DNA from: Candidatus Poribacteria bacterium
Lineage (GTDB): Bacteria > Poribacteria > WGA-4E > WGA-3G
Direction of reading: 5' to 3'
Length of the DNA stretch: 64,000 nucleotides
Assembly (NCBI GenBank): GCA_965232115.1
Contig: OZ246958.1
Span: forward strand, 4,098,841-4,162,840
Part shown: in pieces, positions 1-64,000 of the stretch
Position numbering within the stretch: position 1 is the stretch's first letter
How the letters are laid out: each line of letters begins with the position of its first letter
Notes under the pieces: generated by a model
What the model was told of the DNA's origin: nothing
The model's input: only the letters and a program-made list of their open reading frames with translations
The model's database searches: none
Translations under genes and position numbers: made by a program

Positions 1-323
1 TCTGGCATATCGCACCCGTACCACCGAAAACAATCGATCATCCATGTCCATTCCCTGATGAACTCGTCCGACGCTTGGTTTTACTCTATTCTGAAGAAGG
101 TGATGAGATACTCGATCCATTTCTGGGAAGCGGACAAACCGCTCGGGGAGCCTTGAGGTTCAAACGCAAATGTGTCGGGTACGAGATAGAATCCAAGTAT
201 ATTGAACTAACGTGTCAACGGCTGTATGAAGAACCGCGACGGAAATATCACTTGCTACCGAAGTTTGAAAAACAGGCAGTAGAACCCGAAAATCAACTGA
301 TGATGTTTGAATCTCAAACATAA
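1..323 (+). CDS. DNA methyltransferase (N4-C/N6-A, beta class), C-terminal part; the 5' end lies outside the window
   Basis: Reading the frame from nt 3 gives ...HPCPFPDELVRRLVLLYSEEGDEILDPFLGSGQTA... This is the PF01555-type P-x-F-P-x-x-L region plus motif I (DPFxGSGTT-like) close to the C-terminus. The ORF runs off the window start. Confidence 0.75.
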   Translation, partial: WHIAPVPPKTIDHPCPFPDELVRRLVLLYSEEGDEILDPFLGSGQTARGALRFKRKCVGYEIESKYIELTCQRLYEEPRRKYHLLPKFEKQAVEPENQLMMFESQT

Positions 324-334
324 AGGACAGAATA

Positions 335-1000
335 GTGGCGCAAGAGAGACAAACGTTTTTATTTCGAGAGACGGAAACAGACGGAGAAATGACGGACTTC
401 AACAGTGAAAGGAACTGCTTTAAGCACTTGAAGGAAAATCTGAGTAGCGAAGCAAAAACAGAATATGAGACGGGTATCAAACATCTTGTTGAAAGATATA
501 ACACGGCAATCTATGAAAATAGGTTTACAGTCGGTGGGGTCGTTGAGGTTTTTACTTTGGCACTAATGCGCTCTACTGGGATAGAAATTGAAGGTTGCGG
601 ATCAGAGGCACAAGGCGGGGATTTGATGCTTCCCAGTGGACAGATGTTTTCTCTCAAAAGTTCTTTTACAAGAAGCGGGAGCGTTATTCTCGTCAACACG
701 AGAGGGGACAGTGGAACAGATTGGGAAATCGCTACACTGTTCATTTTATCCAATGTGGGGATTGTCTATGGGGACCCAGCGATGGCACAAGCAGACGATC
801 TTAATCGGGTTGCAGATAATTTACAAATAAAACGTCCGGCTCTTAACCGCTTTGCGCAAGACCCATCGAATCTTATACCAATGGAAATTCCTTTGAAACC
901 CCCAACGGAAATGGCAGATGCCAGTATGAAAGCCAGCGATGCCGTTGCCCGACAACTCATGAACGAACTTAACATGCATACACTACGAGATCAGATATAA
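335..1000 (+). CDS. hypothetical protein, candidate type II restriction endonuclease partnered with the upstream methyltransferase
   Basis: 221-aa ORF with a GTG start 12 nt after the MTase stop, preceded by AAGGA. Same strand and tight spacing as in a typical M-R gene pair. No family motif recognised by eye. Confidence 0.4.
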   Translation: MAQERQTFLFRETETDGEMTDFNSERNCFKHLKENLSSEAKTEYETGIKHLVERYNTAIYENRFTVGGVVEVFTLALMRSTGIEIEGCGSEAQGGDLMLPSGQMFSLKSSFTRSGSVILVNTRGDSGTDWEIATLFILSNVGIVYGDPAMAQADDLNRVADNLQIKRPALNRFAQDPSNLIPMEIPLKPPTEMADASMKASDAVARQLMNELNMHTLRDQI

Positions 1001-1208
1001 AATCTATGGAAAATTCCGCAACTCCTGATTCAAGCAATTAGTGATTTTACTTTTCATCCGTATCTTCTTCCAATTCTCTATCTTCCCACCCCCAATCTCA
1101 CGAATCTCGGTTCTGACAGAAACCGATGGCTGACAGTTGACTTCTAATTTCGATACCCTTCAGAACAATTAACGATTCTCAATATTTTGCAACGACGTGA
1201 ATGAAATT

Positions 1209-2012
1209 TTAGCCAACCCGCCCAATGTATAAAATATGCGCAGCCATGTCCACTATGGCGGGCTCCGTCGCTGTTTCCAAGACTAACTCGACCCAACGTT
1301 CCCACTTTGTTGGATCTTCCGCCACCCTGTTGGTGGCTTCGGGTAACCCCGTTGAAAGTCCCTCACAGCCGACCATTTCCAGTGTCGTCAATCCACACGA
1401 TTCAGCGAGTTGTTGAAGTTCAGAAGCCCGAAAAAAATGCCACAGCGTATCGCCAACAATATTATTTCCTTTTCCTTCCCGTATTAACTCCCAGTACCGG
1501 GGCGTTATCAGTTCCTCACTGACTCGACTGAGAACCGTCCGCAACATTGCGAGGTATCCCACAACGGCGATGCAGACAATCCCACCAGATTTAGCGACCC
1601 GAACCAATTCAGAAGTTGCTTGGGTTCGCTCGGTTTCATCACTGATATATGTTAACGGACCTCCGAGACATAGCACCGCGTCAAAGTCATTCGTGTTAAA
1701 ACGTGAAAGGTCGCGTATATCTCCAACGACCGACGCAACCAATCGGTTTGAAACGGATTCCGGTTCCGACTTGATTTTTTTCACAGCAAAAGCCGTGTAT
1801 GTTGGGTCAATATCCAAAAGCACAACATCGTAACCTACCCGACCAAGTTCGAGCGCGTAACGCCCTGGTCCGCCACCTGCATCTAAAACCTTACCTGTTT
1901 CAGGAAGGTATTTCCGAAGGTAATGCATCGTGACCAAAAATTCCAGTGAGTTGTAAGCATCTTTCACAAGTCGATTCCATTCGCCAGTTTCGATTTCATT
2001 TTCTTTTTGCAT
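1209..2012 (-). CDS. class I SAM-dependent methyltransferase
   Basis: Motif I VLDAGGGPGRY followed by an acidic loop (LLDID). 267 aa. Confidence 0.8.
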   Translation of the reverse strand: MQKENEIETGEWNRLVKDAYNSLEFLVTMHYLRKYLPETGKVLDAGGGPGRYALELGRVGYDVVLLDIDPTYTAFAVKKIKSEPESVSNRLVASVVGDIRDLSRFNTNDFDAVLCLGGPLTYISDETERTQATSELVRVAKSGGIVCIAVVGYLAMLRTVLSRVSEELITPRYWELIREGKGNNIVGDTLWHFFRASELQQLAESCGLTTLEMVGCEGLSTGLPEATNRVAEDPTKWERWVELVLETATEPAIVDMAAHILYIGRVG

Positions 2013-2063
2013 GACGGCTATATCCCACCATAATTGCGTGCGTTGTCCAAAAACGACTATCTA

Positions 2064-2435
2064 TTACAAGTCACCCTCAAAAACAACATTATATCCATTA
2101 GGGGACCTCACTACAATTGTACAGACATCACCAAAATCGTAGGTGTACCTTTTTAGACCTTGCACTACCTCAAGATTTTTCTCACCACAAATATCTAAAA
2201 CTTCTTGGACACTGCTTACGGCAATCTGCCAAGTAAAGTGTTGAGATACGACTTCAACGTTGACATCGCTTTTGCGACCAAGCCCAAACTCAATATCATC
2301 CCCATACTGTATTGCCTTGAAGTCTTCATCATCGTAAGAGAGTTCAAATCCCAACGATAGATAAAATGCTACTTCAGCATCCAAGTCTTTTACTTTCAAA
2401 ATTGGCATCAGCATCGTGTAAAGTTTGCTTCTCAT
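2064..2435 (-). CDS. VOC/glyoxalase-bleomycin-resistance-family small protein
   Basis: 123 aa with a beta-alpha-beta-beta-beta-like pattern. The assignment is weak and rests on size and composition only. Confidence 0.35.
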   Translation of the reverse strand: MRSKLYTMLMPILKVKDLDAEVAFYLSLGFELSYDDEDFKAIQYGDDIEFGLGRKSDVNVEVVSQHFTWQIAVSSVQEVLDICGEKNLEVVQGLKRYTYDFGDVCTIVVRSPNGYNVVFEGDL

Positions 2436-2485
2436 ATATTACCTCCGTTCGTGTTTCTATATCTTTAAGACAGAAACCCAACGAA

Positions 2486-2836
2486 TCAACTTGCATTATA
2501 TATGGCGCGCGTTGGGGGAAAATGGTTGCATAATTTTGCAGAAAAAGAAAGGATTGTGGGAAGAGAGAAAAAGCTGACGCAAACAACATTGAAACATGCC
2601 ACCGGACCCGTCCCACATCCGAGTTCGAGCACTTGGACATCCGGTTTGAGATCTAAACGTGGTAAGGTTTGGATTAAAAAGGATTTGGAGGAGAATTCAC
2701 TGAAGTCGTTAGGGTTCCCATAGAGTTCTCCCCTTGACATGAGTCCTTTTGCCTTCAACTCGGCATAATCCGCCAGGTGTTCGTGGTAAAAGTATTTCTG
2801 TTTCATGATTTTCGATTGTTCGGAATTGGGTTGCAT
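2486..2836 (-). pseudogene. truncated SAM-methyltransferase fragment (N-terminal ~80 aa, then degenerate sequence)
   Basis: The ORF has a methyltransferase motif I (VLELGCGTGPV), but the downstream sequence is non-protein-like and stops early. No continuation of the MTase fold in any frame. Confidence 0.4.
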
Positions 2837-2942
2837 AGGTTCAAACGTATAATGTTAGAAGTTCAGAGAGTTTGGTTATTGTCCTTACATCAAGTCCGAA
2901 TTCCGTTAATTGTCATTTTAGATTCCACAGTCTAATGTTCAA

Positions 2943-3806
2943 TCACCGCTTGAGTGTGTTGACAATTTCTTCGTTGCCCTCACGCAATGCCATGTCGAGA
3001 GGCATCTCTCCTCCATAGGGTTGAAACACAACTCTCTTGAATTCACGTAGGGGCCAGACCAGTGATGTGACCTCATCTGTCCATTCGGTGAACTGTTTGG
3101 GACGACACATTCGACTGACTGTTTTCAGCGATGGGTCGGCACCGTGGTCCAACAATAGCCGAACCATCCGCAGATTGCCCAACCGGGCGGCGAAATGTAG
3201 CGGTGTTTCCTTACCGTATTCAACGAAATGCTCGTTATCCATGATGGGTTCTTCATCAAGTCCGCTCAGTGCCTGTGCATTGACATCCGCGCCTGATTTA
3301 ATCAGGATATAGGCTTGTGCAAGATGCGTATCGTCATCGTGCCGGGATTGCACATGGAGTACGGTTTCGCCGTTGTAGGGCCATGCGAAATTCGGATCCA
3401 ATCCGTTTTCCACCATGAGTAGAAAGGAATCGAAGTTGGTGACACCAACACCGTGAAACCCAAGATAGGAGGGTTGATTGACCTCGGTTCCCTGACTGAT
3501 GAGATACCGGTTAATCTCGTAATCGGGGCTTGGCCAATGCGTGCCAAGGTCACTGTTGTTTACATCGGCACCTGCCTCTATAAGTGCCTTGACTTTATCG
3601 AGATCTTTGATCTTAATGCTTGCAGTAAAGAGCGGTGATGTTCGATTCACTTTTACGTTTACGAGTTCCGGTGCTTCAGCAAGCATTTGTCGAACTGTCT
3701 CTGCATCTGCTGTTTCAAATTCTGCACGCCAGCGTTCAATGTATTTTGGGTTCATTTCATCTCCGTGTGATGATAGACCTATTTGATCTGTTAGCATTTT
3801 TATCAA
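2943..3806 (-). CDS. ankyrin-repeat protein
   Basis: Canonical ANK repeat TPLHFAARLGNLRMVRLLLDHGADP plus several more degenerate copies (GADVN...). Confidence 0.8.
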   Translation of the reverse strand: MIKMLTDQIGLSSHGDEMNPKYIERWRAEFETADAETVRQMLAEAPELVNVKVNRTSPLFTASIKIKDLDKVKALIEAGADVNNSDLGTHWPSPDYEINRYLISQGTEVNQPSYLGFHGVGVTNFDSFLLMVENGLDPNFAWPYNGETVLHVQSRHDDDTHLAQAYILIKSGADVNAQALSGLDEEPIMDNEHFVEYGKETPLHFAARLGNLRMVRLLLDHGADPSLKTVSRMCRPKQFTEWTDEVTSLVWPLREFKRVVFQPYGGEMPLDMALREGNEEIVNTLKR

Positions 3807-3897
3807 TCACCCGCAATCACCTTCCAAGTAGTTTAACACATACGTGGAGAAATTCATCAGAAATTCGTTTATTGAGCGGTTAGACACCATTTTTAAC

Positions 3898-3926
3898 TTG
3901 ACATCAGTTAATAAAAATAGTATAAT
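3898..3926 (+). promoter_or_regulatory. consensus sigma70-type promoter (TTGACA-17nt-TATAAT) firing into a non-coding island
   Basis: TTGACA at 3898-3903, a 17-nt spacer, TATAAT at 3921-3926. There is no credible ORF for ~950 nt downstream. Confidence 0.5.
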
Positions 3927-4176
3927 ATATCATAAGACTTTCCAAAGAGGGAAATATTGTATCAATCTACAAAACGCCGGCACGAAAACCGACACAACAT
4001 TTTCAGCGGACTACACAAGTTCCTTACCAACCGCTAACGGTTTCCAATGGTTTCCAACAGCCACAAAAAAATGTTACACTTTTCGCCAAATTATTTTTTT
4101 TACAACAGAAAATCGGGAACGAAACATCAACGAACCCTTATGGCCACTATGTTCCCTAACGTTACACACTATACGC

Positions 4177-4202
4177 AAAATGTTACACCAGTGTAACATT
4201 TT
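4177..4202. promoter_or_regulatory. perfect 12-bp inverted repeat (AAAATGTTACAC-CA-GTGTAACATTTT), operator-like; extra GTTACAC half-sites at ~4073 and ~4162
   Basis: Read directly: the left arm at 4177-4188 is the reverse complement of the right arm at 4191-4202. The same GTTACAC core recurs twice within 120 nt upstream. Confidence 0.5.
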
Positions 4203-4480
4203 TAAGGGAAATTACTCAAAAATATATCGTTAAGTTAATACTATATTCACGTCTGTTTTCACACAGATGCACACCACTTTCATAGTAACCCCCAAAAATC
4301 CTTAAAAGGAGAAACCCGCCTAAACCCACGCCACCATTGGCGTTACAAAGGTAATTCCGAGAGATGAAAAATTCAGATTCATAGTAACAGTAAAAAAACG
4401 ACCCTTTCATAGACACCCGACAAACCCACGTCACACCTGACTTTATGAGGGTTTTAAAGGCACAATTTTCAAAACGTTAC

Positions 4481-4516
4481 TATGAATACTATGAATACTA
4501 TGAAAACTATGAATCC
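4481..4516. repeat. 4 tandem copies of a 9-nt unit TATGAAWMC
   Basis: tatgaatac tatgaatac tatgaaaac tatgaatcc. The related motif CATAGTAAC / GTTACTATG also occurs at ~4281, ~4381 and ~4476. Confidence 0.7.
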
Positions 4517-4751
4517 CGACACCGTTGATTCGCTGAATGTCCAATTAATTCTAAGGTTTACCATAAATGCCTCTATTATAGTAGATTCCAAAAATAAGTT
4601 TACACTACAAGCGAAAACCCGCCCCTGCTGGCGAGGTTTCCTAACCTCGCCACTGTAAAGTTAATTATGAGTTCCACTATAAGACGCGCAGAATGGTTCC
4701 AATCTATTAAGGAGTGGATCTTACAGAGGATAGAGCGTGCTTCAGGTTAGA

Positions 4752-4811
4752 ATTCGTACGTCGCGCCGAAAGGGATTGTCTATTCGTACGTCGCGCCGAA
4801 AGGGATTGTCT
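4752..4811. repeat. perfect 30-nt tandem duplication (ATTCGTACGTCGCGCCGAAAGGGATTGTCT x2)
   Basis: Two identical adjacent 30-mers at 4752-4781 and 4782-4811. No spacer lies between them, so this is not CRISPR-like. Confidence 0.9.
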
Positions 4812-4863
4812 AAAGGAAAAAGATAGTAAAGAGGCAAGTTAGGAGCTCCGCTATGAGGAAGGT

Positions 4864-5619
4864 TTAGCGAGTTTTGAGGAGTTTCTTGGCTGCCTTAGAC
4901 CAGTGTTGCTTAATCTCTTCAGGCACCCGAAGGCGTTCACCGGTATGGGGCAGGACACGTCCATAGCCGATGTCCAGCATAGGTCGGTGGGTGCCGGTCT
5001 TATTCGGCATGCCGACATGCCACAATCGCATATCACGAAGGATGAGAGAACCTATAGGCATAACCGCTTGTAGCGCGGGTAAGTGCTTACTCCGTTCACC
5101 GAGATACCGAACATCCTCAGGTGGAGAATCCATAATCAGATGCGAGCCGGGCCAGATTTTTGTAGCACCATTCTCCTCTAAGAAATCAACTAACGGAATA
5201 TCAACATAAATACCCGTAACCGGTAGCACACACGGCAATTCAGGAAACAGGTGATTGCCGTCACGATGCGGTGCTTTTTCCACTTGCTTGCCATCTACAT
5301 CCGGCGGTATATTATGAATTCCGCAACGGAATAGTGCGATCTTCTTGCCCATCGCAGCTTCAATCACTTGAAGCGAGAACGGATTGGTGATAAATTGGTG
5401 ATGGAGAAACGGCATCTGGACGACATGCCGCGCTTTCCGTGCCTTTCCCTGTCGAACAATCTCGAAATAGGCGGTCTGTGCCACCTTGACCAGATCAAGT
5501 GACACGGCGTTCTCAAGGATAACAGCACCGACCTCTCGGAGTAACCGAACCGCCAAATCGAGATTCGCAGCACACATTTTTCCGTCTGCTTGCTCTTCAT
5601 CCGTCAGCTGAATCCGCAT
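4864..5619 (-). CDS. phytanoyl-CoA dioxygenase (PhyH) family Fe(II)/2OG oxygenase
   Basis: HRDGNH...H metal-binding pattern and length typical of the PhyH family. Confidence 0.7.
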   Translation of the reverse strand: MRIQLTDEEQADGKMCAANLDLAVRLLREVGAVILENAVSLDLVKVAQTAYFEIVRQGKARKARHVVQMPFLHHQFITNPFSLQVIEAAMGKKIALFRCGIHNIPPDVDGKQVEKAPHRDGNHLFPELPCVLPVTGIYVDIPLVDFLEENGATKIWPGSHLIMDSPPEDVRYLGERSKHLPALQAVMPIGSLILRDMRLWHVGMPNKTGTHRPMLDIGYGRVLPHTGERLRVPEEIKQHWSKAAKKLLKTR

Positions 5620-5675
5620 TGTCTGGCTCCTACAAGAATAGTGATAGACCGCGAAAGGTATTGTATCAAGATGCG

Positions 5676-6443
5676 CTACGCCAACTTACCGCGTAGCAGT
5701 GGGTTGTCTTTCATCACTTCGCCATCGCGATTCCGCGTCCCCGATTGCATGTAATGAAGGACCATCGCTCGGCGGTCTCGGGATGAGCGGTTCGGATCCG
5801 TCTGGTGGAGTGTCATGCAGTGATGCACCATCCCACATCCAGCTTTAACTGGCACGGGTATAGCACGATTCACATCAGCATTCACCTCCAACAACGCTGG
5901 CAACTTACCTTTCTCTGACTGCGCGCGTCCGTGTGCCGCTAATCCTTCCAAGTAACTGCCGGGGATAACGTTCATACAACCGTTCTCTTCGTCGGCATCG
6001 TCGAGTGCTATCCAGATGCTCACAAGATTCGGCGGGTCGCATTGCCAATACGCATTGTCCTGATGCCAATAGACTTCACCCCCGTGATAGGCGGGTTTGT
6101 AGAGAGCCTGATCGTGGAATAACTGGATATCGGGACCGATCAAACTCTCGGCGATGTCTAACAACGGTTCGTGGTAGAGCAGTTTCCGATATTCCTCATC
6201 CAAACGCCACATCTCCATGATCTGTAACATTTCTTCGTCACGATCAGCGTCTTCATCGCTTTCCGAGTCCCCAACGACTGCGAGGTTGCGCAACCCCTCA
6301 CCAATCGTGCCGCGCCTCTGCGCAAAGAGTGCGTCGTAATGTTCACGTAGCACGGCAAGGTGTTTGTCATCAATGAGTCGTTTTTCTATGTTGAGATAGC
6401 CTACCTGTCTGAATTGTTCGACCTCTTGTGGTGTAAGTTTCAT
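5676..6443 (-). CDS. phytanoyl-CoA dioxygenase (PhyH) family protein
   Basis: WHQDNAYW motif (HxD facial-triad region), 255 aa. Confidence 0.75.
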   Translation of the reverse strand: MKLTPQEVEQFRQVGYLNIEKRLIDDKHLAVLREHYDALFAQRRGTIGEGLRNLAVVGDSESDEDADRDEEMLQIMEMWRLDEEYRKLLYHEPLLDIAESLIGPDIQLFHDQALYKPAYHGGEVYWHQDNAYWQCDPPNLVSIWIALDDADEENGCMNVIPGSYLEGLAAHGRAQSEKGKLPALLEVNADVNRAIPVPVKAGCGMVHHCMTLHQTDPNRSSRDRRAMVLHYMQSGTRNRDGEVMKDNPLLRGKLA

Positions 6444-6467
6444 AACATGGCTCCTTAAAAGTTTATT

Positions 6468-8804
6468 TCAATCCACATCAGATTCTCCAAGAATCTTCTG
6501 ATAGGTCTGCGATGCTACGTTGTATGCCTCGCGGGCGGCATCGCGTTCCTCCTCTCGAATACGGTCAACCTTTGCGTTCCAGCAAACCTCCACGGCCTCC
6601 AAACACCATTGCGCACTCCTTCGGCTCGCTCGGATCGGTTTGCCATCTACAATGACAAAAACCGGATTCGTATGAGACGACGGGAAGATGCGTAGTGCAA
6701 CCCAGCTCGACCTGTCAATGGATGCCTCAAATTGAACGGGAACGACTTCACCATTAGCCATGACTTCTTGCGTCTCAACCGATTGACCGTTGACGATGAG
6801 TTCAACAGGCACCTTCTGGCTTTCCGCAATGCGAGCGCGTTCCACGTCCCAATAGGGTTGCTGTTCCAACGGACGATTCTTTATCTCAAGATTCGGTGTC
6901 TCGTTAAGGCGTGCAGCAATACGTGCAGTGACAGTTACCGTGCCGGGCTCTTCCAAATCCAACTGGCTAATCTCTCCGGTTGGCGATTTTTCTCCCACGG
7001 GTACACCGCCAACAGTGAAGTCCAACAGATGACTTTTGCCATCCCCGACGTAGGAGCGACCATCCTTCAATCCGTCTACCCATGCATCGAAATTAAGAGG
7101 ACCGGGGGGCATTTTTACATAGATACGACCCAACCCAACGCGTTCACCGTAAATGCAAGGAAAATCCGTCTCGCCGCTGATTCTCGTGCGGAAACCACAA
7201 TTGAGAGTGTGATACCAGATACTCAGTTCCCAAATAGCCGGTGTGTCTACCGTAGAGATGAAATCGACAGCATCATGAACGACATCCACAATGTATTCGT
7301 TCGCACCGATACCATCAAAAGGCGGCATGTTGTAATTAGGGAGTTCATCTCCATCCACTTTTAAGCCCCAACCACTGTGACTGAAGCCTGTCACCGCGCC
7401 CTGTTCCTTTGCCCACTGGAGGACAGGCAGATCCCAACTCGGCCACTCCTCTATGCGTTCAACACCGTTGTAGTCGTCCTCAGTGAGTCGGAGTATGGAG
7501 AGATGTCCGGCGTGCGAGGACGGGAATCCTGAAACCTCCACATCGTAGCGCATTACATAGTCGTCGGTCGAGAGTTCGTGAACCTTGCCATCAAAAAACT
7601 GCTTTTGGTAATACCAGCACGGTCCCCAAGAGAGTACACACCCTACATTAAGGTCTTCACCGAGAATATGGCGCATCATGTCCTCAGGCGTAACCCCCTC
7701 CGTCGGACTTTCATAGTGTGAACACCCAGCGGCGTGTACGTGATGGTCGCCGGAACGCCAACCCTCTGCTGCGATATGGATCCATCTTTCCAGATGAAAG
7801 GTTTCTTGATGCGTCTCGGCATTCGGAACGGTAATGGTTTGGGTCTTTATCTTATATTCGGGTCCGCGTGTGTATTCAACGGTATAGTTACCGGGTGGTA
7901 GGAGAACAGATTCACCACTGTGCCGATAAATTTGATTGTGAAAGAAGAAATCGGGTGCAAGTCTGCGTCCACGTGACGGATACACCCGATTTAATGCGTC
8001 GCGAATGATAAAACCCGCTGTTGTTGGTTTCCCGTCGAAGTCCAACACTTCCAAGGTTACAGCCACCGCTGTTACACAGTCGAATAGGATAGGTACTTCG
8101 CTTCGGAAGCCGATGTCCTGTGTCCCCTGACCAACGTTGAAACTAAGGGTCGCTTCTCGCTTTCCCGCATCGCGACTGTAGAGTTGAACGATACGATACT
8201 CCAGTTCTAATCCCGAAAGACTCGCTTTCAAAGGTGGATTGGTATAGACTTCAATATCCAAAAAACGATGTGGAATATCGCTTTTCGGCACGGTTGTCTC
8301 CGGATCAGGACTGCCGGTAGAACGTTTATAAAGGGGTGCGGCATTCGCGCTTTCTGCGGCTAAAGGTGCCGTCACGCCAGCCTCGTTGTGAACTTTCACC
8401 AAAAAAGTCCGCCACCCCTGCTGCATCAGCTCCTTATTTACCGGACCTTCCTTAACCTTCACACGGCTCTCAGGATTGATGTTGACACCGACCAGACAAT
8501 ATAGGTCAAGCACCTTCTGAATGTCAGCAATTGCTTGTTGGTGATCCTCGGAGACCAAGGCTTCCTCGATTGCTGAGAGGTCGCCTTCAGATAGGGGTGA
8601 ACCGAGATAATCGAGTGCTTCAATGAGCCGTTGGGTTGCTGACACGAGCGGTTGAAATTCTACTTCACGGACGAGGTCCAGTTCAGCAGTGAACCCGACT
8701 GAAGTGAAAGTGATGAGCAATAGGCAGCCGATACATAGCAAATGAAAATGTCTGTTGGATCCTTTTCTAAGCGGAGTGTTATATCGATTTGTCATTCGTT
8801 GCAT
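6468..8804 (-). CDS. large secreted protein with a PHP/CehA-McbA-like metallohydrolase domain
   Basis: N-terminal hydrophobic signal/anchor (LLCIGCLLLITFTSVGF). Internal GDHHVHAAGCSHYESP matches the PHP-domain H-x-H metal motif. 778 aa. Confidence 0.45.
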   Translation of the reverse strand: MQRMTNRYNTPLRKGSNRHFHLLCIGCLLLITFTSVGFTAELDLVREVEFQPLVSATQRLIEALDYLGSPLSEGDLSAIEEALVSEDHQQAIADIQKVLDLYCLVGVNINPESRVKVKEGPVNKELMQQGWRTFLVKVHNEAGVTAPLAAESANAAPLYKRSTGSPDPETTVPKSDIPHRFLDIEVYTNPPLKASLSGLELEYRIVQLYSRDAGKREATLSFNVGQGTQDIGFRSEVPILFDCVTAVAVTLEVLDFDGKPTTAGFIIRDALNRVYPSRGRRLAPDFFFHNQIYRHSGESVLLPPGNYTVEYTRGPEYKIKTQTITVPNAETHQETFHLERWIHIAAEGWRSGDHHVHAAGCSHYESPTEGVTPEDMMRHILGEDLNVGCVLSWGPCWYYQKQFFDGKVHELSTDDYVMRYDVEVSGFPSSHAGHLSILRLTEDDYNGVERIEEWPSWDLPVLQWAKEQGAVTGFSHSGWGLKVDGDELPNYNMPPFDGIGANEYIVDVVHDAVDFISTVDTPAIWELSIWYHTLNCGFRTRISGETDFPCIYGERVGLGRIYVKMPPGPLNFDAWVDGLKDGRSYVGDGKSHLLDFTVGGVPVGEKSPTGEISQLDLEEPGTVTVTARIAARLNETPNLEIKNRPLEQQPYWDVERARIAESQKVPVELIVNGQSVETQEVMANGEVVPVQFEASIDRSSWVALRIFPSSHTNPVFVIVDGKPIRASRRSAQWCLEAVEVCWNAKVDRIREEERDAAREAYNVASQTYQKILGESDVD

Positions 8805-8907
8805 AGTGTGTTCCTCCTAATCGCTGATTGGTTTCTATTACGAATGCCGTAGTCTACCATAATGTGCGGTAGATGTCAAGTTCACAGTTGTAGGACGTTT
8901 CCATACA

Positions 8908-9624
8908 TCATGTCACGTGATAATCCACACCATACTGCACCAAGCCCAATCGCCGTGCTACACCTTGAGAAGCGACATTGTTCCACGAAGTGCTGTAGAG
9001 AGGAATACGGTTTAAGGCACGAACAGCCAAAGCCCACGCTGCGACAACCGACGTTGCATGCCCACGCCGCCGATACCCAGCCAGCGTATCAACGCCTACT
9101 TCATGGGCGCGTGCTGAGGCACGGACACTTCGGCAAATTGACACTACCTGCGAATCCTCTATGATTGCTAAACACGGGTGCGGACTATTTAATTCCGGCC
9201 TTATGTCGGCGAAATCTCCCTTTAGAAGTCTGGCATCTTCACTTGATAATAAGTGGATAACATTTGTCGGTGGGGCAATGTGTTCAGGAAAGCGATAGGC
9301 GGGCCCAACCCAGACCCGTTCAATCGGTGCGTGACTTTGAAGGATATCCTCGAATTGCCTACGGTTCTTTGGAATCTGCTGGGGATTCATGGGCAGCGGT
9401 TCAGCAGCGGCAACTTCTTTGAGTTGTGTAACTATGTGGTCGGGAAGATTGTGCCGGAACTTACATATTGAACCTTCGTTGGTGTATCCAAAGAAGAAAC
9501 GAGGTGCTGGTTCTGCAGCACCGGTAGGTTCGTTGATATGTTGAAGACACCCATTCTCGTCCTGCGTGAATAGCACTTCAACTTGCATCTTCATGAGTTC
9601 AATATCGGTTTGATGAATACTCAT
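8908..9624 (-). CDS. GNAT-family N-acetyltransferase with an N-terminal extra domain
   Basis: C-terminal AGYRRRGHATSVVAAWALAV resembles the GNAT motif A (R/QxxGxG/A) region. The start overlaps the rsgA stop (ATGA). Confidence 0.45.
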   Translation of the reverse strand: MSIHQTDIELMKMQVEVLFTQDENGCLQHINEPTGAAEPAPRFFFGYTNEGSICKFRHNLPDHIVTQLKEVAAAEPLPMNPQQIPKNRRQFEDILQSHAPIERVWVGPAYRFPEHIAPPTNVIHLLSSEDARLLKGDFADIRPELNSPHPCLAIIEDSQVVSICRSVRASARAHEVGVDTLAGYRRRGHATSVVAAWALAVRALNRIPLYSTSWNNVASQGVARRLGLVQYGVDYHVT

Positions 9625-10859
9625 CTCTTATACTCTTGAAATTCACAGTAACTCTGATACCGAAACTCTGAGATGTCCCCTGTTTTCAGGGCAGCCTGCA
9701 CCGCACAACCTTCCTCATGAACATGCGTACAGGCACCTTTGACGCAACGTTCTCGGAGTGAATTTATTTCTGGGAAATAGCGGTCCATTAAACGAGATTC
9801 GATGTCCCAAAAGTGCAACTCGCGAAGCCCCGGTGTATCGGCGATAAAACCGCCGAAATCCAAATTGTAAAGTTGGGTTGAAACGGTCGTGTGTCTTCCG
9901 CCTCGTCTCGGGTTCACCGCGTTCGTCTTCAATTTCAAACCGGGTTGAATAGCATTCAAAAGCGAAGATTTCCCGACCCCCGATAATCCAGTGAGTGCCG
10001 AAATCTTTCCTTTCATCCACGCTTTCAAATCCTCTATTCCCTCGCCAGTCGTTGCGCTTGTAAGGATTGTTCGATACCCGATTCTCTCGTAGACTGCGGT
10101 TATCGAATCCACTTCCGCTCGGTCTTTAAGCATATCAATTTTATTGAAACAGATAAGTGGCTCAATCCCCGACGCTTCGGCAATAACGAGGAATTTGTCC
10201 AGCATTCGCTGCCAGATTGGAGGCTCTTTTACAGAAGAAACAATAACCAGTCCATCGAGATTTGGAATGCGAATAACCCCTTTAGATTGTGTTCCTTTGC
10301 GTTTATATTCGCTTTTGCGCCGCATGACGGCTGCAATCGTACCATGGGTTTCATCAATCACCTGAATTTTGACGCGGTCCCCAACATAAACCTGTTGATT
10401 TGTGCTAAATGCATCCCGTTTTCCGCGCAGCGAACATTGATATTGATCTGTATCGCACTGCACAATGTAAACACCGTTGCTTGCTCGCGTCACAATACCT
10501 TCGGGAAGTCCAACCAACTTTTCATTATCGAAGAGGTAACCCGTCCGTTTGAGAAGCTCTTCGTCCGGTATAATGCGTGCGCCTTTGATCGCGCTGAGAC
10601 GCCTGACCCGATCTTTGACAAGCATCTTCTCTGATTTGAGCAGCAAAGCAACAACGACGGGTTTATCCGTGTCGTTGTCGAGTGCATTCTCAGCATCCCG
10701 AATCGCTGGGTTCATACCAATATAAACCCGGCGATAGGTAACACACTCCCGCCAATCAAAAGCCGCGTAATCGCCCGCGATAATCTTTTGTGCTTCACTT
10801 AAAGTTGTGCCTGCGTAAACGGACATTGCCATAGGTTGCAGTTCCCTCAATAAAGGCAT
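9621..10859 (-). CDS. rsgA: ribosome small-subunit-dependent GTPase A (RsgA/YjeQ); the annotated start may be too far upstream
   Basis: OB-fold, then a circularly permuted GTPase (G4 NKIDM, G1 GLSGVGKSSLLNA, G3 DTPG), then a C-terminal Zn-finger C..C.H..C. An internal Met at ~10625 would give the usual ~330-aa length. Confidence 0.85.
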   Translation of the reverse strand: MPLLRELQPMAMSVYAGTTLSEAQKIIAGDYAAFDWRECVTYRRVYIGMNPAIRDAENALDNDTDKPVVVALLLKSEKMLVKDRVRRLSAIKGARIIPDEELLKRTGYLFDNEKLVGLPEGIVTRASNGVYIVQCDTDQYQCSLRGKRDAFSTNQQVYVGDRVKIQVIDETHGTIAAVMRRKSEYKRKGTQSKGVIRIPNLDGLVIVSSVKEPPIWQRMLDKFLVIAEASGIEPLICFNKIDMLKDRAEVDSITAVYERIGYRTILTSATTGEGIEDLKAWMKGKISALTGLSGVGKSSLLNAIQPGLKLKTNAVNPRRGGRHTTVSTQLYNLDFGGFIADTPGLRELHFWDIESRLMDRYFPEINSLRERCVKGACTHVHEEGCAVQAALKTGDISEFRYQSYCEFQEYKR

Positions 10860-11057
10860 TAAGATATGATAAAACGTGATAATCCTTCACCTACATACAA
10901 TTTTGGATGCACTTTAGGAGGCCTCATGTGAACAATCCAAAGTTCTTTTTTCTTGACGTGTTTCACGAAATTGGTTATTCTCTTACTAAATGAGCAATTG
11001 ATCGAATGCGGTAGAAGGATCCATCGAATCATTTTATTCAGGATAAGGAGAATATCC

Positions 11058-12137
11058 ATGAAAACGTATCGTGCCGCTGTTATTGGTTGTAGCCGGATGG
11101 GGGCATTTATTGATAACGAAGTCCCCGATTACGAAGCGATTAAGTTGCCGTATTCCCACGCTGCAGGCTTTTTTGCCGAAGAACGAACCGACCTTGTCAC
11201 ATGTGCCGATCTGCGCCCCGAAGTCATGGAACATTTCGGAAACCGATACAATGTCCCAAAAGCGAATCAATACACCGATTATCGTGAGATGCTGGAAAAA
11301 GAACAACCCGATATCGTCAGCGTTGCCACACAACCGGAGCATCGCGCAGAAATCGTTATCTATGCAGCAGAACACGGTGTAAAAGCCATTTATGCAGAAA
11401 AGGCGATGGCGGCTTCTATGGACGAGGCAGCAGCAATGGTGTCTGCGGTAGAACAAAACAATGTCGCCTTTAACCTCGGTACAAATCGCCGGTGGCATAC
11501 AGGCTTTGACAAGATGAAAGAGATTATTGACAGTGGCGAAATTGGTAAACTACGCACCTTGATTATCTATTCAAACGCTACACTTTTCAACTCAGCCAGC
11601 CATCACTTTGACTTAATTTTACGTTTGAATAGCGACGCGCCTGCAAGTTGGATCACAGGCTATCTGCCACAAGGCGATTCGGTTTTTGATGGGAATGAGC
11701 TGCGAGCCGATCCGTCCGGTGGCGGAACAATCCAGTTTGAAAATGGTGTGACGGCACACGCACTACTAACGCCACGGGGTAGTGAATGGGAAGCGATTTG
11801 TGATAGAGGAACGGTTACCTGCTGGAACAACGGTTGGCAGTGGCATCTCCGCAAACAACAAGATGTACCCGGGTGGCGGAACTGTCAGGTTCCCGAAACT
11901 TTTCCTGAATTTGAACGGACCAGTAGCACAGCAAATTTGATTAAAGACCTCGTTCACGCATTAGATACTGGGGAACCGCCCCGAGGCGGTGTTCGGTGCG
12001 CGTATGCCAGCACTGAACTGATTTTTGGTATCATTGAATCACATCTACACAACGGCGCACGTATTGAACTCCCGTTGAAAGACTCAAAAGTCCGTTTACA
12101 AAGAAATCCAACTGCCAGACAACCACGGGTTGAGTAA
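11058..12137 (+). CDS. Gfo/Idh/MocA-family NAD(P)-dependent oxidoreductase
   Basis: MKTYRAAVIGCSRMGAF Rossmann start with a GGAG RBS. EKP-like region ...YAEKAMA. 360 aa. Confidence 0.75.
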   Translation: MKTYRAAVIGCSRMGAFIDNEVPDYEAIKLPYSHAAGFFAEERTDLVTCADLRPEVMEHFGNRYNVPKANQYTDYREMLEKEQPDIVSVATQPEHRAEIVIYAAEHGVKAIYAEKAMAASMDEAAAMVSAVEQNNVAFNLGTNRRWHTGFDKMKEIIDSGEIGKLRTLIIYSNATLFNSASHHFDLILRLNSDAPASWITGYLPQGDSVFDGNELRADPSGGGTIQFENGVTAHALLTPRGSEWEAICDRGTVTCWNNGWQWHLRKQQDVPGWRNCQVPETFPEFERTSSTANLIKDLVHALDTGEPPRGGVRCAYASTELIFGIIESHLHNGARIELPLKDSKVRLQRNPTARQPRVE

Positions 12138-12148
12138 CCATTTTGGCA

Positions 12149-13105
12149 TCAATCAAGACTTTCAAGGGATGCATGCCGAATGCTATCTAACTCTTCCGCA
12201 CTGAAAACGCCTGCGCGGTAGAGGTTCTGATACTCTTCGGAGACGCTCTGCCCGAATATCATCAGGTCGTCTGTGTTGATCGTCACTGGCACGCCGTTAT
12301 CAAATAAAATGCGAATGGGGTGTGAGGCGAGATCTGACACGCCATCTAACATCACGTTGCTCGTTGGACAGACATTTAACTGAATCTGATTCTGCGAAAG
12401 CCACCGCATCACTTCAATCGATTCAGCGGCAGCAATACCGTGTTGGACCTCGTCTAAGTCGAGGACTTCGACGGTTCGTCGTACCTCTTCCGCATCCCCA
12501 AACTCACCGACGTGTGCTTTCAGTTTCATTCCGGCAGCACGTGCCTTGGTATATAAAGACTGGACGGCTTCAGGCGTACATGCTTCTTCATAACTATACA
12601 GATCAATGGATCGAAACAACCCCAATTCGACGGCTTCATGCGCCAATGCCATCAATTTTGGATCATCAGCGTGTGTCCGAGGAAAACCGAGTTCCGGACG
12701 TAGATCAACTTGTATCCGATATTGCTCAACCAATGCTTCAAGAAAGGGCCGCACCCCAACTAACTCATCGGGATAGTATTCAGCCAACCGAATGTCAAAA
12801 CTCATCTCAAGCACAACAACGCCATCCTGTATTGCGTCCTTTATCCCTGACGATGCGACAAACTTAAAACTTTTGGGAGTTATTATGTGATCGCTTAAAA
12901 CTGCGTTTACGTATGCCATCATCCCCTCCAGTCCTTTCATCTTAGAAGGGGGACGTTCTAAGGAATACCCTAACCAATGTTCCAGATTTTCTAATCGTGT
13001 ACTTAAAAAAGCGTGAGAGTGAAGGTCAGTTTTAGGGGCTGCCTTTATAGCGGTCAAGTTATCTGTAGAGAGTGCTTCAATGAAATTCATAAAGATAATA
13101 TCCAA
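12149..13105 (-). CDS. adenosine/AMP-deaminase-family metallo-hydrolase
   Basis: HSH near the N-terminus, then HVGE, HG and TINTDD motifs, in the order seen in adenosine deaminase. Confidence 0.7.
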   Translation of the reverse strand: MDIIFMNFIEALSTDNLTAIKAAPKTDLHSHAFLSTRLENLEHWLGYSLERPPSKMKGLEGMMAYVNAVLSDHIITPKSFKFVASSGIKDAIQDGVVVLEMSFDIRLAEYYPDELVGVRPFLEALVEQYRIQVDLRPELGFPRTHADDPKLMALAHEAVELGLFRSIDLYSYEEACTPEAVQSLYTKARAAGMKLKAHVGEFGDAEEVRRTVEVLDLDEVQHGIAAAESIEVMRWLSQNQIQLNVCPTSNVMLDGVSDLASHPIRILFDNGVPVTINTDDLMIFGQSVSEEYQNLYRAGVFSAEELDSIRHASLESLD

Positions 13106-13146
13106 TTAACACAAGTTCGGTTGGTTGAGATATATCCTCTTCAATT

Positions 13147-13620
13147 TTATTCAACCATTTTTTTCATGTGGAAATGCGTTGGAGTTTCACCGACAATTGT
13201 AAATCCAAGTCTCTGGTAGAAGGCGGTACCACGGGTGTTGACTTTTAGCACCTGAAGTACTACAGGTTTCTGACGAAGACTGGCATCGTCAAGAATACGT
13301 GCCATACACGTAGAACCGATACCTCTTCCTTGGTATTCAGGCAGAATATAGAGTTGATTGACCTTGAGTGTATCGCGAGTAGGAGATGTCGCCAAGAAAC
13401 CGACATCAGTCCCACAAAACTGGATAATGCGATAATCTTGTGCAGCAAACCGTCTATCGTGTAGTTCCCGTTGATACCTATCATCCCAACCCCAGACCTG
13501 TTCCACATATTCTCGAAATGCCGCCTTCTTTACGGTAAAAATGAATTCACTGTCGCCCATATATGCTTTGCGAATCCTCAACGCCTCCACAATCGTATCT
13601 TCCTTTCTAAGTGGCATGTG
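13147..13620 (-). CDS. GNAT-family N-acetyltransferase
   Basis: QGRGIGSTCMARILD (motif A). The start at MPLRKED overlaps the stop of the upstream MTase by 4 nt. Confidence 0.7.
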   Translation of the reverse strand, partial: HMPLRKEDTIVEALRIRKAYMGDSEFIFTVKKAAFREYVEQVWGWDDRYQRELHDRRFAAQDYRIIQFCGTDVGFLATSPTRDTLKVNQLYILPEYQGRGIGSTCMARILDDASLRQKPVVLQVLKVNTRGTAFYQRLGFTIVGETPTHFHMKKMVE

Positions 13621-13622
13621 TC

Positions 13623-14417
13623 CTACATCTCTTTCTTCGCGACAACCGCAAAACTCACGTTGTAAGCCATTTGATGCGCCCAACTCCCCGGTGTCGCTTC
13701 AATGTCTGGTTGGGTCCAAGGACGTTCCTCAACATGCTCAATCCGAAATCCGTTCTCCAAGAGTCCGTTGAATATATCACTCAGATAGTGCCGGAAATCG
13801 AATGCCCCGTCTGAATACCTATAAACCCGTTCAGAATACGGCTCCGTGACACGATAGTACTCACCATCCCATTCCAAGGAATGATTGGCAGGGTTGCCAA
13901 AATCTACGCGATACCAACCCCCTGGACGGATGATTCTTGATACGCCTGTATAGATTTCATGAACCGACGGCACCCAACTCATAGAAGGTCCCTGATAGAC
14001 GAAATCAAACGATGCGTCCTCAATTGCAGACAGGTCCCGCATGTTGAGGCGAAGCGTTTTTACCGGATAGCCGTAATGCTTTGCAGCGGTTACATCTCCG
14101 TCAAGCTGCCCTTGTGTAAAATCAATCACAGTCACATTGGCATCAAGCAGCCCAAAGACTGCCGACTGCTGCCCGCCCCCTGCCGCAAGACACAACACGT
14201 CTTTGTCAGCAACATCTTTGAGTAGAGATGCCGGGTAGATTTGGTAGAGTTCATAAGAAATCGGGTCAAGCTGCCCCTCAGCATACTTTAGAATATCATC
14301 TCTATTCAGGTCGAGCCAAGGTACAGTAAAGCCGCCTTTTTTTAGGACTTCGGCTTCCCAACGCGCTCGGTTTGCAATTGTAATTTCGTCATTCATACCA
14401 TCACACTCTCTATCCAC
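13623..14417 (-). CDS. class I SAM-dependent methyltransferase
   Basis: VLCLAAGGGQQS motif I. 264 aa. Confidence 0.7.
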   Translation of the reverse strand: MDRECDGMNDEITIANRARWEAEVLKKGGFTVPWLDLNRDDILKYAEGQLDPISYELYQIYPASLLKDVADKDVLCLAAGGGQQSAVFGLLDANVTVIDFTQGQLDGDVTAAKHYGYPVKTLRLNMRDLSAIEDASFDFVYQGPSMSWVPSVHEIYTGVSRIIRPGGWYRVDFGNPANHSLEWDGEYYRVTEPYSERVYRYSDGAFDFRHYLSDIFNGLLENGFRIEHVEERPWTQPDIEATPGSWAHQMAYNVSFAVVAKKEM

Positions 14418-15559
14418 GCCTCATCAATTTCGAGACCGAAACCGGGGGCATCTGATGGCGCGACGTAGCCGTCTTTGATGACTGAAGTGCCGGGCAATTT
14501 AACCATCTCTTCGAGAGGAACACCGGGCGGAGAGACACCTTCAGAACGTTCACCCCATGTAATCGCAGGCATCGCAAATGCGAGATGCTGACCGTAAGGA
14601 TAATTCATTCCGGCGTGTGTAATCACAGAGATACCGTTTGCCTCCGCAATATGGCAAATTTTAGCTGCAGCAGTAATCCCACCACACCACAAAACATCGG
14701 GTTGAAAGATGTCAACGAGTCGTCTCCCTGCTGCTGCCGCAAAAACGGTTGGTAGATACCAGTGTTCTCCCGTCGCGAGCGTCTGCCACGGAAGTCGTTG
14801 ACGGACTGTTTCATAACCGACAAAATCATCAGGTGGAATGTAATCCTCCATCCACTTCAGACCGTAAGGCTTCAGAGTCTCACAGACGCGCACGGTATGT
14901 TCCAAATCAAACCCTGTCCAAGAATCCAACATTAAATCAACCTTATCGCCAATTGCTTCCCGTGTGGTTGCGACCAATTCTTCGAGTTTCCGCAAGCCTT
15001 CTAATCCGTGTATCGGCCCCCACGGTGTGAAGAGTTTTGTCGCTTTGAAGCCGAGCTCCATATACCATTCCTGATCGAAACCGGAGGCGTAGCAGAAAAT
15101 CTTTTCCTTTTGGGGGCCGCCGAGCAGCTCATAAACCGGTCTCTTTAGGATTTTGCCTTTGAGGTCCCAGAGGGCACAATCAACAGCACTGATGGCGTAA
15201 CTCGTCAAGCCGGTGGCACCGAAGGCAGCGCAAGATCGCACCATCAAGTCCCACAATTTTTCAGTCGCCATGCAATTTTCACCAACGAGCCGCGGAGCAA
15301 AGTGATCGTTAATGATTCGGGTTACAGGACCGCCATAAAGCGAGAGACCGAAACCCCACGTGCCGTCTTCTGCTGTTACAATGCAGGCAGGTCGGCTCCA
15401 TCCCGAACCGGAGACATGTTCGCCTCTTCTGTCGGCTGCGGCATAACGGGTTACCGGACGATTCATTGGAAATTGTCTGGCGCGACTCGGTGTGCGCGGC
15501 GTTGTTGTCGGTTTTGGGTTCAGTTCAATTTCTACGGCGCGAATTTCTTTAATGTTCAT
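14393..15559 (-). CDS. enolase-superfamily enzyme (mandelate racemase/muconate-lactonizing/acid-sugar dehydratase type)
   Basis: Capping domain plus TIM-barrel with KxK..D..E..D..H-like spacing (VDLMLDSW..., EDYIPPDD). 388 aa. Confidence 0.65.
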   Translation of the reverse strand: MNIKEIRAVEIELNPKPTTTPRTPSRARQFPMNRPVTRYAAADRRGEHVSGSGWSRPACIVTAEDGTWGFGLSLYGGPVTRIINDHFAPRLVGENCMATEKLWDLMVRSCAAFGATGLTSYAISAVDCALWDLKGKILKRPVYELLGGPQKEKIFCYASGFDQEWYMELGFKATKLFTPWGPIHGLEGLRKLEELVATTREAIGDKVDLMLDSWTGFDLEHTVRVCETLKPYGLKWMEDYIPPDDFVGYETVRQRLPWQTLATGEHWYLPTVFAAAAGRRLVDIFQPDVLWCGGITAAAKICHIAEANGISVITHAGMNYPYGQHLAFAMPAITWGERSEGVSPPGVPLEEMVKLPGTSVIKDGYVAPSDAPGFGLEIDEAWIESVMV

Positions 15560-15782
15560 AGAATCTCCTTGCTACATGGACAGGATTATAAACTTAGCAA
15601 TTCTGTTACATATATGGCAACTTAGGACTTAAGGGGACGATTCTGAAATATCCAAGTTTAATATACAACATCATCGGAGAAATCGCAACGGAGAAATTTG
15701 CGATCAGGAAATTTTACGTGCCTCAAGATCCACAAATAGATTGAAGCGGTCAGGCCTATAGTGTTTAGGCGAATCAGGTAAA

Positions 15783-16667
15783 TTAGGATCGATCTACCGA
15801 GTTCTTTACCCATTGGTAGGTGCGCCCAATTTGAAAGACGAGCAGTCCAAACTCAATCTTCTCTGTAATCGCAGGGTCGTCTGTCTGATAGTACTTCAGA
15901 ACCACATCAATAACCTTTTTGGCAACAATGCCATCAGGCGGTAAATCTGAGTACATCTCTATAGCGAACTCAGATAGATCTATCGCTGGATCGTGCAGCA
16001 AGGCATCAGCCCAATCAATAATGGCGGGGTGTTCAAGATTTTCCTGTACAAAAAACAGATGGTTTATTTGGAGATCTGTGTGAACGACAGTCCATCTCTG
16101 GTTTAGATGCTCTTGTAGGTTTTCCAGCTTTTCACGCCATCGGCTTGTATAGATTTCCGTGATATTTTCTGCAATAAACGCGAGTTTTTGCCGTGTGTCC
16201 CGAATTGCCACTGCGAAAGGATCGGTAGCATGTGGGATGTGGTCTAAAACCGCATCTGGAAATTTGTGATTGTGTAGAAAGGTGAGAGCGGTACCGAGAG
16301 ATTTGCCAAAGGATTCTAATTCTCTGGTGGTAAATGTCTCAAGTGCTTTTATGGGTAGTGAAGAACCGTTGATTCTTGAAAACATCGCATAGAATCCCTC
16401 GTCGTGTCCTATGATCGGTTTAGCGACAGTGAAAGGCATCAATAATGTATGCAGGTACTCTGTGAGTTCAACTTCCTTTAGAAGCCTGGCTCGGTAGGCA
16501 TTGCGCGCAATCTTGAGGATAGCATCGTCGCGGTAGTAGAAGGTAAAACTATCACCACCACGGTGGCGGTTGGATATAGGTTTTAGATATTCAACAGATA
16601 TGTCTGGAGCGAACCTTTTAAGAAAATCGCACACATTGTCTGCTGTGATCTTAGTTGTTTGATTCAT
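15783..16667 (-). CDS. phosphotransferase-family protein (APH/choline-kinase-like)
   Basis: VVHTDLQINHLFF...IDWADA matches the catalytic HxDxxxxN ... DW motif pair of aminoglycoside/small-molecule kinases. Confidence 0.7.
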   Translation of the reverse strand: MNQTTKITADNVCDFLKRFAPDISVEYLKPISNRHRGGDSFTFYYRDDAILKIARNAYRARLLKEVELTEYLHTLLMPFTVAKPIIGHDEGFYAMFSRINGSSLPIKALETFTTRELESFGKSLGTALTFLHNHKFPDAVLDHIPHATDPFAVAIRDTRQKLAFIAENITEIYTSRWREKLENLQEHLNQRWTVVHTDLQINHLFFVQENLEHPAIIDWADALLHDPAIDLSEFAIEMYSDLPPDGIVAKKVIDVVLKYYQTDDPAITEKIEFGLLVFQIGRTYQWVKNSVDRS

Positions 16668-16680
16668 CTGTTATAGGCAT

Positions 16681-17574
16681 TCATCGGTTTTCAAGCTCGC
16701 GATAGGCTTTCAGCAATGCCTCTTGAACGTTTAGAAACTCAAGATAGCCGGGCGGTAACGGATATTTTGCAACGTCAAAAGGTTTAAGTGGATTGTCAAT
16801 TTTCTGTCTGACAAAGGTATAGAGTGCTTTCTGTTCGTCTGTTGCTTCAGTTGTCTGTTCAAACGGAATGCCACAATCATTCCGCCATAGGTGAGGCTCA
16901 ACCACATCAACCATCTTCTGAATCGGTGAAACTCGCTTCCGAAATCTCAAGTTGAGGAATTTAGCCAACCTCTCAGCCTGACTGTATGGATTACGCACAA
17001 TATCTTCATAACCCAGAAAGAGCTGGTGTGGTGCATCTTCTGTGTGCTGCAGGATTTGCGTCATCATACACTGCCAACGGAGCAAGTTCATCGCAACAAA
17101 AGAGATACGGACCTTCACATTAGATGGCATAATGAACTTTTGCCATGAGACTGCTGTGTCAAGTGGATTGCGAACTGTGATTATATAAATCGGATTGCCC
17201 CATATCTGTTTCCAAAACGGCAAAAAATGACTGAGCGCGGGATCTTTCCAGAACCAAGGATCTCCGTTGTGCATTTCAGCCATCAGTTCAGTGGCTTTCC
17301 TCCTATACACAGGGTCAGCAGCTCTTTCCTTCATTCGGTGTTGGAAATCAGGATCCCACCACGTCGCTCCCGTATCAAAATCCCCTAACTCGGCGAGTAA
17401 ATCCCACAACGGTTCGTATTCCCAATACCCTCTGGGAGCGTGCATATCGGCACTATGCAACTTTTCGGGAGGTCCCGCATACGCCCCCCATCTGTGCAGC
17501 ATCTCAGCAACAACAGATGTTCCACTGCGCTCTGCTCCCAGCACGATAATAGGGTAGGTTTCAGAATTGACCAT
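16681..17574 (-). CDS. sulfotransferase-family protein
   Basis: The N-terminal PAPS 5'-PSB-loop-like stretch IIVLGAERSGTSVVAEML is typical of bacterial sulfotransferases. Confidence 0.6.
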   Translation of the reverse strand: MVNSETYPIIVLGAERSGTSVVAEMLHRWGAYAGPPEKLHSADMHAPRGYWEYEPLWDLLAELGDFDTGATWWDPDFQHRMKERAADPVYRRKATELMAEMHNGDPWFWKDPALSHFLPFWKQIWGNPIYIITVRNPLDTAVSWQKFIMPSNVKVRISFVAMNLLRWQCMMTQILQHTEDAPHQLFLGYEDIVRNPYSQAERLAKFLNLRFRKRVSPIQKMVDVVEPHLWRNDCGIPFEQTTEATDEQKALYTFVRQKIDNPLKPFDVAKYPLPPGYLEFLNVQEALLKAYRELENR

Positions 17575-17792
17575 TCAAATGCCCAATACTCTTAGCCGAT
17601 GATACCTCATCCCAGCATGGCTTAAGAATTTTTCTTGTGCAAAACCTTTATTTCCTGTATCATAAAGGCTTATGAAGATGTGTTTTATTTTTTCAGATTC
17701 TGCTTGTTAAAGTATAGCATCCTTCGCCATTTTTCTGTAGTAAAATCGCCTCCTATTGATCTCGCAAATCATCCTTGATTGAGGAGAATAAC

Positions 17793-19322
17793 GTGAATTC
17801 AGATACCGTTCGGACGCTTAACACCGGCTCAGAACTGTTTGTAGACGATGCTCTGATTGCTTCCAAACGCGGCGTAAAACGCACGCTGCACCCATGCGTA
17901 AAGCACGATGTCTCCGTCCTTAAACCTGATCCTGAAAACCCGTGGGAGCATGGAGGACCCGACCAGTCAAGACGCGTCCACCTCTACGGCACCACGCTGT
18001 ACGATGCTGCGTATGGAAAATATCGCATGTGGTACATGTGTCGTATGGGACCGCACTGGCGGTTTGAAGCGAACGAGATTCCCGGACTTTATGTTCCGCG
18101 TCCTGACCGTAATCCGTCAACATACAGAGGACAAACACACGACGCTTATGGACGGAAGTTTGTCGAAAATGACCGCGGTGATCTCACGTGCTATGCTGAG
18201 AGTGACGACGGATTGACATGGACGAAACCGAACCTCAGACTCTTTGAATTCAATGGAAACCCAAACAATAATATCGTGTGGGACCTCCACGGGGCGTGCG
18301 TCTTCCATGATGACGATGAATCAGACCCGCAGAGACGGTATAAGATGATCGGCTTTTGCAGACGGTACCGCAACGTCTTCCTGCTCACGTCCCCGAACGG
18401 TATCCGATGGGACGACTCAGACTATTTGGAACCCGTTGCAGATCGGGATAATGAAGGGGCGTTCAATGTTATTTGGGATAAAAAAACAGAGATGTTCCGA
18501 GCTTATGCGCTAATCCGCGGAGATGACAAAGATGCCCGACGCATGATCGCATATACCGAAAGTCCGCGCTTAGAGGGACCGTGGAAACCGCTTGTGCCGA
18601 TGTTTGGTGCTACTGATGCGGACGACGAAATTGGCGTGCAGCGATACGACGCGGATCGTGCCGAAATCCACAATATGTCAGGTTTTCTTTATCATAACAT
18701 TTACATCGGTCTCGCTGGGGTGTTGTATGTGACAGGACCGGGTGCAGCGGAGCATGAAATTCCTGTTGACGGACCGATTGACGCGCAACTCGTTTGTAGC
18801 CGAGACGGATTTAACTGGGATTACACTGATTCGGACCGGACTCCACTTATTCCACGCGGTGAGCGCGGCACATTTGATTGCGGTATGATTATGGGAACGG
18901 CTATTGAACCAATCATCACCGACGATGAAATTCACTGGTATTATACAGGCACAGTCCACACGCACGGTGCCCAGATGAAGGACAGACATAAGGAAATCGG
19001 GCTTGCGAAGTGGCGGTTAGACGGCTTTGTCTCGCTTGACGCTGATGCGGAGGGTGGTATTGTTGAAACCGTGCCGTTGCAGATTCCGAACGGAGGGCTT
19101 GAGATTAATGCCGATGCGAGTGGTGGTCAGGTTAATGTTGAAGTGCTGACAGCCGATGGAAAGGTTCAACCCGGATTTTTGGTTGATGATTGTGTACCGT
19201 TGACAGCGGATAATGTCCGGCATACAGTGCAATGGAAATCGGCTACATTAGCAGATGCAGAACAACCGCTACGACTCCGTTTTGTGCTGAATCGGGCGAA
19301 ACTTTATGCGTTTCGCATTTAG
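17793..19322 (+). CDS. hypothetical protein, beta-propeller glycoside-hydrolase-like (GH43/32/130-type fold suggested)
   Basis: Repeated D-G-x-x-W blade signatures (DDGLTWTKP, SPNGIRWD, RDGFNWD, EGPWKP). GTG start with a GAGGAG RBS. Confidence 0.35.
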   Translation: MNSDTVRTLNTGSELFVDDALIASKRGVKRTLHPCVKHDVSVLKPDPENPWEHGGPDQSRRVHLYGTTLYDAAYGKYRMWYMCRMGPHWRFEANEIPGLYVPRPDRNPSTYRGQTHDAYGRKFVENDRGDLTCYAESDDGLTWTKPNLRLFEFNGNPNNNIVWDLHGACVFHDDDESDPQRRYKMIGFCRRYRNVFLLTSPNGIRWDDSDYLEPVADRDNEGAFNVIWDKKTEMFRAYALIRGDDKDARRMIAYTESPRLEGPWKPLVPMFGATDADDEIGVQRYDADRAEIHNMSGFLYHNIYIGLAGVLYVTGPGAAEHEIPVDGPIDAQLVCSRDGFNWDYTDSDRTPLIPRGERGTFDCGMIMGTAIEPIITDDEIHWYYTGTVHTHGAQMKDRHKEIGLAKWRLDGFVSLDADAEGGIVETVPLQIPNGGLEINADASGGQVNVEVLTADGKVQPGFLVDDCVPLTADNVRHTVQWKSATLADAEQPLRLRFVLNRAKLYAFRI

Positions 19323-19821
19323 TAATCACCCTACCGATTTAAATCCTTCCACCAAAAAGGTGCCTCGTGAAAGTGATGAAGAGAACCATCAACATGACCT
19401 CTGAGGTGTGTAGTGGTGAGGATCCGGCGGGTCCCGTCTGCGGAGACACATTATTGATGCCCAAATTTATATTTGTAGGTTCTCATGGTATATCAAGTCT
19501 CAAGTCTTTAACCCCTGTCAAGTGGGTAGGCAGACACATTGCCTTGCAGCAATGCTTGACATGTCTGCCAACTTGATATAAGAATTATACCACAATTTAG
19601 GTTAATTTGTCAACTCTATTTTCAACAACGTTTCATGCCGTCTTACATCCCCAAGCTGAAGCATGGGGCTTTAGACGGGGAAGTGGTAAAACCGACGGAA
19701 AGTTGCCTCATTTTCATTTTTAGTTATAAGTCATTCTACTTTTCTTGAAAAAAATGTGAATTTTTCAGAAAACTGAGGGTTGAATGCTGTTATAGAATTC
19801 TATCAGGAATTCCAAAAAACT

Positions 19822-19851
19822 TTGACATTCAAGGACAAAATGTGCTATAAT
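19822..19851 (+). promoter_or_regulatory. consensus sigma70-type promoter (TTGACA-18nt-TATAAT)
   Basis: TTGACA at 19822-19827 and TATAAT at 19846-19851. It lies ~300 nt upstream of the gene at 20153. Confidence 0.5.
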
Positions 19852-20152
19852 ACTTAACATACATAAATTTCAAAACAGGATTATCAAATGTTTTATCTGC
19901 CGCTTACCACGTTGATACATAAAAACCGCCTTTGCACATCGGTTGGTATTGGTGCTGTGCTGTGCGCTATTTCTATGTACCAGACAGGGGTGGGCTCATG
20001 AGTAGCAGATAAAAGGCTTTTGAAGTTACACAATACAACGCCCATCACTGAACATCATAAAATGGAGATTTCGGTGAGGGTGTTTCTTTTTTAAGACGAC
20101 AACCGAAGGCATTACGTTTGTAAGGAAGAAAAATGCTAAAAGAGGAGGAAAA

Positions 20153-22306
20153 ATGCGTTCCAGAATAGCTTTATTGGTATTGGTAGTGGTTGCAGCAATA
20201 AATTTAAACGTCAGAGCCAGCAAAGAAATTAGACCCTTGCTAACACAAGAAACAATCGAAATTGACGGACATCTCAATGAAGAGGCTTGGACAGAGGCAC
20301 AAGTTATCGACGACTTTACGCAACAATCACCCGATGAAGGGCAACCCATTAGCGAACGCACTGAGGTGCGGATGTTGTACGACACAGAGAAACTTTATAT
20401 CGGATTTGAATGCTACGACTCCGAACCCGAAAAAGTCGTTGCCAACGAGATGCGGCGCGACGGGCAGCTTTGGCAAAATGATAACGTTTACGTGATGCTC
20501 GATACCTACGGTGACAAACGACAGTGCTTTTTCTTTCGGATGAATGCCCTTGGTGCGATGTCAGACACCGCAGTCACGGATGGTGGGGAGAACCTTAACG
20601 GGAGCTGGGATTGTATCTGGGAAGCGGGCGGACAGCGACACGATAAAGGATGGACGGTCGAAATCGCGATTCCCTTTAACCAGCTGCGGTTCAAAAAGAG
20701 CGACTCGATGGTATGGGGCGTGAATTTTGGACGGAACATCGCGCGAAAGAACGAAACATCGCAATGGATACAAGTGCCTCGCAGCGAGAGTTGGCCCGGC
20801 ACCTATCACCCTACCTATCAAGGCAAAGTGATTGGACTCCAAGGCATCACATCGCCATCCTATTTTGATGTCAAACCGTACCTCCTCGGCGGGTTGGCGA
20901 GGAATCTCGACGATACAATTTGGAAGCGGACAACCGAAGGCGACCTCGGGCTTGATATGAAATACGGAATAACGTCAAACCTGACACTGGACTGGACTGT
21001 AAACACCGATTTCGCGCAGGTAGAGGCAGACCAGGAAGAGGTCAACCTCACACGATTCGATCTCTTTTTCCCCGAACGCCGCGAATTTTTTCTTGAGGGC
21101 AGCGGACTGTTCGCCTTCGGTGCAGGTATCGGAGATTTCGGTCCACCCCCGTTGTCGGTTTTTTACAGCCGTCGGATCGGTATCGAAAACGAACAACAGG
21201 TTCGACTCCTTGGTGGCGGTAAACTCACAGGGAAAGTCGGACCCTACAGTATCGGTGCGCTCAATATGACGACCGATGCTACATCGGACGTACCGTTGAC
21301 GAATTTCTCTGTGCTAAGAATGCAGCGCGATATACTCAGCGATTCAAGTATGGGTTTCATTCTCACTAACCGACAAAGTGACGTTACCGGCAACTACCAT
21401 CGCAACGGTGGGGTAGATTTATTTTTTCGACCACACGATCAGTGGCGGATGCGCGCAATGACCGTCGGCAGTTGGTCTCCAGAGCCCGACGAAAGCGATT
21501 TCGCATGGTATCTCTCAAATGATTGGCGCAACGACCAATTCCGCATTAACGCCTCTTATCTCGACATCGGTCCTGAATTTACAAGCAAAATGGGATTCGT
21601 AAATCGGACAGACATCCGCTCGTTGATGTTGAATACCAGTTACGAACGCCAAATCAGACAGTACAGCATACGAGACGTTGGCGCGCTCTTCTCTGGCAGC
21701 TATCTGTTGGACCACGATAACAGTCTCATCGGTTGGGACCTATCCACCGGTGGGAGTATGCTCTGGGACTCTGATGACGGATTCAATCTTGATTTCAAAC
21801 GGGTCTTTGATCGTGTTGACGAACCTTTCACAATCAGTGATGTTGAGATTCCGGCTGGCGATTACGAGATGAACGAGGTCTCGCTCACTGTTTTCACCCA
21901 GACCAGCCGTCCGTTTAGCGTATTCGGTGGAATAGACTTTGGGGATTACTTTAACGGCAACCGTGTCGGTTTCGACATAGATAGCCAGTGGCGGATGACC
22001 TATCAACTGGCGATCGAAACGCGATACCAGCGCAATTGGATTAAATTGCCTGAAAGCGAACGCTTTACAACAAACGTCATTGGTACCCGCATTAGTTACG
22101 CGTTGAACACCCGTTTCTTTACCAAACTGTACGCACAGTGGAATGACGATGCCCAACGTGCAAGCGCGAACTTCTTGATTAATTACATCTATCGTCCGGG
22201 TAGCGATTTCTATCTCGTGTACGATCAGGCATGGAACACATCGGAAGGTCTCAACGGACACGAATGGACGGTTTTGAGTAAGTTTACCTATCTATTCAGT
22301 CTGTAG
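20153..22306 (+). CDS. secreted DUF5916/CBM9-like domain protein
   Basis: Signal peptide (LLVLVVVAAINLNVRA). N-terminal IEIDGHLNEEAW..IDDF resembles the CBM9-like head of DUF5916 proteins. 717 aa. Confidence 0.45.
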   Translation: MRSRIALLVLVVVAAINLNVRASKEIRPLLTQETIEIDGHLNEEAWTEAQVIDDFTQQSPDEGQPISERTEVRMLYDTEKLYIGFECYDSEPEKVVANEMRRDGQLWQNDNVYVMLDTYGDKRQCFFFRMNALGAMSDTAVTDGGENLNGSWDCIWEAGGQRHDKGWTVEIAIPFNQLRFKKSDSMVWGVNFGRNIARKNETSQWIQVPRSESWPGTYHPTYQGKVIGLQGITSPSYFDVKPYLLGGLARNLDDTIWKRTTEGDLGLDMKYGITSNLTLDWTVNTDFAQVEADQEEVNLTRFDLFFPERREFFLEGSGLFAFGAGIGDFGPPPLSVFYSRRIGIENEQQVRLLGGGKLTGKVGPYSIGALNMTTDATSDVPLTNFSVLRMQRDILSDSSMGFILTNRQSDVTGNYHRNGGVDLFFRPHDQWRMRAMTVGSWSPEPDESDFAWYLSNDWRNDQFRINASYLDIGPEFTSKMGFVNRTDIRSLMLNTSYERQIRQYSIRDVGALFSGSYLLDHDNSLIGWDLSTGGSMLWDSDDGFNLDFKRVFDRVDEPFTISDVEIPAGDYEMNEVSLTVFTQTSRPFSVFGGIDFGDYFNGNRVGFDIDSQWRMTYQLAIETRYQRNWIKLPESERFTTNVIGTRISYALNTRFFTKLYAQWNDDAQRASANFLINYIYRPGSDFYLVYDQAWNTSEGLNGHEWTVLSKFTYLFSL

Positions 22307-22350
22307 GATTTGTAGGTGTGATAGTTACATTGTAGCAGACTTTGTTTATC

Positions 22351-22379
22351 TTGATATTTCCTGTTTAGACTGCTATAAT
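22351..22379 (+). promoter_or_regulatory. sigma70-like promoter (TTGATA-17nt-TATAAT)
   Basis: Read directly. It lies ~60 nt upstream of the 22439 start. Confidence 0.45.
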
Positions 22380-22438
22380 TGTGAGTGCCAATACGACAAT
22401 CAACATCAAAAATCAACACTAAAATAGGAGGGAAAGAA

Positions 22439-22852
22439 ATGAGACACACCACACAAATTGAACTCGAAAATCTATATGACTTGGTAGCCGTAAAGTTAGG
22501 CGTTATGAAACCGGAAGACGTGCGGCGGCTTACCGTCCCAGATGCCCTCGTTGATACCGGTGCGACGGGGCTTTGCTTACCGACTTCTCTCATTGAACAA
22601 CTCGGTCTCACGCCTATTGAAATGACGCGAGCTCGTGCAGCTACCGGCATTGTTGAGCGCATCCTCTATTCAGAAGTTCAATTTACGATTCTGGGACGCA
22701 CAAGGTCAATACAAGTTACCGATCTGCCTGAGGGGTCCCCTGTTCTCGTTGGACACATGGTATTGGAACATCTCGATCTCTGTCTTGATATAAAAGAGGG
22801 ACTTATCTATAATCCCGCACACGATGGCGAATGGATTATAGAAATTCTCTAA
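22439..22852 (+). CDS. retropepsin-like (clan AA) aspartic protease
   Basis: Catalytic VDTGATGL motif, ~137 aa, GGAGGG RBS. Confidence 0.65.
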   Translation: MRHTTQIELENLYDLVAVKLGVMKPEDVRRLTVPDALVDTGATGLCLPTSLIEQLGLTPIEMTRARAATGIVERILYSEVQFTILGRTRSIQVTDLPEGSPVLVGHMVLEHLDLCLDIKEGLIYNPAHDGEWIIEIL

Positions 22853-22860
22853 CAACTGAT

Positions 22861-23457
22861 ATGGAAATTTCAAATATGACACAACCAGATAATTTTGCAG
22901 AACATAATATTCACTTGGAAACGGAGCGTCTGATACTGCGACCCTTTAAGGAAGCCGATTTTGACATTGCGGTACCTTTTTACAACGAACCTGAGTTTCT
23001 GGAAGCAATGGAGGGAGAGCCACCCGACGAACCTATAACAAAGGAATACCTCAAAAGTGCGGGCAAATACATGAGGAAAGATGGATTTCTGTTTGCGATC
23101 ATAGAAAAGACGAGCGGCAGAACGATTGGCGAGGTGTGTTTACAGTGGATGAACTTGGAACGAGCGAAAATTGAGGGTGAAAAAGTGATGCGGTCACCCA
23201 TCGGAATCTGGGATAAGACATTGTGGGGTAAAGGCTATGGAAAAGAGGTTATCCGGTGCTTGATGGCGCACGCTTTTGAAAAATTAGGGATTGATCGTTT
23301 CTGTCCAGTAGATGTCAACGTTGACAACCCCCGCTCAAAAAGGTTGTGGGAGTCGCTTGGATTCACGGTTGTACGAGAAGTGGACGATGGAAAGACGTTG
23401 GACTTTGAAATTACACGCGCAGCATACGAAAAATCAACTCAAGGGACACTTGAATAG
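22861..23457 (+). CDS. GNAT-family N-acetyltransferase (RimL/RimJ-like)
   Basis: LETERLILRPFKEADFD start typical of the RimL family. The start codon is uncertain; Met codons are at 22831, 22861 and 22876. Confidence 0.65.
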   Translation: MEISNMTQPDNFAEHNIHLETERLILRPFKEADFDIAVPFYNEPEFLEAMEGEPPDEPITKEYLKSAGKYMRKDGFLFAIIEKTSGRTIGEVCLQWMNLERAKIEGEKVMRSPIGIWDKTLWGKGYGKEVIRCLMAHAFEKLGIDRFCPVDVNVDNPRSKRLWESLGFTVVREVDDGKTLDFEITRAAYEKSTQGTLE

Positions 23458-23484
23458 CGTCCGCAATCAAAGGAACAACCTTAT

Positions 23485-24837
23485 ATGTTCAGTAGACAAC
23501 TCGCCGAGCGTGCAGCGACAAACAATCCGATTCGTGTGGGTATCATTGGTGCCGGGAAATTCGGTGCGGGGTTGGTCGCGCAGCTTTCACAAATGGAAGG
23601 TATCGTAGCGAGCGCGATTGCCGACATCAATCTGGCACACGCCACAAACGCTTATGTTGCCAGCAATGTCCCAGTTGACGCAATCTCACGCGTTCAGGAT
23701 ACGAACACCTTGAACGACACCATCCGCAGTTGGAAACGAGCAATTACTGTAGATGGAATGCATATTATCCAATCGGATCTCATCGATGTGGTTGTCGAAG
23801 CAACCGGTATCCCGGAAGTCGGGGCAGAAATGGCTTACCACACCCTGATGCACAAAAAGCATCTCGTGATGGTTAACGTCGAGACAGATGTTACCGTCGG
23901 TTCGTTCCTGAGACGCTTGGCGGATAATGCTGGTGTTGTCTATACCCTCGTTGACGGTGACCAGCCCGGTGTGACGATGAACATCGTTGAGTGGGCAAAA
24001 ACGCTTGGTTTCGAGATTGTCGCTGCGGGGCGAGGCACAGTCTTTTATGATGACGACCGCGCTGGAATACCCGATACCGTTCCGCAACGGTTCGGGTTTA
24101 GTGAAGAACTCATTGAACGGCGCACGATTAACTTCAAGATGTTCAACTCGTTCCGAGATGGTTCAAAGGCGCAGATTGAGATGACCTCGTTGGCGAACAT
24201 GGCTGGACTCCCACCCGATATTCGCGGGATGCACGAACCTTCAGTGAACATTTCCGACATCGCCCAAGTCTTCAGCACAAAAGAAGCAGGCGGCATTTTG
24301 AGCCGCCACGGTGTCGTCGAACTCGCAAACAGCATCGCAACCGATGGCAAGACGATGTTAGACGATCCACTTCGGATGGGCGTGTTCGTTGTGATTCGGA
24401 CGGATCACCCGTTTACACAAGAAGACCTCGCCAGTTACAACCTACATCCGGGTGGCGACGGTCAGAACTACCTTCTCTATCGTCCGTACCACCTTGTAGC
24501 CGTTGAAGCTCCAATTTCGATTGCGAAAGCTGCGCTTTACGGACAACCAACGGGGACACCGTTGCCGACACCGGTCGCCGATGTCATAACGGTTGCCAAA
24601 CGCAACCTGAAAGTCGGAGAGGTGCTTGATGGCAGCGGTGGGTATACCGTTAACGGTCTGATTGAGAAGGCAGAAATTGCGCGTGCTGAGAATCTACTTC
24701 CCCTCGGTCTGGCTTATGATGTCAAACTCAAACGCGATATCTCCCAAGGGGAAGCGATCTCTTACGATATGATAGAACTCAACGAGGATTCCTTCGTTCT
24801 CAAACTGCGTCGTCTCCAAGACGCGACCGTCTGGTAA
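23485..24837 (+). CDS. NAD(P)-binding oxidoreductase with a C-terminal SAF domain (COG4091-like 'predicted homoserine dehydrogenase')
   Basis: N-terminal IRVGIIGAGKFG Rossmann motif. Length and C-terminal beta-rich region are consistent with SAF-domain proteins. Confidence 0.5.
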   Translation: MFSRQLAERAATNNPIRVGIIGAGKFGAGLVAQLSQMEGIVASAIADINLAHATNAYVASNVPVDAISRVQDTNTLNDTIRSWKRAITVDGMHIIQSDLIDVVVEATGIPEVGAEMAYHTLMHKKHLVMVNVETDVTVGSFLRRLADNAGVVYTLVDGDQPGVTMNIVEWAKTLGFEIVAAGRGTVFYDDDRAGIPDTVPQRFGFSEELIERRTINFKMFNSFRDGSKAQIEMTSLANMAGLPPDIRGMHEPSVNISDIAQVFSTKEAGGILSRHGVVELANSIATDGKTMLDDPLRMGVFVVIRTDHPFTQEDLASYNLHPGGDGQNYLLYRPYHLVAVEAPISIAKAALYGQPTGTPLPTPVADVITVAKRNLKVGEVLDGSGGYTVNGLIEKAEIARAENLLPLGLAYDVKLKRDISQGEAISYDMIELNEDSFVLKLRRLQDATVW

Positions 24838-24862
24838 CCTTTCCGTGCTGGCTCTTCGTCAA

Positions 24863-25879
24863 CTATTCCCAGGGATGCAGCACGACCTTACCGCACTCTC
24901 CGGTGGCTTGGAGTTCCCATGCCTGTTGCACGTCACGCATCGGGAAGGTGTGTGTGATAAAGGTGTCTATCTGATCGGATACAGACTGAATGACCTGCAT
25001 TAATTTGGGATAATCCCCAAGGTTGTAGTGCCAATTCCCGCGGAGGACAATCCCCTTCCGAATCATATCCCGACTCGCACCGAGCGGAAACTCTCCACCT
25101 TCACCGACGAATGTAACCTGTCCCTTCCTGCGTGCTGCATCGACCATTAACCGATGCGCGGCGGATGCACCTGAGCAATCCACAGCTTTGTCAACACCGA
25201 CCCCATCTGTGAAGTCGAGAATTTGTTCAAGGACATCCGAATCCGTTGGGTTGAACACCGCCTCTGCGCCTAACTTCTTGGCGAGTTCTGCCCGATAGGG
25301 ATGGCTTTCCACGCCGATGACACGCGCCCCGCGATAGTGTGCGTTGATAATACCGCCTAACCCAACCGGACCTAAGCCGGTAACCATGACGGTATCCAAG
25401 GCGTTGACCTGCATCTGTTCCATTGCCCCAAATGTCGGCCCGAGTCCACAACACGCCATTCCTGCGTGTTCATAACTCACACTGTCTGGGATTGGAGACA
25501 GCAATTCGTCCATTTTGTGGAGATATTGCGCGTAAGTTGCCGAAGCTGCTTCTGTACCGAGGGTTTCGCTGACGCGACGCGGACTCTGGCAGTGGATATG
25601 TTCCCCGACAACACACAGCGAACACTTACCGCAACCGCTCTGAGGTTGCACGACAACGCGGTCTCCGACTTTGACACGACCGGGTTGTGCGACTTCAACG
25701 ACTTCACCCGCGGCTTCGTGTCCAAAGTGTTCGCCAGTACCTCCGCCTATAAATCCTTTATACTCCGTACACATCGGAACGGCATGAATCTTGACAACGA
25801 CAACATCCCCAGCTGCCCGAGGATCCGGCTTCTCAACGACACCGCCTTTACCTTCACCAAACATTGCTGCGACCTGCAT
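24863..25879 (-). CDS. zinc-dependent alcohol dehydrogenase (MDR family)
   Basis: GHEAAGEVVEV catalytic-zinc motif, Cys-rich structural-zinc loop (CGKCSLC), GLGPVGLG cofactor motif. Confidence 0.8.
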   Translation of the reverse strand: MQVAAMFGEGKGGVVEKPDPRAAGDVVVVKIHAVPMCTEYKGFIGGGTGEHFGHEAAGEVVEVAQPGRVKVGDRVVVQPQSGCGKCSLCVVGEHIHCQSPRRVSETLGTEAASATYAQYLHKMDELLSPIPDSVSYEHAGMACCGLGPTFGAMEQMQVNALDTVMVTGLGPVGLGGIINAHYRGARVIGVESHPYRAELAKKLGAEAVFNPTDSDVLEQILDFTDGVGVDKAVDCSGASAAHRLMVDAARRKGQVTFVGEGGEFPLGASRDMIRKGIVLRGNWHYNLGDYPKLMQVIQSVSDQIDTFITHTFPMRDVQQAWELQATGECGKVVLHPWE

Positions 25880-26061
25880 AAAAACTCTAACAACCCAGGC
25901 TTCCCGCATCCCCAAAAGACCGATGGGGTTCTTACCACGGAAAGAAAAGGTGCCTCCTGATAAAAATATTTAGTGGAAATAGAATAACATAGTGGCTATG
26001 ATCAATCAAGCCTAATTTTAGATTCGGGTTCCCCTTACGCGGCGCGAAATAAGATTCAATG

Positions 26062-26814
26062 TTATTGCCGCCTTAAAAGGTTAGCTAAAGGTCTATACTC
26101 ACTATCCTGAGATAACTCCACAGGAACGACGTTTCCGTTACGTTTGAAGAACTTGTATGCCTTTCCAGTAGGTGCAGAGGTGAGAACACGATACTGCTCA
26201 CCGACGATTTCAATCGCGGCGTTGTTATCACAAGCGATTCCGATGCCCCCGCGTTTTGCGATCATCTCGGAAAAAGAAGTCTCACGCCCTTCAAAATGAT
26301 AATGTGGACAGTATATTGCATTAATGAACCCGAGTCCTCTGACGCGGATATAGTCCCACTTCGGATTACTCGAGAAAGAGCGAGAATCGCTATGTCCGTA
26401 TTTAAACCAGCAGATCGCACCAGCACTGAGACCCGATAGCACAGTCCCGCGGGATGCAGCTTCTGTCAACACGGCATCTAATCCCAATCGCCGCCACAGT
26501 TTCATCATCCGATAGGTATTCCCGCCACCAACATAGACGAGGTCTGAGTCCAATACCAATGCGGACATCTCCTCAAACCCTGGCGGATTTTGAGTGAGTG
26601 TGAGAATGCGCGTTTGACATCCAAAATGTCCACCGTAATACGCTTCAAAGGTGTCAATGTATCCAGGGGCATCGCTACTGGCAGTTGGTATAAAAAGTGC
26701 CTTGGGCTGTGTTTTACCTGTTAATTCAATGATACGCTTGTCAATCGCAGCGGTTTCTTGTGCACTGATTTCTCCGCCACCGACTGCGACGATCTTAGGA
26801 ACTGTTTTCATCAA
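26062..26814 (-). CDS. peptidase S51-family protein (dipeptidase E/cyanophycinase-like)
   Basis: YVGGGNT and LSGLSAGA (nucleophile Ser) motifs. Confidence 0.65.
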   Translation of the reverse strand: MMKTVPKIVAVGGGEISAQETAAIDKRIIELTGKTQPKALFIPTASSDAPGYIDTFEAYYGGHFGCQTRILTLTQNPPGFEEMSALVLDSDLVYVGGGNTYRMMKLWRRLGLDAVLTEAASRGTVLSGLSAGAICWFKYGHSDSRSFSSNPKWDYIRVRGLGFINAIYCPHYHFEGRETSFSEMIAKRGGIGIACDNNAAIEIVGEQYRVLTSAPTGKAYKFFKRNGNVVPVELSQDSEYRPLANLLRRQ

Positions 26815-26985
26815 TCGTCTCCTAAACCTTCTTATCCTTTTATTTCGAGAATAAGAATAATAATAGCAGATTCAACAAACATTGTCAAAAAACCTTCGGA
26901 AATTTAACTGCAATTTCATCAACAACTGTGTTAAAATAAAAGCAGAGAAGCATAAACAGTATCCGCAACTTCTTGAGGGGGAAAA

Positions 26986-27741
26986 ATGACATCCGAAAAG
27001 AGAGGCTTAACACCTACGCAAAAAGCGTTCTATCAGGAAAACGGGTATCTCGTCCTTGAAAGCGTCTTCTCAGCGGAAGAATGTCAAAGTTTTGTAGCGC
27101 ACATGGAAGACCTTCACACAGGGCATAAACATCTCGAAGGATTCTTTCAACAGGATAAATATGGGGCTCGTACCTTTAATCAGCATCTATATGACCAACG
27201 TGTATTGGACTTGCTGATCAATTCGCGCTTACACAAGCCACTCACAGACTGCTTTGGCGGGGAACCAGAAGGCATCCAGACGATGCACTTTTACGAAGGT
27301 TCAGAGCATCCATTCCATCAAGACCAATACTATCTGCCCGACTGCATGTCTGCGTGGATCGCGATGGTCAGTGTTGATGAGAATAACGGTCCCCTCATCG
27401 TACAACCGGGTTCACATAAAGGTCAATTAGTTACGAAAAAGGACGTGCCGATGACCTTTCTACCGGGAGAAACCTACGAGCAACAACAGCACAATCGCTA
27501 TTTTCCAGCAGTCAAACAAGTTTTTGAAGAAAATGGCGTGGATGCGGTTCAAGTTATGGTGAACGCTGGAGATGTGATTCTCTTTGACGGCAAATTAATC
27601 CACGGCGGTGCAGAAATTCTGCAGCCCGGTACCCGTAGACATGCGTTAGCGTGCCATTATATCCCTTACGCCTCCGAAAACTGGGAACGCGATTGGCCGC
27701 GATTCTCATTTGATGGAAGTCAGCGAATTCATTATGAATAA
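26986..27741 (+). CDS. phytanoyl-CoA dioxygenase (PhyH) family protein
   Basis: HQDQYYL motif, with a downstream His (IHGG). Confidence 0.7.
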   Translation: MTSEKRGLTPTQKAFYQENGYLVLESVFSAEECQSFVAHMEDLHTGHKHLEGFFQQDKYGARTFNQHLYDQRVLDLLINSRLHKPLTDCFGGEPEGIQTMHFYEGSEHPFHQDQYYLPDCMSAWIAMVSVDENNGPLIVQPGSHKGQLVTKKDVPMTFLPGETYEQQQHNRYFPAVKQVFEENGVDAVQVMVNAGDVILFDGKLIHGGAEILQPGTRRHALACHYIPYASENWERDWPRFSFDGSQRIHYE

Positions 27742-27855
27742 AATGAGCGTAGCAACTCGTAAAAAAAGCATTGAAAATTGACATATCACAACTTGTATGT
27801 TATTCTTAATGACTAACCCCTTAGCAATTTGATAACCCTTTTAGGAGGTGGAACC

Positions 27856-28527
27856 ATGCAGCAAAAAGTCGTGTCTGCTCCAACACCCTTCTATCCCTCT
27901 TCAGATGGTAAACCTATGGCAGAAACTGATTGGCATCGTAAACTACTTATGGACCTCCTTCAAATGATTGAACATCACTTTCGGGAACATGATGATGTTT
28001 ATGTTTCTGGAGATCTGTTAATCTATTACGAAATGGGCGATGCAACGAAATCGGTTGCCCCCGATGTTTTTGTCGTTCGGGGAGTCGCGAAAAAGCAGCG
28101 TGGCACCTATCTGACCTGGGAGGAATCTCACACACCCGATTTTGTGATAGAACTTGCAAGTCCGAGCACAGTTCAGCATGATCTAACCCGGAAGAAAGAT
28201 TTATATGAGTCTGTTCTGAAAGTGCAGGAATATTACATCTATGACCCACGCCATCAAATACGGCCACATTTCATAGGTTTTCATTTGGTTGATGGCGCGT
28301 ATGAGGAAATGGCATTTGTGAATGAACGTCTTCCGTCATCGGTGTTGAACTTAGAACTCGGTGAGCGCGATGGGATGTTGGGCTTGTATGATCCTGAGAT
28401 AGAGCAGTGGTTGGAACCTCCCCAAGAACGTGCTGAACAGGAAGCCCTTGCTCGTGAACACGCTGAGGCTGAACTGGCAAAGGCTTTGGCAACGCTTGAA
28501 CGCCTCCAGGCTGAAGATAGAAACTGA
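27856..28527 (+). CDS. Uma2-family (DUF820) restriction-endonuclease-fold protein with a coiled-coil tail
   Basis: PD-(D/E)xK-like core: D(V/I)F...E..(S/T).. pattern (PDVFVV, FVIELASPST). AGGAGG RBS. E/A/R-rich C-terminal tail. Confidence 0.65.
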   Translation: MQQKVVSAPTPFYPSSDGKPMAETDWHRKLLMDLLQMIEHHFREHDDVYVSGDLLIYYEMGDATKSVAPDVFVVRGVAKKQRGTYLTWEESHTPDFVIELASPSTVQHDLTRKKDLYESVLKVQEYYIYDPRHQIRPHFIGFHLVDGAYEEMAFVNERLPSSVLNLELGERDGMLGLYDPEIEQWLEPPQERAEQEALAREHAEAELAKALATLERLQAEDRN

Positions 28528-28550
28528 CCTCTCACATAGGAGAAAATACA

Positions 28551-31175
28551 GTGCGATACCAATTGACTTTTTGGATCTGTTTAACCATCATCATCGGTTA
28601 TTGCTTTCCAGCAGCTGCACAAGAAGCGGCACAATCCGCAAAGCCTGCGACGCAGGCAGCACCCACAGAAAAGAAAAAAGAGTTTGAAGATTTTGCCAAA
28701 GTGATTGCGGACAGTAAAAACTACGACGGCTTTTTCAAACTATACCAGAAAAAAGAAAAACTCTACTGCGAAATTCAGCCATCACAATTAGAGCAGCCTT
28801 TTCTATGCATGATTAGCCTTTCGCGCGGCTTAGGAAGAGGATTCCTTATCTCAGGAATGATAATGGACGATTGGCTCCTCGTCTGGCGACGCGTCGGCGA
28901 CAACGTGCATCTCGTGCGAAAAAATGTACGCTACCGTGCTGAGAAGGGGACACCGACTGCCCAAGCGGTTGACTACAGTTACAGCGATTCCATCTTATTT
29001 TCTCTTAAGATTGAAAGTATCCATCCACAACGAAAGAGTCTGTTAGTGGACATTTCTCCGGTCTTTATATCTGATCTGCTACCTCTGGCGCGCAGTATTG
29101 CCTCCGACGCACGCTTCGACAAAACGCGTAGCACTTGGGGAACAGTCAAGGCATTTCCAAAGAACGTAGAGTTGAGGGTCGAAGCGGTCTACACATCGCA
29201 AAGCTATATAGAAACTGTCCCTGACAGTCGTGGCATCCAGTTGACGCTACACTATAGCCTCGCTGCACTCCCATCGAACAGCTATCAGCCGCGATTGGCT
29301 GATGACAGACTCGGACACTTCATGACGACGATCAAAGATTATTCCGCTCGCGTCAGCGAAGAACCGTTTGCGCGGTACGTCCAACGGTGGCATTTGGAGA
29401 AAGCGGATAAAGATGCGAAACTCTCGCCGCCGATGGATCCGATCATCTTCTACATTGAGAAAACAGTGCCACATCGCTTCCGTCCTTATATCCGGCAGGG
29501 CATTTTGGAATGGAACAAGGCGTTTGAAAAAATTGGATTCGCCGACGCGATTGAAGCACGGATTCAGCAAGATTACGAAGACTGGGACCCCGAAGACGCG
29601 CGGTATAACACAATCCGCTGGGTGGTTGATGCAGGGTTCGCCATTGGTCCGTCCCGCGTGAACCCTTTGACAGGGCAAATACTGGATGCCGATATCCTTA
29701 TCAGTGACGTCTTCATCAGGGGGTGGCAGCGACAATATACGACCTTCTTTGATGAGTTGGAGCATGAGCGCGATCATCCGATGGATCCCGCTTCACGCTA
29801 TCGGTGCCAGATGGCATCAGGATTAGCACATCAGGTGGGACTCATGACGAGCGTTTTGCAAGCGCGAGACCTGATCGATGAGGGGGGTGAACTCCCAGAA
29901 GAGTTTATTGGGCAAGCTCTCAAAACGTTGACGATGCACGAAGTGGGACATACACTCGGATTGCGTCACAACTTTAAAGCGAGTACGATATTTTCTCTTG
30001 ACGACATAAATAAAAAAGAGGGTGAAGCACTTATCGGCTCCGTTATGGAGTACGACGCTGTGAATATCGCGCCTGAAGGCGAGAAACAGGGACATTACTA
30101 CACACCAACAATTGGGCCTTGGGACCATTGGGTGGTCGAGTATGCATATAAACCCATTAGTGCAAGCAAACCGGAAGGCGAATTAGAAGAATTGGGCAAA
30201 ATCGCTTCCCGTTCTGCGATGCCAGAACTCACGTATGCTACGGATGAAGATGCGTCTTGGTATCGCTACCGAGATCTTGATCCATTAGTCAATCGAGGGG
30301 ACCTCGGTGCCGACCCGCTTGAGTTTGCGAAACGGCGGCGAGAGATTGTCGTCGAACTCTGGGATAAGATCGCAGATAAGGTCACAAAAGAGGGAAAAGG
30401 CTATCAACGCGTCAGACAGGCATTTGGAAGGTTGCTTTATGAACACGGCTATACCATGTACCTCGCAAGCCGTTATATCGGTGGACAGTATCACCACCGC
30501 GATCACCGCGGCGATGAAAACGGACGTTTACCGTTCGTGCCGGTCCCCGCAGCGAAACAACGCGAAGCACTCGAATTCCTCAAAGAACACGCCCTCTCAG
30601 ATAGTACTTTCGATTTCCCACCGGATCTGTTGAACAGCCTGGCAATCACCCGTTGGAGCGACTGGGGAGCCGCCAGTTGGAATTCCACACGTTTCGATTA
30701 TCCCGTCCATGATGTCATTTTGACGAATCAAACCCGTATCTTGGAACGGTTGCTCTATCCGAATGTCCTTGCGCGCGTTCAGGACACAGAACTCAAGTTC
30801 CCGAAAGGTGAAGATGCGTTCACACTCCCAGAACTCTTTTCTGGCATTACAGATGCGGTTTGGGTGGACCTTGAACGGAATCTCGGAGAAATGCAGTGGT
30901 CGAATACAGAGGCGTTTATCTCCAGTTTCCGGCGCGGTTTGCAACGTGAACACCTCAAGCAACTCATCAAACTGGTGTTGGATGCCGACAGCGGGACACC
31001 TGAGGATGCGAGATCGCTTGCACGCCTTCATCTTGAGCAAATCAATACTCGGATACAACAGGTGCTTCAAAATGCACAAGGAAGACTTGACGATTATAGC
31101 GTGGCGCACCTTGAAGAGTCACAAGTTCGAGTTACGAAGGCGTTGGATGCCAACTTCCAAGTCGAGGAACGCTAA
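28551..31175 (+). CDS. secreted zinc metalloprotease, DUF4953/DUF5117-like (HEXXH), paralog 1
   Basis: Signal peptide. LTMHEVGHTLGLRHNF zincin motif. 874 aa. ~85% identical to the next gene. Confidence 0.7.
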   Translation: MRYQLTFWICLTIIIGYCFPAAAQEAAQSAKPATQAAPTEKKKEFEDFAKVIADSKNYDGFFKLYQKKEKLYCEIQPSQLEQPFLCMISLSRGLGRGFLISGMIMDDWLLVWRRVGDNVHLVRKNVRYRAEKGTPTAQAVDYSYSDSILFSLKIESIHPQRKSLLVDISPVFISDLLPLARSIASDARFDKTRSTWGTVKAFPKNVELRVEAVYTSQSYIETVPDSRGIQLTLHYSLAALPSNSYQPRLADDRLGHFMTTIKDYSARVSEEPFARYVQRWHLEKADKDAKLSPPMDPIIFYIEKTVPHRFRPYIRQGILEWNKAFEKIGFADAIEARIQQDYEDWDPEDARYNTIRWVVDAGFAIGPSRVNPLTGQILDADILISDVFIRGWQRQYTTFFDELEHERDHPMDPASRYRCQMASGLAHQVGLMTSVLQARDLIDEGGELPEEFIGQALKTLTMHEVGHTLGLRHNFKASTIFSLDDINKKEGEALIGSVMEYDAVNIAPEGEKQGHYYTPTIGPWDHWVVEYAYKPISASKPEGELEELGKIASRSAMPELTYATDEDASWYRYRDLDPLVNRGDLGADPLEFAKRRREIVVELWDKIADKVTKEGKGYQRVRQAFGRLLYEHGYTMYLASRYIGGQYHHRDHRGDENGRLPFVPVPAAKQREALEFLKEHALSDSTFDFPPDLLNSLAITRWSDWGAASWNSTRFDYPVHDVILTNQTRILERLLYPNVLARVQDTELKFPKGEDAFTLPELFSGITDAVWVDLERNLGEMQWSNTEAFISSFRRGLQREHLKQLIKLVLDADSGTPEDARSLARLHLEQINTRIQQVLQNAQGRLDDYSVAHLEESQVRVTKALDANFQVEER

Positions 31176-31224
31176 AGGATCCTATATTTCCGATTAGGAT
31201 TTTTATAAAGTCCATATATCTACT

Positions 31225-31244
31225 GGCGGGGTTGAAACCCCGCC
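31225..31244 (+). terminator. GC-rich hairpin (GGCGGGGTTGAAACCCCGCC) between the two metalloprotease paralogs
   Basis: Perfect 7-9 bp stem read directly. The trailing sequence is not U-rich, so it is either a weak terminator or a REP-like element. A similar hairpin is at 4630-4651. Confidence 0.4.
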
Positions 31245-31293
31245 AATCTTCTGATGTATAACCAAGTGTATCGTTCACTAAGGAGAAGAAACG

Positions 31294-33882
31294 ATGCGGC
31301 ATCTATTGACATTTTGGATCTGTCTCATCACAATAAGCGGTTACTGTATTTCAGTATCTGCACAAGAAACAACAGAAAAAAAACAAGAGTTTACAGATTT
31401 CGCAAAAGTGATTGAAGATAGTAAAAACTACGACGGCTTCTTCAAACTATACCAGAAAAAAGAAAAACTCTATTGTGAAATCCAACCCTCACAATTGGAT
31501 CAGCCTTTTCTATGCATGACCAGTCTTGCACGCGGCTTAGCGAGAGGACGGCTTATCTCAGGAATAATAATGGATGAATGGTTGCTCGTTTGGCGGCGCG
31601 TTGGCGATAACGTGCATCTCGTGCGAAAAAATGTGCGATACCGTGCTGAAAAGGGAACACCGACTGCCCAAGCAGTTGACTACAGTTACAGCGACTCTGT
31701 ATTATTTTCTCTTAAGATTGAAAGTGTACATCCACAACGAAAGAGTCTATTGGTCGATATTTCTCCGGTTTTTATGTCCGATTTGCCGCCACTGGCACGT
31801 CGTATTGCCGCTGATGCCCGCTTTGATAAAACACGCAGCACTTGGGGAACAATCAAGGTGTTTCCAAAGAACGTCGAATTGAGAGTCAAAGCGGTCTATA
31901 CATCGCAAAGTTACATAGAAACCGTCCCCGACAGTCGTGGCATCCAGTTGACGGTGCATTACAGCCTCGCTGCACTTCCATCCAACAACTATCAACCCCG
32001 ACCGGCTGACGACAGGCTTGGACACTTCATGACAACGATCAAAGACTATTCGGCTCAAGTTAGCGAGGAACCCTTCGCTCGTTACGTCAATCGCTGGCAT
32101 CTGGAGAAAGCCGACAAGGATGCAAAACTTTCACCCCCAAAAGATCCGATCATCTTCTACATTGAAAAAACCGTACCGCACCGCTTCCGTCCTTACATCC
32201 GGCAGGGGATCCTCGAATGGAACAAGGCGTTTGAAAAGGCGGGTTTTGTCGATGCGATTGAAGCACGCATTCAGCAGGACTATGAGGACTGGGACCCCGA
32301 AGACGCACGGTATAACACGATCCGTTGGGTGGTTGACGCAGGATTCGCCACCGGTCCCTCTCGCGTGAATCCACTGACAGGACAGATACTGGATGCCGAC
32401 ATCCTTATTACCGATGGTTTCATCAGGTCTTGGCGGCGAGAATATACAACGTTCTTTGATGAGTTAGCGCATGAGCGTGATCATCCGATGGACCCATCTT
32501 CACAATTTCAGTGTCAGATGGGATCTGGGTTGGTGCATCAGATGGGGTTCATGGCAAGTGTCTTGGATGCGCGGGATCTGACTGGCGAAGGCGGTGAACT
32601 CCCAGAAGAGTTTCTCGGAGAGGCACTCAAAGCACTGACGATGCATGAAGTGGGACATACATTGGGATTGCGCCATAACTTTAAAGCGAGTACAATTTTC
32701 TCTCTCGACGACTTGAACAAAAAGAATGGAGAAGCCATCCTCGGTTCTGTCATGGAATACGATGCTGTGAACATCGCACCCGAAGGTGAAAAACAAGGGC
32801 ATTACTATACGCCGACAATCGGCCCCTGGGACTACTGGGTGATTGAATATGCCTATAAACCCACTAATGCGAGCAAGCCAGAAGATGAATTAGAGGCGTT
32901 GCGCAAAATCGCTACCCGTGCGCCAACGCCGGAACTGACGTATGCTACAGATAGCGATGCTTATGGGTATCAACATCGAGATATTGACCCATTGGTCAAC
33001 CGCTGGGACCTCGGCGACGATCCACTTGAATTTGCCAAACAACGTCGTGAGATTGTTGTTGGACTCTGGGATAAGATTGCAAACAAAGTTACAAAAGAAG
33101 GCGAAGGCTATCAACGAACCAGGCGGGCTTTCCGTACACTCATTGTTGAACACGGTTATACCATGTACCTCGCAAGTCGTTACATCGGTGGGCAGTACCA
33201 CCACCGCGATCATCGCGGCGATGAAAATGGACGGTTGCCCTTCGTGCCGGTCCCCGCAGCGAAACAACGCGAAGCACTCGAATTCCTCAAAGAACACGCC
33301 CTCTCGGACAAAGCCTTCAATTTCCCGCCGGACTTGCTTAACAGTCTGGCAATCACCCGTTGGAGCGATTGGGGAGCCGCCAGTTGGGATTCTACCCGTT
33401 TCGATTACCCGGTACATGAGATCATTCTGCGCTATCAAAATCGCATTCTGGAACGCTTGCTCTACCCGAACGTTCTCGCACGGATTCAAGACACAGAGTT
33501 AAAGTTCCCTAAAGGTGCGGATGCGTTCACACTCCCTGAACTTTTTTCAGGCATTACGGATGCGGTCTGGACAGAATTGGATCGGAATATAGGAGAAAAG
33601 CAGTGGTCGAATACGGACGCGTTCATCTCCAGTTTCCGGCGCGGTTTACAACGCGAACATCTCAAGCGGCTTATCAAACTGGTATTAGATGCCGACAGTG
33701 GCACGCCTGAGGACGCAAGATCCCTCGCACGTCGCCATCTCGGGCAAATTAACACTCGCATACAGCGCGTGCTCCAAACCGCGCAAGGCAGACTTAACGA
33801 TTATAGCTTGGCACACCTCCAAGAGTCTCAAGTCCGAATTGCGAAGGCGTTAGATGCCAACTTCCAAGTCGAGGAACGCTAA
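31294..33882 (+). CDS. secreted zinc metalloprotease, DUF4953/DUF5117-like (HEXXH), paralog 2
   Basis: AAGGAG RBS, signal peptide, LTMHEVGHTLGLRHNF. 862 aa. Confidence 0.7.
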   Translation: MRHLLTFWICLITISGYCISVSAQETTEKKQEFTDFAKVIEDSKNYDGFFKLYQKKEKLYCEIQPSQLDQPFLCMTSLARGLARGRLISGIIMDEWLLVWRRVGDNVHLVRKNVRYRAEKGTPTAQAVDYSYSDSVLFSLKIESVHPQRKSLLVDISPVFMSDLPPLARRIAADARFDKTRSTWGTIKVFPKNVELRVKAVYTSQSYIETVPDSRGIQLTVHYSLAALPSNNYQPRPADDRLGHFMTTIKDYSAQVSEEPFARYVNRWHLEKADKDAKLSPPKDPIIFYIEKTVPHRFRPYIRQGILEWNKAFEKAGFVDAIEARIQQDYEDWDPEDARYNTIRWVVDAGFATGPSRVNPLTGQILDADILITDGFIRSWRREYTTFFDELAHERDHPMDPSSQFQCQMGSGLVHQMGFMASVLDARDLTGEGGELPEEFLGEALKALTMHEVGHTLGLRHNFKASTIFSLDDLNKKNGEAILGSVMEYDAVNIAPEGEKQGHYYTPTIGPWDYWVIEYAYKPTNASKPEDELEALRKIATRAPTPELTYATDSDAYGYQHRDIDPLVNRWDLGDDPLEFAKQRREIVVGLWDKIANKVTKEGEGYQRTRRAFRTLIVEHGYTMYLASRYIGGQYHHRDHRGDENGRLPFVPVPAAKQREALEFLKEHALSDKAFNFPPDLLNSLAITRWSDWGAASWDSTRFDYPVHEIILRYQNRILERLLYPNVLARIQDTELKFPKGADAFTLPELFSGITDAVWTELDRNIGEKQWSNTDAFISSFRRGLQREHLKRLIKLVLDADSGTPEDARSLARRHLGQINTRIQRVLQTAQGRLNDYSLAHLQESQVRIAKALDANFQVEER

Positions 33883-33904
33883 AGGTGAGCAATAGGAGTG
33901 ATAC

Positions 33905-34831
33905 ATGGAAATACGCCAATATACATCCGATCTGCAAACATTGGTGACACAATTTTACAACCACATAACCTCCAACATTCCGCATTGCTATCCAGTAACG
34001 GAAGAAGAATTCGCTATCGCGATAAGCCGAGTAACTACCGATAAAGCCGATTTAAAGGGGGATGGACTCGATTCCGAAACCGCCTTTGTAGCAATAGTCA
34101 ACGGTGTTATCCAAGCGTTTATCCACGTCGGTATTAGTCCAGCTCGGGAACATAGGAAAGAAAACTTAGGTGTTATTCGGTTCTTGGGTTATGAACGCGG
34201 GGCGCGAGCGGTTGGACAAGCCGTACTTGAAAAGGCAGAAGACTATCTGAAAGCGTTCAACGTTTCCCAAATTTCCGCTTTCCCACAAGATTGTCGTTAT
34301 CGTTTCTATCACTTTGAACACGCCTACCTGTCAGACACACTTGACCAAGTTCAAGGGCTCCTTGGATTCAACGGATACCGTCGTTCTGAAGGTGAGGTCT
34401 TTTTGGATTGGGAAGACTATTCCGTTACGCCCGTCCCTTCGAGTCTACCGGTAACGCTTTCTATCGAGTGGAAGGAGGGGCGTGGACGGTATCCGAATTG
34501 TACTGTGCTTGCCCACCAAGATAGTGAACAAGTTGGAATCTGTGAGTCTATTTGTGGCGGTGAGTTTTCAAGCCATCCGGATGCCCAAGATTGGTTTCAT
34601 ACGGTTTGGCTCGGTGTTGAAGACGATTTTCAAGGGCAAGGTTTGGGACGTTATCTGCTTCAATACGCGCTGCAAGAGATGAAGAAGATTGGATACCGGC
34701 ATGCAGCGATTAGTACTGCCTGGGATAACCATCGCGCATTTCTCTTTTACAGCAACTGCGGTTATCGGACTGTGGATTGGACGTATGAGTTCATGAAAAA
34801 CCTCTCGGAAACGCCGACACACAAGTGGTAG
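33905..34831 (+). CDS. two-domain GNAT-family acetyltransferase
   Basis: The C-terminal half has FQGQGLGRYLLQYAL (motif A). The N-terminal half is a degenerate acyl-CoA N-acyltransferase-like repeat. Confidence 0.6.
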   Translation: MEIRQYTSDLQTLVTQFYNHITSNIPHCYPVTEEEFAIAISRVTTDKADLKGDGLDSETAFVAIVNGVIQAFIHVGISPAREHRKENLGVIRFLGYERGARAVGQAVLEKAEDYLKAFNVSQISAFPQDCRYRFYHFEHAYLSDTLDQVQGLLGFNGYRRSEGEVFLDWEDYSVTPVPSSLPVTLSIEWKEGRGRYPNCTVLAHQDSEQVGICESICGGEFSSHPDAQDWFHTVWLGVEDDFQGQGLGRYLLQYALQEMKKIGYRHAAISTAWDNHRAFLFYSNCGYRTVDWTYEFMKNLSETPTHKW

Positions 34832-34835
34832 TCTA

Positions 34836-35519
34836 TCAGTACGATTTTACTCGCAGCATCTCATTCCCTGTTTTTTGGAAGTGATACGGGACGCGCGCAA
34901 CCGAGCACGTAATCCCATCTTTTTCAAGTTCGTGGATAACGGGTGATAAGAAAGGGGAAGGGTTGCTGTTGACATCAACAATGGGGAAAATTCTCACCTC
35001 GGTTCCGATACGAAGTAGTTCTCGCACGGCATCAAGATGAAACGTCAGATCTCTGTTTGCGGAGTAGAAAAAGAGGAAATGTGCGGAGAGTACGAGGTCG
35101 AAATGGCGATCAGGAAAGGGTAAATTCGGGAGTGATGCGTTGATATAGCGTTCCTGTTGCTTGCCTCTCTCAAAATCTCGGCAGAACTCATCCATTGCCT
35201 GCATCCTGACCTCTGACAACTCATTAACAGACGAGAATCTTGTCCAGACGAATTTATCCTGATTCCGGCGGGCTTGGGCGATGACATCCTCTTGGGTTTC
35301 CTGAATGCGTTGGCGCAATTCCGCCTCTGAATACCGGTAGATTGGGTCTATGGAGATTATCGGCGTGCGACGTTGGTACATCCGAAAATTGAACGACGCG
35401 GGACCATCACCTACGCCTACGATGTCCCGCGTCAAGTCTTCTTCAGAGAGGTTAAACATATCAAGATATTCGTCGAACGACCTACCCCACGGCACGATGT
35501 CTTTGTAATGGAAATCCAT
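34836..35519 (-). CDS. class I SAM-dependent methyltransferase
   Basis: VGVGDGPASF motif I, with an acidic post-I residue. Confidence 0.55.
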   Translation of the reverse strand: MDFHYKDIVPWGRSFDEYLDMFNLSEEDLTRDIVGVGDGPASFNFRMYQRRTPIISIDPIYRYSEAELRQRIQETQEDVIAQARRNQDKFVWTRFSSVNELSEVRMQAMDEFCRDFERGKQQERYINASLPNLPFPDRHFDLVLSAHFLFFYSANRDLTFHLDAVRELLRIGTEVRIFPIVDVNSNPSPFLSPVIHELEKDGITCSVARVPYHFQKTGNEMLRVKSY

Positions 35520-35608
35520 CCGGTGTCCTTAGAATTGTGTTGTTATCCGGAAAAAATTAACGTATAATGTTTATCAAAATAGCGAACGTTGTGGAGGACT
35601 TTTTTAAA

Positions 35609-35833
35609 ATGCGTAGAATTGAAGAGATAACCGCATCATTACCGGCGCTGACAACCGCTGAGTTACATCATATTGAGCGGGTTATTCGTGATTTATATCG
35701 GGTGCGCCACGAGCCTGTCATCTACGATGATGACTACGGCATCTGGACAGAATACGATCAGGTATCAACGGCATCAGCAGTTTTTGAACTCTTTGATAAA
35801 ATAGAAAAACAAGAGGACAATACGAATGCCTAA
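35609..35833 (+). CDS. putative antitoxin of the MazF-like toxin (non-canonical, acidic C-terminus)
   Basis: 75-aa ORF with a GGAGGA RBS. Overlaps the toxin start by 8 nt (ATGCCTAA). Very acidic C-terminus (YDDDYGIWTEYDQ...EKQEDNTNA). Confidence 0.5.
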   Translation: MRRIEEITASLPALTTAELHHIERVIRDLYRVRHEPVIYDDDYGIWTEYDQVSTASAVFELFDKIEKQEDNTNA

Positions 35834-36143
35834 GCGCGGTGAAATCTGGTTAGCCGACCTTGGCGTGGCGGCAAAGACACGCCCTGTTCTGGTACTCAGC
35901 GTCCCTTTTTCAGATTCTGATTACGCGCTAATTACTGTCGTACCGCACACGACAAGTTCAAGAAGGTCCAATTTTGAAGTAAACCTTTCTGTGGCTGCTT
36001 TAAGACCCGGTGCTTTCAATGTTCAAGGACTGATGGCTGTCCCACCCGCCAAGTTCATTCGCAAACTCGGAGCATTACGGTCTGCGCAAATGGAACAGGT
36101 CGCGGCTAGAGTAAAAAAGTGGCTCGGATTTTCATCCAATTAA
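35826..36143 (+). CDS. PemK/MazF-family type II toxin (endoribonuclease)
   Basis: Hallmark N-terminus PKRGEIWLADLG...KTRPVLVLS. 105 aa. Confidence 0.8.
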   Translation: MPKRGEIWLADLGVAAKTRPVLVLSVPFSDSDYALITVVPHTTSSRRSNFEVNLSVAALRPGAFNVQGLMAVPPAKFIRKLGALRSAQMEQVAARVKKWLGFSSN

Positions 36144-37183
36144 CCAGCAGCCCCGATCTCAACTTCCTGCAAAACTGCTGCTGCCCGTTGTGCCAACTCA
36201 GTTGTAGTATCTCGCTTGAGAGCCCGATTTAAGTGTAAGATGGCGCGTTCATCTCCATCTCTTGCGAGTTCCAAAGCCTCCTCAAATCCTTTGTTTCCGT
36301 AACTGAAATCCCTTGCGATAACCGTCAAGTCAAGATCCTTCCAATAATACTGCAGTTCATCAGATTTCCAATTCTCATAGACATGTTCCCACGTAAGGGA
36401 GTTGAAAATATTCAGGTGCGGTTCAAGCATGTGCTCAGCGATCGGGTCATCGACAGCCTGATAGCGGTTGTCGAGCGACACGCGAAGTCGATCTTCAGTC
36501 AAATTCGGCAGTGCCTTATGGATCGTCAAAGCTGGGAAGATGAGCGTATCGCCAACTTCATAGTTCGTGGAGTGCCATTCACCCGACAATTCGTCCTCAT
36601 TAACGCAGAGACTGCCAGCACCGAGCGAAAAGTGGTGTTCCATGACCTTGTTGATCTTATGTGATCCGGGTAGGACTGCTAAGCCACCTAACTCAATCGG
36701 ACAATCTCCGACGGGTGCCCAACAGGTATAGGTCTGGAAATTGCCTTGGAAGTGGACGAAATCTTGATGGATCGGGGTTGTATGTGCCGTGTACTTCGGG
36801 AACCAGAGGCGCGCAATCTTTTGCGGATGCGGTAGCACCTCTCTACCGACAATCTTTTCCACCATATCGACGACTTCGTGCCAGTGACCGGAACGGTGGA
36901 ACGCTTCTAATTTATAGACTTCATGGTACACGTCTGTATATTCGGGATCGCCTTCGGTACATTGGGTCGAAATATCAGCGATGCCGTCCATCGGGTCGGT
37001 CCCCGCGACGAGCCAACCGCCCTTCTGCATTGTCGTTAGCATCTCTCGCCGTAACGCCCAGAGTTTGTCGGGATCTTGTAGGCACTTGAAGAAGAGATAC
37101 CCTTCTTCTGAGATCCGGTGCCGCAACTCTTCTGGATCGTTCATCGCATCGTTGGATATGCGAAGTTCTTTTATTTTTTCCAT
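36140..37183 (-). CDS. phytanoyl-CoA dioxygenase (PhyH) family protein
   Basis: PIHQDFVHF motif. The stop overlaps the toxin gene end on the opposite strand. Confidence 0.7.
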   Translation of the reverse strand: MEKIKELRISNDAMNDPEELRHRISEEGYLFFKCLQDPDKLWALRREMLTTMQKGGWLVAGTDPMDGIADISTQCTEGDPEYTDVYHEVYKLEAFHRSGHWHEVVDMVEKIVGREVLPHPQKIARLWFPKYTAHTTPIHQDFVHFQGNFQTYTCWAPVGDCPIELGGLAVLPGSHKINKVMEHHFSLGAGSLCVNEDELSGEWHSTNYEVGDTLIFPALTIHKALPNLTEDRLRVSLDNRYQAVDDPIAEHMLEPHLNIFNSLTWEHVYENWKSDELQYYWKDLDLTVIARDFSYGNKGFEEALELARDGDERAILHLNRALKRDTTTELAQRAAAVLQEVEIGAAG

Positions 37184-37295
37184 CTGAATTTCTCCTCGCA
37201 TCTATTCGTGTCGGTCTCCGTAGATGGGGTACTTCTCTTTTTTCCGTATTCATAGTATAACACATACAAAACGAAAGATTCAATTTTTTTCTTTC

Positions 37296-38129
37296 CTACC
37301 GGTTCTTGCGATTTTTCGCAAGCCAATCAACAGCAAAGTCCACAATAGCACGTTGTGGCATGAGTTGGCAGTTTGCGATGCCGACCTTGCCACGCCGAAC
37401 TACTTTGCCCGCGTCAGAACGCAAAAAATCTTCACCGAGGCGATGGAAATCTGAATCGTCTACATCAATATCTTCAAAGGTAGTCCAGGTTCTTGAACCC
37501 TCTTGCGAGATCGGGGCACCCTCCTGCACAACGCGCTTGGTTGGAAAGTCCGCTCGGTATTCTGCAAGATGTATAGAGGTATTGCTCGAATGCCCGACAC
37601 CGAGAAGCAGGACAGAACCCTCCAAATCGTAGATTCTGGCAAGCGGTGAATTCTCGCCCATGCCAAACGCCAAGGAGTGGTTGCTTATGATGTAAGATGC
37701 TTGGGGCCCACTTGCGCAAAAGGAGCTCTGCGGATGCACACTGCGAAGAACGTTCTTTTGTTTTCGGAAGGTTTCGGCGATTTTGCCCATTGAACGGGTC
37801 GGAGTCAAATCGGGATCATAGGCAGGCATCGTCTCACGTATGATTTGCCACCACGATTCAGGGACAGGTGGGTTTTCCCATTGACTTGGATCGCTGAGGT
37901 CGGTCGAGTGGGCCGGCATTATAAGTGTACCCGTTTCACCTAAAACCTTCTGAAGGGCGAGGATAACAGCGACAGCACCGCCGCAGACCCACCCCAACGC
38001 ACTCAAGGAGGAATGGACTAATAAGACCGTGCCCTTTTCGACACCGAGTGCTTTAAAATCCGTCTGAAGCAACTCAACTGTAGCGAGTGTTTTTGTCTTG
38101 TCAACAATCTGACCTTCGGGCATTATCAA
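37296..38129 (-). CDS. aminoglycoside N(3)-acetyltransferase (AAC(3)/YokD family)
   Basis: Characteristic AAC(3) blocks: LLVHSSLSALGWVCGG, GTLIMPAHS, SVLLLGVGHSSNTSIHLAEYRA. Confidence 0.8.
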   Translation of the reverse strand: MIMPEGQIVDKTKTLATVELLQTDFKALGVEKGTVLLVHSSLSALGWVCGGAVAVILALQKVLGETGTLIMPAHSTDLSDPSQWENPPVPESWWQIIRETMPAYDPDLTPTRSMGKIAETFRKQKNVLRSVHPQSSFCASGPQASYIISNHSLAFGMGENSPLARIYDLEGSVLLLGVGHSSNTSIHLAEYRADFPTKRVVQEGAPISQEGSRTWTTFEDIDVDDSDFHRLGEDFLRSDAGKVVRRGKVGIANCQLMPQRAIVDFAVDWLAKNRKNR

Positions 38130-38149
38130 TCACCTCAATCTTGGACGTT

Positions 38150-38971
38150 CTACTTGGTCCCTATTGCAAGGATATGCGCACTCATGCCGAGTATCGAAGG
38201 CTCTGCTTCGACTTTGCGAATCAAATTTAAAACGACAGAACGCAGGTCTGGGTCTGTCCAATAATTTTGAAACGATTCAAAAAGCCACGCTGGTCCTTCA
38301 ACAGCAAGCGTCGCTTGATGTTGAAAACCGGCTGCAACCACTTCAGAATTGAGTGCTTCGGGACGGTGAAGATACGCATCCGTGAAGTACTTAAGGTCCT
38401 CGGTCAGGTTCTGATGGTAACCCGTTTCAAGGTCGTTTTGAACAATGTCCACGTGAATAGGATTCCTGAATCGACCCTCAAAAAAACTGTCGAGCATGGA
38501 CGCAAAGCGTGAGATACCGGCAGCAATCATAACCCCACCCTCTTGCAATACGCGGTATGCCTCGCTGAGTACGAGCAACCGCTCGTTCTTATCAATGAGG
38601 TGATAAAGCGGTCCCAATAATAGCACAGCATCCGCAGACATAGACGAAAAACGCAGTGCCCGCGCGTCGCCAAGCGATATGCTCGCAATTGGATGTTCGG
38701 ATTGTTGATTTGATGCTGCTTTCGCCTGCTCAATGTGTGTATCCACAGGATCTACGAGGTGGACCTCGTAGCCCTCCTTTGCTAACCAACAGGCATAGGG
38801 TCCCGAACCCCCTCCGATGTCCAGGATCACTGCCGGTGGTGCGGGTAGATAGCGTGTGATAATCTCTTGGGTGCGTACGAACTCCAGTTGCCCTTTGACA
38901 CTGGTTGTAAGTCTGTTTGCCTCTTGTGTCTGTCTATAAAACGAAAGAATCTTATCTGAAAGTTGATACAA
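38150..38971 (-). CDS. class I SAM-dependent methyltransferase
   Basis: VILDIGGGSGPYACWLA motif I, followed by VHLVDPV. Confidence 0.75.
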   Translation of the reverse strand: MYQLSDKILSFYRQTQEANRLTTSVKGQLEFVRTQEIITRYLPAPPAVILDIGGGSGPYACWLAKEGYEVHLVDPVDTHIEQAKAASNQQSEHPIASISLGDARALRFSSMSADAVLLLGPLYHLIDKNERLLVLSEAYRVLQEGGVMIAAGISRFASMLDSFFEGRFRNPIHVDIVQNDLETGYHQNLTEDLKYFTDAYLHRPEALNSEVVAAGFQHQATLAVEGPAWLFESFQNYWTDPDLRSVVLNLIRKVEAEPSILGMSAHILAIGTK

Positions 38972-38994
38972 TTTTTATTCCTTAGTGAAATTAA

Positions 38995-39756
38995 TTACTG
39001 GGTCCGTTTCACCCATGCCCACGTTGTCGCCAACTTATCACCTGGCTCAACAGAAAGTGGCTCAAGGTCAAGATCATTGGTAACATCAATATAATTTGGC
39101 TTTCCAAATCCACCCTTGCCATCATTTCCGTTTTTGGTATTATCGTTAGCATCACCCGCATCGAAAGTATAGTGCGCGTTTAGACCCTTTTCATCACCGT
39201 TGAGGACTTTCATCATAAATTCATTAATCTCTTCTTCGGTGCGAGCAACTTCCCAGATACGGATTTCATCAATGGCACCTGTACAGAACCAATTTTGACT
39301 ATCACCGACCCCGATATACAGGGAAGCATCGGTTGCCGCTAATTCCTTTGCTCCAAAAGCTGCGGCCCCCTTCTCTTCGCCATCAATATATGTCCGCATC
39401 TCCTTACCATCCCAGACACCCGCGACATGTTGCCATTCGTTCGGCTTCAATCCAGGGACATCAAGGATTTTTGTGCCGGGCCAAAGGACAAATCGTAATC
39501 CCGTCCCGTTTTGGACAATCTCTGGAAAAATGTAATCCCTTTGACCGCCCCAGTCCTTTGCAAGACACTCACCGACCGGTTTACTCATGTTCATCCACGC
39601 CTCTATCGTTATCGCGGTTTTGGGATTTAAACTGTCGCTGTTTGGCACTTCGATAGCTGTTGCCCCATCTAATTCCAGTGCCAGATTCTGTGCCCAAAGC
39701 GTACCAATAGGCATTATCAAACTCATAATGCAAGTTATAAGAAACAGAACTTTCAT
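38995..39756 (-). CDS. secreted LamG/concanavalin-A-like lectin-domain protein
   Basis: Signal peptide. LALELDGATAIEVPNSDSLNP...ITIEAWMN and ASLYIGVG blocks typical of Laminin_G_3 domains. Confidence 0.6.
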   Translation of the reverse strand: MKVLFLITCIMSLIMPIGTLWAQNLALELDGATAIEVPNSDSLNPKTAITIEAWMNMSKPVGECLAKDWGGQRDYIFPEIVQNGTGLRFVLWPGTKILDVPGLKPNEWQHVAGVWDGKEMRTYIDGEEKGAAAFGAKELAATDASLYIGVGDSQNWFCTGAIDEIRIWEVARTEEEINEFMMKVLNGDEKGLNAHYTFDAGDANDNTKNGNDGKGGFGKPNYIDVTNDLDLEPLSVEPGDKLATTWAWVKRTQ

Positions 39757-39795
39757 GGTCTTCCTCCTGAGTTGTCGATTTCGATTAGCAATCGT

Positions 39796-40554
39796 TCATT
39801 TTGATTCTGGGTTCGGCTTGCGACCTCCGAAGATAGCATGCCCAGCCTTCATCCAGAAAACATCAACATCAACAAATCCGGCTTCATCAAGCCATTTAAG
39901 TTGATCAAACAAAGATGACGGTTTATCAATCGAATCTGGGTCGGGTTCGGGTTGTGCATAATGGTTCCAACCCAATTCACGAAACTGTTCATATCCTCTC
40001 AAATCACCATCCAAATCCAGTGAACGTTGACGCACGGCTTCGTTCCAAGCCTTCGCTGCAAGCCTTTGTCCAAAAGGATCCATCGGCTCAGTCAGATCAG
40101 CGATAATGAAACTGCCACCCGGCATCAGGAGCGATGCCATATCTTTGAACAGTGTTTGTTTCTCAACAGCATCTAAGTGATGGATCGCCAGAGAAGATAC
40201 AATAGCATGGACGGGGACAGGCAATTCGCGCCAATCGCTTGCAGCTAAATCGAAGAGGTGTGTCTTAAAACGCTCTCCATAAGCAGCAAGTGCCTTTTCG
40301 GCGTGAGCAAGCATTGTCGGAGAACCGTCTAAACCGTAGACGTGGCATTCAGGAAACCTATCCAACAGTGCCCGCGTAAGGAGTCCAGCACCGCAACAGA
40401 GATCGAGAATATAAGTGGGTTTCGATGGAGATGGAATCACTTCACAAATGCAATCAATTTGGATCTCTCGGTCAGGGACGAAGTATTTGCCGTAGTCAAT
40501 GAAATCTTGGGAATTTTCCTCTGCCCATTGCGGTTTAGTAATAGAATCTTGCAT
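39796..40554 (-). CDS. class I SAM-dependent methyltransferase
   Basis: ILDLCCGAGLLTRALL motif I, with a downstream GLDGSPTM. The start is set at the internal Met (MQDSI) to avoid upstream junk. Confidence 0.7.
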   Translation of the reverse strand: MQDSITKPQWAEENSQDFIDYGKYFVPDREIQIDCICEVIPSPSKPTYILDLCCGAGLLTRALLDRFPECHVYGLDGSPTMLAHAEKALAAYGERFKTHLFDLAASDWRELPVPVHAIVSSLAIHHLDAVEKQTLFKDMASLLMPGGSFIIADLTEPMDPFGQRLAAKAWNEAVRQRSLDLDGDLRGYEQFRELGWNHYAQPEPDPDSIDKPSSLFDQLKWLDEAGFVDVDVFWMKAGHAIFGGRKPNPESK

Positions 40555-40582
40555 AACATATATCTCTGGGTAACGTTTAAAA

Positions 40583-41479
40583 CTATGATGCCAAGTCGTC
40601 AAGCATTTGGCGAATTTTCTGTTCACCACTATCAATAAATAACGGAGCCAATGGACCTCTACCGTGCAGGGTTTGGAGTAGCGTGTCAATTTGTATCATA
40701 CGTTGTTGCGGTGTGCGACACTTGCGCCATTTTTTTACGAACTCACGAGCGGGTTGTGGATTCCCAGTCCGTAGGGACCGAACACTTTTGCGCCACTCCT
40801 GCCACCTGAAGGCATGTTCACAATTCGGACATTCGAGTTTTTCATCCTTCTTTTTTAGACTCTTTCGGTAAGCCCGCCATCGCCGTTTGTAGCCGCAGAC
40901 GGTACATTCAATATTACCGTGCTGATGGAGGGCGACGCTTTGACATTTGGGACATTGCAACTCAGGATCGGATCGCCAATTTCTGGAGGTTCGCTCCACT
41001 GGCGGTGGATCCGGTCTACGGACGAGCTCAAGACAGTGAGGACAGGGTAAGAGGACACGGGTTCTCACCGACTGCTTATAGGCTTCCTGGGACCATGTTT
41101 TACCACAGGTGCATCGCAACACAACTTCTTTCTGTAGAACGGCGCGACAATCAAAACATCGCGGGGTGTCTCGGAGGGCTTGACGGCAGTCGCGCCAGAG
41201 GAGTCGTCCGGTGCAGTGGGGGCAGTGAAACCAGTGTTCGTGAGTTCCGCCTTCGCCTTTACTAAAGAGCGGGTCAATCCGGCGCGTGATCTTCGTTCTG
41301 CATTTTGGACATGGCACACGTCCCTCGCGATAAACATCGGCGACTGTGGCGATGTCTGCACAGCGAGCGTAGAGTTCCCAACCGACATCGTGTAAAAGTG
41401 TATCTTCATAGATGCCGAGTCGAGCATATCGGTAAAGTTGACGGATTTTGATGGGTTTGACCCGCGGTGCCCAGTCCAT
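40583..41479 (-). CDS. cysteine-rich multi-zinc-ribbon protein (8 CxxC pairs), basic, hypothetical
   Basis: CPKC, CPHC, CFDC, CTCG, CPHC, CPKC, CTVC and CPNC, spaced as ~4 Zn-ribbons. Lys/Arg-rich. 298 aa. Confidence 0.55.
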   Translation of the reverse strand: MDWAPRVKPIKIRQLYRYARLGIYEDTLLHDVGWELYARCADIATVADVYREGRVPCPKCRTKITRRIDPLFSKGEGGTHEHWFHCPHCTGRLLWRDCRQALRDTPRCFDCRAVLQKEVVLRCTCGKTWSQEAYKQSVRTRVLLPCPHCLELVRRPDPPPVERTSRNWRSDPELQCPKCQSVALHQHGNIECTVCGYKRRWRAYRKSLKKKDEKLECPNCEHAFRWQEWRKSVRSLRTGNPQPAREFVKKWRKCRTPQQRMIQIDTLLQTLHGRGPLAPLFIDSGEQKIRQMLDDLAS

Positions 41480-41500
41480 AGTAGGTATTTTCTCTACAAG

Positions 41501-42520
41501 TCAGGCAGAAATTTGAACGACCTTTCCTGTTTCAACGCTACGGCTAATCGCCTCCAAAACACGCATGTTCTGACAGGCATCCTCAAGACTGGCGTGTGGT
41601 TGCGTGCCTTCTTGCAACGACTTTGCCCAATGTTGCATCTCTTCGAGATAGCCGGGTCTGCCAATACCGTGGTATGCGGTGTTGAGATCCCACGCTTCAG
41701 TCGGTGTATCAGCGTAACCGCCCCCCTCACCGAGCCATGTCGGCATACGATAACGACGCAATTGGCGCGTCTCCAACACCTGAATTGCTTGATTACCAGT
41801 GCCTTTGATGAAAACCATCGCTTCTAAAACGGGCCCAGTGCCGAGGGTCATCGTCCCGATGCCGCCGTTCTCGTAGCGGAGGTTCACAGATAACGACACA
41901 GTGCTGGATGCTGTATCAACCGTCCCCGTCGCATAAACTTCACTGACTTGTCCCATAAAGAAACGCATACAATCGGTCGGATGGATTACTTGATCAAGCA
42001 TGAAGGGCCACGCAAACGGGGACCCCGCCTCCTGAAGCCGCGGACCTGGGGCGAGATAGCGTGTATGATACTGGCATGCCGCACCGAACGCTTCTTCGTC
42101 CATCAGCTGCTTGGCAATCTGGTGTGCGGGTGCATGCCGCCACATTGTGCCTACCATGCCTGTCTTACCGGTTTCATTTGACGCATCAACAAGCATTTTC
42201 GCGCCTTCAGCAGTAGTCGCAGGAGGCTTCTCAGTGTAGATGTGATACCCGCGGCGGAGACAAGCAATACCGATGTCTCGATGGAGTTTATCCTCGGGTC
42301 TACCGACAACAGCGACTGCGTAGAGATCCTCATTTGCAAACATCTCGTTGTAATCCGTATAATGACGGAGTGCCCCGAACTTTCGGGCATTGGATTCTGC
42401 TTTTTCTTTAACGAGGTCACAGGTAGCGACGAATTCAAACGCCGGCACCATCGGTATACACTGCTGCAATTGCGAAGACATGCCACCACAACCGATAAAA
42501 GCAATTCGGATTTTATCCAT
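41501..42520 (-). CDS. Gfo/Idh/MocA-family oxidoreductase
   Basis: MDKIRIAFIGCGGMS Rossmann start and an EKP-like TEKPPATT motif. Confidence 0.75.
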   Translation of the reverse strand: MDKIRIAFIGCGGMSSQLQQCIPMVPAFEFVATCDLVKEKAESNARKFGALRHYTDYNEMFANEDLYAVAVVGRPEDKLHRDIGIACLRRGYHIYTEKPPATTAEGAKMLVDASNETGKTGMVGTMWRHAPAHQIAKQLMDEEAFGAACQYHTRYLAPGPRLQEAGSPFAWPFMLDQVIHPTDCMRFFMGQVSEVYATGTVDTASSTVSLSVNLRYENGGIGTMTLGTGPVLEAMVFIKGTGNQAIQVLETRQLRRYRMPTWLGEGGGYADTPTEAWDLNTAYHGIGRPGYLEEMQHWAKSLQEGTQPHASLEDACQNMRVLEAISRSVETGKVVQISA

Positions 42521-42833
42521 AATGTATATATTCTCCAATTCTTTCGTAGGAGTGAGCCCCAGCTCGCGACCTCCCACTGTATCCTATTCAAAAAGTTGGG
42601 CAACTCGACAAGAAAACCCCGGCACAACATCCTCACCGGACCGGTAAGCGTGTCGGTATCCGTAAACACTTTAATATCTGTTTTAGAACGATATACTGTT
42701 ACTGTTTTCATGACAGATTCAACAACCCATACCATTTGGGTGCCGGCATCCAGATAGGCTTGGACCTTTTCGGTGACGCGCCATTGAACATCTGTTGGCG
42801 AGACGACTTCGGCTTTTCGATCCTCCTTACAAA

Positions 42834-43553
42834 CTATGCTATGCCTAATAGGTCTGCCAACTCGTTAAAATCATTGGCAACCAAGTCAGATGGATGCGCA
42901 GTCACTTCCTGAACCCTACCGGGTCCATATTCCAATGGACGCGGCACGAGTGCCGTTTGAAAACCGACGGCTTGGGAGGCACGGAGATCACCAGGATGTG
43001 CGGCGACCATCATGACTTCATTCGGAGATAAGCCAAGTAGGGCAGCAGCGGTCTCGTAAACTTCGGGGTCTGGTTTATAATGCCCCGTTAATTCGGCAGA
43101 AAGGATACAGTCCCACGGAAGTTCCCCAAATTTTGCCATATTCGTTAGCAGTGCGACGTTGCCGTTAGAGAGTGTAGCAACAACATATCGCCTGCGTAAC
43201 CGCGTTAAGCCACTGACAGCATCGGGCCACGGCTTGAGCCGATGCCAGACCCGATTCAGATGGTCTGTATCGGCTTCAGTCAAGCCAGTAATATTAAACT
43301 CATCAAGAAGATCATCCAAAATCAACCGATGCAGTGCGTCAATGTTCTGCCACGGTAATTCACCCTGTCGCACCTTATTCATTGCGGGTCCGTATCCGGC
43401 ACGCCATTTCAGAGCAAATTGTGCCCAATCAATATCAATACCGTGGGTCTCTCCAAATTTTTCACCCTCAGCGACAATTGAACCATACCAGTCTACAACT
43501 GTGCCGAAGACATCGAAAGTAAGTGCCTTGACTTCAGAGGGAGTGCTTTGCAT
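42834..43553 (-). CDS. HAD-superfamily hydrolase (haloacid dehalogenase type II-like)
   Basis: N-terminal LTFDVFGTVVDW (DxxGT-like motif I) and C-terminal HAD motifs. 239 aa. Confidence 0.65.
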   Translation of the reverse strand: MQSTPSEVKALTFDVFGTVVDWYGSIVAEGEKFGETHGIDIDWAQFALKWRAGYGPAMNKVRQGELPWQNIDALHRLILDDLLDEFNITGLTEADTDHLNRVWHRLKPWPDAVSGLTRLRRRYVVATLSNGNVALLTNMAKFGELPWDCILSAELTGHYKPDPEVYETAAALLGLSPNEVMMVAAHPGDLRASQAVGFQTALVPRPLEYGPGRVQEVTAHPSDLVANDFNELADLLGIA

Positions 43554-43740
43554 TGTGTTATGTCCCTATGCGTGATCTGAAGGTTTGAAAACAAAGTGGC
43601 TGGTTCTCCTGTTTAATCCATCTCACATCATACACCAATTTATCCCAATTGTCCACTGAATTGTTTTATAAAAAAGCACTCTGGCGTGAGATTGGACGCC
43701 AGAGTGGAAAAAAGGTTATATATTTCAAGCCTAAAGATTA

Positions 43741-44334
43741 TCAGTCATAGGCTGCCCGATAAGGTGCCAAAAACTTTTGAAGCTGCCGAATCGCAGCATT
43801 TTTGCGGGAGGCAACGGTGCCAATCGGACATTGGACGATCTCAGCAACTTCTTGATAAGATAATCCTTGAAGTTCTGTTAGCCGAAACACGACTTGGTGT
43901 TCTTTCGACAGTTTATTGATTGCAGTCTGAATCGCCTCATAAGTCTCTTTGGCAATGAGCAGTGCCTCTGGTGAACAGTGTGTGTCTGCGGTAGCAACAA
44001 CGATTGGGTGAAAGTTTTCATCATCATCTCCATAGTGTACATCCAATGATTCTATTTGAGGTTTCCTTTTCTCTTTTGCCAACTGCTTCAAACAGAGGTT
44101 TTTGGCAATGTGATAAAGGAAGGTTCTGAATTTTGCGATTGGGCGGTACGTTGGTACGCAGCGCCATAACCGTAGAAACGTCTCTTGACAAAGATCTTCC
44201 GCAAGCGGCCGGTTCTTAACGAACCGATAGATAAAGTTTAAAGTGTTTGCGTAATGACGTTCGGTTAGAATTCGGAATGCGTCTCTGTTTCCGTCTTTCA
44301 CAGAGAGCATCAACTGCTCATCAGTCTGTAACAT
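43741..44334 (-). CDS. ECF-subfamily RNA polymerase sigma-70 factor
   Basis: Region 2 (LCQETFLRLWR) and region 4 (LSYQEVAEI...GTVASR). ~197 aa from the internal Met. Confidence 0.8.
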   Translation of the reverse strand: MLQTDEQLMLSVKDGNRDAFRILTERHYANTLNFIYRFVKNRPLAEDLCQETFLRLWRCVPTYRPIAKFRTFLYHIAKNLCLKQLAKEKRKPQIESLDVHYGDDDENFHPIVVATADTHCSPEALLIAKETYEAIQTAINKLSKEHQVVFRLTELQGLSYQEVAEIVQCPIGTVASRKNAAIRQLQKFLAPYRAAYD

Positions 44335-44642
44335 GCTTGTCTCCTCAAAGAGGAGCGTATCAAGCGAAGGCGCGCAACCCTCCCTTCCTTCCATAGTGGA
44401 GGATGCCTGCTTGTTCACTCCTCGGTCTGTGCCTTCTCCATAATCGAGTCTTAATCCAACAACGGAACGCACTGGCAGTGTTAAATGCCCGCGCTTTCAA
44501 GGAGGTGCGGTCTCCTAAATTACAATCTCGCACTTTTCCTCCGGTCCCGCTACTCCATACACTCTTTCCAATTCTCCAATCGTGAGGCATTGCCTCTGCT
44601 AAACATAAAACGTATTGACGCATTTTGTAACCTCTCCTTTTT

Positions 44643-44685
44643 CGGTTAAATCATCAGATAGGGACGGTATTTAACCGCCTTTTTT
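44643..44685 (+). terminator. intrinsic-terminator-like hairpin (CGGTTAAAT-17nt-ATTTAACCG) followed by TTTTTT on the plus strand
   Basis: Perfect 9-bp stem read directly, and a 6-T run at 44680-44685. No annotated plus-strand gene lies upstream. Confidence 0.4.
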
Positions 44686-44804
44686 ATTTCACCATAAAAA
44701 ACTATTAAGAGTTTAATCCATAGATTCGGAAAAAATTCATTTAAAATTAAAAAAAATACTTAGACCGCTGCTGCCACGTTCGGAGATATGTGTAGAGATA
44801 TTCC

Positions 44805-45911
44805 TTACACCCGAATTGGATGAAACGGTTCCAGTGACAATGAAGGTTTCCCAGTCGTGAGGAGTTCCGCTATAACCTGCCCAGTAATGGGTGCGAGAAG
44901 AATCCCGTTTTTGAAATGTCCGGATGCCAAGACGACGTTGTCGTATCCGGGTAGATAGCCGAGAAGGGGCCCTTTTCTGGCGTACGGACGCAAGCCTGCC
45001 CACGTTTGGACAAAGGTAGCCTGTGCCAACTGAGGTGCAATAGCGACCGCTGCATCAATCATCTGTTTAGTGCCCTCAACCGTTGTGCTTTTGTCATAGC
45101 CGACGAATTCGACTGTTGCACCGAGCAGGACCTTGCCGTCTGCTCTCGGAACGATGTAGATGCCGAGTCCATCAATTGTCCGCTCGAAAAGCGGTGGCAT
45201 CGCTTTAATGAGGACTATTTGTCCCTTCGCGGGTCCAATCTGCATTGGAACACCAAGGTCCGCAGTAAGTTCACCTGCCCAACATCCGTTAGCAATCACA
45301 AATGTGTCAGCGTATAAGGTTTCACCGTTCACAACAACCCCAACAACACGGTTACTTTCTCGGACAAAGCCGGTGACAGGATTTCCCAATTGGAATTTTG
45401 CCCCAAATTTCGCTGCACCCTTTGCGAGTGCGGCCACCATCTTCGGGTTGCGTACCTGTGCATCTTCGGGAAACAGCACCCCACCGACAATTGATCGTGA
45501 AAGTGCTGGCTCTAATTCCCACGCTTGCTCGGATGTCAAGACTTCGGTTGAAAAACCGTTTTTTACACGGCGGTCCGCGAGACCGATGAGTCCTGCTGCT
45601 TCAGTTGGATTGAAGAATACTGAGAGCGTTCCAGCCCGAATGAATTCAATATCTATCTGCGTCTCTGCGCGGAGTTCTTCCGCTAACGCCGGGTAGAGGG
45701 CAAGACTGGCGCGACAGAGTTCTGGATATGGCTCATGTGTTGAGGCGTGTGAGGTGAGAATCCCTGCACCTGCCCATGAGGCTTCTGTGCCGACAGCAGC
45801 AGCTTTGTCAATGAGAAGCGGTTGGATATCTCGTTTAGCGAGGTTGTAAGCGATAGCACACCCGATAATACCCCCGCCGATAACGATGACATCCGCATGA
45901 TTTCGACTCAA
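44805..45911 (-). CDS. FAD-dependent oxidoreductase, glycine-oxidase (ThiO)/DAO family
   Basis: VIVIGGGIIGCAIAY dinucleotide-binding motif. 368 aa. Confidence 0.65.
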   Translation of the reverse strand: MSRNHADVIVIGGGIIGCAIAYNLAKRDIQPLLIDKAAAVGTEASWAGAGILTSHASTHEPYPELCRASLALYPALAEELRAETQIDIEFIRAGTLSVFFNPTEAAGLIGLADRRVKNGFSTEVLTSEQAWELEPALSRSIVGGVLFPEDAQVRNPKMVAALAKGAAKFGAKFQLGNPVTGFVRESNRVVGVVVNGETLYADTFVIANGCWAGELTADLGVPMQIGPAKGQIVLIKAMPPLFERTIDGLGIYIVPRADGKVLLGATVEFVGYDKSTTVEGTKQMIDAAVAIAPQLAQATFVQTWAGLRPYARKGPLLGYLPGYDNVVLASGHFKNGILLAPITGQVIAELLTTGKPSLSLEPFHPIRV

Positions 45912-46306
45912 GTTAGTCCTCCGATTTGGGGAAGTGTTGTATTCGGAAAGAAACTCGCAAAGACGACAATAATTAATAGTTTAACACATTATGTGCCCGT
46001 TTTCAATTGGACTTGGCTTCAGTTTTTGGACGATATATGTTTCCTTTTAAGGAAAACGCCTTCGTAAAATACTAACAACCAAAAACTAATAACCAAAAAC
46101 CACTCAACTGTTTATACATATTTTCGGATGCACTTTTCTGAGACACAGAGAACCTCGAAAAAACAGCGTTATGAGATAGACTTTAGATTATGGTTTGAAA
46201 TTTCAACGAATTTCGTGTATAATTATCATAGACAGACCAAAGTGAACTATCTCAAATTCGGTGATGGGAAAAATAAAAAGGCACGCCTAATGTGAAAGGT
46301 TTTTAA

Positions 46307-46594
46307 ATGATCCTTGGAAAAGTTACAGGGACAGTCGTCGCGACGCAGAAAGATGAAAAATTGATTGGCAGTAAGTTGATGGTTGTCCAAGACGTAGATT
46401 TAAATGGCGAAGTCGACCGAAAATATACGGTCGCTGTGGATGCGGTCGGTGCGGGTATTGGTGAGATTGTGCTTGTTGCAACGGGTAGCTCAGCACGGCA
46501 GACCGATGTGACCAGCAACAAACCGGTTGATGCCGTCATCATGGCAATTGTTGATACCATAGAAGTTTGCGGAAAAGTGCGGTATCACAAGTAG
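46307..46594 (+). CDS. EutN/CcmL/PduN-family bacterial-microcompartment vertex protein homolog
   Basis: MILGKVTGTVVATQKDEKLIGSKLMVV...VAVDAVGAGIGEIVLVATGSSAR matches the EutN/CcmL pentamer family. 95 aa. Confidence 0.65.
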   Translation: MILGKVTGTVVATQKDEKLIGSKLMVVQDVDLNGEVDRKYTVAVDAVGAGIGEIVLVATGSSARQTDVTSNKPVDAVIMAIVDTIEVCGKVRYHK

Positions 46595-46597
46595 TAA

Positions 46598-47197
46598 ATG
46601 GAACGAGAGATGGAACGGGAACGTATCCGCGCCGAAACCCTCCAACGTCGCGATGGACTCGCGCAAGAAGTCCGATCGGTACTTAGCCGAAGGATCATCA
46701 ACTTCCTTGTCAGTTGGATACAGAACGAAGATTTCGATACTGTAATGCTCTATCTGAGCATGAAAAGTGAAGTGGAAACGTTCAGTTTGTTGGATATCTT
46801 GCTTCACCAAGAGAAGATAGTCTGTGCACCTGTAGTAGATACACATCAGTTAGAACTCACGCCTCGCCAGATTCGGGACCCCAAAACAGAACTCGTTCAG
46901 CACCGTTACGGTCTGTTAGAACCGAATGCGGCCTGCCCAATTTTCCCAGTCTCGCAGCTGCAGCTCATCATTGTCCCCGGTATCGCTTTCGATGCTAACG
47001 GCTATCGCCTCGGATACGGTAAGGGTTTCTATGACAGGTTCCTCGCGAAGTGTCCAGACGCTGTTAGAGTAGGATTGGCGTATCAGGTGCAGATTGTCGA
47101 AGATACATGCCCGCAAACGTGGGACCTCCCCGTACACTACATTTTCACAGAGAAGGGTATAATAGCTGTCAGCGATCAGCCATCAGCAGTCAGTTAA
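46598..47197 (+). CDS. 5-formyltetrahydrofolate cyclo-ligase
   Basis: C-terminal PGIAFDANGYRLGYGKGFYDRFL is the 5-FCL family signature. Confidence 0.75.
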   Translation: MEREMERERIRAETLQRRDGLAQEVRSVLSRRIINFLVSWIQNEDFDTVMLYLSMKSEVETFSLLDILLHQEKIVCAPVVDTHQLELTPRQIRDPKTELVQHRYGLLEPNAACPIFPVSQLQLIIVPGIAFDANGYRLGYGKGFYDRFLAKCPDAVRVGLAYQVQIVEDTCPQTWDLPVHYIFTEKGIIAVSDQPSAVS

Positions 47198-47371
47198 GAG
47201 GTTTCCACGTAACAATTCACCATATTTTTCGGCTTTATGATAACTATTTATGGTAGATTTTAGAATTAATTGGACGCTCTGCCCCGGCGAGGTTCGGAAA
47301 CCTTGAAGAAATCCGCAGAAATACCCTATCAAAGACACCAAGCAAAAACCCTACCGAGAAGGAGAGGATGT

Positions 47372-47788
47372 TTATTTATTTCCAGGATCCACCATAGCAT
47401 CAACAAAGGGTCTGAGTTTCTCTATAGTCTTCGGTCCGACACCTTTGACATTTTGGAGGGCATCCACACTGGTGAAATCACCGTGCTGTGTGCGATGGTC
47501 AATAATTCTTTCCGCCAGCCGCTCACCGATGTTAGGAAGGGTTTGGAGTTCTTCCGTAGAGGCAGTATTGATATTGAGAAGCACGGGTTTGTTCGATATA
47601 GCAGATTTTGTTGTGCGATCTTGCGGGTGTTCCGTGTTCGGCACAGCAATTAGATCCGGTTCTCCGAGAAATATGGCTGGTGCGAACCGCCGCACTCCCC
47701 AAAAGCCAGTTCCAGCCAAAATCAGTATCACGAGTAAAGTCACCGCTTTCCAATAATGGCGTTCAAGAGCATCTTCCACGCTATTCAT
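47372..47788 (-). CDS. comEA: ComEA-family helix-hairpin-helix DNA-binding protein
   Basis: TM anchor, then INTASTEELQTLPNIGERLAERII...VKGVGPKTIEKL (tandem HhH). Confidence 0.75.
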   Translation of the reverse strand: MNSVEDALERHYWKAVTLLVILILAGTGFWGVRRFAPAIFLGEPDLIAVPNTEHPQDRTTKSAISNKPVLLNINTASTEELQTLPNIGERLAERIIDHRTQHGDFTSVDALQNVKGVGPKTIEKLRPFVDAMVDPGNK

Positions 47789-49463
47789 CTCCGCTTTCCT
47801 CAAGAAGAAGTATCTGATTCGCAGCGACACCGCTGATTAACTGTTCGACCCCGTTTTGCCAACGGACTATAATACTGTCTACGTGTTCATAATCACCTAT
47901 TCCGAAATGAAGCGTGAGATCCCGTTGTGAGAGATAACCATCTCCACTCTGCACCTCACGTACCTGTGTAAGTTCGCCGGTCGTTACCTTAACGCGGGTG
48001 CCAATTGCATCCGTAGAACCGTTCGTTGCGATTAAGCGAATTTGTAGATAGTTTTTTCGGTTGCCACCGTCGTTACGGAGCAGTCGAGGGGGCGCGTTGG
48101 AATTTGTTACAACAATATCAATATCGCCATCTAAATCGTAGTCTGCAAAAGTAGCCCCACGGCTTACGTCTTCCAACTTCATACCAGCACCGAGGGCTTC
48201 AGAGGATTCAGTAAAAGTACCGTCCCAGTTATTTTTGAAAAAGAGATTGCGCTGCCCGTAGGTGCCTTCCTGTCCGAGTTCAGCGAGATTCTCGTGCAGA
48301 TGCCCGTTAGCGACGAAAAGGTCTTGATATCCATCGTTATCATAATCAATGAAGGCGGTTGCCCAACCGAGGTACGGGTAGGTAATCTGTGCCGTTTTTG
48401 TGGTGGTAGTTGCGTCTGTGAAAAAACCGTCTGCATCGTTACGATAGAGGGTATTCGTCTGGTCAGCATAATTGGTGACAGTGAGATCAAACCATCCATC
48501 GTTATTCCAATCGCCAAATGCGGTTCCCATACCGTTTTCAGGGACACCGTCTTCGCTGAGTGCAACGCCAACCATGAAACCGACTTCCTCAAAAGTGCCA
48601 TCACCGTTATTGCGGTAGAAAAGATTCTCTGTAGAATCATTCGCGACGTAGATATCAAGTGCCCCGTCGTTATCGTAGTCGCCCCAGACAACGCCTAACC
48701 CCTTGCCAGTCGTATTGTAAATTCCGGCAGATTTGGTAACGTCAGTAAACGTGCCATCACCATTATTGCGATAAAGCGTATCGGATTGGGCGGGGAAGTT
48801 ATCGGGTTCACAATAGGCGCGGATCCCCTTTTCTTTCAGTCCACACCATGGATTCTCAGCGATATCAAAAACGATATAGTTAACGACGTAGAGATCAAGG
48901 TCGCCATCACGGTCATAATCAGCGAACGCACAACTGGTACTCCAACGCGGCTCGGTCACGCCTGCGGTTTCGGCGACATCCGTGAACGTGCCGTCCCCGT
49001 TGTTGCGATAGAGCCGATTCGTGCCGTAGTTCGTGACATAAAGATCCAGGTGACCGTCGTTATTGTAGTCGCCGACAGCACATCCGTGTCCGTAGCCGGT
49101 ATCTCCGACTCCGGCTATTTTGGTAACATCCGTAAAGGCACCATCGCCGTTATTGCGATAGAGCCGATTGGTCGGGATTTCTTCAGAGACATATCCAGGG
49201 AGCGGTGCACCATCAACGAAATACAAATCGGCATCACCATCAGCATCGTAATCAAAAAAAGCCGCACCCGAACCGAGTGTCTCCATAAAATATTTCCGTC
49301 CACTCCGTCCGTCTGTGTGCTTCCAGTGGATACCCGCCTCCTGTGTTACATCAACAAACTGAATACCTGTGTTCGATGCTGCAGGTGAAGTTGCATCACT
49401 TGGTGCAAAAATCGCTATGAGGACAAGTAGACAGATATTTATACCTTTATTTCGTCTTTTCAT
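47781..49463 (-). CDS. secreted FG-GAP/VCBS-repeat protein (CRTAC1/ASPIC-UnbV-like)
   Basis: Signal peptide. At least 6 repeats of the YRNNGDGTFTDVT and DYDNDG type. Confidence 0.75.
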   Translation of the reverse strand: MKRRNKGINICLLVLIAIFAPSDATSPAASNTGIQFVDVTQEAGIHWKHTDGRSGRKYFMETLGSGAAFFDYDADGDADLYFVDGAPLPGYVSEEIPTNRLYRNNGDGAFTDVTKIAGVGDTGYGHGCAVGDYNNDGHLDLYVTNYGTNRLYRNNGDGTFTDVAETAGVTEPRWSTSCAFADYDRDGDLDLYVVNYIVFDIAENPWCGLKEKGIRAYCEPDNFPAQSDTLYRNNGDGTFTDVTKSAGIYNTTGKGLGVVWGDYDNDGALDIYVANDSTENLFYRNNGDGTFEEVGFMVGVALSEDGVPENGMGTAFGDWNNDGWFDLTVTNYADQTNTLYRNDADGFFTDATTTTKTAQITYPYLGWATAFIDYDNDGYQDLFVANGHLHENLAELGQEGTYGQRNLFFKNNWDGTFTESSEALGAGMKLEDVSRGATFADYDLDGDIDIVVTNSNAPPRLLRNDGGNRKNYLQIRLIATNGSTDAIGTRVKVTTGELTQVREVQSGDGYLSQRDLTLHFGIGDYEHVDSIIVRWQNGVEQLISGVAANQILLLEESGDE

Positions 49464-50754
49464 CTGCCTCCTTCATCTTTGTCAATGTCTGTCGAAAGGC
49501 CTTGTTTTCAGGATCCATTTCGATTGCGGTCTGAATTGCTTTTAGGGCATTTTCACGCTTGCCTGCTTGAAAATAAGCCAAAGCGAGTGTTTGCATATAC
49601 TGCGGTGATTGTGTGAGGTGAAACGCTTTTTCAGCGTGTGCGATAGCATCCTGCAACTCGACCCTTTGTAAAATGTAAAGGCGCGCTAAGGCGTTTAGTG
49701 CGTAATGTGCGTTGGCATCCAGTTCTAAGGCTACCTGAAACGCCGAGATTGCTTTGTCAATTTTCCCATATTTCGCATAAACAAGCCCAAGTTGATACTG
49801 TTTTAGGGGGTTGTTCGGTTCAATGAGAATGGCGCGTTCGCGGTCCTCAATCTCCTCCGCGATTGCATTGAGCCGACGGTAGATTTCCATTGCCCGCTTT
49901 CCCTCTTCAGGTCGTTTGAGTCGAAAGAGTGCTTGAGCAAGGTTATAGTATGCTCCTACGTGATCGCTCTGCTGCGTGATAACCTGCTGGTACTCCATAG
50001 CGGCACGTTGGAATTGACGCTTTTTCGTGAGAACCAAGCCGAGGCAATACCGTGCGGCAGTAAACCGGGGATCGTGTCGGACAGCCTTTTCTAAAAGCGG
50101 GAGTGCCTTATCCAATTCCCCCTGTTTTTGATAGATAGCACCCAAGTTCCCATTCGCCATGGAAAGGTTGGGGTCTTGTGCTAAGGCAGCTTTGTAATAG
50201 CGGATTGCTTGTACCTCCTGTTTGACGGCTTCATAACAAGAGGCGAGATTGCTCATCGCGGCGGTGTGGTTGGGGGAATGCTTAAGGCTTTCCTGATAGG
50301 CTTCAATCGCCTCTTTATATCGATCCGCCTGCTGATAGGCAGAGGCGATACCCAACCATACTTGCAATGATTCGGGGTGCTTTTGAATAAGGTCTTGATA
50401 AACCCGGATAGCGTCATCAAAGCGTTCGGTTCTCGCGTAGAGCAAGGCGAGATTGGACTTAGCCTGAACCAGATCGGGGGCTCTATGCAGCGCACGTGTA
50501 AGTGCCTTCTCAGATGCGGGAAAATCACCGAGTTGGAGGTAAACTGTGCCTAAAGCGGCGTGTGCTTTGGCAAAGTCTGGGTTTAAATCAACAGCGCGGT
50601 GAAGATATTGGAGGGCCTGTGGATATTCGCCTTGCCGTACGGCTTGCATACCGCGGGCGTAGAGATTTTCTGGGGTTTGCGCGACAGCATCACACACAGC
50701 ACCCACTATAACGATTAGAAGACAGGCGACGAACGATATACCCTTTGGCAACAT
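49447..50754 (-). CDS. secreted tetratricopeptide-repeat protein
   Basis: Signal peptide, then ~10 TPR units (A..Y..LG..Y...G....A...Y..AL). Confidence 0.75.
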   Translation of the reverse strand: MLPKGISFVACLLIVIVGAVCDAVAQTPENLYARGMQAVRQGEYPQALQYLHRAVDLNPDFAKAHAALGTVYLQLGDFPASEKALTRALHRAPDLVQAKSNLALLYARTERFDDAIRVYQDLIQKHPESLQVWLGIASAYQQADRYKEAIEAYQESLKHSPNHTAAMSNLASCYEAVKQEVQAIRYYKAALAQDPNLSMANGNLGAIYQKQGELDKALPLLEKAVRHDPRFTAARYCLGLVLTKKRQFQRAAMEYQQVITQQSDHVGAYYNLAQALFRLKRPEEGKRAMEIYRRLNAIAEEIEDRERAILIEPNNPLKQYQLGLVYAKYGKIDKAISAFQVALELDANAHYALNALARLYILQRVELQDAIAHAEKAFHLTQSPQYMQTLALAYFQAGKRENALKAIQTAIEMDPENKAFRQTLTKMKEADEKTK

Positions 50755-50896
50755 AGATGTTATCCTCCGCTGCCAATTTTAGCCTGAAACAGCACATCGC
50801 GTCAAGGGTTTATTGGAGTTAGGTTTGGGTATCTCGTTTTGAGTTTCTGTTGATTCTATGGGATAAGTCCGAACCAGTAAATTTTCCAATAACAAC

Positions 50897-51484
50897 TTAA
50901 TCAAAATACTCGTCTTCTTCAAACGCTGTCCACGATTTAAACACCGGAAATGGACGCGGAAAATCGTCGTTGCTAATATTCAACTTGAATCTCATCTTCT
51001 CACTATCAAAAAGATCACGAATCGAAATGGAAATGCCAGAAGTTTCAATGCAGTTGTCGCACTGTGTTGGGAGTATCTGCTCTGAACGAGGGGTCTGAAA
51101 ATAAATTCTGTATTCCGAACCCGCCTTTTCAATGCGATAATTCTCGGCTGAAATTTCCCACTCATTTAGGGCAGTTTGACCTTCGGCATATTGTGCCCAA
51201 AGTTCAACACCATCAAAGAAATCAATGATGACCCCCTTTCTCTTATTCGCGTCTTTAGAGGGATCAAATTGCCGAAATGAACGACCTTTCAGTTCCGCTT
51301 TTATCTCTTGTTCCTGTGCACTATCCACTGGTTGCAATGGATTCAGGCAAGAAAAAAAGATTGAGTATGTGAAGATAAGAATGAGAGGCACAAGATATAG
51401 TTTTCCGTTTGTTGTATTTGCTTTAAGGGCAATGCGTTGGGTGAAAAAGCTGAGCTTTCGCATGTCTATTTTCTCCTGTTCCAT
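50897..51484 (-). CDS. hypothetical exported/membrane-anchored protein
   Basis: N-terminal hydrophobic segment (LYLVPLILIFTYSIFFSC). No recognisable family. Confidence 0.35.
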   Translation of the reverse strand: MEQEKIDMRKLSFFTQRIALKANTTNGKLYLVPLILIFTYSIFFSCLNPLQPVDSAQEQEIKAELKGRSFRQFDPSKDANKRKGVIIDFFDGVELWAQYAEGQTALNEWEISAENYRIEKAGSEYRIYFQTPRSEQILPTQCDNCIETSGISISIRDLFDSEKMRFKLNISNDDFPRPFPVFKSWTAFEEDEYFD

Positions 51485-51627
51485 TTTTTATTGACTAATT
51501 GTAGCGTTAAAGGAGCGAAATTTTCAAAAGAAAGAGGATAGTACGCGTTAGTCCAATGTGATTATGCTTGATCTATAACACCTCCTCTGGTAAAATAGGC
51601 AGATATTTCACGATTGGAGAAGATGTT

Positions 51628-52656
51628 ATGCAGGAAATTGTGGTAAATTCAGCGAGGTTACGGGATTTCGCTCGAGTGCTTTGTGAAAAGGCAGGGCTCC
51701 GTTCGGAAGATGCAGCAACAATTGCGAGACATCAGGTGCTCACCGACTTACGCGGTGTCCATTCACACGGGACACGTGCCTTGCCGGGCTACCTCAATCT
51801 CGTCCTTGATGGCAAGATGAAGGCAAAACCCGAACTTCGCATCGCAACGGATGGACCGAGTTTTGCTGTCGTTGATGGCGATAACGGGATCGGACATCTT
51901 GCAAGCACGTTGGCAATGGAAACAGCAATAGAGAAAGCCGAGACAACCGGTATCGCGGCAGCAGGTGTTCGCAACGCTGGACATTTCGGGGCAGCGGCGT
52001 GCTATTCGATCATGGCGGCATCAAAACAGATGATCGGATTTTCGACAACGAACACTGGCGGCGCCTCTATTGTAGCACCGGGTGGCGCGGAGGCGGTAGT
52101 CGCAAACAACGCCATGAGTTACGCCTTGCCTGTTGGTGATGGACATCCCATTGTACTGGATATGGCATGTGGCGTTTCTGCTTGGGGGAAGATCGGCACA
52201 CTCCGAATGTATGGCAAACCGATTCCTGAAGGATGGCTTATAGATGAGACAGGTCAACCGACGAGCGATCCAGATAAGGGACGCTTTCTCGCACCCGCAG
52301 CGGGACCTCGTGGTTACGGATTAGCACTCATCATGGGCATCCTCGCGGGTCCCCTATGCGGTGGCTTGATGGCGTGTAACAAATCCGGCGATCCATCTGA
52401 GCACTTCTTTTTCGCGCTGAATGTTGCGAGTTTCACGGATTACGCAGGATATGCCGAGGAAATCCAGCGCGGTATCGGTAAGATTCACACTTCAAAAACG
52501 GCAGAAGGCGTGGCGCAAGCCTATCTTCCCGGCGAAATCGAGTGGAATAACTACGATAACTATCTTGAGAACGGCATTCCGATCCATGTAGACCATTTAC
52601 GTGGTCTCGCGGACCTCGCGGAGAAGTTAGATGTCTCAATCTGTTGGGAATGGTAA
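51628..52656 (+). CDS. Ldh_2-family (malate/L-lactate/sulfolactate dehydrogenase type 2) oxidoreductase
   Basis: RHQVLTDLRGVHSHGTRALPGY and AAAGVRNAGHFGAAA blocks typical of Ldh_2. GGAG RBS. Confidence 0.7.
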   Translation: MQEIVVNSARLRDFARVLCEKAGLRSEDAATIARHQVLTDLRGVHSHGTRALPGYLNLVLDGKMKAKPELRIATDGPSFAVVDGDNGIGHLASTLAMETAIEKAETTGIAAAGVRNAGHFGAAACYSIMAASKQMIGFSTTNTGGASIVAPGGAEAVVANNAMSYALPVGDGHPIVLDMACGVSAWGKIGTLRMYGKPIPEGWLIDETGQPTSDPDKGRFLAPAAGPRGYGLALIMGILAGPLCGGLMACNKSGDPSEHFFFALNVASFTDYAGYAEEIQRGIGKIHTSKTAEGVAQAYLPGEIEWNNYDNYLENGIPIHVDHLRGLADLAEKLDVSICWEW

Positions 52657-52720
52657 GAAATTCAGAACAACACGTCAATGCTTCAATCCGCAATCAAACC
52701 TAAAGAGAGGAGGCAATAAT

Positions 52721-54217
52721 ATGGCAGAAACCAAAGAAACTGTAGATGGTGGCACGCTTCCCGATTGGGAGGTTGACGATTTACCTGCCCCACCGCCGTA
52801 TCAGTTTGGAAAAGCGTTTCGGAATATCTTAGGTCCCGGCATCATCGCGTTAGGCGGTTCAATTGGAAGTGGTGAGTGGCTGCTGGGGCCTGCGATTACC
52901 GCACAATACGGGGGTAGGTTGCTCTGGATTGCGACAATCGCCATCTTGCTTCAGGTTATCCTGAACACAGAGGCAATTCGCTATACACTTTACACCGGCG
53001 AACCGATGATGAGCGGTTATATGCGATGTAAACCCGGCGCGCCTTTTTGGATGACTTTCTACTCAGGTATCAACTTTTTCGGGATTTGGCCCGGCTGGGC
53101 AATGACGGCTGCGACGGCATTGGCTGCCGCATGGCTCGGCTATATGCCACAAGACGCAGATGGCGGGACGGTGCGTGTATTCGCATATCTCATCTTTTTC
53201 AGCTGTTTAGGGATTGTGCTGTTTGGAGGGAAGATTTACAACTCGCTTGAGAAAGTACAACTCTTTATGGTCATTTGGATCATCAGTTACCTTGTCGTCA
53301 TAGACCTGTTTATGGTGTCGCCGAAAGTTTGGTGGGGCGTTATTAAAGGGTTCTTTAGTTTCGGAGCACTGCCGACTGCAGGAGAAGACGGACAGGTCAA
53401 TTGGCTGTTGGTCGGTGCGTTTGCGGCGTATGCAGGCAGTGGTGGCTTAGGCAACGTTGGCATTACCCATTACGTCCGCGATAAAGGGTGGGGAATGAGC
53501 AGCCTTGTCGGTGCGATTCCCTCCATGATTGGTGGCCAGCACGTAACCCTCTCACACTGGGGCAAAGTGTTTCGTATTACACCCGAAAACCTACAGAAGT
53601 TCAAAGAATGGTGGAAATATGTCAAGTTTGAACAGTATTATATTTGGATGATCGGGTGTTTCGTCGGTATCGCGTTGCCCGCAATGTTGACCTTGCAGTA
53701 CGTGCCTCAGGGACAGGAGATGGAACAGTGGTCGGCAGCGGCAATGCAAGCGGAGGGACTTGAGGAAAAAGGCGGCAGAATTATGTGGTATCTCACACTG
53801 CTTTGCGGCTTCTGGGTGCTGTTTTCGACACAACTCGGTGGTGTAGATGGCGTGCCGCGCGGTTTTACGGATATTATTTGGACCGGTGTAAGACGGGCAA
53901 GAAACTTGGGTGAAAATAGCGCGAAATGGATTTATTATCCAATTCTGGCGGTTTATATTGTCTGGGGCATCATTGCAATGTATCTCGCCAAACCGTTCTT
54001 TATGATCCTCGTATCGGCAACGATTGGTGGGTATCTCCTTGTATTTTCGGCATTACATACGCTTTACGTGAACCGAAAATTCTTACCGCCAGAGATCCAG
54101 GCACCGTTGTGGAAACAGATTGGATTGGTGTTGTGCGCTGGTTACTATTCGATTTTCGGAACTATCACCGTCTATCAAAAAGTGCTTGTGCCTTATGTAT
54201 TTCCGATTTTTGGGTAA
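52721..54217 (+). CDS. polytopic membrane transporter, Nramp/APC-superfamily-like
   Basis: 10-12 predicted TM helices. The N-terminal GPGIIALGGSIGSGEWLLGPAITAQYGGRLLW pattern resembles the Nramp first repeat only distantly. Confidence 0.4.
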   Translation: MAETKETVDGGTLPDWEVDDLPAPPPYQFGKAFRNILGPGIIALGGSIGSGEWLLGPAITAQYGGRLLWIATIAILLQVILNTEAIRYTLYTGEPMMSGYMRCKPGAPFWMTFYSGINFFGIWPGWAMTAATALAAAWLGYMPQDADGGTVRVFAYLIFFSCLGIVLFGGKIYNSLEKVQLFMVIWIISYLVVIDLFMVSPKVWWGVIKGFFSFGALPTAGEDGQVNWLLVGAFAAYAGSGGLGNVGITHYVRDKGWGMSSLVGAIPSMIGGQHVTLSHWGKVFRITPENLQKFKEWWKYVKFEQYYIWMIGCFVGIALPAMLTLQYVPQGQEMEQWSAAAMQAEGLEEKGGRIMWYLTLLCGFWVLFSTQLGGVDGVPRGFTDIIWTGVRRARNLGENSAKWIYYPILAVYIVWGIIAMYLAKPFFMILVSATIGGYLLVFSALHTLYVNRKFLPPEIQAPLWKQIGLVLCAGYYSIFGTITVYQKVLVPYVFPIFG

Positions 54218-54350
54218 GCTGCCTCATTAAGTAGGGCTATGCCTGGATCAAAACTTGCTTTGACTTTGTATCCAAGATAGGATATACTATAGATATAGGC
54301 AATGACTTCTGGCTATGCCCTTTCAAATATTCGCAAACAGGGGGAACCCA

Positions 54351-54731
54351 ATGCAAGCAAATGAACAGATCCTCCAAAAACTGGAGGATATAGAGAAGCA
54401 TTTTACAAATCTTGAGTCCGATGTAAAAGCACTTGATGCTGCACAGAAGGCACGTGACGACCTCCAGAAAGTCCAGAACGACGCACAAGAACAGCGATTG
54501 AACCGGATCGAGTCTGAACTGAAGGAGACTCGAACGGAAATGATTGAGCTCCGAAAAGAGGGGACCGACCTGCGTGTGAGTCAGACGAGAGTTGAAGCAA
54601 AACTTGATGGGCTTATTGATCATATAAAGGAACAAAAAATTGACAAAAGTGAAAACTGGAAAATAACCGGAATCGTCGCTTCTATTCTCATCGGTGTGGC
54701 AGCCTTCTTGAAATCTTTCTTTTTCGGATAA
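54351..54731 (+). CDS. coiled-coil protein with a C-terminal TM anchor, hypothetical
   Basis: Heptad-rich Q/E/K/L sequence, then ITGIVASILIGVAAFL. AGGGGGA RBS. Confidence 0.45.
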   Translation: MQANEQILQKLEDIEKHFTNLESDVKALDAAQKARDDLQKVQNDAQEQRLNRIESELKETRTEMIELRKEGTDLRVSQTRVEAKLDGLIDHIKEQKIDKSENWKITGIVASILIGVAAFLKSFFFG

Positions 54732-54783
54732 GCTGCCTCTCCCCCCGGCGATAGCATATCTTGCAAGATTGAACTGCTACATT

Positions 54784-56316
54784 TCACATCCTTTGGTACT
54801 CTCCAATAATTACCTCTACAAGGCTCTCTATTGAAGCTTCCTTTGCAATCACGTTAACCTGCACGCCATATTTCACTGCCGTCTTTTGCGTTGTGGGACC
54901 AATCACGGCGACCTTGACATCAGCGAGTAATACTTCAGGAGCATGTGTCGGGAACATCTCCAAGAAGTTTGTAACCGTTGAGGAACTGGTGAACGTGACG
55001 AAATTAATTCTGCCGCTCAAGAGGTCGGCTTCAATTTCATCTCGCCTATTATCGCCATCGCTTGCTACTTTGACGGTATCGTAGAGAGGTACATCATCGA
55101 CGCGTGCCCCTTTCTCACGCAAACCGTTGGGTAGGTCGGCAGTGGCAATTTTCGCGCGCGGGAGGAGGATCTTCTTCTCGTTGACATCTGTCATTTCAGC
55201 AGCGATAGCACTTCCATGGGAGTGCGATGGAACAAAATCGGGATGAATGCCGATGTGGTTAAGAGCATTTACTGTTTTTGGTCCAACGGCACAGATTTTG
55301 TTTGTGCTGAATGCGCGAGCATCCTTCCCATTTTCGCGTAAGCGTTCATAGAAGATTTCCACGGCGTTAACACTTGTAAAGATAATCCAATCGTATCCTT
55401 TCGGAGAAGGTATGTCCTCGTTCTCAATAGGTTGAATCTCTATGGTAGGGAATTGGATAACTTCGGCACCGTTTGCCTCCAAAAGTTCAGCGAACCCGCT
55501 CGCTTGGGCTCGGGCACGTGTAACAAGTATTCGTTTTCCGAAAAGTGGTTTGGTGTCAAACCATCGGAGTTGTTCACGGAGCCGGTTCACTTCACCGACG
55601 ACGATAACTGCCGGACTTTCCAGTTGGGCTGCTTCAACCTTTTGAACAATATCATCCAAGGTGCCTTGGACGACCTGCTGTTGTGGTGTGGTCCCCACAC
55701 GGACCAAACTCACAGGGGTTTGCGGGTCTCTGCCGTGTGTTATAAGCCGTTCAGCAATCTGATGCAGATGCGCAACACCCATGTAAACGACGAGCGTATC
55801 TACCGCTGTGGCAAGGTCCTCCCAATTGATGTTTGAATCCGGACGTAATGCGGCGGAATGCCCTGTAACAAACGCTACTGACGAAGCGTAGTCGCGATGT
55901 GTGACCGGAATACCCGCATAAGCAGATGCGGCAATCGCAGAAGTGATACCCGGAACCACCTCAAACGGAACACCCGCCTCGGTGAGAGCGACTGCCTCTT
56001 CGCCACCCCTTCCGAAGATATAAGGGTCTCCGCCTTTGAGACGCACGACCACTTTACCGGCTTTCGCATGTTCAACAAGCATCTGATTGAGTTCAGTTTG
56101 GCGCGTCGCTCGGATTCTTGGGTCGGGTGCTCGGATTTTCTCGGTGTGCGCCGGGCAGTGTTCCAAGAGGGCATCGTTCAGCAATAAATCATAGATGACA
56201 ACATCTGCGCGTTGGAGACACTCTACACCTTTGAGTGTGATAAGTTTTTGATCGCCTGGACCCGCACCTACAATATAAACAATGCCGGTATCCGATTTAT
56301 CTGAAGATGCGTTCAT
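54784..56316 (-). CDS. cobA-hemD: bifunctional uroporphyrinogen-III C-methyltransferase / uroporphyrinogen-III synthase (CobA-HemD fusion)
   Basis: N-terminal SUMT signature VYIVGAGPGDQKLITLKGVECLQRADVVIYD. The C-terminal ~250 aa are HemD-like. Confidence 0.8.
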   Translation of the reverse strand: MNASSDKSDTGIVYIVGAGPGDQKLITLKGVECLQRADVVIYDLLLNDALLEHCPAHTEKIRAPDPRIRATRQTELNQMLVEHAKAGKVVVRLKGGDPYIFGRGGEEAVALTEAGVPFEVVPGITSAIAASAYAGIPVTHRDYASSVAFVTGHSAALRPDSNINWEDLATAVDTLVVYMGVAHLHQIAERLITHGRDPQTPVSLVRVGTTPQQQVVQGTLDDIVQKVEAAQLESPAVIVVGEVNRLREQLRWFDTKPLFGKRILVTRARAQASGFAELLEANGAEVIQFPTIEIQPIENEDIPSPKGYDWIIFTSVNAVEIFYERLRENGKDARAFSTNKICAVGPKTVNALNHIGIHPDFVPSHSHGSAIAAEMTDVNEKKILLPRAKIATADLPNGLREKGARVDDVPLYDTVKVASDGDNRRDEIEADLLSGRINFVTFTSSSTVTNFLEMFPTHAPEVLLADVKVAVIGPTTQKTAVKYGVQVNVIAKEASIESLVEVIIGEYQRM

Positions 56317-56327
56317 CAGGAGTTCCC

Positions 56328-57242
56328 CTATAACCTCAACAGTTCAGTTGCACCACTACTTTGAAGTTTTTCGGCTACGATTTCGCCCAAGTGTTTTGCT
56401 GCATCAGGTATCCCGGTGGCAGTCTCTACAATACGATGGATTCCCTCCGGGTGACACACAGTGGCAATAAGCGAAAGTTCACCATCAACATGCCAAGCAT
56501 GTGCACCGACAGGGATTTGGCATCCACCGCCGAGGCTTTCCAATACAGCCCTTTCAGCAGTAGCCTCAGCAACCGTCTGCGAATCGTTAAGAGGCGAGAG
56601 CAATGCTTTGATAGCACTATCACCTTCTCGTGCTTCAATCGCAAGGGCACCCTGTCCGACAGCGGGGACCATCCGTTCTATATCAAAATATTGCGTGATA
56701 ATTTCGGGGTCAAGGAGGCGTTTGATACCGGCTGCAGCGAGTATAATGCCGTCAAGGTCAGTTTCACGAAGCTTGCGTAACCGCGTATCGACGTTCCCTC
56801 GGACATCAACGACCCGCAGATTTGGACGCATACCCAGAAGTTGCGCCTTCCGACGTGGACTTGTAGTGCCGATCTTTGCACCACCGAGCAAATCTTCCAA
56901 GGGGAACCCCGTGGCAGTGATAAGCACATCTCGGGGATCCTCTCGCTCTGGAATAGCTGCGATGCAGAGACCTTGTGGCAACTCTGTCGGAAGATCCTTC
57001 AAACTATGGACTGCGATGTCAATGTCCCGCGTCAAGAGCGCGTCTTCTATCTCCTTGGTAAATACCCCTTTACCGAGCCCAAGGAGTGAACCCTCTGGAT
57101 TGGTGTCCCCAGTGGTTTTGATGACCTCTATATGGACCTCAAGATTCGGAAAATGGGTTTCCAATTGATTTCTAACAAATTGTGCTTGCCAGCGCGCGAG
57201 TTGACTACCACGTGTGCCGATTGTAAGCGAGTTCTGCATCAA
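56328..57242 (-). CDS. hemC: hydroxymethylbilane synthase (porphobilinogen deaminase)
   Basis: IGTRGSQLARWQA and the dipyrromethane-cofactor region GGGCQIPVGA. Confidence 0.9.
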   Translation of the reverse strand: MMQNSLTIGTRGSQLARWQAQFVRNQLETHFPNLEVHIEVIKTTGDTNPEGSLLGLGKGVFTKEIEDALLTRDIDIAVHSLKDLPTELPQGLCIAAIPEREDPRDVLITATGFPLEDLLGGAKIGTTSPRRKAQLLGMRPNLRVVDVRGNVDTRLRKLRETDLDGIILAAAGIKRLLDPEIITQYFDIERMVPAVGQGALAIEAREGDSAIKALLSPLNDSQTVAEATAERAVLESLGGGCQIPVGAHAWHVDGELSLIATVCHPEGIHRIVETATGIPDAAKHLGEIVAEKLQSSGATELLRL

Positions 57243-57291
57243 AGTTCCTTGTGACTTAAAGGAGTGTGTAATGACCGAGGTATAGATTTAC

Positions 57292-58593
57292 CTACAACTC
57301 CGAATTATCATCGTTAACATCCAGTTCAAACAGTTCTTGCAAGGCTTGGACATATTGGGCATGGTCGGCATCACCATCGTTGACAGCACATCGGAGATTT
57401 TGCATGGGATGATGGAGCAGTTTTTTAACGATCGCCTGCGTCATAGAGGTGATAGCAGCCTCCTGCTGATCGGAGAGTGTTGTTTTGTAGAAGCACGCTT
57501 GCAATTCGCTATCAGCGATCTGCCGAAACTGCTGATGGATTGCCTTAATTGTAGGATTAACCTGAAAGACTTGTAATTGGTTGTAGAACCCTTTGGCTTC
57601 TTCAGTGACGATCCGTTCTGCCTGGACGGCTTCTTGCTGTCTGTCTTGGAGGTTGGAGGCAACAACAGCTTCAAGGTCATCAATATTATAGAGAAAAGCG
57701 TGGTCAATCTTACTCACATCTGGATCAATATCGCGCGGAACTGCGATGTCAATGAGAAACATATACCGATGCTTACGTTTTCGCATGAGGTCGGCGAGGG
57801 GTTTCCGCTTGATAAGGTACTCAGGGGCATTGGTAGAACTAATAACAATGTCGGCATCAATAAGGAAACCGAGGTCGCTCTCATAAGCAAGAGGTGTCCC
57901 GTTAAACTTCTCGGCGACTTTGACGGCGCGCGTATAAGTGCGGTTTGCAACGATGACCTTGGAAACACCATTCGCAACAAGATGCTTCGCAGTCAGTTCA
58001 CTCATCTCACCGGCACCGAGAATCGCGACAGTTTTGCCTTCAAGCGTATTAAAAATTTTCTTGGCGAGTTCAACAGCGGCGTAACTAATAGAGACAGCAC
58101 CCGTAGTGATTGCTGTCTCGGAACGGACGCGTTTACCAACACTAAAGGCTTTGGTGAAAAGCCGATTGAGGATAGAGCCTACAGCACCCGATGAACGCGA
58201 AAGGTCGTAAGCGGTTTTGATTTGCCCCAATATTTGGGACTCACCGACGACCATAGAATCAAGGCTCGATGTCACTCTGAAGAGATGCTGGATCGTCCCA
58301 AGGTTATGGCGGAGATAGCACCATTTCTTAAGCGATTCGACGCGCATCTGATGGAATTGGGCAAGAAACTCAAGGAGCATTTTGGCGGCTGCATCAGCAT
58401 TTCGAATTGCATGCGCAACCGCATAAAGTTCCACCCGGTTACAGGTAGAGAGAATCACTGCCTCTTGAACCTGATCAGATTCGCACAAGCGTTGGAGGGA
58501 TTCAATAAGTTGTTCTTCGGAAAACGCCAACTTCTCCCTAAACTCAATGGGAGCAACATGATGGCTGGTTCCGACGGAGACAAGCTGGTTCAT
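57292..58593 (-). CDS. hemA: glutamyl-tRNA reductase
   Basis: ILSTCNRVELY catalytic-Cys motif, GESQILGQIK, NADPH domain ILGAGEMSE. Confidence 0.9.
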   Translation of the reverse strand: MNQLVSVGTSHHVAPIEFREKLAFSEEQLIESLQRLCESDQVQEAVILSTCNRVELYAVAHAIRNADAAAKMLLEFLAQFHQMRVESLKKWCYLRHNLGTIQHLFRVTSSLDSMVVGESQILGQIKTAYDLSRSSGAVGSILNRLFTKAFSVGKRVRSETAITTGAVSISYAAVELAKKIFNTLEGKTVAILGAGEMSELTAKHLVANGVSKVIVANRTYTRAVKVAEKFNGTPLAYESDLGFLIDADIVISSTNAPEYLIKRKPLADLMRKRKHRYMFLIDIAVPRDIDPDVSKIDHAFLYNIDDLEAVVASNLQDRQQEAVQAERIVTEEAKGFYNQLQVFQVNPTIKAIHQQFRQIADSELQACFYKTTLSDQQEAAITSMTQAIVKKLLHHPMQNLRCAVNDGDADHAQYVQALQELFELDVNDDNSEL

Positions 58594-58706
58594 TTTTTTT
58601 CAAGAAAAGTTAAACAAGGTGAACACGCGTACATTTGGTAAATTATATCACATATTAGGGGTCGTGTCAAATTTAGAATTCAGTCTATCCACACACCTGC
58701 TTTACA

Positions 58707-59549
58707 TTACCGGTACGTATGCATGCTGTCTAAAAAGAGGTCTACACCAACATAGGTACAGAGAACAGCAACAAACCCGAGGATTGCGGCGTAGGCGGCT
58801 CTGCGTCCGTGCCATCCCCAAAATTGGCGGATACCGATTTGCGCCACATAGATAAGCCACGTCACCAGTGTAGAGATTACCTTCGCATCAATCCATCTCC
58901 ACGGCACATCTCGGATATATTGCGTCCAGAGACTTCCAACAATAACTCCCATTGTGAGCAGAATTACGCCGAGAATCGTGCAGCGATATCCAAGTTCATC
59001 GGAAATACCGAGAGAGGGTAGAAGGTTGTCAAGAAGAGCATCCGCTTTTCTACGAATTTTCCGCTCTGCTATCAGATACATCAACCCAAATCCAAAAGCA
59101 GCAATGAATGCGGCGTAGGCAAGAAAAATAAGTGAGGTATGCGCCAAAAGCCAGTAGTTTTGCAAGGGTTCGGGGAGGGCAGCGGCGTGCGTTGCGAAAC
59201 TATATGAAATGAGTATCGCAATAAAAGCAACCGGCATGACGAAGCTGCCGAGTGTGCGGAGCTGCGTTAAACGCACAATGAGTAGATAAATCAGCGTGAT
59301 CGCCCATGCGAAAAAAGCAATGGAGTCTGTCCAGTGTGTCATCGGAAAATGCCCCTGCAATAGCCACCAAAGTGCGATAAAAACAGTCAAAAAGGCGAAA
59401 CCGATGATGGTACACCAAAAAGCAATTCGTTCGATAGTTGGGCGAATTACGGAGGCTTCAGTCCGATTGCCGATAGCCAGCGAAAGGGTGTGAAAAATGC
59501 TTGCTGCTAAGTATATTAAAAGGGTGACGAGAAACAGAAAATTTATCAT
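58707..59549 (-). CDS. cytochrome c assembly protein-family (CcsA/HemX-like) membrane protein
   Basis: 8 TM helices. Trp-rich segment (WTQYIRDVPWRWIDAKV). Sits immediately upstream of hemA, like B. subtilis hemX. Confidence 0.55.
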   Translation of the reverse strand: MINFLFLVTLLIYLAASIFHTLSLAIGNRTEASVIRPTIERIAFWCTIIGFAFLTVFIALWWLLQGHFPMTHWTDSIAFFAWAITLIYLLIVRLTQLRTLGSFVMPVAFIAILISYSFATHAAALPEPLQNYWLLAHTSLIFLAYAAFIAAFGFGLMYLIAERKIRRKADALLDNLLPSLGISDELGYRCTILGVILLTMGVIVGSLWTQYIRDVPWRWIDAKVISTLVTWLIYVAQIGIRQFWGWHGRRAAYAAILGFVAVLCTYVGVDLFLDSMHTYR

Positions 59550-59612
59550 ATTCCCTGCTTTTTGAGACCATAAGGGCAGACAGCGTGTAGATATAACTGT
59601 CCTGCTGATGTG

Positions 59613-60476
59613 TTATTCGTTTTCATTTTCAGAGTTGGCGAGTTGTGCTTGGAGACGTTTTAACTCGGCTTCTATTGCCTGTCGTCGCTCTGATTCTTCT
59701 CTGGCGAGTCTTTCAGCTGCGAGGCGGCGTTCGGATTCGCTTACTGCGCGTTCTTCTGCTGCGAGGCGGCGTTCGGATTCGCTTACTGCGCGTTCTTCTG
59801 CTGCGAGGCGTAGGTAATGTTCTTCAACAGAAGTTGTAATGGGGGTGCCATCGGGGAGATAGGGGCGTAACAACCTGACATGCGTATGCAGTTGATCCTC
59901 CCATCGGAAATAGAGGTTTAGTGCTTGACTAAATAGCCCGCCTTGTACGTCTGGGACGATTTCAAGGATATCCCCCGATGGGCTTCGCCGCCACCCTCGA
60001 AACTCTGGGGGTTTCTTCATTTCAGGTTGATGGATGTAGTACTCTTGCGCCCCCATATCGTCGAGATAGACTTCAAATTTTCCATGCCGATCCCGATAGG
60101 CTGTTGAATCGGAAAGAAATTCAAAAATAGCTGTAGGGACGGCACCTTCTGACCATGTATAAAAACTCCGCCGCTGTGGATACTTCTCGACACCAAAAAC
60201 AACAAAAACATCCGGAGCAACGAATTTTCTGATGTCGCCTTCACGGTAGTAGATAAAACTGTCAACACCGACATAAATGTGTGGATGGGTTTGAAAGTAT
60301 CGCGAGATCTGGTCAGAAAAAACACGAATTTGTTCAGCGTGGTATCCGGTTGCGGACATAGGCTCGTCGTCCTCATAAGGGTAGCCTTCTATAAAAACGG
60401 TCGGTTTTCCGCTCGCTTTTGGAAAGACCGGCATATACTTTCTTTGCTTGAATTCAAAATCGTTTCGCGTATTCAT
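59613..60476 (-). CDS. Uma2-family (DUF820) endonuclease-fold protein with a repeat-containing coiled-coil tail
   Basis: Core (APDVFVVFGV, FEFLSDSTAY) is homologous to 27856-28527. The C-terminus has 14-aa repeats (AAEERAVSESERRL). Confidence 0.65.
   Translation of the reverse strand: MNTRNDFEFKQRKYMPVFPKASGKPTVFIEGYPYEDDEPMSATGYHAEQIRVFSDQISRYFQTHPHIYVGVDSFIYYREGDIRKFVAPDVFVVFGVEKYPQRRSFYTWSEGAVPTAIFEFLSDSTAYRDRHGKFEVYLDDMGAQEYYIHQPEMKKPPEFRGWRRSPSGDILEIVPDVQGGLFSQALNLYFRWEDQLHTHVRLLRPYLPDGTPITTSVEEHYLRLAAEERAVSESERRLAAEERAVSESERRLAAERLAREESERRQAIEAELKRLQAQLANSENENE
59719..59810. repeat. perfect 42-bp tandem repeat (2 full copies plus 8 nt) inside the Uma2 gene
   Basis: gcgaggcggcgttcggattcgcttactgcgcgttcttctgct at 59719-59760 is repeated identically at 59761-59802. 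42 is a multiple of 3, so the frame is kept. Confidence 0.9.
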
Positions 60477-60596
60477 GATTTTCTTCCTTTGTGCATCAAG
60501 GCAGGAATGTCTCTTATCCCCGTGAGATCGTTAAAGCAGTTCTCAACCGTTTTGAAAGTCTCGAAAAAGGCGTAACGTTTTTATTCTGATGCAATT

Positions 60597-61772
60597 TTAG
60601 CAACATTGGTGTGCTTTGTCAAGTAGTTTGGAGACAAAGGCATTCGCATGTTCCAGCCTACCATTCCGAACCCAGTTGAAGAAGCATTCAGCAGAACACT
60701 CCGGATTTGTAAGTCCAAGGCAGCATTTTGTAGGAGGGGTTTGTAACCCCAATACTGTATCTTCAACGCTGTCAATGAGCAACTCAAAAAAGTCAGCACG
60801 CTTCTTGGGTGTCGGAAAAGACTTAAGAATTTCAGAGCGGCGTGCACCGAGGAATTCGATAAATGCCCCGTACCCATTGTTTTCAAATTGGTTCGCGAGT
60901 TTCTTACGGAGTTGTTCTGCCTTCTCAGTTCCCGCACTGCTTCTGGCAGCGACGCTAATTATCAGGTTATCATCTGTTACAAGATGGGGTGTGAAATGGG
61001 TCCCGGCACCCGGTTCATCAAGATACTCCCAAATGAATCTGTCTCCATTTTCACACGGCGTGTTCACCGTAGATGTTTCGTCTGCAATAACGAGGAACGC
61101 ATCTTCAAGATAATGCCGATCCACAGTGTCGGGTGCCGGACATAAAACCGAAGCACCAGACTGGCGTAACAGCGAAACACGACGTTCAATCTCCTCCGTT
61201 TTCTGCTTACATAAAACAACACATTTTCGATTTTCTAACAGGAGATAGACCGGATACGGCAGTCCTTGGTTCTTAATCGGTACAGGTTTTTCAGCCTCAT
61301 AACCGAGCGTGTATAACGAATCTGCGTTTAGGAGGGTCTCAAAATATTCACGGATACGGCGGCTGGTTGCGGGACTTTTACCACTCGTTGAGATGCTAAG
61401 CATGAGTTCGCCGTCGGTTACGACCGAGGCAGCGGCGAAGGTGCATTGTGGGATCACGTCAACGACGTTGACTAAACGGATTTTATTTTTATCGTGTGCT
61501 TCCGCGAAAACAGCGGAATTGATATCTGTAAAATCAGTGGCAGCACAGACAAGAAAGTAGCCGTTGGTATCGCCTGGCTTCAACTGCCGCTTGTGCCAAC
61601 GGATTGTGCCGAGATGTGCAAGGAAAGTTAGCAATTCCGTTGCGTCCGGACTGATTACGGTAACGTCACCGCCACTGAGAAGCATAGCGACGACTTTTCG
61701 TTCGGCAACGGTGCCGCCACCGACAACGAGACATTTTCGGTCTTGAAGGTTTATGTATGCTGGATAAAACAT
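60597..61772 (-). CDS. precorrin-2 dehydrogenase/sirohydrochlorin ferrochelatase (SirC/CysG-N-like), internally duplicated
   Basis: N-terminus INLQDRKCLVVGGGTVAERKV (Rossmann GGG). A second, degenerate copy at ~aa 190 (LLLENRKCVVLCKQ...). Cys-rich C-terminal tail. Confidence 0.6.
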   Translation of the reverse strand: MFYPAYINLQDRKCLVVGGGTVAERKVVAMLLSGGDVTVISPDATELLTFLAHLGTIRWHKRQLKPGDTNGYFLVCAATDFTDINSAVFAEAHDKNKIRLVNVVDVIPQCTFAAASVVTDGELMLSISTSGKSPATSRRIREYFETLLNADSLYTLGYEAEKPVPIKNQGLPYPVYLLLENRKCVVLCKQKTEEIERRVSLLRQSGASVLCPAPDTVDRHYLEDAFLVIADETSTVNTPCENGDRFIWEYLDEPGAGTHFTPHLVTDDNLIISVAARSSAGTEKAEQLRKKLANQFENNGYGAFIEFLGARRSEILKSFPTPKKRADFFELLIDSVEDTVLGLQTPPTKCCLGLTNPECSAECFFNWVRNGRLEHANAFVSKLLDKAHQCC

Positions 61773-61857
61773 TTTAATGGTTGTCGGTCATCAGTTTTCA
61801 GTTATCGGTCAAAGAAGGTTCTAATTAACCATGCCCGTCTTAACCGACGACTATTTC

Positions 61858-62838
61858 TTATGACTCTCGTGAGACGACGTAATTTGCGAGTTGTTGTAGC
61901 GCGAGACGGGCGGGTGTCTCAGGAAAGGCTGCTAACGCTGCTTTGGCGCGGTCGGCGTAATCTTGTGCGATTTTCAGGCAGTAGGCTTCGACCCCATACC
62001 GCTGGAACAGAGATTCAACAAAAACAATCGCCTCTGTTTCGTCTGTATTGGGATTCAGGACTTTTTCCAGCATCTGTTTCTCATCATCATTACAAACACT
62101 CCGAGCATAAATGATCGGAAAAGTGAGTTTCCCTTCACGGAGGTCCCCGAACGTGTTTTTTCCCAATTTATCTGGGTTTTCTGCAAAATCAAGCACATCA
62201 TCAACAATTTGGAAGGCGATCCCAATTTGTTGTCCATAGACAGTAAGTGCTTCAATCTGTTTGGAATCGGTTGTGCCGAGATGCGCACCGAGGGTACAAG
62301 AAGCCGTAATCAGTTTACCCGTCTTGAAACTGATAATTTTGAGGTATTCGGTTTCGGAGATGTCGAAATCGCCACTTTTGTATGCGTGTATGACTTCACC
62401 TTCACACATCGCTTGCGTGGTATCAGCGAGGATTGCCATCGCTGGATCATCGGCGCGACGGGAGACGAGCATAGAGAGGACACGAGCGTGTAAGTAGTCT
62501 CCAACGAGGACTGCAACTTTATTACCCCACCTGGCATGTAAGGTTTCGCGCCCGCGGCGGATAGCTGCTTCATCAAGTACATCGTCATGAACAAGCGATG
62601 CGACATGGATGAGTTCAACAACAGCAGCGAGGGTATGTGTATCGCTGCCCTCATATCCACAGACTTTAGCAGAAAGCACAACAAGAATCGGACGGAGACG
62701 CTTACCACCCCCTCCAACGACGTGCTGGACTGCCATGTCAACGAAACTATATTCACTTGCGCTCTCTTCAGTAAGTCTCGTCTCAACAGCAGCGAGGTCG
62801 TCGGCAATCAATTGGACGATTTGATCAAAGTTGGACAT
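61858..62838 (-). CDS. polyprenyl diphosphate synthase (trans-IPPS, hepta/octaprenyl type)
   Basis: First DDxxD LVHDDVLDEA and second DDVLDF aspartate-rich motifs. Confidence 0.85.
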   Translation of the reverse strand: MSNFDQIVQLIADDLAAVETRLTEESASEYSFVDMAVQHVVGGGGKRLRPILVVLSAKVCGYEGSDTHTLAAVVELIHVASLVHDDVLDEAAIRRGRETLHARWGNKVAVLVGDYLHARVLSMLVSRRADDPAMAILADTTQAMCEGEVIHAYKSGDFDISETEYLKIISFKTGKLITASCTLGAHLGTTDSKQIEALTVYGQQIGIAFQIVDDVLDFAENPDKLGKNTFGDLREGKLTFPIIYARSVCNDDEKQMLEKVLNPNTDETEAIVFVESLFQRYGVEAYCLKIAQDYADRAKAALAAFPETPARLALQQLANYVVSRES

Positions 62839-62881
62839 AATATAGGGCAGCCCTTATGGCTGCCCTTCCCCTATTTTCCCC

Positions 62882-64000
62882 TTAGAGATCAGCCAATACT
62901 TGTGTTGCGGCTTGAACGGTTTTGTTGATATCGTCTTCGGAGTGAACCAAAGAGACAAAACCTGCCTCAAACTGAGAGGGTGCGACATAGACACCCCGTT
63001 CTACGAGTCCCCAGAAGTATTGTTGAAAACGATCCGTATCCGCTGTGCGGGCACCATCGGCATCTGTGACGGTTTCCGGCGTGAAGTAAAGCATCAACAT
63101 CGAACCGACACGACTGTGCCATGCGTCAACATTGTGTTCTTCTGTCGCCTCAGCGAGACCGTCTGCGAGCGCAGCAGCACTGTTCTCAAGTTGTTCATAA
63201 ACCCCTGGTTCAGCGAGCTTTTTCAGCGTTGTTATGCCTGCAGTAACGGCTAACGGATTACCCGATAGTGTTCCTGCTTGATAGACATCGCCTTCCGGTG
63301 CAACGCATCGCATGATGTCCCGTTTCCCGCCGTAAGCCCCAACAGGTAAACCGCCCCCAATAATCTTTCCTAAACAGGTCATGTCTGGCGTGACGTTATA
63401 GCGAGATTGTGCGCCGCCATAAGCCACTCGAAACCCTGTGATAACTTCATCAAAAATGAGTACAATGCCGTGCGCCTCCGTAATCTCACGGAGCTCATTG
63501 AGATAACCATCTCTGGGAGGGATGATACCCATATTCCCCATAATCGGTTCCAGAATGAGACATGCGATTTCGTCTGGATTGGCTTCTATAGTTTCTCGGA
63601 CAGCATCGGCGTCGTTAAATGGTACGGTGAGTGTATTGCGTGCGAAATCTTCAGGGACACCACCGCTATCAGAAAGCCCGAAAGTAGCGACCCCTGAACC
63701 TGCTTTTGCCAAGAGATAGTCCACGTGACCGTGATAGCATCCGTCAATTTTAATGATCTTATCGCGCCCGGTATACCCGCGTGCGACGCGAATCGCAGTC
63801 ATTGTGGCTTCAGTGCCAGAGTTGACGAGACGGACCTGCTCGATCGAAGGCACTGCATTAACAATGATTTCGGCGAGTTCCGTCTCCAATGTTGTCGGCG
63901 CACCAAAACTGGTGCCGTTTGCTGCTATCGCACTGATAGCGTCTACAACACTCGGATGGGCGTGTCCCAAAACCAAGGGACCCCAAGAGGCAACATAGTC
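62882..64000 (-). CDS. hemL: glutamate-1-semialdehyde 2,1-aminomutase (N-terminus beyond the window end)
   Basis: [16 protein letters not shown] and later class-III aminotransferase blocks. The PLP-Lys region and ORF continue past 64000. Confidence 0.85.

Follow-up and report, generated by a model that had tools for sequence, protein, structure and literature searches.

A gene-free island in a Poribacteria genome as a probable two-layer mosaic of new MITE- and REP-like repeat families, with a possible small-RNA unit

The genome of a Candidatus Poribacteria sponge symbiont, a member of an uncultivated phylum, contains between an ankyrin-repeat (Ank) gene and a PhyH-family dioxygenase gene about 1 kb of DNA that is crowded with palindromes, motif copies and tandem repeats, and the question is what these elements represent. 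The stretch that was analysed, referred to here as the window, is 64,000 nt long and is numbered from its first letter. The original prediction took the density of elements as a sign of a structured or regulatory RNA locus, or of a multi-operator control region, rather than spacer DNA. The listed features are all present, at or within a few bases of where they were first placed, and they are non-random. The reading favoured here, which we hold to be likely on the strength of sequence comparison, is that the island represents new repeat families of the MITE/REP kind arranged as a mosaic in two layers, with a possible small-RNA unit among them. A gap without genes but rich in palindromes, repeated motifs and tandem repeats can be a sign of stacked small repeat elements and not of regulation.

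The claim that the island contains no credible ORF stands, as its 129-aa ORF has no Pfam match and the public gene call for the same genome (L001) is empty between PhyH and Ank. The extent of the gap, given earlier as about 1.05 kb, has been corrected. The Ank gene most likely starts at an ATG at 3755 and not at a TTG at 3806; in an exact look-up, the 270-aa product that begins at 3755 is on record and the 287-aa version with the TTG start is absent, as are the products of both PhyH genes. Because the gene would start at this ATG, the gene-free stretch becomes 3756–4863 (1108 nt). The GC content of the island is 0.37, against 0.48 for the whole window, and its plus strand has a strong excess of A+C. 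No tRNA or tmRNA was found. The neighbouring genes are as follows.

2943 to 3755, minus strand: Ank-repeat gene, 270 aa, the left neighbour, with Pfam Ank matches and an exact product on record.
4864 to 5619, minus strand: PhyH-family dioxygenase gene, the right neighbour, with a Pfam PhyH match.

L034, L035 and L036 contain Ank orthologues (80–90% identity) whose surroundings are unrelated, homology being confined to window positions 3776–2919, and by its sequence relationships the gene behaves as a movable cassette. Orthologues of PhyH (70–92%) occur in 29 Poribacteria genomes, and synteny with all relatives breaks off at the PhyH stop codon. In L013 and L014 a homologue of window 2806–2592 follows directly after PhyH, and in L003 and L037 a 3.9-kb block encoding an ECF-sigma fusion and a 714-aa ORF sits at the exact point of a 30-nt duplication whose sequence is single copy in relatives. 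Intergenic regions beside eukaryote-like (ankyrin) genes turn over fast, with genes moving as near-exact ORF cassettes.

The layers of the island emerge from comparison with L037, the closest relative with the same Ank gene and flanks, which has 19 nt in place of some 807 nt of the window (~3873–4679). The flanks (window 4772–4680 and 3872–3790) are separated by just 19–20 nt in L037, L003 and L010, and since the outer parts are contiguous there the inner ~807 nt is an insertion. It takes the place of about 18 nt, without cleanly interrupting a site. The parts are listed below.

3756 to 3872, minus strand: older conserved intergenic module, proximal half, forming the Ank upstream region; 93% identical to L037 3608–3725.
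3873 to 4679, no strand: lineage-specific insertion or replacement of ~807 nt, with boundaries good to about 5–15 nt either way.
4680 to 4775, minus strand: conserved intergenic module, distal half; 87–90% identical to L037 3496–3588 and L003 10678–10775.
4752 to 4811, no strand: perfect 30-nt tandem duplication at a recombination junction.
4801 to 4863, minus strand: conserved 3' flank of PhyH; 89% identical to L003 6757–6818.

The proximal module is shared by L003 and L010 and, in part, by L035, and contains TGTGTTAAACT, a candidate extended -10 element of the Ank promoter. The insertion folds with an energy z of -6.3 on the plus strand and -3.3 on the minus strand, driven by its inverted repeats. 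No homologue of 3873–4066, 4204–4380 or 4373–4540 was found in any retrieved DNA; the tandem units Ua and Ub (see below), together with 3930–4066 and 4204–4276, have none in the searched DNA and make up about half of the insertion. The remainder includes members of two families, termed F2 and F1. No target-site duplication was seen for F2, for F1 or for the entire insertion, and no clean filled-versus-empty pair was found for F2 alone or F1 alone.

F2 accounts for the palindrome that had been read as an operator, and its parts are as follows.

4067 to 4207, plus strand: F2 element, ~140 nt, with 18 homologous copies (nhmmer E 1e-27 to 1e-43).
4067 to 4080, plus strand: F2 5' box AAAAATGTTACACT, followed by a T-run.
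About 4133 to 4153, plus strand: degenerate central hairpin of F2.
4158 to 4167, plus strand: F2 half-site.
4177 to 4202, plus strand: F2 3' palindrome, followed by T5 at 4203–4207.
4177 to 4207, plus strand: intrinsic-terminator-like hairpin and U-run at the F2 3' end, an RNAalifold consensus hairpin.

The perfect 12+12 palindrome AAAATGTTACAC-CA-GTGTAACATTTT is indeed found at 4177–4202, as are GTTACAC half-sites of the AATGTTACAC type at 4070–4079 and 4158–4167, with four of the five window matches (at most one mismatch) falling inside 135 nt. The palindrome is never free-standing, and in all 18 related copies it forms the 3' end of the ~140-nt F2. These 18 further copies, from metagenome contigs and representing about 14 distinct loci, have unrelated flanking genes and are all intergenic. 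The MKWU and LXNJ assemblies that hold copies are marine-sponge metagenomes, and at least L130 and L111 among the F2-bearing contigs belong to Poribacteria. By our own reading of the ORF table, an upstream gene could be scored for 13 copies, and about 10 of these follow closely after a gene of the same orientation. F2 is found upstream of a 308-aa gene in L130 and not in L019–L027, where the whole upstream region differs; no copies were found in ~430 kb of other Poribacteria loci.

F2 resembles a MITE in being small and non-coding (~140 nt), in having terminal inverted repeats and in its dispersed copies in unrelated contexts; the aligned copies have no duplicated flank by eye that would represent a target-site duplication. 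The terminal inverted repeat of the window copy is 14 nt long and 100% complementary, and over 17 copies 94% of its cells are paired, the 3' arm being fixed by the search pattern and the 5' box not. As all F2 copies were retrieved by a pattern that fixes the palindrome, conservation of the palindrome itself is by ascertainment. Each of the 17 aligned copies has the hairpin and TTTT as its end, with CATTTT after the stem, two T more than the pattern requires, and the mirror A-run is complete in only 11 of 17. The copies differ by indels of one base and in the length of a T-run and therefore share no conserved reading frame, and no conserved small ORF was seen on either strand when several copies were translated by eye. 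Conservation is patchy, with blocks on either side of a stretch that differs between copies in both length and sequence, and not a uniform decay. No autonomous element with matching ends was found, only a 35-nt match of the centre of F2, and not of its ends, upstream of an IS1595-type transposase in L035.

Several other affiliations of F2 were rejected. An alignment test speaks against a relationship to F1. Matches to the palindrome with a gap of 0 in non-sponge metagenomes (78/125) are a different element, with no further similarity to F2. The GTTACAC / GTGTAAC boxes do not suit an integron attC site, their orientation and consensus being unfit by eye against the R'/R'' consensus, and an attC would not find space in the Ank cassette.

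Upstream of F2 lies the promoter that had been predicted to fire into the island.

3892 to 3975, plus strand: promoter module, consisting of the perfect promoter (3898–3926) and a leader of ~45 nt.

This TTGACA-17-TATAAT sequence is present and matches at 12 of 12 positions. The 64-kb window has four perfect copies where block shuffles predict 0.04, an enrichment of the class of about 100-fold, and the copy at 3898 is probably real. The first terminator-like structure after it is the palindrome and T-run at 4177–4207. By consensus matches, the promoter-F2 unit has its own promoter (12/12, 3898) and its own hairpin plus T5 (4177–4207), and the promoter likely drives an RNA of ~275 nt that ends at the predicted F2 terminator. 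Part of the island is hence probably transcribed.

Promoter, leader and F2 may together be a small-RNA gene, a trans-acting or 3'-UTR-type riboregulator of ~150–280 nt, in which case F2 would be a paralogous sRNA family and not selfish DNA, with the remaining island incidental. This explanation is possible, though less likely. In its favour, the perfect promoter has no ORF downstream, and the order promoter-leader-F2 is found again in L130, another Poribacteria contig, where positions 4584–4621 are 89% identical to the module over 38 nt, the leader can be aligned and a copy of F2 lies downstream. Same-strand promoters matching at 10 of 12 positions or better occur upstream of 7/16 F2 copies, as against 1/16, 2/16 and 0/16 in controls and 3.7% of random windows (about 4–6% in controls). 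The F2 U-run is kept beyond the requirement of the palindrome, and conservation in blocks would suit such a gene better than uniform decay. Against it, the spacing between promoter and element ranges from 16 to 140 nt among copies, and over half of the copies have no strong promoter and are placed behind genes. In stability the predicted 275-nt RNA does not exceed shuffles (z = -0.9), and RNAalifold on the F2 copies yields the terminal hairpin alone. The internal helices show no covariation: neither the end-to-end stem nor the central hairpin exceeds shuffled or slid controls, and pairing in another candidate helix, which would join variable loop positions of the hairpin to the segment before it, is 39%, as in shuffles. 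A crude all-against-all scan of F2 for covariation gave A-U/G-U noise only.

A conserved structured RNA locus, as first suggested, is not borne out, with no Rfam match, no covariation and the inner ~807 nt absent from the closest relative. The whole window has no Rfam match at gathering thresholds, and within 3600–5000, at E up to 10, the best sub-threshold matches (E = 0.44–2.1) are to implausible families. A type I toxin-antitoxin or small-peptide locus was also rejected, the leader ORFs of the window and L130 being unrelated and no conserved F2 ORF being seen by eye. The promoter 3898-F2 unit offers one concrete candidate sRNA unit for Poribacteria.

Downstream of F2 lie two tandem units and a short repeat, with a further short repeat upstream of F2.

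4277 to 4488, no strand: two ~100-nt tandem units, Ua (4277–4377) and Ub (4376–4488).
4478 to 4514, no strand: TACTATGAA x 4.1, a 9-nt repeat.
4039 to 4057, no strand: GGTTTCCAAT x 1.9, a short tandem repeat, homologue not found.

The second motif of the original prediction, TTCATAGTAAC, has exact copies at 4279 and 4378 (plus strand) and 4476 (minus strand). With at most one mismatch it has four window matches against 0.68 expected, a number reached by no shuffle. The copies of CATAGTAAC form the ends of Ua/Ub, a local tandem duplication of ~100 nt, whose units align with z = 5.7. Ub is flanked by a perfect 12-nt inverted repeat, ATTCATAGTAAC / GTTACTATGAAT, and folds as DNA with z = -3.1. 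Both tandem repeats noted before are present, one of 9 nt x 4.1 at 4478–4514 and one of 30 nt x 2.0, 100% identical, at 4752–4812; the 9-nt repeat is, by its sequence, the right inverted-repeat arm of Ub expanded by slippage. Ua and Ub as diverged copies of F1 were rejected, the similarity not being significant (z = 1.6, -0.6).

The right part of the insertion belongs to F1.

4573 to 4685, minus strand: F1 element, a long imperfect palindrome of ~115 nt, with full copies in L016, L014, L028 and L021.
4629 to 4652, minus strand: F1 central hairpin, followed by a short second stem and TTTTCGCTT; a terminator-like site by scan.
4538 to 4569, minus strand: solo F1-type end CATTTATGGTAAACCTTAGAATTAATTGGACA, which recurs at window 47246–47276 and in L016, L017, L019 and L026.

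The core of F1 is the GC hairpin GGCGAGGTT-TCCT-AACCTCGCC, confirmed at 4630–4651, and its reported likeness to a hairpin between metalloprotease genes holds, in that its sole relative in the window, GGCGGGGTT-GA-AACCCCGCC at 31225–31244, lies between two Met-zincin genes. Five full and several partial copies of F1, all intergenic, occur in ~0.5 Mb of sampled Poribacteria DNA, and F1-type pieces lie near F2 copies in L051, L138 and L142. As in REP and ERIC sequences, a long imperfect palindrome is kept within each copy: the L021 hairpin has two compensatory pairs, the F1 ends co-vary between copies, and the DNA fold has z = -4.9 in the window, -3.9 in L016 and -4.1 in L021. F1-type ends were considered as ordinary mRNA promoters and rejected, as the copy at 47246–47303 lies between convergent genes and so at least this one is not an mRNA promoter.

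The ~807-nt block might alternatively be a single composite mobile element, non-autonomous, that arrived whole, with inverted F1-type ends on the left (about 3880–3903) and the right (4654–4682) and with F2 and Ua/Ub as cargo, which we regard as unlikely. The right breakpoint (4679–4683) falls at the F1 outer end, the left end has a 16-nt sequence with 81% complementarity to the end of F1 and resembles other F1-type ends by eye (e.g. L016 12057), and both ends pair in the minus strand fold. The similarity of the left end, however, is short, weak and without statistical support, a target duplication is absent, a second copy of the composite is not known, and Ua/Ub do not significantly resemble F1.

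F2 could also be an undescribed mobile sRNA family of Poribacteria, expressed from its own promoter or as a 3' UTR, with a hairpin module shared with phages, though on sequence resemblance this seems decidedly improbable. The motif of the central hairpin, AAACCC-TTAY-NNNN-AYT-GGGTTT, has at least 120 matches in IMG/VR viral contigs, where ~55% of unique instances fall outside ORFs of at least 60 aa. No Rfam family covers the viral instances, and the genes downstream of the phage motif have no common family by inspection. The F1 hairpin was not found in viral contigs. If the explanation were true, the hairpin would be an element that binds protein or RNA, widespread and so far unannotated, and F2 its domestication or spread in Poribacteria; this phage-shared hairpin may give F2 a wider relevance.

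A decayed protein-coding remnant, whether a pseudogene or an IS transposase remnant, is very improbable. The low GC and the recombination hotspot with extra genes in relatives would suit such an origin, but the only long ORF has no Pfam match, a blastn search with the island finds nothing similar among plasmid and phage records, and much of the island consists of non-coding repeat families with frame-breaking indels between copies. Least probable of all is a multi-operator region in which one factor on the GTTACAC sites and a second on CATAGTAAC regulate Ank, the PhyH operon or the 3898 promoter: it draws on the perfect 12-bp arms, the four half-sites clustered within 135 nt and one site that overlaps a weak minus strand promoter-like match, but several observations speak against it. 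The sites lie 250–300 nt downstream of the 3898 promoter and over 300 nt away from the start of Ank. The palindrome is without exception the 3' end of F2 and mostly follows a gene of the same orientation. Conservation of the T-run is asymmetric, which suits a terminator and not a symmetric protein site. In L037 the Ank orthologue retains the upstream module without any GTTACAC or CATAGTAAC sites. Neither motif occurs beyond chance, or in a regulon-like manner, in the rest of the window or in related Poribacteria loci totalling ~430 kb.

The preferred explanation remains a two-layer mosaic of repeat elements. The outer layer (3756–3872 and 4680–4863) consists of an older intergenic module of ~200 nt and the PhyH 3' flank, at a hotspot of gene-cassette swapping among Poribacteria genomes. 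The inner layer (~3873–4679) is an insertion of ~807 nt, confined to this lineage, and on this reading a mosaic of non-coding repeats of the MITE/REP kind, its elements being imperfect palindromes with inverted ends: F2, Ua/Ub, a solo F1-type end and a complete F1. On the plus strand, a sigma-70 promoter at 3898 would start a non-coding transcript of ~275 nt that runs through the leader and F2 and stops at ~4207. On the minus strand, the F1 hairpin and its TTTTCGCTT tail may stop transcripts that run on from the PhyH operon before they reach the Ank promoter. Given these proposed roles, the elements would be portable promoter/terminator modules and not operators of neighbouring genes. The statement that the island is not spacer DNA is upheld in so far as the island is not featureless and is probably partly transcribed; its operators and its conserved structured RNA are not.

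No small repeat elements or sRNAs of Poribacteria are described in the searchable literature, and the analysis defines two dispersed element families for the phylum, with coordinates and alignments. As with intrinsic terminators, the F2 3' end has a stem of 10–12 bp, a short loop and at least 4 T in all aligned copies, and the F1 hairpin is followed by TTTTCGCTT on the minus strand. The F2 stem differs in being A+T-rich, with 3 G-C pairs only, the terminator scan did not list it, and its activity is predicted.

The Correia elements (CREE/NEMIS) of Neisseria are MITEs of ~100–155 bp with inverted ends and promoter- and terminator-active sequences, present in hundreds of copies per genome. F1 and F2 are like them small, non-coding, bounded by inverted ends and dispersed in intergenic DNA, often near gene ends; F1 ends resemble -35/-10 boxes and F2 ends in a hairpin and T-run. 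In contrast to Correia elements, with which they have no sequence similarity, no TA target duplication was seen, the copy number is apparently low (none in ~430 kb of other Poribacteria loci) and mobility is only presumed.

The QUAD/Sib and LDR repeats of E. coli are intergenic repeats that proved to be small-RNA or type I toxin loci. F2 is likewise an intergenic repeat of ~140 nt with a terminator and, in a good fraction of copies, a promoter, but it has no conserved small ORF by eye and no evident antisense partner. The REP/BIME and ERIC (IRU) sequences of enterobacteria are imperfect palindromes, often in intergenic mosaics, with ERIC measuring ~127 bp. F1 lacks the conserved GTAG head of REP and belongs to another phylum with other sequences. 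F1 is an imperfect palindrome of ~115 nt, akin to ERIC; its GC hairpin also stands alone at 31225, like a solo REP; the units and half-units of the island are packed together as in a BIME; and they sit at operon 3' ends, where they may act as terminators or stabilisers.

The stretch between the ankyrin gene and the PhyH gene, both on the minus strand, is most aptly seen as a mosaic, specific to this strain, of new MITE/REP-like repeat families that inserted in a conserved intergenic module, and the insertion site as a gene-cassette hotspot. The ankyrin gene most likely starts at the ATG at 3755, since the 270-aa product of that start is on record exactly whereas that of the TTG start is not, and the gap therefore covers 3756–4863. 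Its GC content is 0.37, compared with 0.48 for the window, and the plus strand is rich in A and C. The original prediction that the island contains no credible gene holds, as the 129-aa ORF has no Pfam hit and the gap is left empty in a public gene call made independently on another assembly of the same genome (L001, 99.94% identity). All of the features it listed are present, and they are given here with the repeat elements F1 and F2, the local tandem units Ua and Ub, and a block found in two relatives.

3898–3926, plus strand: promoter TTGACA-17-TATAAT, 12/12 consensus match
4067–4207: F2
4070 and 4158: further AATGTTACAC-type sites
4177–4202: palindrome, 12+12 nt
4277–4488: Ua and Ub, two tandem units of ~100 nt
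4279, 4378 and 4476: three exact copies of TTCATAGTAAC, the last inverted
4478–4514: tandem repeat, 9 nt x 4
4573–4685, minus strand: F1, an imperfect palindrome of ~115 nt with a GC hairpin at its centre
4630–4651: hairpin GGCGAGGTT..AACCTCGCC
4752–4812: perfect tandem repeat, 30 nt x 2
L003 6922–10706 and L037 2–3521 (relatives): 3.9-kb block between PhyH and the conserved module

Four of the five matches to AATGTTACAC (up to one mismatch) in the whole 64 kb fall inside 135 nt, and TTCATAGTAAC is matched four times against 0.68 expected.

PhyH orthologues (70–92%) occur in 29 genomes labelled Candidatus Poribacteria, which places the window in a Poribacteria genome, that of a sponge symbiont, and synteny with every relative spans the PhyH operon and ends at the PhyH stop codon. 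In two relatives, L013 and L014, the homologue of window 2806–2592 lies within ~25 nt after PhyH, and the ankyrin gene and the entire island are absent. The most informative relative is L037, with 95% identity over the ankyrin protein fragment and 93% in the DNA. This locus keeps the ankyrin upstream sequence homologous to window 3872–3756, and only 19 nt beyond it stands the homologue of window 4772–4680. The outer parts are contiguous in the same way in L003 and L010, and the island is thus two-layered. Judged from these alignments, the first layer is an older intergenic module of ~200 nt and the second a block of ~807 nt (~3873–4679), present in the window's genome only, among the relatives compared. 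This block stands in place of ~18 nt, its right breakpoint falls at the outer end of F1, and no target duplication was seen around it.

The 30-nt duplication lies at the exact site of the 3.9-kb block of L003 and L037, which encodes a 522-aa ECF-sigma fusion protein, contains a 714-aa ORF with no Pfam hits and is flanked by the short repeat GACAATCCCT/GCGATTCCCT. The coincidence marks the duplication as a junction scar at a recombination hotspot. Its copy number, raised earlier as possibly variable between strains, does differ between genomes, the relatives being single-copy. Orthologues of the ankyrin gene (80–90%) are found in many Poribacteria but in unrelated neighbourhoods, with homology from ~20 nt before the ATG to ~10–25 nt after the stop (window 2919–3776). 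Genes are seen to move as near-exact ORF cassettes, namely the ankyrin gene (L034, L035, L036 and L037, around 6000 or 3726) and a 308-aa gene (L130 4889–5831 versus L019–L027, in unrelated neighbourhoods), whose homology between genomes has the same limits. In L035 the ankyrin gene adjoins IS1595, IS3 and IS605-type transposase genes.

Full copies of F1 are found at four other loci, L016, L014, L028 and L021. The hairpin GGTGCGG/CCGCACC of L021 replaces GGCGAGG/CCTCGCC, which represents two compensatory pairs, and each copy shows co-variation between its outer ends (TATAGTGGA/TCCACTATA, TATGGTAAA/TTTACCATA). The element folds 4–5 sd below shuffles. The GC hairpin had been likened to one between metalloprotease genes, and its sole relative in the window (31225–31244) does lie between two Met-zincin genes. 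Solo F1-type ends occur at window 4538–4569 and 47246–47276 and in L017, L019 and L026. With half a hairpin (GGCGAGGTTCGGAAACCT), the second of these occupies 47246–47303, between the convergent genes for 5-formyltetrahydrofolate cyclo-ligase and a helix-hairpin-helix protein. Elsewhere, the rsgA and GNAT genes, which overlap by 4 nt in the window, are separated in many relatives by an insertion of 750–920 nt (L007–L011, L013, L014, L016 and L028, between the homologues of window 9640 and 9606); that of L014 holds a truncated IS3-like ORF, an F1 copy and a 238-aa gene.

A scan of metagenomes with the palindrome core gave more than 120 stretches; most belong to a gap-0 variant of unrelated environments that is otherwise unlike the island. 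This variant (AATGTTACACGTGTAACATT, with recurring flanks such as TATATTATCTGA...GACCTCTAAAGA) is a different element, a multi-copy repeat of unrelated metagenomes (~40% GC; loci within L039–L158, e.g. Ga0209636, SMTZ1 and JGI2171J19970 contigs). Eighteen stretches are homologous to window 4062–4220 over ~140–155 nt at 70–75% identity, with profile E-values of 1e-27 to 1e-43, and represent copies of F2. Some of their contigs belong to marine-sponge metagenomes (MKWU and LXNJ being the assemblies from Aplysina, Petrosia and Sarcotragus), and two, L130 and L111, have genes in common with Poribacteria loci. The alignment shows a conserved 5' box, (A)AAATGTTACACTTT, then 6–9 T, AAAACG, the hairpin GAACCC-TTAC-NNNN-ACT-GGGTTC, CCGAT, TGTACAC and the palindrome, followed by TTTT. 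The 5' box repeats the last arm in inverted orientation (a perfect match over 14 nt in the window), so that the palindrome and half-sites first noticed are the two ends of F2 together with a degenerate copy inside it.

The island had been taken for a regulatory or structured RNA locus, or a multi-operator region; what stands of this is a likely transcribed unit, as read from sequence signals. With four perfect consensus promoters in the window against 0.04 expected, use of the canonical sigma-70 consensus by this organism is clear. The perfect site at 58670, for example, precedes a gene start by ~50 nt, and that at 3898 fires toward ORF-free DNA. The latter promoter recurs in L130 (38 nt, 89%) with an alignable leader of ~45 nt upstream of that locus's own F2 copy, which is followed after 27 nt by a gene. 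A same-strand promoter match of at least 10/12 is found within 170 nt upstream of 7 of 16 F2 copies (5/14 with three related copies counted once), as against 1/16, 2/16 and 0/16 at control positions and 3.7% of random windows. By eye from ORF tables, about 10 of the 13 copies with a scorable upstream gene lie 19–280 nt behind a co-oriented gene. F2 would thus be transcribed from its own promoter or as a 3' UTR, and would supply the terminator for its transcript, in the window a predicted RNA of ~275 nt (~3933 to ~4207). This single promoter-to-terminator unit of the island could be a small RNA. On the minus strand, the F1 hairpin, a short second stem and TTTTCGCTT may end read-through from the PhyH operon before the ankyrin promoter region.

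CATTTT follows the stem in 17/17 aligned F2 copies, with two T beyond the search pattern, whereas the mirror A-run is complete in only 11/17, an asymmetry that fits a terminator U-tract and not a symmetric protein site. That the GTTACAC sites are transcription-factor operators controlling the neighbouring genes is unlikely on this account, and also because the palindrome never stands alone, is found 250 nt downstream of the one strong promoter and is missing from the upstream module kept by the L037 ankyrin orthologue. A conserved structured RNA is not supported: there is no Rfam match, RNAalifold on the F2 copies returned the terminal hairpin only, the end-to-end stem and central hairpin co-vary no more than controls, one more candidate helix failed the covariation test, and the predicted 275-nt RNA does not exceed shuffles in stability. 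The strong fold of the whole block (z = -6.3) arises from the inverted repeats alone.

The central hairpin of F2 (window 4133–4153) is an instance of the motif AAACCC-TTAY-NNNN-AYT-GGGTTT, which occurs in at least 120 stretches of IMG/VR viral contigs (L159–L278), where a rough estimate puts chance hits at a few tens. Among the matches listed, 45 of 82 unique viral instances fall in no ORF of at least 60 aa, many of the others lie inside doubtful short ORFs, and no common gene family was seen downstream. The viral motif has conserved flanking A and T with no further extension of the stem, is sometimes tandem and often adjoins GC-rich terminator-like hairpins; it matches no Rfam family. Within 1.3 Mb of non-viral DNA it is confined to F2 copies and one site in L035 (4466–4502).

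Ua and Ub, whose ends are the CATAGTAAC motifs, are related units (z = 5.7). A perfect 12-nt inverted repeat closes Ub, which has a fold energy below that of shuffles (z = -3.1), and slippage expanded the right arm of Ub into the 9-nt repeat. No other copies were found in the DNA searched, and a first impression that the two units are diverged F1 copies failed a shuffle test. Window 3930–4066 and 4204–4276 have no homologue in any DNA searched. A second ORF-free gap of ~830 nt (window 19323–20152) has two perfect TTGACA-18-TATAAT sites in opposite directions (19613, minus; 19822, plus) and may hold another non-coding transcript; its segment 19467–19621 is 82% identical to L015 1145–1299. A further tandem repeat (59712–59810, 42 nt x 2.4, 98% matches) lies inside the long ORF at 59613–60476 (minus).

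F1 and F2 are not established as strict MITEs, given that no target duplication, partner transposase or clean empty site for a single element was found; the sole hint of a transposase comes from L035, where 35 nt matching the F2 centre lie upstream of one of IS1595 type. Nor is F2 established as a small RNA gene family, as structural covariation is lacking and the unit is a prediction. The literature searched makes no mention of such elements in Poribacteria. In appearance and predicted working, F1 and F2 resemble the small palindromic repeats known as Correia elements, ERIC and REP/BIME, with which they share small size, non-coding nature, inverted ends, dispersal, intergenic location, clustering and, as predicted from sequence, promoter and terminator activity. 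They are best described as new families of MITE/REP-like type in a host phylum that is uncultivated.

Follow-up and report, generated by a model that had tools for sequence, protein, structure and literature searches.

The closest described relatives of the two genes considered here are proteins that combine PF16313 (DUF4953, 'Met-zincin'), PF17162 (DUF5118) and PF17148 (DUF5117), and that carry the NCBI label 'zinc-dependent metalloprotease'. DUF4953 homologues of about 870 aa, with the same domain order and the same invariant HEVGHTLGLRHN as the present proteins, occur in Acidobacteriota, Cloacimonadota, Planctomycetota, Aminicenantes and Calditrichota, and the family is large, numbering 6589 representatives of 50%-identity clusters at E <= 1e-3. 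It appears to be a family without a characterised member and without a solved structure. Literature searches with the DUF names and Pfam accessions returned no papers, and those on Poribacteria metalloproteases or peptidases returned nothing relevant. Likewise, PDB searches with the protein and with a profile detected no solved structure for the family by sequence, the sole match being a marginal one to EcxA around the active-site helix (E = 0.04).

This report addresses one such locus in the genome of a sponge-associated member of the Poribacteria, in which two members of the family, genes A and B, lie side by side and collinear. The window is the whole stretch of DNA that was analysed, 64,000 nt in length. 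The pair is best read as an old tandem duplication, made in place from a single Poribacteria gene and followed by conservation of both copies, a reading that we hold with considerable confidence.

The gene pair, its spacer and its neighbours

The first-pass annotation had described adjacent, collinear genes for proteins of about 870 aa and about 85% identity, and the open reading frames agree with it (Table 1). The two proteins are identical at 743 of 874 positions (85%, BLASTP) and the genes at 81.9% of nucleotides, with a single 12-aa gap in the protein alignment, which falls within the linker that follows the putative signal peptide and is shorter in B.

Table 1. Coordinates of the protease genes, their signals and the adjacent genes in the window
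Feature	Positions	Strand	Description
PhyH-family dioxygenase gene	26986-27741	+	Conserved upstream neighbour; synteny at 46/78 loci
Uma2-family gene (PF05685)	27829-28527	+	76.6 bits against a cut-off of 27; E = 2e-21
SD-like AGGAGAA	28538-28544	+	6 nt upstream of the gene A GTG
Gene A	28551-31175	+	GTG start, 874 aa
A-B spacer	31176-31293	+	118 nt; ancestral 3' flank with hairpin, then RBS region of the second copy (as read from sequence comparison)
Stem-loop TGGCGGGGT-TGAA-ACCCCGCCA	31224-31245	+	9-bp stem, 4-nt loop, dG -17.4 kcal/mol
SD-like AAGGAGAA	31280-31287	+	6 nt upstream of the gene B ATG
Gene B	31294-33882	+	ATG start, 862 aa
GNAT acetyltransferase gene	33905-34831	+	Conserved downstream neighbour; synteny at 60/78 loci

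Similarity between the copies begins at the ribosome-binding site, where the AGGAGAA of A aligns with its counterpart in B, and stops 6 nt after the stop codon. The spacer that follows is orthologous to the A-B spacers of two other Poribacteria loci (L079 and L001), and contains the stable GC hairpin that had been pointed out between the genes. Its GC-rich stem, flanking T/A included, is perfect and starts 48 nt past the stop of gene A, while its core GGCGGGGTTGAAACCCCGCC (31225-31244) occurs once in the window against 0 occurrences expected by chance. Judged from sequence comparison, the hairpin was already present at the 3' end of the ancestral protease gene and is no feature of the duplication. 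Orthologues of it, with conserved flanking sequence, stand downstream of single-copy genes in at least 14 species, and the hairpin has decayed or been deleted in other genomes with the pair.

The stem-loop is probably a terminator or a 3'-end stabiliser. Like intrinsic terminators, it has a GC-rich 9-bp stem with a 4-nt loop placed shortly after the stop codon, and most of the orthologous hairpins are trailed by AATTTTCTGTTGT; unlike them, the hairpin of the window is followed by AATCTTCTGATG, a degenerate T-tract with no run of T. A consensus scan neither called the spacer hairpin as a terminator nor found a promoter in the spacer; overall it reported no more sites than in shuffled sequence. 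Within 27500-35000 no Rfam match was obtained at E <= 1, so the hairpin belongs to no known RNA family. The stem is nearly invariant and covariation is minimal, limited to one compensatory pair (L067) and one G:U pair (L004). Hairpins of the GGCGGGG...CCCCGCC type are also seen in other intergenic regions of Poribacteria, so this one may alternatively be a REP-like element.

Immediately upstream lies a gene whose reported membership of the Uma2 family stands on its Pfam match. It is set between the PhyH gene and gene A, is present in 10 of 78 related loci, is absent from L001, L079 and L081 and is fragmentary in L002; it is a sporadic, incidental insertion. A functional link between Uma2 and the proteases was considered and rejected, both for this low incidence and for its absence from other genomes that bear the pair. 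Downstream, the GNAT gene starts 22 nt past the stop of gene B with its own ribosome-binding site, and is probably co-transcribed with B.

Domains, zinc site and putative export signal

Both proteins show the Pfam order DUF5118-DUF5117-DUF4953 with all three domains above the gathering cut-offs (27, 27 and 24.2 bits), the respective scores being 33.3, 107.3 and 263 bits in A and 37.1, 105.7 and 272 bits in B. The zincin-type DUF4953/DUF5117 family that had been proposed for HMM searching is thereby matched far above threshold (Pfam E = 1e-78 and 1e-81). An NCBIfam scan gave no match for A or B, and Peptidase_M10 (PF00413, matrixin) reached 17.5 and 16.5 bits, below its cut-off of 24, in a match limited to about 25 residues around HEXXH.

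The zinc motif is the same in both proteins, as had been noted, the 16-mer LTMHEVGHTLGLRHNF that contains it being identical in A and B. Within it, HEVGHTLGLRH (residues 463-473 in A, 451-461 in B) fits HEXXHXXGXXH, and reads in A as H463-E464-x-x-H467-x-x-G470-x-x-H473. The third ligand is therefore a His, of the metzincin kind, and not the conserved downstream Glu or Asp that the first-pass annotation had described; assignment to the gluzincins or aspzincins, with a distal Glu/Asp ligand and a thermolysin- or M1-like fold, was tried and rejected, as the proteins do not have the features of that class. In an alignment of 111 diverse homologues, with B among the aligned sequences, the residues H463, E464, H467, H473, S497, M499 and Y501 never vary, nor does HEVGHTLGLRHN, and conservation of G470 is at least 90%. 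The segment S497-V-M499-x-Y501, whose M499 lies 26 residues past the third His, is a candidate Met-turn. In total, 50 of 50 family-invariant residues in this alignment are kept in both copies, so that both are most likely active proteases, and A and B most likely share the same chemistry and a very similar specificity.

An AlphaFold model (pLDDT 86.8) was built from an alignment diversified by homologues from a profile search with six outgroup sequences. In this model the catalytic domain has the metzincin fold. On its N-terminal side lie about 400 aa rich in beta structure and on its C-terminal side about 300 helical aa, and for neither flank did the PDB offer a convincing match. By fold comparison of the predicted structure, the DUF5118-DUF5117-DUF4953 protein is a true metzincin to which large domains are added on both sides.

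Export by the Sec route is inferred for both proteins from their N-termini, which read MRYQ-LTFWICLTIIIGYCF-PAAA/QE in A and MRHL-LTFWICLITISGYCI-SVSA/QE in B (the slash marks the putative end of the signal peptide). By eye, these putative signal peptides have an n-region Arg, a hydrophobic core of about 15 residues and AAA/QE or VSA/QE, and no lipobox is evident at either N-terminus. In A the signal peptide would cover roughly residues 1-23, with a flexible linker from there to about residue 42; A23, Q24 and E25 are at least 90% conserved, and the model places a helix at residues 2-18 with a disordered linker after it.

Age, origin and divergence of the two copies

The duplication had been called recent. 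In fact, dS between A and B is 1.02, a value near saturation, imprecise, and a lower bound because of gene conversion, and it exceeds the dS of 0.39-0.66 between orthologues of different GTDB species. In neighbour-joining trees on protein distances, B of the window clusters at 100% bootstrap with its counterparts, the B genes of L001, L079 and L081, and the A+B clade as a whole also has 100% support, whereas the two genes of the window are sisters in 0 of 200 bootstraps. As to copy number in related genomes, which had been proposed as a check, the A-then-B order, at 86-87% identity, recurs in at least three other Poribacteria assemblies (L001, L079/L080 and L081/L082).

An ancestral gene would have encoded an exported zinc endopeptidase of about 95 kDa, with beta-rich DUF5118/DUF5117 domains, a metzincin-fold DUF4953 domain and a helical C-terminal region. 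On this reading the copied unit extended from the ribosome-binding site to some 100 nt beyond the stop codon, and so left the ancestral 3' stem-loop in the A-B spacer. The duplication is older than the divergence of several present-day Poribacteria species. Alleles move between lineages by homologous recombination, so the branching of the gene may differ from that of the species, and the number of speciations that the duplication predates is uncertain to that extent.

The evidence for such exchange comes from L022, whose flanking genes place it beside the genome of the window (97% bootstrap). Its single protease gene is a mosaic: the ends share 93-98% identity with A, while some 700 codons in the middle share 90-97% with L010/L011 and only about 80% with A. 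Because the gene is a mosaic with A-type ends, recombination was preferred over hidden paralogy, which was rejected as the cause of the conflict between the gene tree and the flank tree. A gene-conversion tract is present in L001, and the copies exchange sequence in this way. The locus is also subject to gain and loss: independent tandem pairs are found in L003, L007, L017, L021 and L030, and B has been deleted in the close relatives L002 and L022.

Two other origins for the arrangement can be weighed against duplication in place. Recombination of the kind recorded in L022 lends some plausibility to B being a pseudo-paralogue, that is, an allele from another Poribacteria lineage inserted beside the resident gene. 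Yet the B clade is sister to the A-type clade with full support, no single-copy gene among the 72 sampled species is closer to B than A is, and the spacer consists of the gene's own 3' flank and own ribosome-binding region, as expected for a head-to-tail duplication; import of B is thus highly improbable. That the pair is an assembly artefact, a falsely expanded repeat, was considered and rejected, the chance being practically negligible. The suggestion came solely from the first-pass annotation, which had named it as an outcome that would overturn its own reading, and nothing was found to support it. Reads could not be confused between A and B, given that 18% of their nucleotides differ, that one 36-nt indel sets them apart and that both flanks are unlike; L083, assembled independently from another sample, matches the window at 99.89% identity with unchanged gene order, and orthologous pairs are present in three other genomes.

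The function of the copies raises a different contest, as the first-pass annotation saw a recent pair in functional divergence that may be acquiring different specificities, which would mean neofunctionalisation or diversifying selection. Certain features do point that way. Twenty-five positions distinguish every A copy from every B copy, and their distribution is uneven: 7 fall in residues 418-443, a segment that takes in the helix directly preceding the active-site helix, and 8 in residues 583-629; a few non-conservative changes affect otherwise conserved sites, in A (W583G) and in B (I365T and N726Y); and the locus is often duplicated and recombined, as contact-exposed secreted proteins sometimes are. 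Against it stand the age of the pair, older than speciation, and the dN/dS values, 0.075 for A against B, 0.052 inside the A lineage and 0.073 inside the B lineage. With 0.05-0.08 overall and no 60-codon window above 0.2, dN/dS gave no real sign of divergence. Rates are symmetric, as distances to outgroups (0.232 versus 0.241) and the about equal sharing of fixed or derived changes between the lineages indicate. Differences fall mostly in family-variable columns (mean conservation 0.725 at differing against 0.896 at identical positions), the family-invariant residues are retained throughout, and B has been lost without replacement in close relatives. Of the regions cited as differing, EHALSD itself is identical in both proteins, only the residues after it being different, and the DASWYRYRDLD loop varies among single-copy orthologues too. 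Recent divergence in specificity is, on this balance, quite unlikely.

The clustered substitutions at 418-443 and 583-629 are mostly conservative and could represent a real, if small, functional difference. It is rather unlikely that the locus is a hotspot of duplication, loss, gene conversion and inter-lineage allele exchange since the secreted enzyme meets a changing target, with specificities of A and B that differ through these two segments; if A and B do have different preferences, the pair would be an entry point to the specificity determinants of a large metzincin family. Candidates for such a target are matrix or immune proteins of the sponge host, or competitors. For the old, conserved pair preferred here, strong and about equal purifying selection has held both copies, each of which keeps H463, H467 and H473 as zinc ligands, E464 as catalytic residue, and M499; dosage, or else a subtle division of labour, is probably the reason why both persist.

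Significance and comparison with known metzincins

The pair is an ordinary feature, tandem paralogues of secreted hydrolases being common, and its proteins are already catalogued in Pfam and in NCBI annotation, which gives them little weight as a discovery. A modest value lies in the placement, by fold comparison, of a large family of thousands of clusters in many phyla as metzincins. Additionally, the locus documents birth-and-death evolution in uncultivated symbionts, through duplication, loss, gene conversion and an inter-lineage mosaic, and advises caution when duplications are dated or species trees are built from such genes.

Compared with the DUF4953 family, A and B show no essential difference and are ordinary members. 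The metzincins with which they were compared are EcxA (4l6t), the serralysin alkaline protease (1akl), snapalysin (4hx3), matrix metalloproteinases and astacin/BMP1. Like these, A and B carry HEXXHXXGXXH and an invariant Met 26 residues after the third His. Unlike them, they have an Asn after the third His, share just 13-20% identity with the named enzymes, and hold the catalytic domain between large flanking regions, with no pro-domain or cysteine switch identified.

Age of the Protease Pair

The two adjacent genes, designated A and B, go back to an old tandem duplication of a gene for a secreted protease of the metzincin family, and both copies are conserved. Each has a Shine-Dalgarno-like AGGAGAA located 6 nt 5' of its start codon. 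The open reading frames lie exactly where the first-pass annotation had placed them, and the collinear, roughly 85% identical proteins it described were recovered by BLASTP (743/874 identities, 85%), with one gap of 12 residues in the low-complexity linker after the N-terminal hydrophobic segment. The zincin motif, LTMHEVGHTLGLRHNF, is the same in both, as had been stated. An assembly artefact as the source of the pair is ruled out: nucleotide identity is 81.9%, so that 18% of bases differ, and a second assembly, made independently from a different sample (the 128-kb contig L083; L handles denote fetched related loci or assemblies), repeats the arrangement, with 99.89% identity to window 27295-37886 and an unchanged gene order.

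The duplication had been considered recent, which its divergence contradicts. By the Nei-Gojobori method, A and B show a dS of 1.02 (pS 0.56, near saturation), against an orthologue dS of 0.39 between the window and L002, and 0.53-0.66 between the window and L001. Among 72 Poribacteria species representatives, sampled with 6 outgroups, most carry one protease copy, and two copies in tandem are confined to the window, L001, L003, L007, L017, L021 and L030. Neighbour-joining trees (200 bootstraps) never recovered window A and B as sisters; B grouped with the downstream copy of L001 (100%), A with L002 and the upstream L001 copy (99%), and A and B formed a clade with L059 and the downstream copy of L003 (100%). 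Independent metagenome assemblies supplied two more B orthologues (L079/L080 and L081/L082), each of which likewise sits downstream of its A partner; the B clade remained at 100% once they were added, and A-B identity inside one genome is put at 86-87% in all four genomes with this A-B pair. The orthologue dS, well under that of the paralogues, and the tree groupings argue that the duplication is old, preceding the divergence of several GTDB species. In five other species a tandem copy falls outside the A+B clade: the second copies of L007, L017, L021 and L030, together with the upstream one of L003, all within 3 kb of their partner. These are most simply read as separate duplications, with a support of only 57-77%.

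Positions of the protease pair, its neighbours and related features
Feature	Location	Strand	Detail
Gene A	window 28551-31175	+	GTG start, 874 aa
Gene B	window 31294-33882	+	ATG start, 862 aa
Hairpin GGCGGGGTTGAAACCCCGCC	window 31225-31244		single occurrence in window
PhyH, Uma2, A, B, GNAT	window 26986-34831	+	gaps 87, 23, 118, 22 nt
Uma2, intact	window 27829-28527	+	
Uma2, three fragments	L002:7517-7967		same position, between upstream neighbour and A
Carbohydrate-binding protein	window 20153-22306		717 aa; CBM9-like and DUF5916 domains
Putative toxin-antitoxin pair	window 35567-36143		88-aa ORF overlapping PemK/MazF-like gene
Second PhyH-family gene	window 36140-37201	-	kept in 47/78 loci
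Aminoglycoside 3-N-acetyltransferase family gene	window 37296-38129	-	Pfam E = 2e-95; kept in 34/78 loci
L001 protease copies	L001:5252-7873, L001:8001-10592		
L022 single protease gene	L022:8001-10619		
Doubled GNAT	L004:10883-12845		81%, 68% identical to window GNAT
Doubled GNAT	L021:15773-17675		80%, 64% identical to window GNAT
Nested hairpins	L009:10652-10720, L018, L025:2882-2952, L049:10655-10724		second hairpin in loop
Tandem hairpins	L014 (2699, 2754), L024 (5568, 5622)		element twice

Constraint and Differentiation of the Copies

The pair had been viewed as undergoing functional divergence, and most of this reading did not hold. The dN between A and B is 0.077 and the dN/dS 0.075, with no 60-codon window above 0.2; the corresponding window-L001 ratios are 0.052 for the A orthologues and 0.073 for the B orthologues. 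Rates are symmetric, with mean distances to the outgroups of 0.232 (A) and 0.241 (B), and the 47 fixed differences (three A and two B sequences) include 19 A-derived and 17 B-derived. Mean family conservation is 0.725 at columns where A and B differ versus 0.896 at identical columns, and most differences fall at positions where single-copy orthologues vary too. The loop proposed as a substrate-facing difference, DASWYRYRDLD versus DSDAYGYQHRDID, is such a hotspot, reading, for instance, DEDAYGYRFRDLD in the single-copy L022 and DGDASWYRYRDLD in L037. Fixed shifts at sites conserved to at least 90% number 6 in A and 7 in B and are mostly conservative, the exceptions being W583G (A), I365T and N726Y (both B).

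Comparing five A with four B sequences gave 25 diagnostic positions (12 A-derived, 11 B-derived, 2 ambiguous), 7 of which cluster in residues 418-443, including the helix ahead of the active-site helix, and 8 in residues 583-629. The substitutions in these clusters are mostly conservative (M/V, F/L, A/T, A/G). Against the low dN/dS of 0.05-0.08 and the symmetric rates, this clustering is the sole hint of functional differentiation. Gene B is missing from L022. It is also cleanly deleted from L002, which the gene tree makes the closest relative and in which 25 nt separate A from GNAT; B is therefore dispensable in nature.

Dynamics and Spacer of the Locus

The conserved order in Poribacteria is ADH, (peptidase S51), PhyH, one or two protease genes, GNAT, a methyltransferase-like gene, PhyH and aminoglycoside N-acetyltransferase. 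The gene immediately upstream of A was confirmed as a Uma2-family member, as first annotated. Its rarity (10/78 loci), its absence from the other pair-bearing genomes and its fragments in L002 mark it as an incidental insertion, which is decaying in L002. Given one strand and short gaps, co-transcription from PhyH to GNAT is possible, and there may be a conserved PhyH-protease-GNAT operon, without obvious functional logic.

Several further features were observed. In L001, only ~21 nt separate the PhyH stop from the A start, and the downstream GNAT is tandemly doubled in L004 and L021. The second PhyH-family gene and the acetyltransferase gene are retained in part of the loci, and the carbohydrate-binding protein is encoded upstream of the syntenic block. 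The 88-aa ORF and its overlapping gene resemble a toxin-antitoxin pair of type II; of the 78 related loci only L001 has it, amid an otherwise syntenic region, and so it appears to be a mobile insertion.

Birth-and-death and recombination at the protease locus are ordinary. The two L001 copies share a gene-conversion tract, ~100 codons of 0.94-0.97 nucleotide identity, versus 0.83 in the window, with a longest identical run of 86 nt. The 65-nt identical run between window A and B (99th percentile of codon shuffles, 52; region dS ~0.5) could reflect either local constraint or a short conversion event of some age. Flanking genes group the window with L022 and L002 (97% bootstrap), and the L022 protease gene is only 81% identical to A. 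Identity to A is 93-98% over its first ~55 codons and over codons 781-830; the middle ~700 codons are ~80% identical to A and 90-97% to L010/L011. This gene is a recombinant mosaic, the A-like ends and L010/L011-like middle showing that a divergent allele was imported by homologous recombination.

The GC hairpin reported between the genes is present as a perfect stem. With its flanking T/A, it has 9 bp, a 4-nt loop and a dG of -17.4 kcal/mol, 48 nt past the A stop codon. The same stem-loop lies ~48 nt past the stop of the single-copy gene in L004, L005, L013, L014, L020, L024, L028, L029, L032, L057 and L067, which indicates that the spacer hairpin is an ancestral 3' element, brought there by the duplication; L003 has it after both copies. 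Similarity between the A and B copies starts at the RBS and stops just past the stop codon. The hairpin flanks are conserved (consensus CCTATATTTGCTGGCGGGGTTTGTAACCCCGCCAATTTTCTGTTGTATA) and the stem is nearly invariant, with one compensatory G-C to A-T change in L067 and one G:U pair in L004. Most orthologues have a T-rich tail, AATTTTCTGTTGT, the window tail being AATCTTCTGATG; a terminator scan did not call the window hairpin, and Rfam gave no match for it. Among pair-bearing genomes it is perfect in the window, carries one mismatch in L079, is decayed in L001, and is gone in L081 with most of the spacer, of which 32 nt are left. We infer that the hairpin most likely terminates transcription or stabilises the 3' end, and that it has grown dispensable between the copies. 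Nested and tandemly doubled forms occur elsewhere, and in many other species the same site is occupied by another conserved hairpin, GTAGGCGCGCTTTGTAAGCGCGCCTAT; all of these could be intergenic elements of a REP-like kind in Poribacteria.

Protein Family and Metzincin Likeness

The expected zincin-like placement holds, as both proteins match Pfam DUF5118, DUF5117 and DUF4953 ("Met-zincin") far over the curated cut-offs. They score under the cut-off of the matrixin Pfam model, and the NCBIfam scan found no model for either. The family is large, with 6589 representatives at E <= 1e-3 and 1662 at E <= 1e-30 among 1.84 billion cluster representatives searched, and homologues of 35-45% identity occur in Acidobacteriota, Cloacimonadota, Planctomycetota, Aminicenantes and Calditrichota. 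A 100% identical entry for B already exists in public databases, and our literature search on the DUF5118-DUF5117-DUF4953 family found no paper. The family is already known but uncharacterised, and A and B are ordinary new members.

By eye, both N-termini look like Sec signal peptides (AAA|QE in A, VSA|QE in B). The putative cleavage-site region is kept across Poribacteria, and the structure model has an N-terminal helix followed by a disordered linker. A beta-rich N-terminal region (~400 residues) precedes the catalytic domain and a helical C-terminal one (~300 residues) follows it; neither gave a convincing structural match. Across 111 diverse aligned members, H463, E464, H467, H473, N474, S497, M499 and Y501 are invariant, giving the extended HEXXHXXGXXH motif and a candidate Met-turn. 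This makes the third zinc ligand a histidine, rather than the downstream Glu or Asp suggested earlier. Sequence searches detected no solved structure except EcxA, a metzincin that matches marginally, around the active-site helix, and modelling predicts a metzincin fold for the catalytic domain.

What the first reader, a model, noticed from the sequence alone, without database searches (positions are those of the whole stretch)
35609..36143. MazF/PemK toxin paired with an unclassified acidic antitoxin
The toxin (35826-36143) has the unmistakable PemK/MazF N-terminus RGEIWLADLG...TRPVLVLS. The upstream gene (35609-35833) overlaps it by 8 nt. It encodes a 75-aa protein with a strongly acidic C-terminus. 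To my eye it does not match MazE/AbrB, RHH, Phd/YefM or HTH antitoxin patterns, for example MRRIEEITASLPALTTAELHHIERVIRDL. It could be an undescribed antitoxin family. The module sits between a methyltransferase gene and a PhyH gene.
Basis: partly seen in the sequence, partly recalled or inferred. Interest (0 to 1): 0.55.

Follow-up and report, generated by a model that had tools for sequence, protein, structure and literature searches.

The report
MazF toxin with an unclassified antitoxin
This is a real two-gene toxin-antitoxin module in a sponge-symbiont (Poribacteria) genome: the toxin is an ordinary MazF/PemK RNase, and its small acidic partner belongs to a conserved protein family that no public library names and whose predicted fold matches no solved structure.

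Summary
ORF A (35609-35833, 74 aa rather than 75) overlaps ORF T (35826-36143, 105 aa) by 8 nt. T is a clear PemK/MazF toxin (Pfam 2e-14); the nearest solved structure is M. tuberculosis MazF7.

A matches no family in Pfam, NCBIfam, PHROGs, PADLOC or PDB, whether searched alone or as 46 diverse relatives. An exhaustive HMM search of 1.84 billion proteins finds only 94 clusters. Every hit that carries a source name is called a hypothetical protein.

The A-T pairing is conserved down to 30-45% identity:
- 15 of 38 Poribacteria genome loci and 46 of 80 metagenome loci have an intact pair.
- Most of the rest carry toxin remnants.
- Start and stop codons overlap by 4-23 nt in nearly all pairs.
- Both genes are under purifying selection (dN/dS about 0.12).

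Verdict: a canonical type II MazF module with an undescribed antitoxin family, so a new variant of a known kind. Neutralisation and the binding mode are inferred, not shown.

Side findings:
- Antitoxins that lost their toxin by deletion are still under selection.
- The module repeatedly sits inside amino-acid biosynthesis gene clusters (hom-thrC, argH).

The parts
35540..35568 (+). Sigma-70-like promoter, TTGTTA-17 nt-TATAAT
   Evidence: 10 of 12 consensus match. The same element is present in the 97%-identical relative L001, and a similar one (TTGATT-17-TAAAAT) is in L007, L009 and L010. This is a consensus match only; function is not shown.
35593..35598 (+). Shine-Dalgarno GGAGGA, 10 nt before the A start codon
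   Evidence: Read directly from the sequence. GGAGG is conserved at the same place in Poribacteria loci.
35609..35833 (+). Antitoxin candidate A, 74 aa, acidic (pI 4.6); member of an unnamed family
   Evidence: 72 close clusters; 94 clusters at 50% identity in 1.84 billion proteins; all named hits are hypothetical proteins; dN/dS 0.12.
35618..35704 (+). A residues 4-32: predicted helical hairpin (alpha1 4-13, alpha2 16-32); proposed dimerisation or regulatory module
   Evidence: AlphaFold2 model, pLDDT 78-91 in this region. There is a marginal profile match to the L7/L12 N-terminal dimerisation hairpin (E 0.02). The same hairpin is shared with the hairpin-less antitoxin of L135.
35714..35764 (+). 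A residues 36-52, PVIYDDDYGIWTEYDQV: the most conserved block, a predicted beta-hairpin with 5 acidic and no basic residues
   Evidence: Y39, D41, Y43, G44, W46, D50 and Q51 are invariant in close relatives. D41 and G44 are invariant across the whole family. Strands 38-41 and 44-47 are predicted.
35750..35830 (+). A residues 48-74: long amphipathic helix alpha3 (F59, F62, D63, E66) plus acidic tail; proposed toxin-binding helix
   Evidence: Helix 48-72 is predicted. The [AV]F-x-x-[YFLM]D-x-x-E pattern is kept across subfamilies and in the L135 variant. A binding role is inferred by analogy with MazE C-termini.
35826..35833 (+). 8-nt overlap of the A stop and T start (ATGCCTAA), implying translational coupling
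   Evidence: The T start overlaps the A stop by 4, 8, 14, 20 or 23 nt in nearly all of the 59 pairs.
35826..36143 (+). Toxin T, 105 aa, PemK/MazF endoribonuclease fold, basic (pI 11)
   Evidence: Pfam PF02452 at 2e-14. PDB MazF7 5wyg at 1e-6 alone and 8e-10 with a profile; MazF9, MazF6, MazF4 and EndoA also match. Public records name it a PemK/MazF family toxin. dN/dS 0.125.
35880..35882 (+). T Arg19 (in AKTRPVLV), invariant; aligns with the conserved Arg-Pro of MazF7 and MazF9
   Evidence: Invariant K17, R19 and P20 in 28 toxins. A catalytic role is inferred from knowledge of MazF, not tested here.
35949..35954 (+). T Thr42-Thr43 (VVPHTTS), conserved; corresponds to the Ser/Thr of the MazF active-site region
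   Evidence: P40 and T42 are invariant. Alignment to MazF7 and MazF9 (vvPvsSS, vvPvTSN) is.

Best explanation
This is a canonical two-gene type II toxin-antitoxin operon. One promoter, at 35540-35568, drives a translationally coupled pair.

T is a MazF/PemK sequence-specific endoribonuclease that arrests growth by cutting RNA. A is its cognate protein antitoxin, and it belongs to a previously unnamed family with a predicted alpha-alpha-beta-hairpin-alpha architecture.

Proposed mechanism, by step:
1. A binds the basic MazF dimer through its acidic C-terminal half. This comprises the invariant acidic and aromatic hairpin (YDDxYGxWTExDQ) and the amphipathic helix alpha3 with its acidic tail.
2. 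That binding occupies or occludes the RNA-binding groove, as the C-termini of MazE proteins do.
3. The N-terminal helical hairpin serves dimerisation and possibly operator binding.

Shown here: the identity of the toxin, the existence and conservation of the A family, its obligate genomic coupling to this MazF clade, purifying selection on both genes, and charge complementarity.

Inferred: neutralisation, the binding surface, autoregulation, and the lability of A.
For: Toxin identity rests.

The A family is real and specific:
- 72 close clusters.
- 94 clusters at 50% identity from an exhaustive search.
- 143 hits with a profile.

The coupling of A and T is conserved:
- Of 38 Poribacteria genome loci, 15 have an intact A+T pair, 5 have a disrupted T, 1 is ambiguous because of an assembly gap, and 17 have T deleted.
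- Of 80 metagenome loci, 46 are intact, 20 are disrupted, 5 are cut by a contig end, 5 lack T, and 4 give no information.
- Members only 37-43% identical (P0081, P0089, P0097) are still followed directly by a 104-aa PemK gene.
- Start and stop codons overlap in nearly all of the 59 unique pairs.
- Pairwise divergence of A and T is correlated (r = 0.81).

Selection: dN/dS is 0.12 for A and 0.125 for T.

A is never found with an intact T upstream or with a different toxin; when one partner is missing, it is T. That asymmetry is what is expected if A is the antidote.

Charge: A is -8 and T is +7.6.

Structure: the model has pLDDT 84.6, with a confident hairpin and alpha3.

GC content of the module (0.47) equals that of the window (0.48), and there is a single copy in the window.
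Against: - There is no direct evidence of binding or neutralisation.
- No convincing operator palindrome was found upstream. In one clade the module starts about 20 nt after the stop codon of hom, leaving no room for a promoter or operator of its own.
- A relative with the same N-terminal hairpin and alpha3-like motif lacks the beta-hairpin altogether (L135). The hairpin therefore cannot be the only determinant of neutralisation.
- Antitoxins that have lost their toxin stay under purifying selection (dN/dS 0.16), which hints at a function beyond neutralising the adjacent toxin.
Confidence: 0.8

Rival explanations
1. A is not a new family but a very divergent member of a known antitoxin family. 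One candidate is a Phd/YefM-like protein that has lost its first strand. Another is a relative of the small helical 'addiction module component' antitoxins (Pfam PF09720, TIGR02574), whose N-termini look similar by eye.
For: - The order helix, then Pro-strand, Gly turn, strand, then helix resembles the Phd/YefM core.
- The N-terminal pattern EIExALxxLxxxEL recalls PF09720-type antitoxins. This rests on my recollection, not on a test.
Against: - hmmscan of 46 diverse members, plus two neighbouring variants, against Pfam and NCBIfam gave no antitoxin family even at E up to 1-10.
- hhalign of the A profile against a YefM/Phd profile gave probability 0.3%.
- All fold matches are below significance.
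- AlphaFold predicts no N-terminal strand.
Confidence: 0.12
2. A has a primary function other than neutralising T, for example as a small regulator of the neighbouring biosynthetic genes. On this reading T is controlled otherwise or is a passenger.
For: - Toxin-less A genes persist under purifying selection across substantial divergence (dN/dS 0.16, dS about 0.9).
- They sit 6 nt upstream of argH in 30 of 38 Poribacteria loci.
- Another clade sits between hom and thrC.
Against: - Wherever T exists it is immediately downstream of, and overlapping, A.
- No intact T was seen without A in the loci examined.
- The charge complementarity and size are typical of antitoxins.
- Retention of orphan antitoxins is a known outcome of TA decay and does not require a new function.
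Confidence: 0.05
3. The module in this window is an inactive remnant.
For: Toxin genes of this family are very often disrupted or deleted: 22 of 38 Poribacteria loci and 25 of 71 informative metagenome loci.
Against: - In the window both ORFs are full length.
- All 16 invariant toxin positions are intact.
- The promoter, SD and overlap are intact.
- The 97%/94%-identical pair in L001 is also intact.
Confidence: 0.03

Closest known systems
E. coli MazE-MazF (and Kis-Kid, PemI-PemK, ChpBI-ChpBK)
   Same: - The gene order is antitoxin first, and the genes overlap.
- The toxin has the same PemK/MazF fold family.
- The antitoxin is small and acidic, and the toxin is basic.
- Acidic and aromatic residues, including Trp, occur in the part of the antitoxin proposed to bind the toxin. 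In MazE this feature is known from established structural work that I recall, not from anything tested here.
   Different: MazE, PemI and Kis use an AbrB/SpoVT swapped-hairpin N-terminal DNA-binding domain (Pfam PF04014). A has no such match and is predicted to be mainly helical.
M. tuberculosis MazEF7, MazEF9, MazEF4 and B. subtilis MazE-EndoA (RHH-type MazE)
   Same: - These are the closest solved relatives of the toxin: MazF7 8e-10, MazF9 2e-7, MazF4 1e-5, EndoA 9e-5.
- Their antitoxins are also mutually unrecognisable by sequence, according to PMC7472061.
   Different: - None of the antitoxin chains of these PDB entries is hit by A profiles, even at E up to 10.
- RHH antitoxins begin with a beta-strand, whereas A begins with a helix.
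- The toxin here has a shorter beta1-beta2 loop than MazF7 (alignment).
XF1863-type antitoxins of MazF (Makarova et al. 2009, PMC2701414)
   Same: This is a precedent for a MazF clade partnered with a small protein that fits no characterised antitoxin family.
   Different: XF1863 proteins are described as strand-helix-helix (RHH-like) and occur mainly in Proteobacteria and Chlorobi/Bacteroidetes. A is helix-helix-hairpin-helix and occurs in Poribacteria, Verrucomicrobia, Latescibacteria and soil metagenomes. No direct sequence comparison was made.
Phd/YefM antitoxins
   Same: - Both are small.
- Both have a beta-hairpin followed by a helix in the middle.
- Both have a C-terminal toxin-binding helix.
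   Different: A has no N-terminal strand, no Pfam PF02604 hit and an hhalign probability of 0.3%.

Membership tests
Type II toxin-antitoxin system, MazF/PemK toxin class | Toxin with the PemK/MazF domain | tested here: met
   PF02452 at 2e-14 over its full length. PDB MazF7, MazF9, MazF6, MazF4 and EndoA match.
Type II toxin-antitoxin system, MazF/PemK toxin class | Small protein gene immediately upstream, co-oriented, overlapping or abutting the toxin gene | tested here: met
   8-nt overlap in the window. Overlaps of 4-23 nt occur in nearly all of the 59 pairs.
Type II toxin-antitoxin system, MazF/PemK toxin class | The two genes are conserved as a pair across different genomic contexts | tested here: met
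   61 intact pairs in 118 loci. Contexts include GNAT/PhyH, argH, hom-thrC, cas1, hemN and lysC. Divergence of A and T is correlated, r = 0.81.
Type II toxin-antitoxin system, MazF/PemK toxin class | The antitoxin binds and neutralises the toxin | not testable with these tools
Only charge complementarity is available.
Type II toxin-antitoxin system, MazF/PemK toxin class | The antitoxin, or the complex, represses its own promoter through a DNA-binding domain | tested here: inconclusive
   A promoter-like site was found, but there is no clear operator repeat. No known DNA-binding domain is present in A.
MazE/PemI/Kis (AbrB/SpoVT-like, Pfam PF04014) | HMM match to the family and a beta-rich swapped-hairpin N-terminal domain | tested here: not met
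   No hit for A or for 46 relatives at E up to 1. The model is helical at the N-terminus.
Ribbon-helix-helix antitoxins (RHH; includes B. subtilis and several M. tuberculosis MazE) | An N-terminal beta-strand followed by two helices, and an HMM match | tested here: not met
Phd/YefM (Pfam PF02604) | HMM or profile similarity and a beta-alpha-beta-beta-alpha core with an N-terminal strand | tested here: not met
   No Pfam hit. hhalign against a four-sequence YefM/Phd profile gave 0.3%; that profile was shallow. Foldseek against YefM gave E 3.8.
HTH/Xre antitoxins | A helix-turn-helix domain match | tested here: not met
XF1863-like MazF antitoxins (Makarova 2009) | A strand-helix-helix secondary structure and sequence similarity to XF1863 or the RSF1010 F protein | tested here: not met
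   The secondary-structure pattern differs (against the description read). Direct sequence comparison with XF1863 was not done.
PF09720 / TIGR02574 'putative addiction module component' | An HMM match | tested here: not met
   No hit in Pfam or NCBIfam for 46 members, or for the L135 variant, at E up to 1-10. The resemblance is by eye only.

The most novel reading that the evidence does not exclude
The A family is a new antitoxin fold with a second, toxin-independent job.

After precise deletion of the toxin gene, the antitoxin reading frame is kept under purifying selection directly in front of argH. In other lineages the intact pair is wedged between hom and thrC or after lysC. This would fit a small protein that ties expression of amino-acid biosynthesis operons to control of a MazF RNase, or that protects against related toxins arriving in trans.
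Probability: 0.12. Interest if true: 0.65.

Novelty: new variant of a known kind. Interest (0 to 1): 0.4.

Why it matters
MazF toxins are well understood, but their antitoxins are a patchwork of unrelated proteins. Annotation pipelines name only the toxin here and leave the partner as 'hypothetical'.

Defining this family would have three practical uses:
- Several hundred orphan-looking MazF genes in Poribacteria, Verrucomicrobia and soil metagenomes could be annotated as complete modules.
- It adds a probably new small fold to the set of ways a MazF groove can be blocked.
- It offers a clean natural series (intact pair, frameshifted toxin, precise toxin deletion with retained antitoxin) for studying how TA modules decay.

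It does not change the general picture of type II TA biology.

Tried and rejected
1. Co-folding. I built a 28-row paired alignment of toxin-linker-toxin-linker-antitoxin.
2. AFDB fold libraries were not available.
3. The first AlphaFold run, with only close homologues, gave pLDDT 70. Its Foldseek search was uninformative and was superseded.
4. The marginal match of the N-terminus to the L7/L12 dimerisation hairpin (E 0.02) is treated as an analogy only.
5. I asked whether the small conserved ORF just upstream of A in many Poribacteria loci is a paralogue of A. hhalign gave probability 6%, so this was rejected.
6. The operator search found only an 8-nt direct repeat and weak inverted repeats, with nothing conserved across clades.
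7. The alternative start at 35567 was rejected.
8. The apparent A-T fusion in L017 is an assembly gap of 13 N, not a real fusion.
9. P0166 (210 aa) is an over-extended N-terminus, not a fusion.
10. Literature searches for the motif and for Poribacteria TA systems found nothing relevant.

Full report
**Observation.** The + strand carries two overlapping ORFs. T runs from 35826 to 36143 and is 105 aa. The A stop and T start share 8 nt (ATGCCTAA). A promoter-like site (TTGTTA-17-TATAAT, 35540-35568, 10 of 12) and a GGAGGA box (35593-35598) precede A. The longer ORF from ATG 35567 would start inside the -10 box, and no homologue uses it. The module has the same GC content as the window (0.47 against 0.48) and is the only copy in the window.

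**The toxin.** T matches Pfam PemK_toxin end to end (2e-14). Its closest solved relative is M. tuberculosis MazF7 (1e-6 alone, 8e-10 with a 28-sequence profile), followed by MazF9, MazF6, MazF4 and B. subtilis EndoA. Sixteen positions are invariant in the clade, including K17-x-R19-P20 and P40-x-T42. These align with the conserved Arg-Pro and Ser/Thr stretches of the solved MazFs, and all are intact in the window. Public records call close relatives 'type II toxin-antitoxin system PemK/MazF family toxin [Candidatus Poribacteria bacterium]'.

**The partner.** A has no match in Pfam, NCBIfam, PHROGs or PADLOC and none in PDB sequences. It is nevertheless a real family.
- A word-indexed search found 72 clusters at 64% identity or more, all 'hypothetical protein', from Poribacteria and one Latescibacteria MAG.
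- An exhaustive HMM search of 1.84 billion representatives found 94 clusters at E of 1e-3 or better, 42 of them at 1e-10 or better.
- A profile search returned 143 proteins, again all unnamed and without Pfam domains, including a Verrucomicrobia MAG.
- Scanning 46 diverse members one by one against Pfam, NCBIfam and PHROGs gave no recurrent family.
- Profiles of the family hit nothing meaningful in the PDB. The best result was a marginal match of residues 1-27 to the L7/L12 N-terminal dimerisation hairpin (E 0.02).

**Source organism.** A scan of one genome per species found 38 loci, all in Candidatus Poribacteria MAGs. The nearest (CAXXEU010000002.1) encodes A at 97% and T at 94% identity in the same gene neighbourhood. 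The window is therefore from a poribacterial sponge symbiont.

**Is A tied to T?** I classified loci with HMMs built from the two families.

| Set | Intact A+T | Toxin frameshifted or truncated | Toxin absent | Other |
|---|---|---|---|---|
| 38 Poribacteria genome loci | 15 | 5 | 17 | 1 interrupted by an assembly gap |
| 80 metagenome loci (soil, peat, sediment) | 46 | 20 | 5 | 5 cut by the contig end, 4 too short to tell |

- Members only 37-43% identical to A are still followed directly by a 104-aa PemK gene.
- In 59 non-identical intact pairs the toxin start overlaps the antitoxin stop by 4, 8, 14, 20 or 23 nt in nearly all cases.
- Pairwise divergences of A and T are correlated (r = 0.81).
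- Both genes are under purifying selection (median dN/dS 0.12 and 0.125).
- When one partner is missing it is always the toxin. This is the asymmetry expected if A is the antidote.
- A is acidic (pI 4.6, net -8) and T is basic (pI 11.0, net +7.6).

**Architecture of A.** With a 58-sequence alignment AlphaFold2 gives mean pLDDT 84.6. It predicts helix 4-13, helix 16-32, a beta-hairpin (38-41 and 44-47) and a long helix 48-72. A shallower alignment gave the same topology at pLDDT 70.
- The hairpin carries the family signature IYDDDYGIWTEYDQ. D41 and G44 are invariant across the whole family. Y39, Y43, W46, D50 and Q51 are invariant among close relatives. The segment holds five acidic and no basic residues.
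- Helix 3 is amphipathic, with a conserved [AV]F-x-x-[YFLM]D-x-x-E pattern.
- Because YefM, RelJ and RelB appeared among these weak hits, and because helix, strand, turn, strand, helix resembles the Phd/YefM core, I built a YefM/Phd profile from PDB sequences. I compared it with the A profile, and hhalign probability was 0.3%.
- The absence of an N-terminal strand argues against RHH, and the helical N-terminus argues against AbrB.
- Makarova et al. (PMC2701414) described another non-canonical MazF partner, XF1863. It is reported as strand-helix-helix, which does not fit A.

**Mechanism.** Shown here: a MazF toxin and a co-inherited, co-selected, overlapping, oppositely charged upstream protein.

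Inferred: A neutralises T by placing its acidic hairpin and/or helix 3 plus tail in the RNA-binding groove of the MazF dimer. This is what the C-terminal segments of E. coli and B. subtilis MazE do (established structural knowledge, not tested here). The N-terminal hairpin would provide dimerisation and perhaps operator binding.

Two observations bear on this model.
- A more distant toxin of the same clade (49% identical) is preceded by a 60-aa protein with the same N-terminal hairpin (E 2e-5 against the A profile) and a helix-3-like LFRSYDTEE. It has no beta-hairpin. The helices therefore look like the common core and the hairpin like an addition.
- Toxins 44-48% identical carry yet another unannotated 61-aa helical partner. 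This fits the known promiscuity of TA partnerships (PMC7472061; PMC10440598).

I found no convincing operator.

**Side findings.**
- The 67-aa toxin-less antitoxins of nine Poribacteria loci are precise in-frame deletion products. A codons 1-64 are joined to the last three codons of the toxin, and the 6-nt spacing to argH is unchanged. They remain under purifying selection (dN/dS 0.16 at dS about 0.9).
- Thirty of the 38 Poribacteria loci place A, or A-T, directly upstream of argininosuccinate lyase. The window copy and its close relatives are elsewhere.
- In 24 metagenome loci the pair is wedged between homoserine dehydrogenase and threonine synthase, starting about 20 nt after the hom stop codon. 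Other copies follow aspartate kinase or hemN, or precede cas1.

**Verdict.** This is an ordinary kind of system, a type II MazF module, with a partner from an undescribed family that probably has a new fold. New antitoxin families for MazF are expected rather than surprising, so interest is moderate. The retained orphan antitoxins and the recurrent placement in amino-acid biosynthesis clusters are the most intriguing loose ends.

Noticed in passing
L005 4001-4204; L018, L019, L021, L022, L024, L028, L029, L033 (about 3001-3204); compared with L002 4001-4556: The 67-aa 'orphan' antitoxins are precise in-frame deletions that join A codon 64 to the last three codons of the toxin, keeping the 6-nt gap to argH. 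They are still under purifying selection (dN/dS 0.16), so the antitoxin is kept after the toxin is lost.
   Followed up: partly
L103 1190-4416 and 23 further loci (L047, L048, L084, L097, L099-L101, L108, L111, L112, L115-L118, L120, L122-L126, L129-L131): In a soil and peat clade the A-T pair sits between homoserine dehydrogenase and threonine synthase, starting about 20 nt after the hom stop codon. In 30 of 38 Poribacteria loci it sits 6 nt upstream of argininosuccinate lyase. L051 follows aspartate kinase. The module recurs inside or next to amino-acid biosynthesis operons.
   Followed up: partly
window 34834-35462: A 629-bp stretch holding most of the 227-aa methyltransferase-like ORF (34836-35519, - strand) is absent from the closest relative L001, where only the 5' end of that gene remains next to the antitoxin promoter.
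   Followed up: partly
L133 1335-1833, L136 827-1325, L135 471-930: MazF toxins 44-49% identical to T have other unannotated partners. One is a 61-aa helical protein (MDLLVETLDARLREW...). Another is a 60-aa protein that shares the N-terminal hairpin and a helix-3-like motif of A but lacks the beta-hairpin. Neither has a Pfam or NCBIfam hit.
   Followed up: partly
L005 3717-3965, L002 3717-3920 and about 20 other Poribacteria loci; also L002 6091-6721: A conserved 82-aa ORF (MRKMELQKQA...FGGVELEIPPRDPAREPPRFD) lies just upstream of A. It has no Pfam hit, is unrelated to A (hhalign 6%) and is frameshifted in some loci. A HigB_toxin gene with a 101-aa partner lies downstream of argH. The argH neighbourhood looks like a small TA island.
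   Followed up: partly
L054, L058-L065, L070, L080 (40 nt upstream of the A start): In the 'GILYDDAYG' clade a CTTGCC or CTTGTC -35 box and a TAnnnT -10 box end only 6-10 nt before the start codon, which is often GTG. This suggests leaderless transcripts.
   Followed up: no
window 36140-36143: The 3' end of the toxin gene and the 3' end of the convergent PhyH gene overlap by 4 nt. No intrinsic terminator is predicted in 35400-36300.
   Followed up: no
L049 1868-3279: One distant A-T pair lies directly upstream of two cas1 gene fragments.
   Followed up: no
window 35793-35821: A second, weaker promoter-like site (TTGATA-17-GACAAT, 9 of 12) lies inside the 3' end of A, just before the toxin start. 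The count of such sites is not above the shuffled expectation.
   Followed up: no

Follow-up and report, generated by a model that had tools for sequence, protein, structure and literature searches.

The window, by which we mean the whole 64-kb stretch of DNA that was analysed, carries a short gene for a BMC-P protein of the EutN/CcmL family, hereafter also EutN. It is followed on the same strand by the gene for 5-formyltetrahydrofolate cyclo-ligase (MTHFS), with which it forms a bicistronic unit, and is flanked upstream by a divergent gene for a glycine oxidase, ThiO. The EutN-MTHFS unit is bounded at its 3′ end by a ComEA-like gene on the opposite strand. The open reading frame and its translation had been reported in an earlier reading of the letters alone (the sequence-only reading), and both are present as quoted there. 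The features of the locus are listed in Table 1.

Table 1. Genes and predicted expression signals at the BMC-P locus, in window coordinates
Feature	Position	Strand	Basis and remarks
Glycine oxidase ThiO, divergent	44805..45911	-	TIGR02352, 276 bits (cut-off 250.8)
Predicted near-consensus sigma70-type promoter	46195..46223	+	TTGAAA, 17-nt spacer, TATAAT; 11/12 consensus matches; ~84 nt upstream of EutN start
Ribosome-binding site GAAAGG	46294..46299	+	7 nt upstream of EutN ATG; GAAAGG/AAAGG in 18/18 aligned upstream regions
BMC-P (EutN/CcmL family) vertex-pentamer gene, 95 aa	46307..46594	+	ATG start; PF03319; "green-clade" paralog in the BMC-P triplet of Poribacteria FRAG2; corresponds to the shell gene of Kamke "BMC group C"
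5-formyltetrahydrofolate cyclo-ligase (MTHFS), second gene of bicistronic unit	46598..47197	+	PF01812, 128.8 bits; TIGR02727, 162 bits (cut-off 84.9)
ComEA-like helix-hairpin-helix protein, convergent with MTHFS	47372..47830	-	PF12836 HHH_3, 82 bits

The sequence-only reading had named a ThiO-like oxidase upstream and MTHFS downstream, and both proteins score above their TIGRFAM cut-offs. On the strength of its TIGR02727 equivalog score, the second gene is predicted to encode a canonical MTHFS. It had been placed 3 nt downstream of EutN, which is correct for the first ATG; the N-terminus that is conserved among orthologs (MERER...) starts at the second ATG, at 46610, which is probably the true start and widens the gap to 15 nt. 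The PF01812 domain spans residues 8-185 of the 199 in MTHFS. An encapsulation peptide was considered for both MTHFS and ThiO and rejected, as the Pfam and TIGRFAM domains span nearly the whole of each protein and leave no room for one.

The product of the first gene had been assigned to the EutN/PduN/CcmL family along its full length. This assignment holds: PF03319 (EutN_CcmL) is matched over profile positions 1-83 of 83 with 105.5 bits (E=2e-30), against a gathering cut-off of 25 bits. The best NCBIfam equivalogs are beta-carboxysome CcmL (NF053795, 104.5 bits) and ethanolamine-utilisation EutN (NF011992, 74.8 bits). We rejected both, as the scores lie below the curated cut-offs of 125 and 118 bits, and the window contains neither a CcmK/M/N or RuBisCO homolog nor eut genes. 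Because both equivalogs score below their cut-offs, the protein is best described as a generic BMC-P that is a component of neither a carboxysome nor an EUT compartment. The closest sequence match in the PDB is the shell BMC-P of Haliangium ochraceum (PDB: 5V74), with 99 bits over residues 1-95 and 53/95 identical residues (56%). An AlphaFold2 model of the monomer, computed from a 35-sequence alignment, reached a pLDDT of 93. In a Foldseek search, the model superposed on CcmL (PDB: 4N8X/2QW7), on a pentamer of a synthetic beta-carboxysome shell (PDB: 6OWF) and on 5V74 with a TM-score of 0.93 and an rmsd of 1.3 Å, and all 47 significant PDB matches were BMC-P chains. The predicted fold is the BMC-P beta-barrel. 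The matches include E. coli EutN (PDB: 2Z9H/2HD3), which crystallised as a hexamer, so the fold by itself does not establish the oligomeric state.

The loop G48-A-G-I-G-E53 is invariant in 62 orthologs, and G48, A49, G50 and E53 are also invariant in 35 wider homologs. Across both sets, the motifs GAGIGE, GSSARQT and IVD are invariant or nearly so. The GAGxGE loop is documented in the literature as the contact between the pentamer and the BMC-H hexamer. By family, fold and contact motif, the window gene thus encodes a canonical BMC-P subunit. The 62 Poribacteria orthologs are all exactly 95 codons long, with no indels and no stop codons, and their median pairwise dN/dS is 0.057 at a dS of about 1.2. 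Purifying selection on the BMC-P ortholog is very strong. Relative to the window proteins, median identity is 91% for EutN, 80% for ThiO, 69% for ComEA and 64% for MTHFS, and the satellite pentamer ranks among the most strongly constrained genes of its neighbourhood. The exact window BMC-P protein was found on 11 public contigs, two of them NCBI MAGs, and the best match among species representatives is a 98% identical ortholog on the closed Ca. Poribacteria MAG chromosome OZ242310.1.

A single sigma70 promoter is predicted for EutN-MTHFS from its match to the consensus and from its conservation, the promoter block TTGAAATTTCAGnGAATTTCGTGTATAAT being conserved across clade-A Poribacteria species in an alignment of upstream regions. 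Because an NtrC-type regulator adjoins EutN in clade B, a sigma54 promoter was also sought, and no conserved GG-N10-GC was present within 220 nt upstream of EutN in 62 loci. A riboswitch (TPP for ThiO or THF for MTHFS) was rejected, as Rfam returned only a chance miRNA match (E=0.21) over 45700-46700. A structured leader was likewise rejected, with folding no better than that of shuffled sequence (z=+0.83). No terminator was found between EutN and MTHFS.

Published metatranscriptomes bear on expression of the locus. Data S1 of Jahn 2016, in which three Xestospongia metatranscriptomes were mapped to SAG 3G, lists both the EutN ortholog (contig_39.40, our locus L033) and BMC-H (contig_3.4) as expressed. 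Mean FPKM values there are 299.6 for the EutN ortholog, 306.7 for the adjacent MTHFS and 1047 for BMC-H; the other two PF03319 genes of SAG 3G are absent from the upper part of that sorted table. The co-transcription with MTHFS suggested by the sequence-only reading is supported by the gap of 3-15 nt, the lack of a terminator, the one conserved promoter and, in Data S1, the equal FPKM values of the two genes. The BMC-H:BMC-P mRNA ratio that these values give, ~3.5:1, is low for a large shell and counts against a simple shell picture.

Three tests, namely two sets of tblastn searches and Pfam scans of the open reading frames, agree with the earlier observation that nothing else in the 64 kb is BMC-like. 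The classical BMC-H proteins PduA, CcmK2, EutM and CsoS1A gave no match in the window by tblastn. The complete SPU set from the related locus L071 (BMC-H, BMC-T, PduL, AckA, AldDH, PduS, RpiB, DeoC, TIM and two BMC-P paralogs) matched only the BMC-P gene itself. Pfam scans of ~50 further window ORFs found no PF00936, PF00171 or PF06130. What these scans did find were PhyH dioxygenases, ankyrin repeats, GNATs, GFO/IDH/MocA oxidoreductases, Met-zincins and genes of a haem-biosynthesis cluster. We considered and rejected two metabolic settings known from relatives. For an SPU metabolosome locus, recognised by DeoC (PF01791) and RpiB (PF02502) alongside AldDH and shell genes, the DeoC, RpiB, AldDH, PduL, PduS and AckA proteins of L071 are unmatched in the window and in the Poribacteria flanks. 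For a class II aldolase partner of the kind seen at the pelagic locus L070, neither the window nor the flanks of sponge Poribacteria contain a homolog.

To place the locus in a wider context, we compared 61 Poribacteria-type loci in which EutN is 83-98% identical, about 30 of them on closed chromosomes of 4-6.7 Mb. None of the 61 has a BMC-H gene, a second BMC-P gene or SPU cargo within ±10 kb. MTHFS follows EutN directly in 36 loci and after an insert of 2-4 kb in a further 20; four loci lack MTHFS over at least 4.5 kb downstream of EutN, and one contig is too short to judge. The insert starts 14-15 nt after the EutN stop codon and encodes a histidine kinase (HK) with a 6-TM PilS-type domain, followed by a sigma54-dependent response regulator (RR) of the NtrC type. 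This HK-RR pair is still present in all four of the loci that lack MTHFS. ThiO lies divergently upstream in 51 of the 61 loci, and its conservation as a neighbour is confined to clades A and B of the sponge Poribacteria. The gene is absent from the deeper lineages L091-L098 and L102, and probably stands outside the functional unit.

Those deeper lineages carry isolated homologs that are 67-75% identical to the window BMC-P. In L091-93, EutN is followed by two small ORFs, HK, RR, MTHFS and then the dcw cluster. In L094-95, EutN, HK, RR and MTHFS run in one direction, with an oppositely oriented VWA gene upstream, and the same four genes in L097 (Tara Oceans) are followed by an oppositely oriented PhyH gene. 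EutN is directly followed by MTHFS both in L096, next to a divergent RadC gene, and in L098, downstream of a co-oriented SerRS gene. L102 has EutN, HK and RR with no MTHFS, and in L070, a pelagic MAG, EutN is followed by a class II aldolase-like gene. The EutN-(HK-RR)-MTHFS unit is thus kept across the whole isolated clade (67-98% identity) despite unrelated flanks. Orthologs at 66% identity or less sit in canonical metabolosome loci (L071 and L099-L101). Their gene orders are BMC-H, TIM, PduL, AckA, BMC-P, AldDH, PduS, BMC-T, RpiB, BMC-P, SH3, BMC-P and DeoC in L071; PduL, two BMC-H, BMC-P, AldDH, PduS, BMC-T, two BMC-P and a class II aldolase in L099; and a CsoS1D-like BMC-T, BMC-H and BMC-P in L100 and L101, followed by AldDH in L101. 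Outgroup BMC-H proteins are only ~70% identical to each other.

The sequence-only reading had proposed a phylogeny of the vertex protein. A neighbour-joining tree of BMC-P paralogs resolves three triplet clades and places the window protein with the AldDH-adjacent paralog and H. ochraceum 5V74, apart from the other two paralog clades. In our trees this grouping corresponds to the green major clade, a colour label that we take from Sutter et al. 2021. In a second tree, the isolated genes form one clade (bootstrap 72/100) that is sister to the canonical loci, and each of its two sub-branches holds arrangements with and without HK-RR. The most parsimonious history is one fragmentation event that produced BMC-P-HK-RR-MTHFS, followed by at least three losses of HK-RR, that in the window clade included, and by at least three losses or relocations of MTHFS.

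The locus is already known, as group C of Kamke et al. 2014 and as FRAG2 of Sutter et al. 2021. Kamke et al. (PLoS One 9:e87353, PMC3909097) defined the poribacterial "BMC groups A-C". Their group C in SAG 3G consists of ThiO (POR3G_02617), a PF03319 protein (02618), MTHFS (02619) and ComEA (02620), which is the gene order of the window, with the window ComEA-like gene in the position of POR3G_02620; in SAG 4E, a two-component system lies between the shell gene and MTHFS. SAG 3G has one PF00936 and three PF03319 genes. Group A is BMC-H next to PduL, and group B consists of two more BMC-P paralogs at a third site, so that in Poribacteria BMC-H (with PduL) and two further BMC-P genes are reported at other sites (Kamke 2014, PMC3909097; FRAG2 in Sutter 2021). 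All Poribacteria loci were termed "satellite-like" by Axen et al. 2014. In the catalogue of Sutter et al. 2021 (Nat Commun 12:3809, Suppl. Data 2), FRAG2 comprises a triplet of BMC-P together with two BMC-H at separate sites, and 21 of its 33 loci are from Poribacteria. Their BMC-P tree labels a 95-aa Poribacteria protein "FRAG2 (sat), fadedGreen1" and places it beside SPU1/SPU7/MIC7 pentamers. The observation is therefore a rediscovery: the BMC-P/MTHFS pair appeared in print in 2014 and entered the catalogue as FRAG2 in 2021.

The present locus nevertheless differs from these descriptions in several respects. It comes from another Poribacteria species than SAG WGA-3G, one whose protein is 98% identical to that of MAG OZ242310.1, while the BMC-P of L033, which is SAG 3G contig POR3G_contig_39.40, is 89% identical to the window protein. 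Kamke et al. compared two SAGs and described the region as "not as well conserved" (PMC3909097), whereas the arrangement is seen here in 61 species and in deeper lineages. The FRAG2 catalogue shares with our set the dominance of Poribacteria and the 95-aa BMC-P satellite entry, but the MTHFS and HK-RR partners are unmentioned in it, and PF01812 is absent from its supplements. What we add to the known picture is the phylum-wide BMC-P-(two-component system)-MTHFS operon, the constraint on the gene, its clade placement, the predicted promoter and the lack of shell or cargo genes within 10 kb across 61 species. The satellite pentamer stands first in its operon throughout the lineage, followed by a sigma54 two-component system, by MTHFS or by both, and it derives from the AldDH-adjacent pentamer of a sugar-phosphate/aldolase-type metabolosome.

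The sequence-only reading had called the gene an orphan and offered two explanations. The gene does stand alone in the window; it is, however, not a true orphan but the satellite vertex protein of a dispersed system. The first explanation, a BMC locus split across the genome, is supported, the partner genes being known from published Poribacteria genomes; the second, a satellite vertex protein with a different role, found no positive support. The data thus support a satellite vertex gene of the dispersed FRAG2 system, for which the partner shell genes are taken from the literature on other Poribacteria genomes. Family, fold, motif, constraint, orthology, synteny and promoter motif were computed here, and the partner genes and in situ expression come from published work.

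We consider it probable that the product of the window gene serves as the main vertex pentamer of a FRAG2 compartment whose genes are dispersed, with BMC-H (beside PduL) and two accessory pentamers encoded elsewhere, and that the gene is expressed constitutively together with MTHFS. Five copies of BMC-P would form a truncated-pyramid pentamer that caps the shell vertices. The facets would be built from BMC-H hexamers encoded next to PduL (Kamke group A), contacted through the invariant G48-A-G-I-G-E53 loop, and the two further paralogs at the third site (group B) would complete the dispersed FRAG2 type. The green clade supplies the sole pentamer in loci with a single BMC-P and includes the pentamer of the solved Haliangium shell. 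In the ancestor, the BMC-P gene probably belonged to a metabolosome locus with BMC-H, BMC-P and AldDH. This locus would have fragmented once, at the base of the lineage, leaving BMC-P at the head of an operon with a PilS-like HK, a sigma54-dependent RR, which we infer to be a likely BMC regulator, and MTHFS. In the window clade, kinase and regulator would later have been deleted, and the resulting EutN-MTHFS unit would be transcribed from the one conserved near-consensus sigma70 promoter. MTHFS itself is most likely an operon passenger with a housekeeping role in folate recycling, and not BMC cargo.

Assembly of a closed shell in vivo is a further step that we infer. Polyhedral bodies are unreported in Poribacteria, and BMC-H was localised as a ring at the cell membrane, not as cytoplasmic particles (Jahn 2016). 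Because no encapsulation peptides and few enzymes were found in the FRAG types (Sutter 2021), a closed, cargo-filled shell stays conjecture. The locus touches on the question of what FRAG-type compartments do and whether they form closed shells at all, and it offers handles on FRAG2 function, namely a promoter, the regulator and a defined set of shell genes; the classification is unchanged.

Two other readings would take the gene out of a dispersed system altogether. It might be an ordinary component of a complete BMC locus just beyond the window, which stops 17 kb downstream of the gene, and the related closed chromosomes were covered to ±10 kb. This is very improbable: there is no BMC gene in the 46 kb upstream or the 17 kb downstream, nor within ±10 kb in the 61 Poribacteria loci, and at the window gene these distances exceed both limits by which a main locus is defined, 12 ORFs (Sutter 2021) and 20 kb between shell genes (Axen 2014). 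In published Poribacteria genomes, moreover, BMC-H and BMC-P lie on different contigs or sites. Alternatively, the gene might be a relic of a lost metabolosome with no current function, "lack of function" having been raised as a possibility by Kamke 2014 (PMC3909097). The absence of shell and cargo partners nearby in the window would fit such a relic, as would the one or two BMC-H genes reported per Poribacteria genome, the transposases near some BMC groups (both Kamke 2014, PMC3909097) and the lack of particles by EM (Jahn 2016). Yet a gene without function would hardly combine the dN/dS of 0.057, 62 species free of indels and stop codons and invariant interface motifs with a conserved promoter and ribosome-binding site, and in the Jahn 2016 data the in situ transcript level of its ortholog reaches 0.38x the housekeeping mean. 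The selection and expression data rule out a decaying relic, and we regard a functionless gene as scarcely conceivable.

The dispersed FRAG2 reading also has to be weighed against one in which MTHFS, the two-component system or both are functionally linked to BMC-P. In that case, folate/one-carbon or glycine-derived aldehyde chemistry would involve the FRAG2 compartment, or BMC-P alone, or BMC-P would act with the PilS-like membrane kinase; MTHFS could be an ancillary cofactor-recycling enzyme, as PduL/PduS are in classical BMCs. Speaking for such a link, the EutN-(HK-RR)-MTHFS unit is kept while both flanks change (ThiO/ComEA, the dcw cluster, VWA, RadC, SerRS, PhyH), and MTHFS beside BMC-P through at least seven unrelated flank contexts is more persistence than a pure passenger model predicts. 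Furthermore, clades A and B have upstream of the unit ThiO, a glycine oxidase whose product is an aldehyde/imine, and immediately after the SPU loci L071/L074/L076 comes SHMT, which generates 5-formyl-THF. The immunolocalisation of BMC-H at the membrane (Jahn 2016) would suit a kinase with a 6-TM PilS-type domain. Against it, MTHFS lacks an extension at either terminus that might act as an encapsulation peptide and evolves fast (median identity 64%), whereas BMC-P is nearly frozen. At least three lineages have the unit without MTHFS and at least three others without HK-RR, the pelagic relative L070 has a class II aldolase-like gene instead, and MTHFS occurs in no canonical relative's locus. 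In the literature searched, no connection between MTHFS and BMCs was found, and operons can be conserved as units even with unrelated genes. On balance, we consider a functional link unlikely. The strongest form of the idea appears quite improbable, namely that BMC-P-(PilS-like HK-sigma54 RR)-MTHFS represents a new functional class of fragmented microcompartment that ties folate/one-carbon or glycine-derived aldehyde metabolism to the shell, or that a shell-independent green BMC-P is coupled to a membrane sensor kinase, although the latter role is consistent with the membrane-ring localisation of Poribacteria BMC-H.

Comparison with characterised systems places the satellite pentamer of the dispersed FRAG2 type among known shell components. 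The pentamer of the H. ochraceum model shell (PDB: 5V74, 6MZX) has the same length, 56% identity over 95 residues, the GAGxGE/GSSARQT/IVD motifs, the same clade and a TM-score of 0.93. It differs in its gene setting, which is either a main locus shared with BMC-H/T and AldDH or a satellite locus shared with an aldolase, and its assembly into a T=9 shell was shown experimentally, whereas the Poribacteria BMC-P is known from sequence and model. The nearest orthologs outside Poribacteria are the AldDH-adjacent BMC-P proteins of SPU- and aldolase-type loci, with 55-66% identity and membership in the same triplet clade. There, BMC-H, BMC-P and AldDH are accompanied by PduL, PduS, BMC-T, and DeoC/RpiB or a class II aldolase, none of which lies near the window gene. 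A further parallel is provided by the cyanobacterial satellite loci for CcmK3/K4. These encode BMC-H hexamers of a carboxysome whose main locus is intact, whereas the Poribacteria satellite encodes a pentamer and has no main locus at all; the two resemble each other in that shell genes lie obligately distal from a main locus, where separate regulation is possible.

In most deep lineages of Poribacteria, the isolated BMC-P gene is immediately followed at its 3′ side by genes encoding a PilS-like histidine kinase (6-TM, PAS) and then a sigma54-dependent NtrC-type response regulator. This pair is probably the regulator of FRAG2, the fragmented microcompartment type of Poribacteria. A further sigma54 two-component system adjoins the tandem BMC-P site (“group B”) described by Kamke 2014 (PMC3909097). 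The kinase–regulator pair is deleted in the clade of the window. A clade-A-like Poribacteria genome (L022) carries a response regulator alone, without the kinase, between EutN and MTHFS; it is 53% identical to the regulator of clade B, in which both genes follow EutN. The two-component system may have been lost by way of such an intermediate.

The MTHFS open reading frame of the window contains two in-frame ATG codons, at 46598 and 46610 (window 46598-46612). Because the N-terminus beginning at the second ATG, MERER, is kept in orthologs, and because gene callers chose the 195-aa form on related contigs, EutN and MTHFS are in truth probably separated by 15 nt rather than by 3.

Other genes adjoin microcompartment genes in relatives. 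Three SPU-type loci (L071, L074, and L076) close with DeoC and, directly 3′ of it, a serine hydroxymethyltransferase (SHMT) gene, the only adjacency of a folate enzyme to a microcompartment gene observed besides MTHFS. SHMT produces 5-formyl-THF, the substrate of MTHFS, and can also cleave threonine to acetaldehyde; its adjacency to the SPU-type loci is possibly coincidental. In the pelagic “Ca. Poribacteria” MAG SP142 (L070), the gene that comes after the BMC-P ortholog (69% identity) encodes a 348-aa protein, in which an N-terminal extension of ~160 aa precedes a class II aldolase domain at the C-terminus (PF00596, E=6e-10). Microcompartments of the ACI, PVM, and HO types have a PF00596 aldolase as their signature enzyme, and the canonical relative L099 likewise ends in one. 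The aldolase-like gene may be a clue to the chemistry that the Poribacteria compartment originally carried out. In a Sumerlaeota MAG (L089), an isolated BMC-P of the green clade, which includes the window protein, lies 15 nt beyond the end of the gene for lumazine synthase (RibH, PF00885), an enzyme that itself forms capsids built from pentamers. Riboflavin-synthesis genes also adjoin the group B BMC-P pair of Poribacteria (Kamke 2014, PMC3909097), and the adjacency of BMC-P to a riboflavin gene is therefore recurrent, in two phyla.

Elsewhere, the window encodes an ankyrin-repeat protein, like the PhyH genes below a hallmark of sponge symbionts, and a haem/sirohaem biosynthesis cluster. The two Met-zincin proteins are tandem paralogs and probably secreted metalloproteases. 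PhyH genes number four per 64 kb in the window, with further ones at related loci, which matches the reported expansion of PhyH in Poribacteria, where no other domain family is as abundant (Kamke 2014, PMC3909097).

Coordinates of features in the window and at related loci
Locus	Position	Strand	Feature
Window	2943-3806		Ankyrin-repeat protein
Window	4864-5619		PhyH (phytanoyl-CoA dioxygenase) family
Window	5676-6443		PhyH family
Window	26986-27741		PhyH family
Window	28551-31175	+	DUF5118 + DUF5117 + DUF4953 (Met-zincin), ~870 aa
Window	31294-33882	+	DUF5118 + DUF5117 + DUF4953 (Met-zincin), ~870 aa
Window	36140-37201		PhyH family
Window	54784-59549	-	Haem/sirohaem cluster (whole)
Window	54784-56316	-	Cluster: fused uroporphyrinogen-III methyltransferase/synthase
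Window	56328-57242	-	Cluster: porphobilinogen deaminase
Window	57292-58593	-	Cluster: glutamyl-tRNA reductase
Window	58707-59549	-	Cluster: cytochrome c assembly protein
L057	10303-13020		Kinase–regulator pair after BMC-P
L091	10844-13908		Kinase–regulator pair after BMC-P
L094	10332-13489		Kinase–regulator pair after BMC-P
L097	657-3763		Kinase–regulator pair after BMC-P
L102	6343-9458		Kinase–regulator pair after BMC-P
L022	10633-11967		Response regulator alone
L070	10298-11344		348-aa aldolase-domain protein
L071	17033-18277		SHMT
L089	1042-1902		RibH and BMC-P
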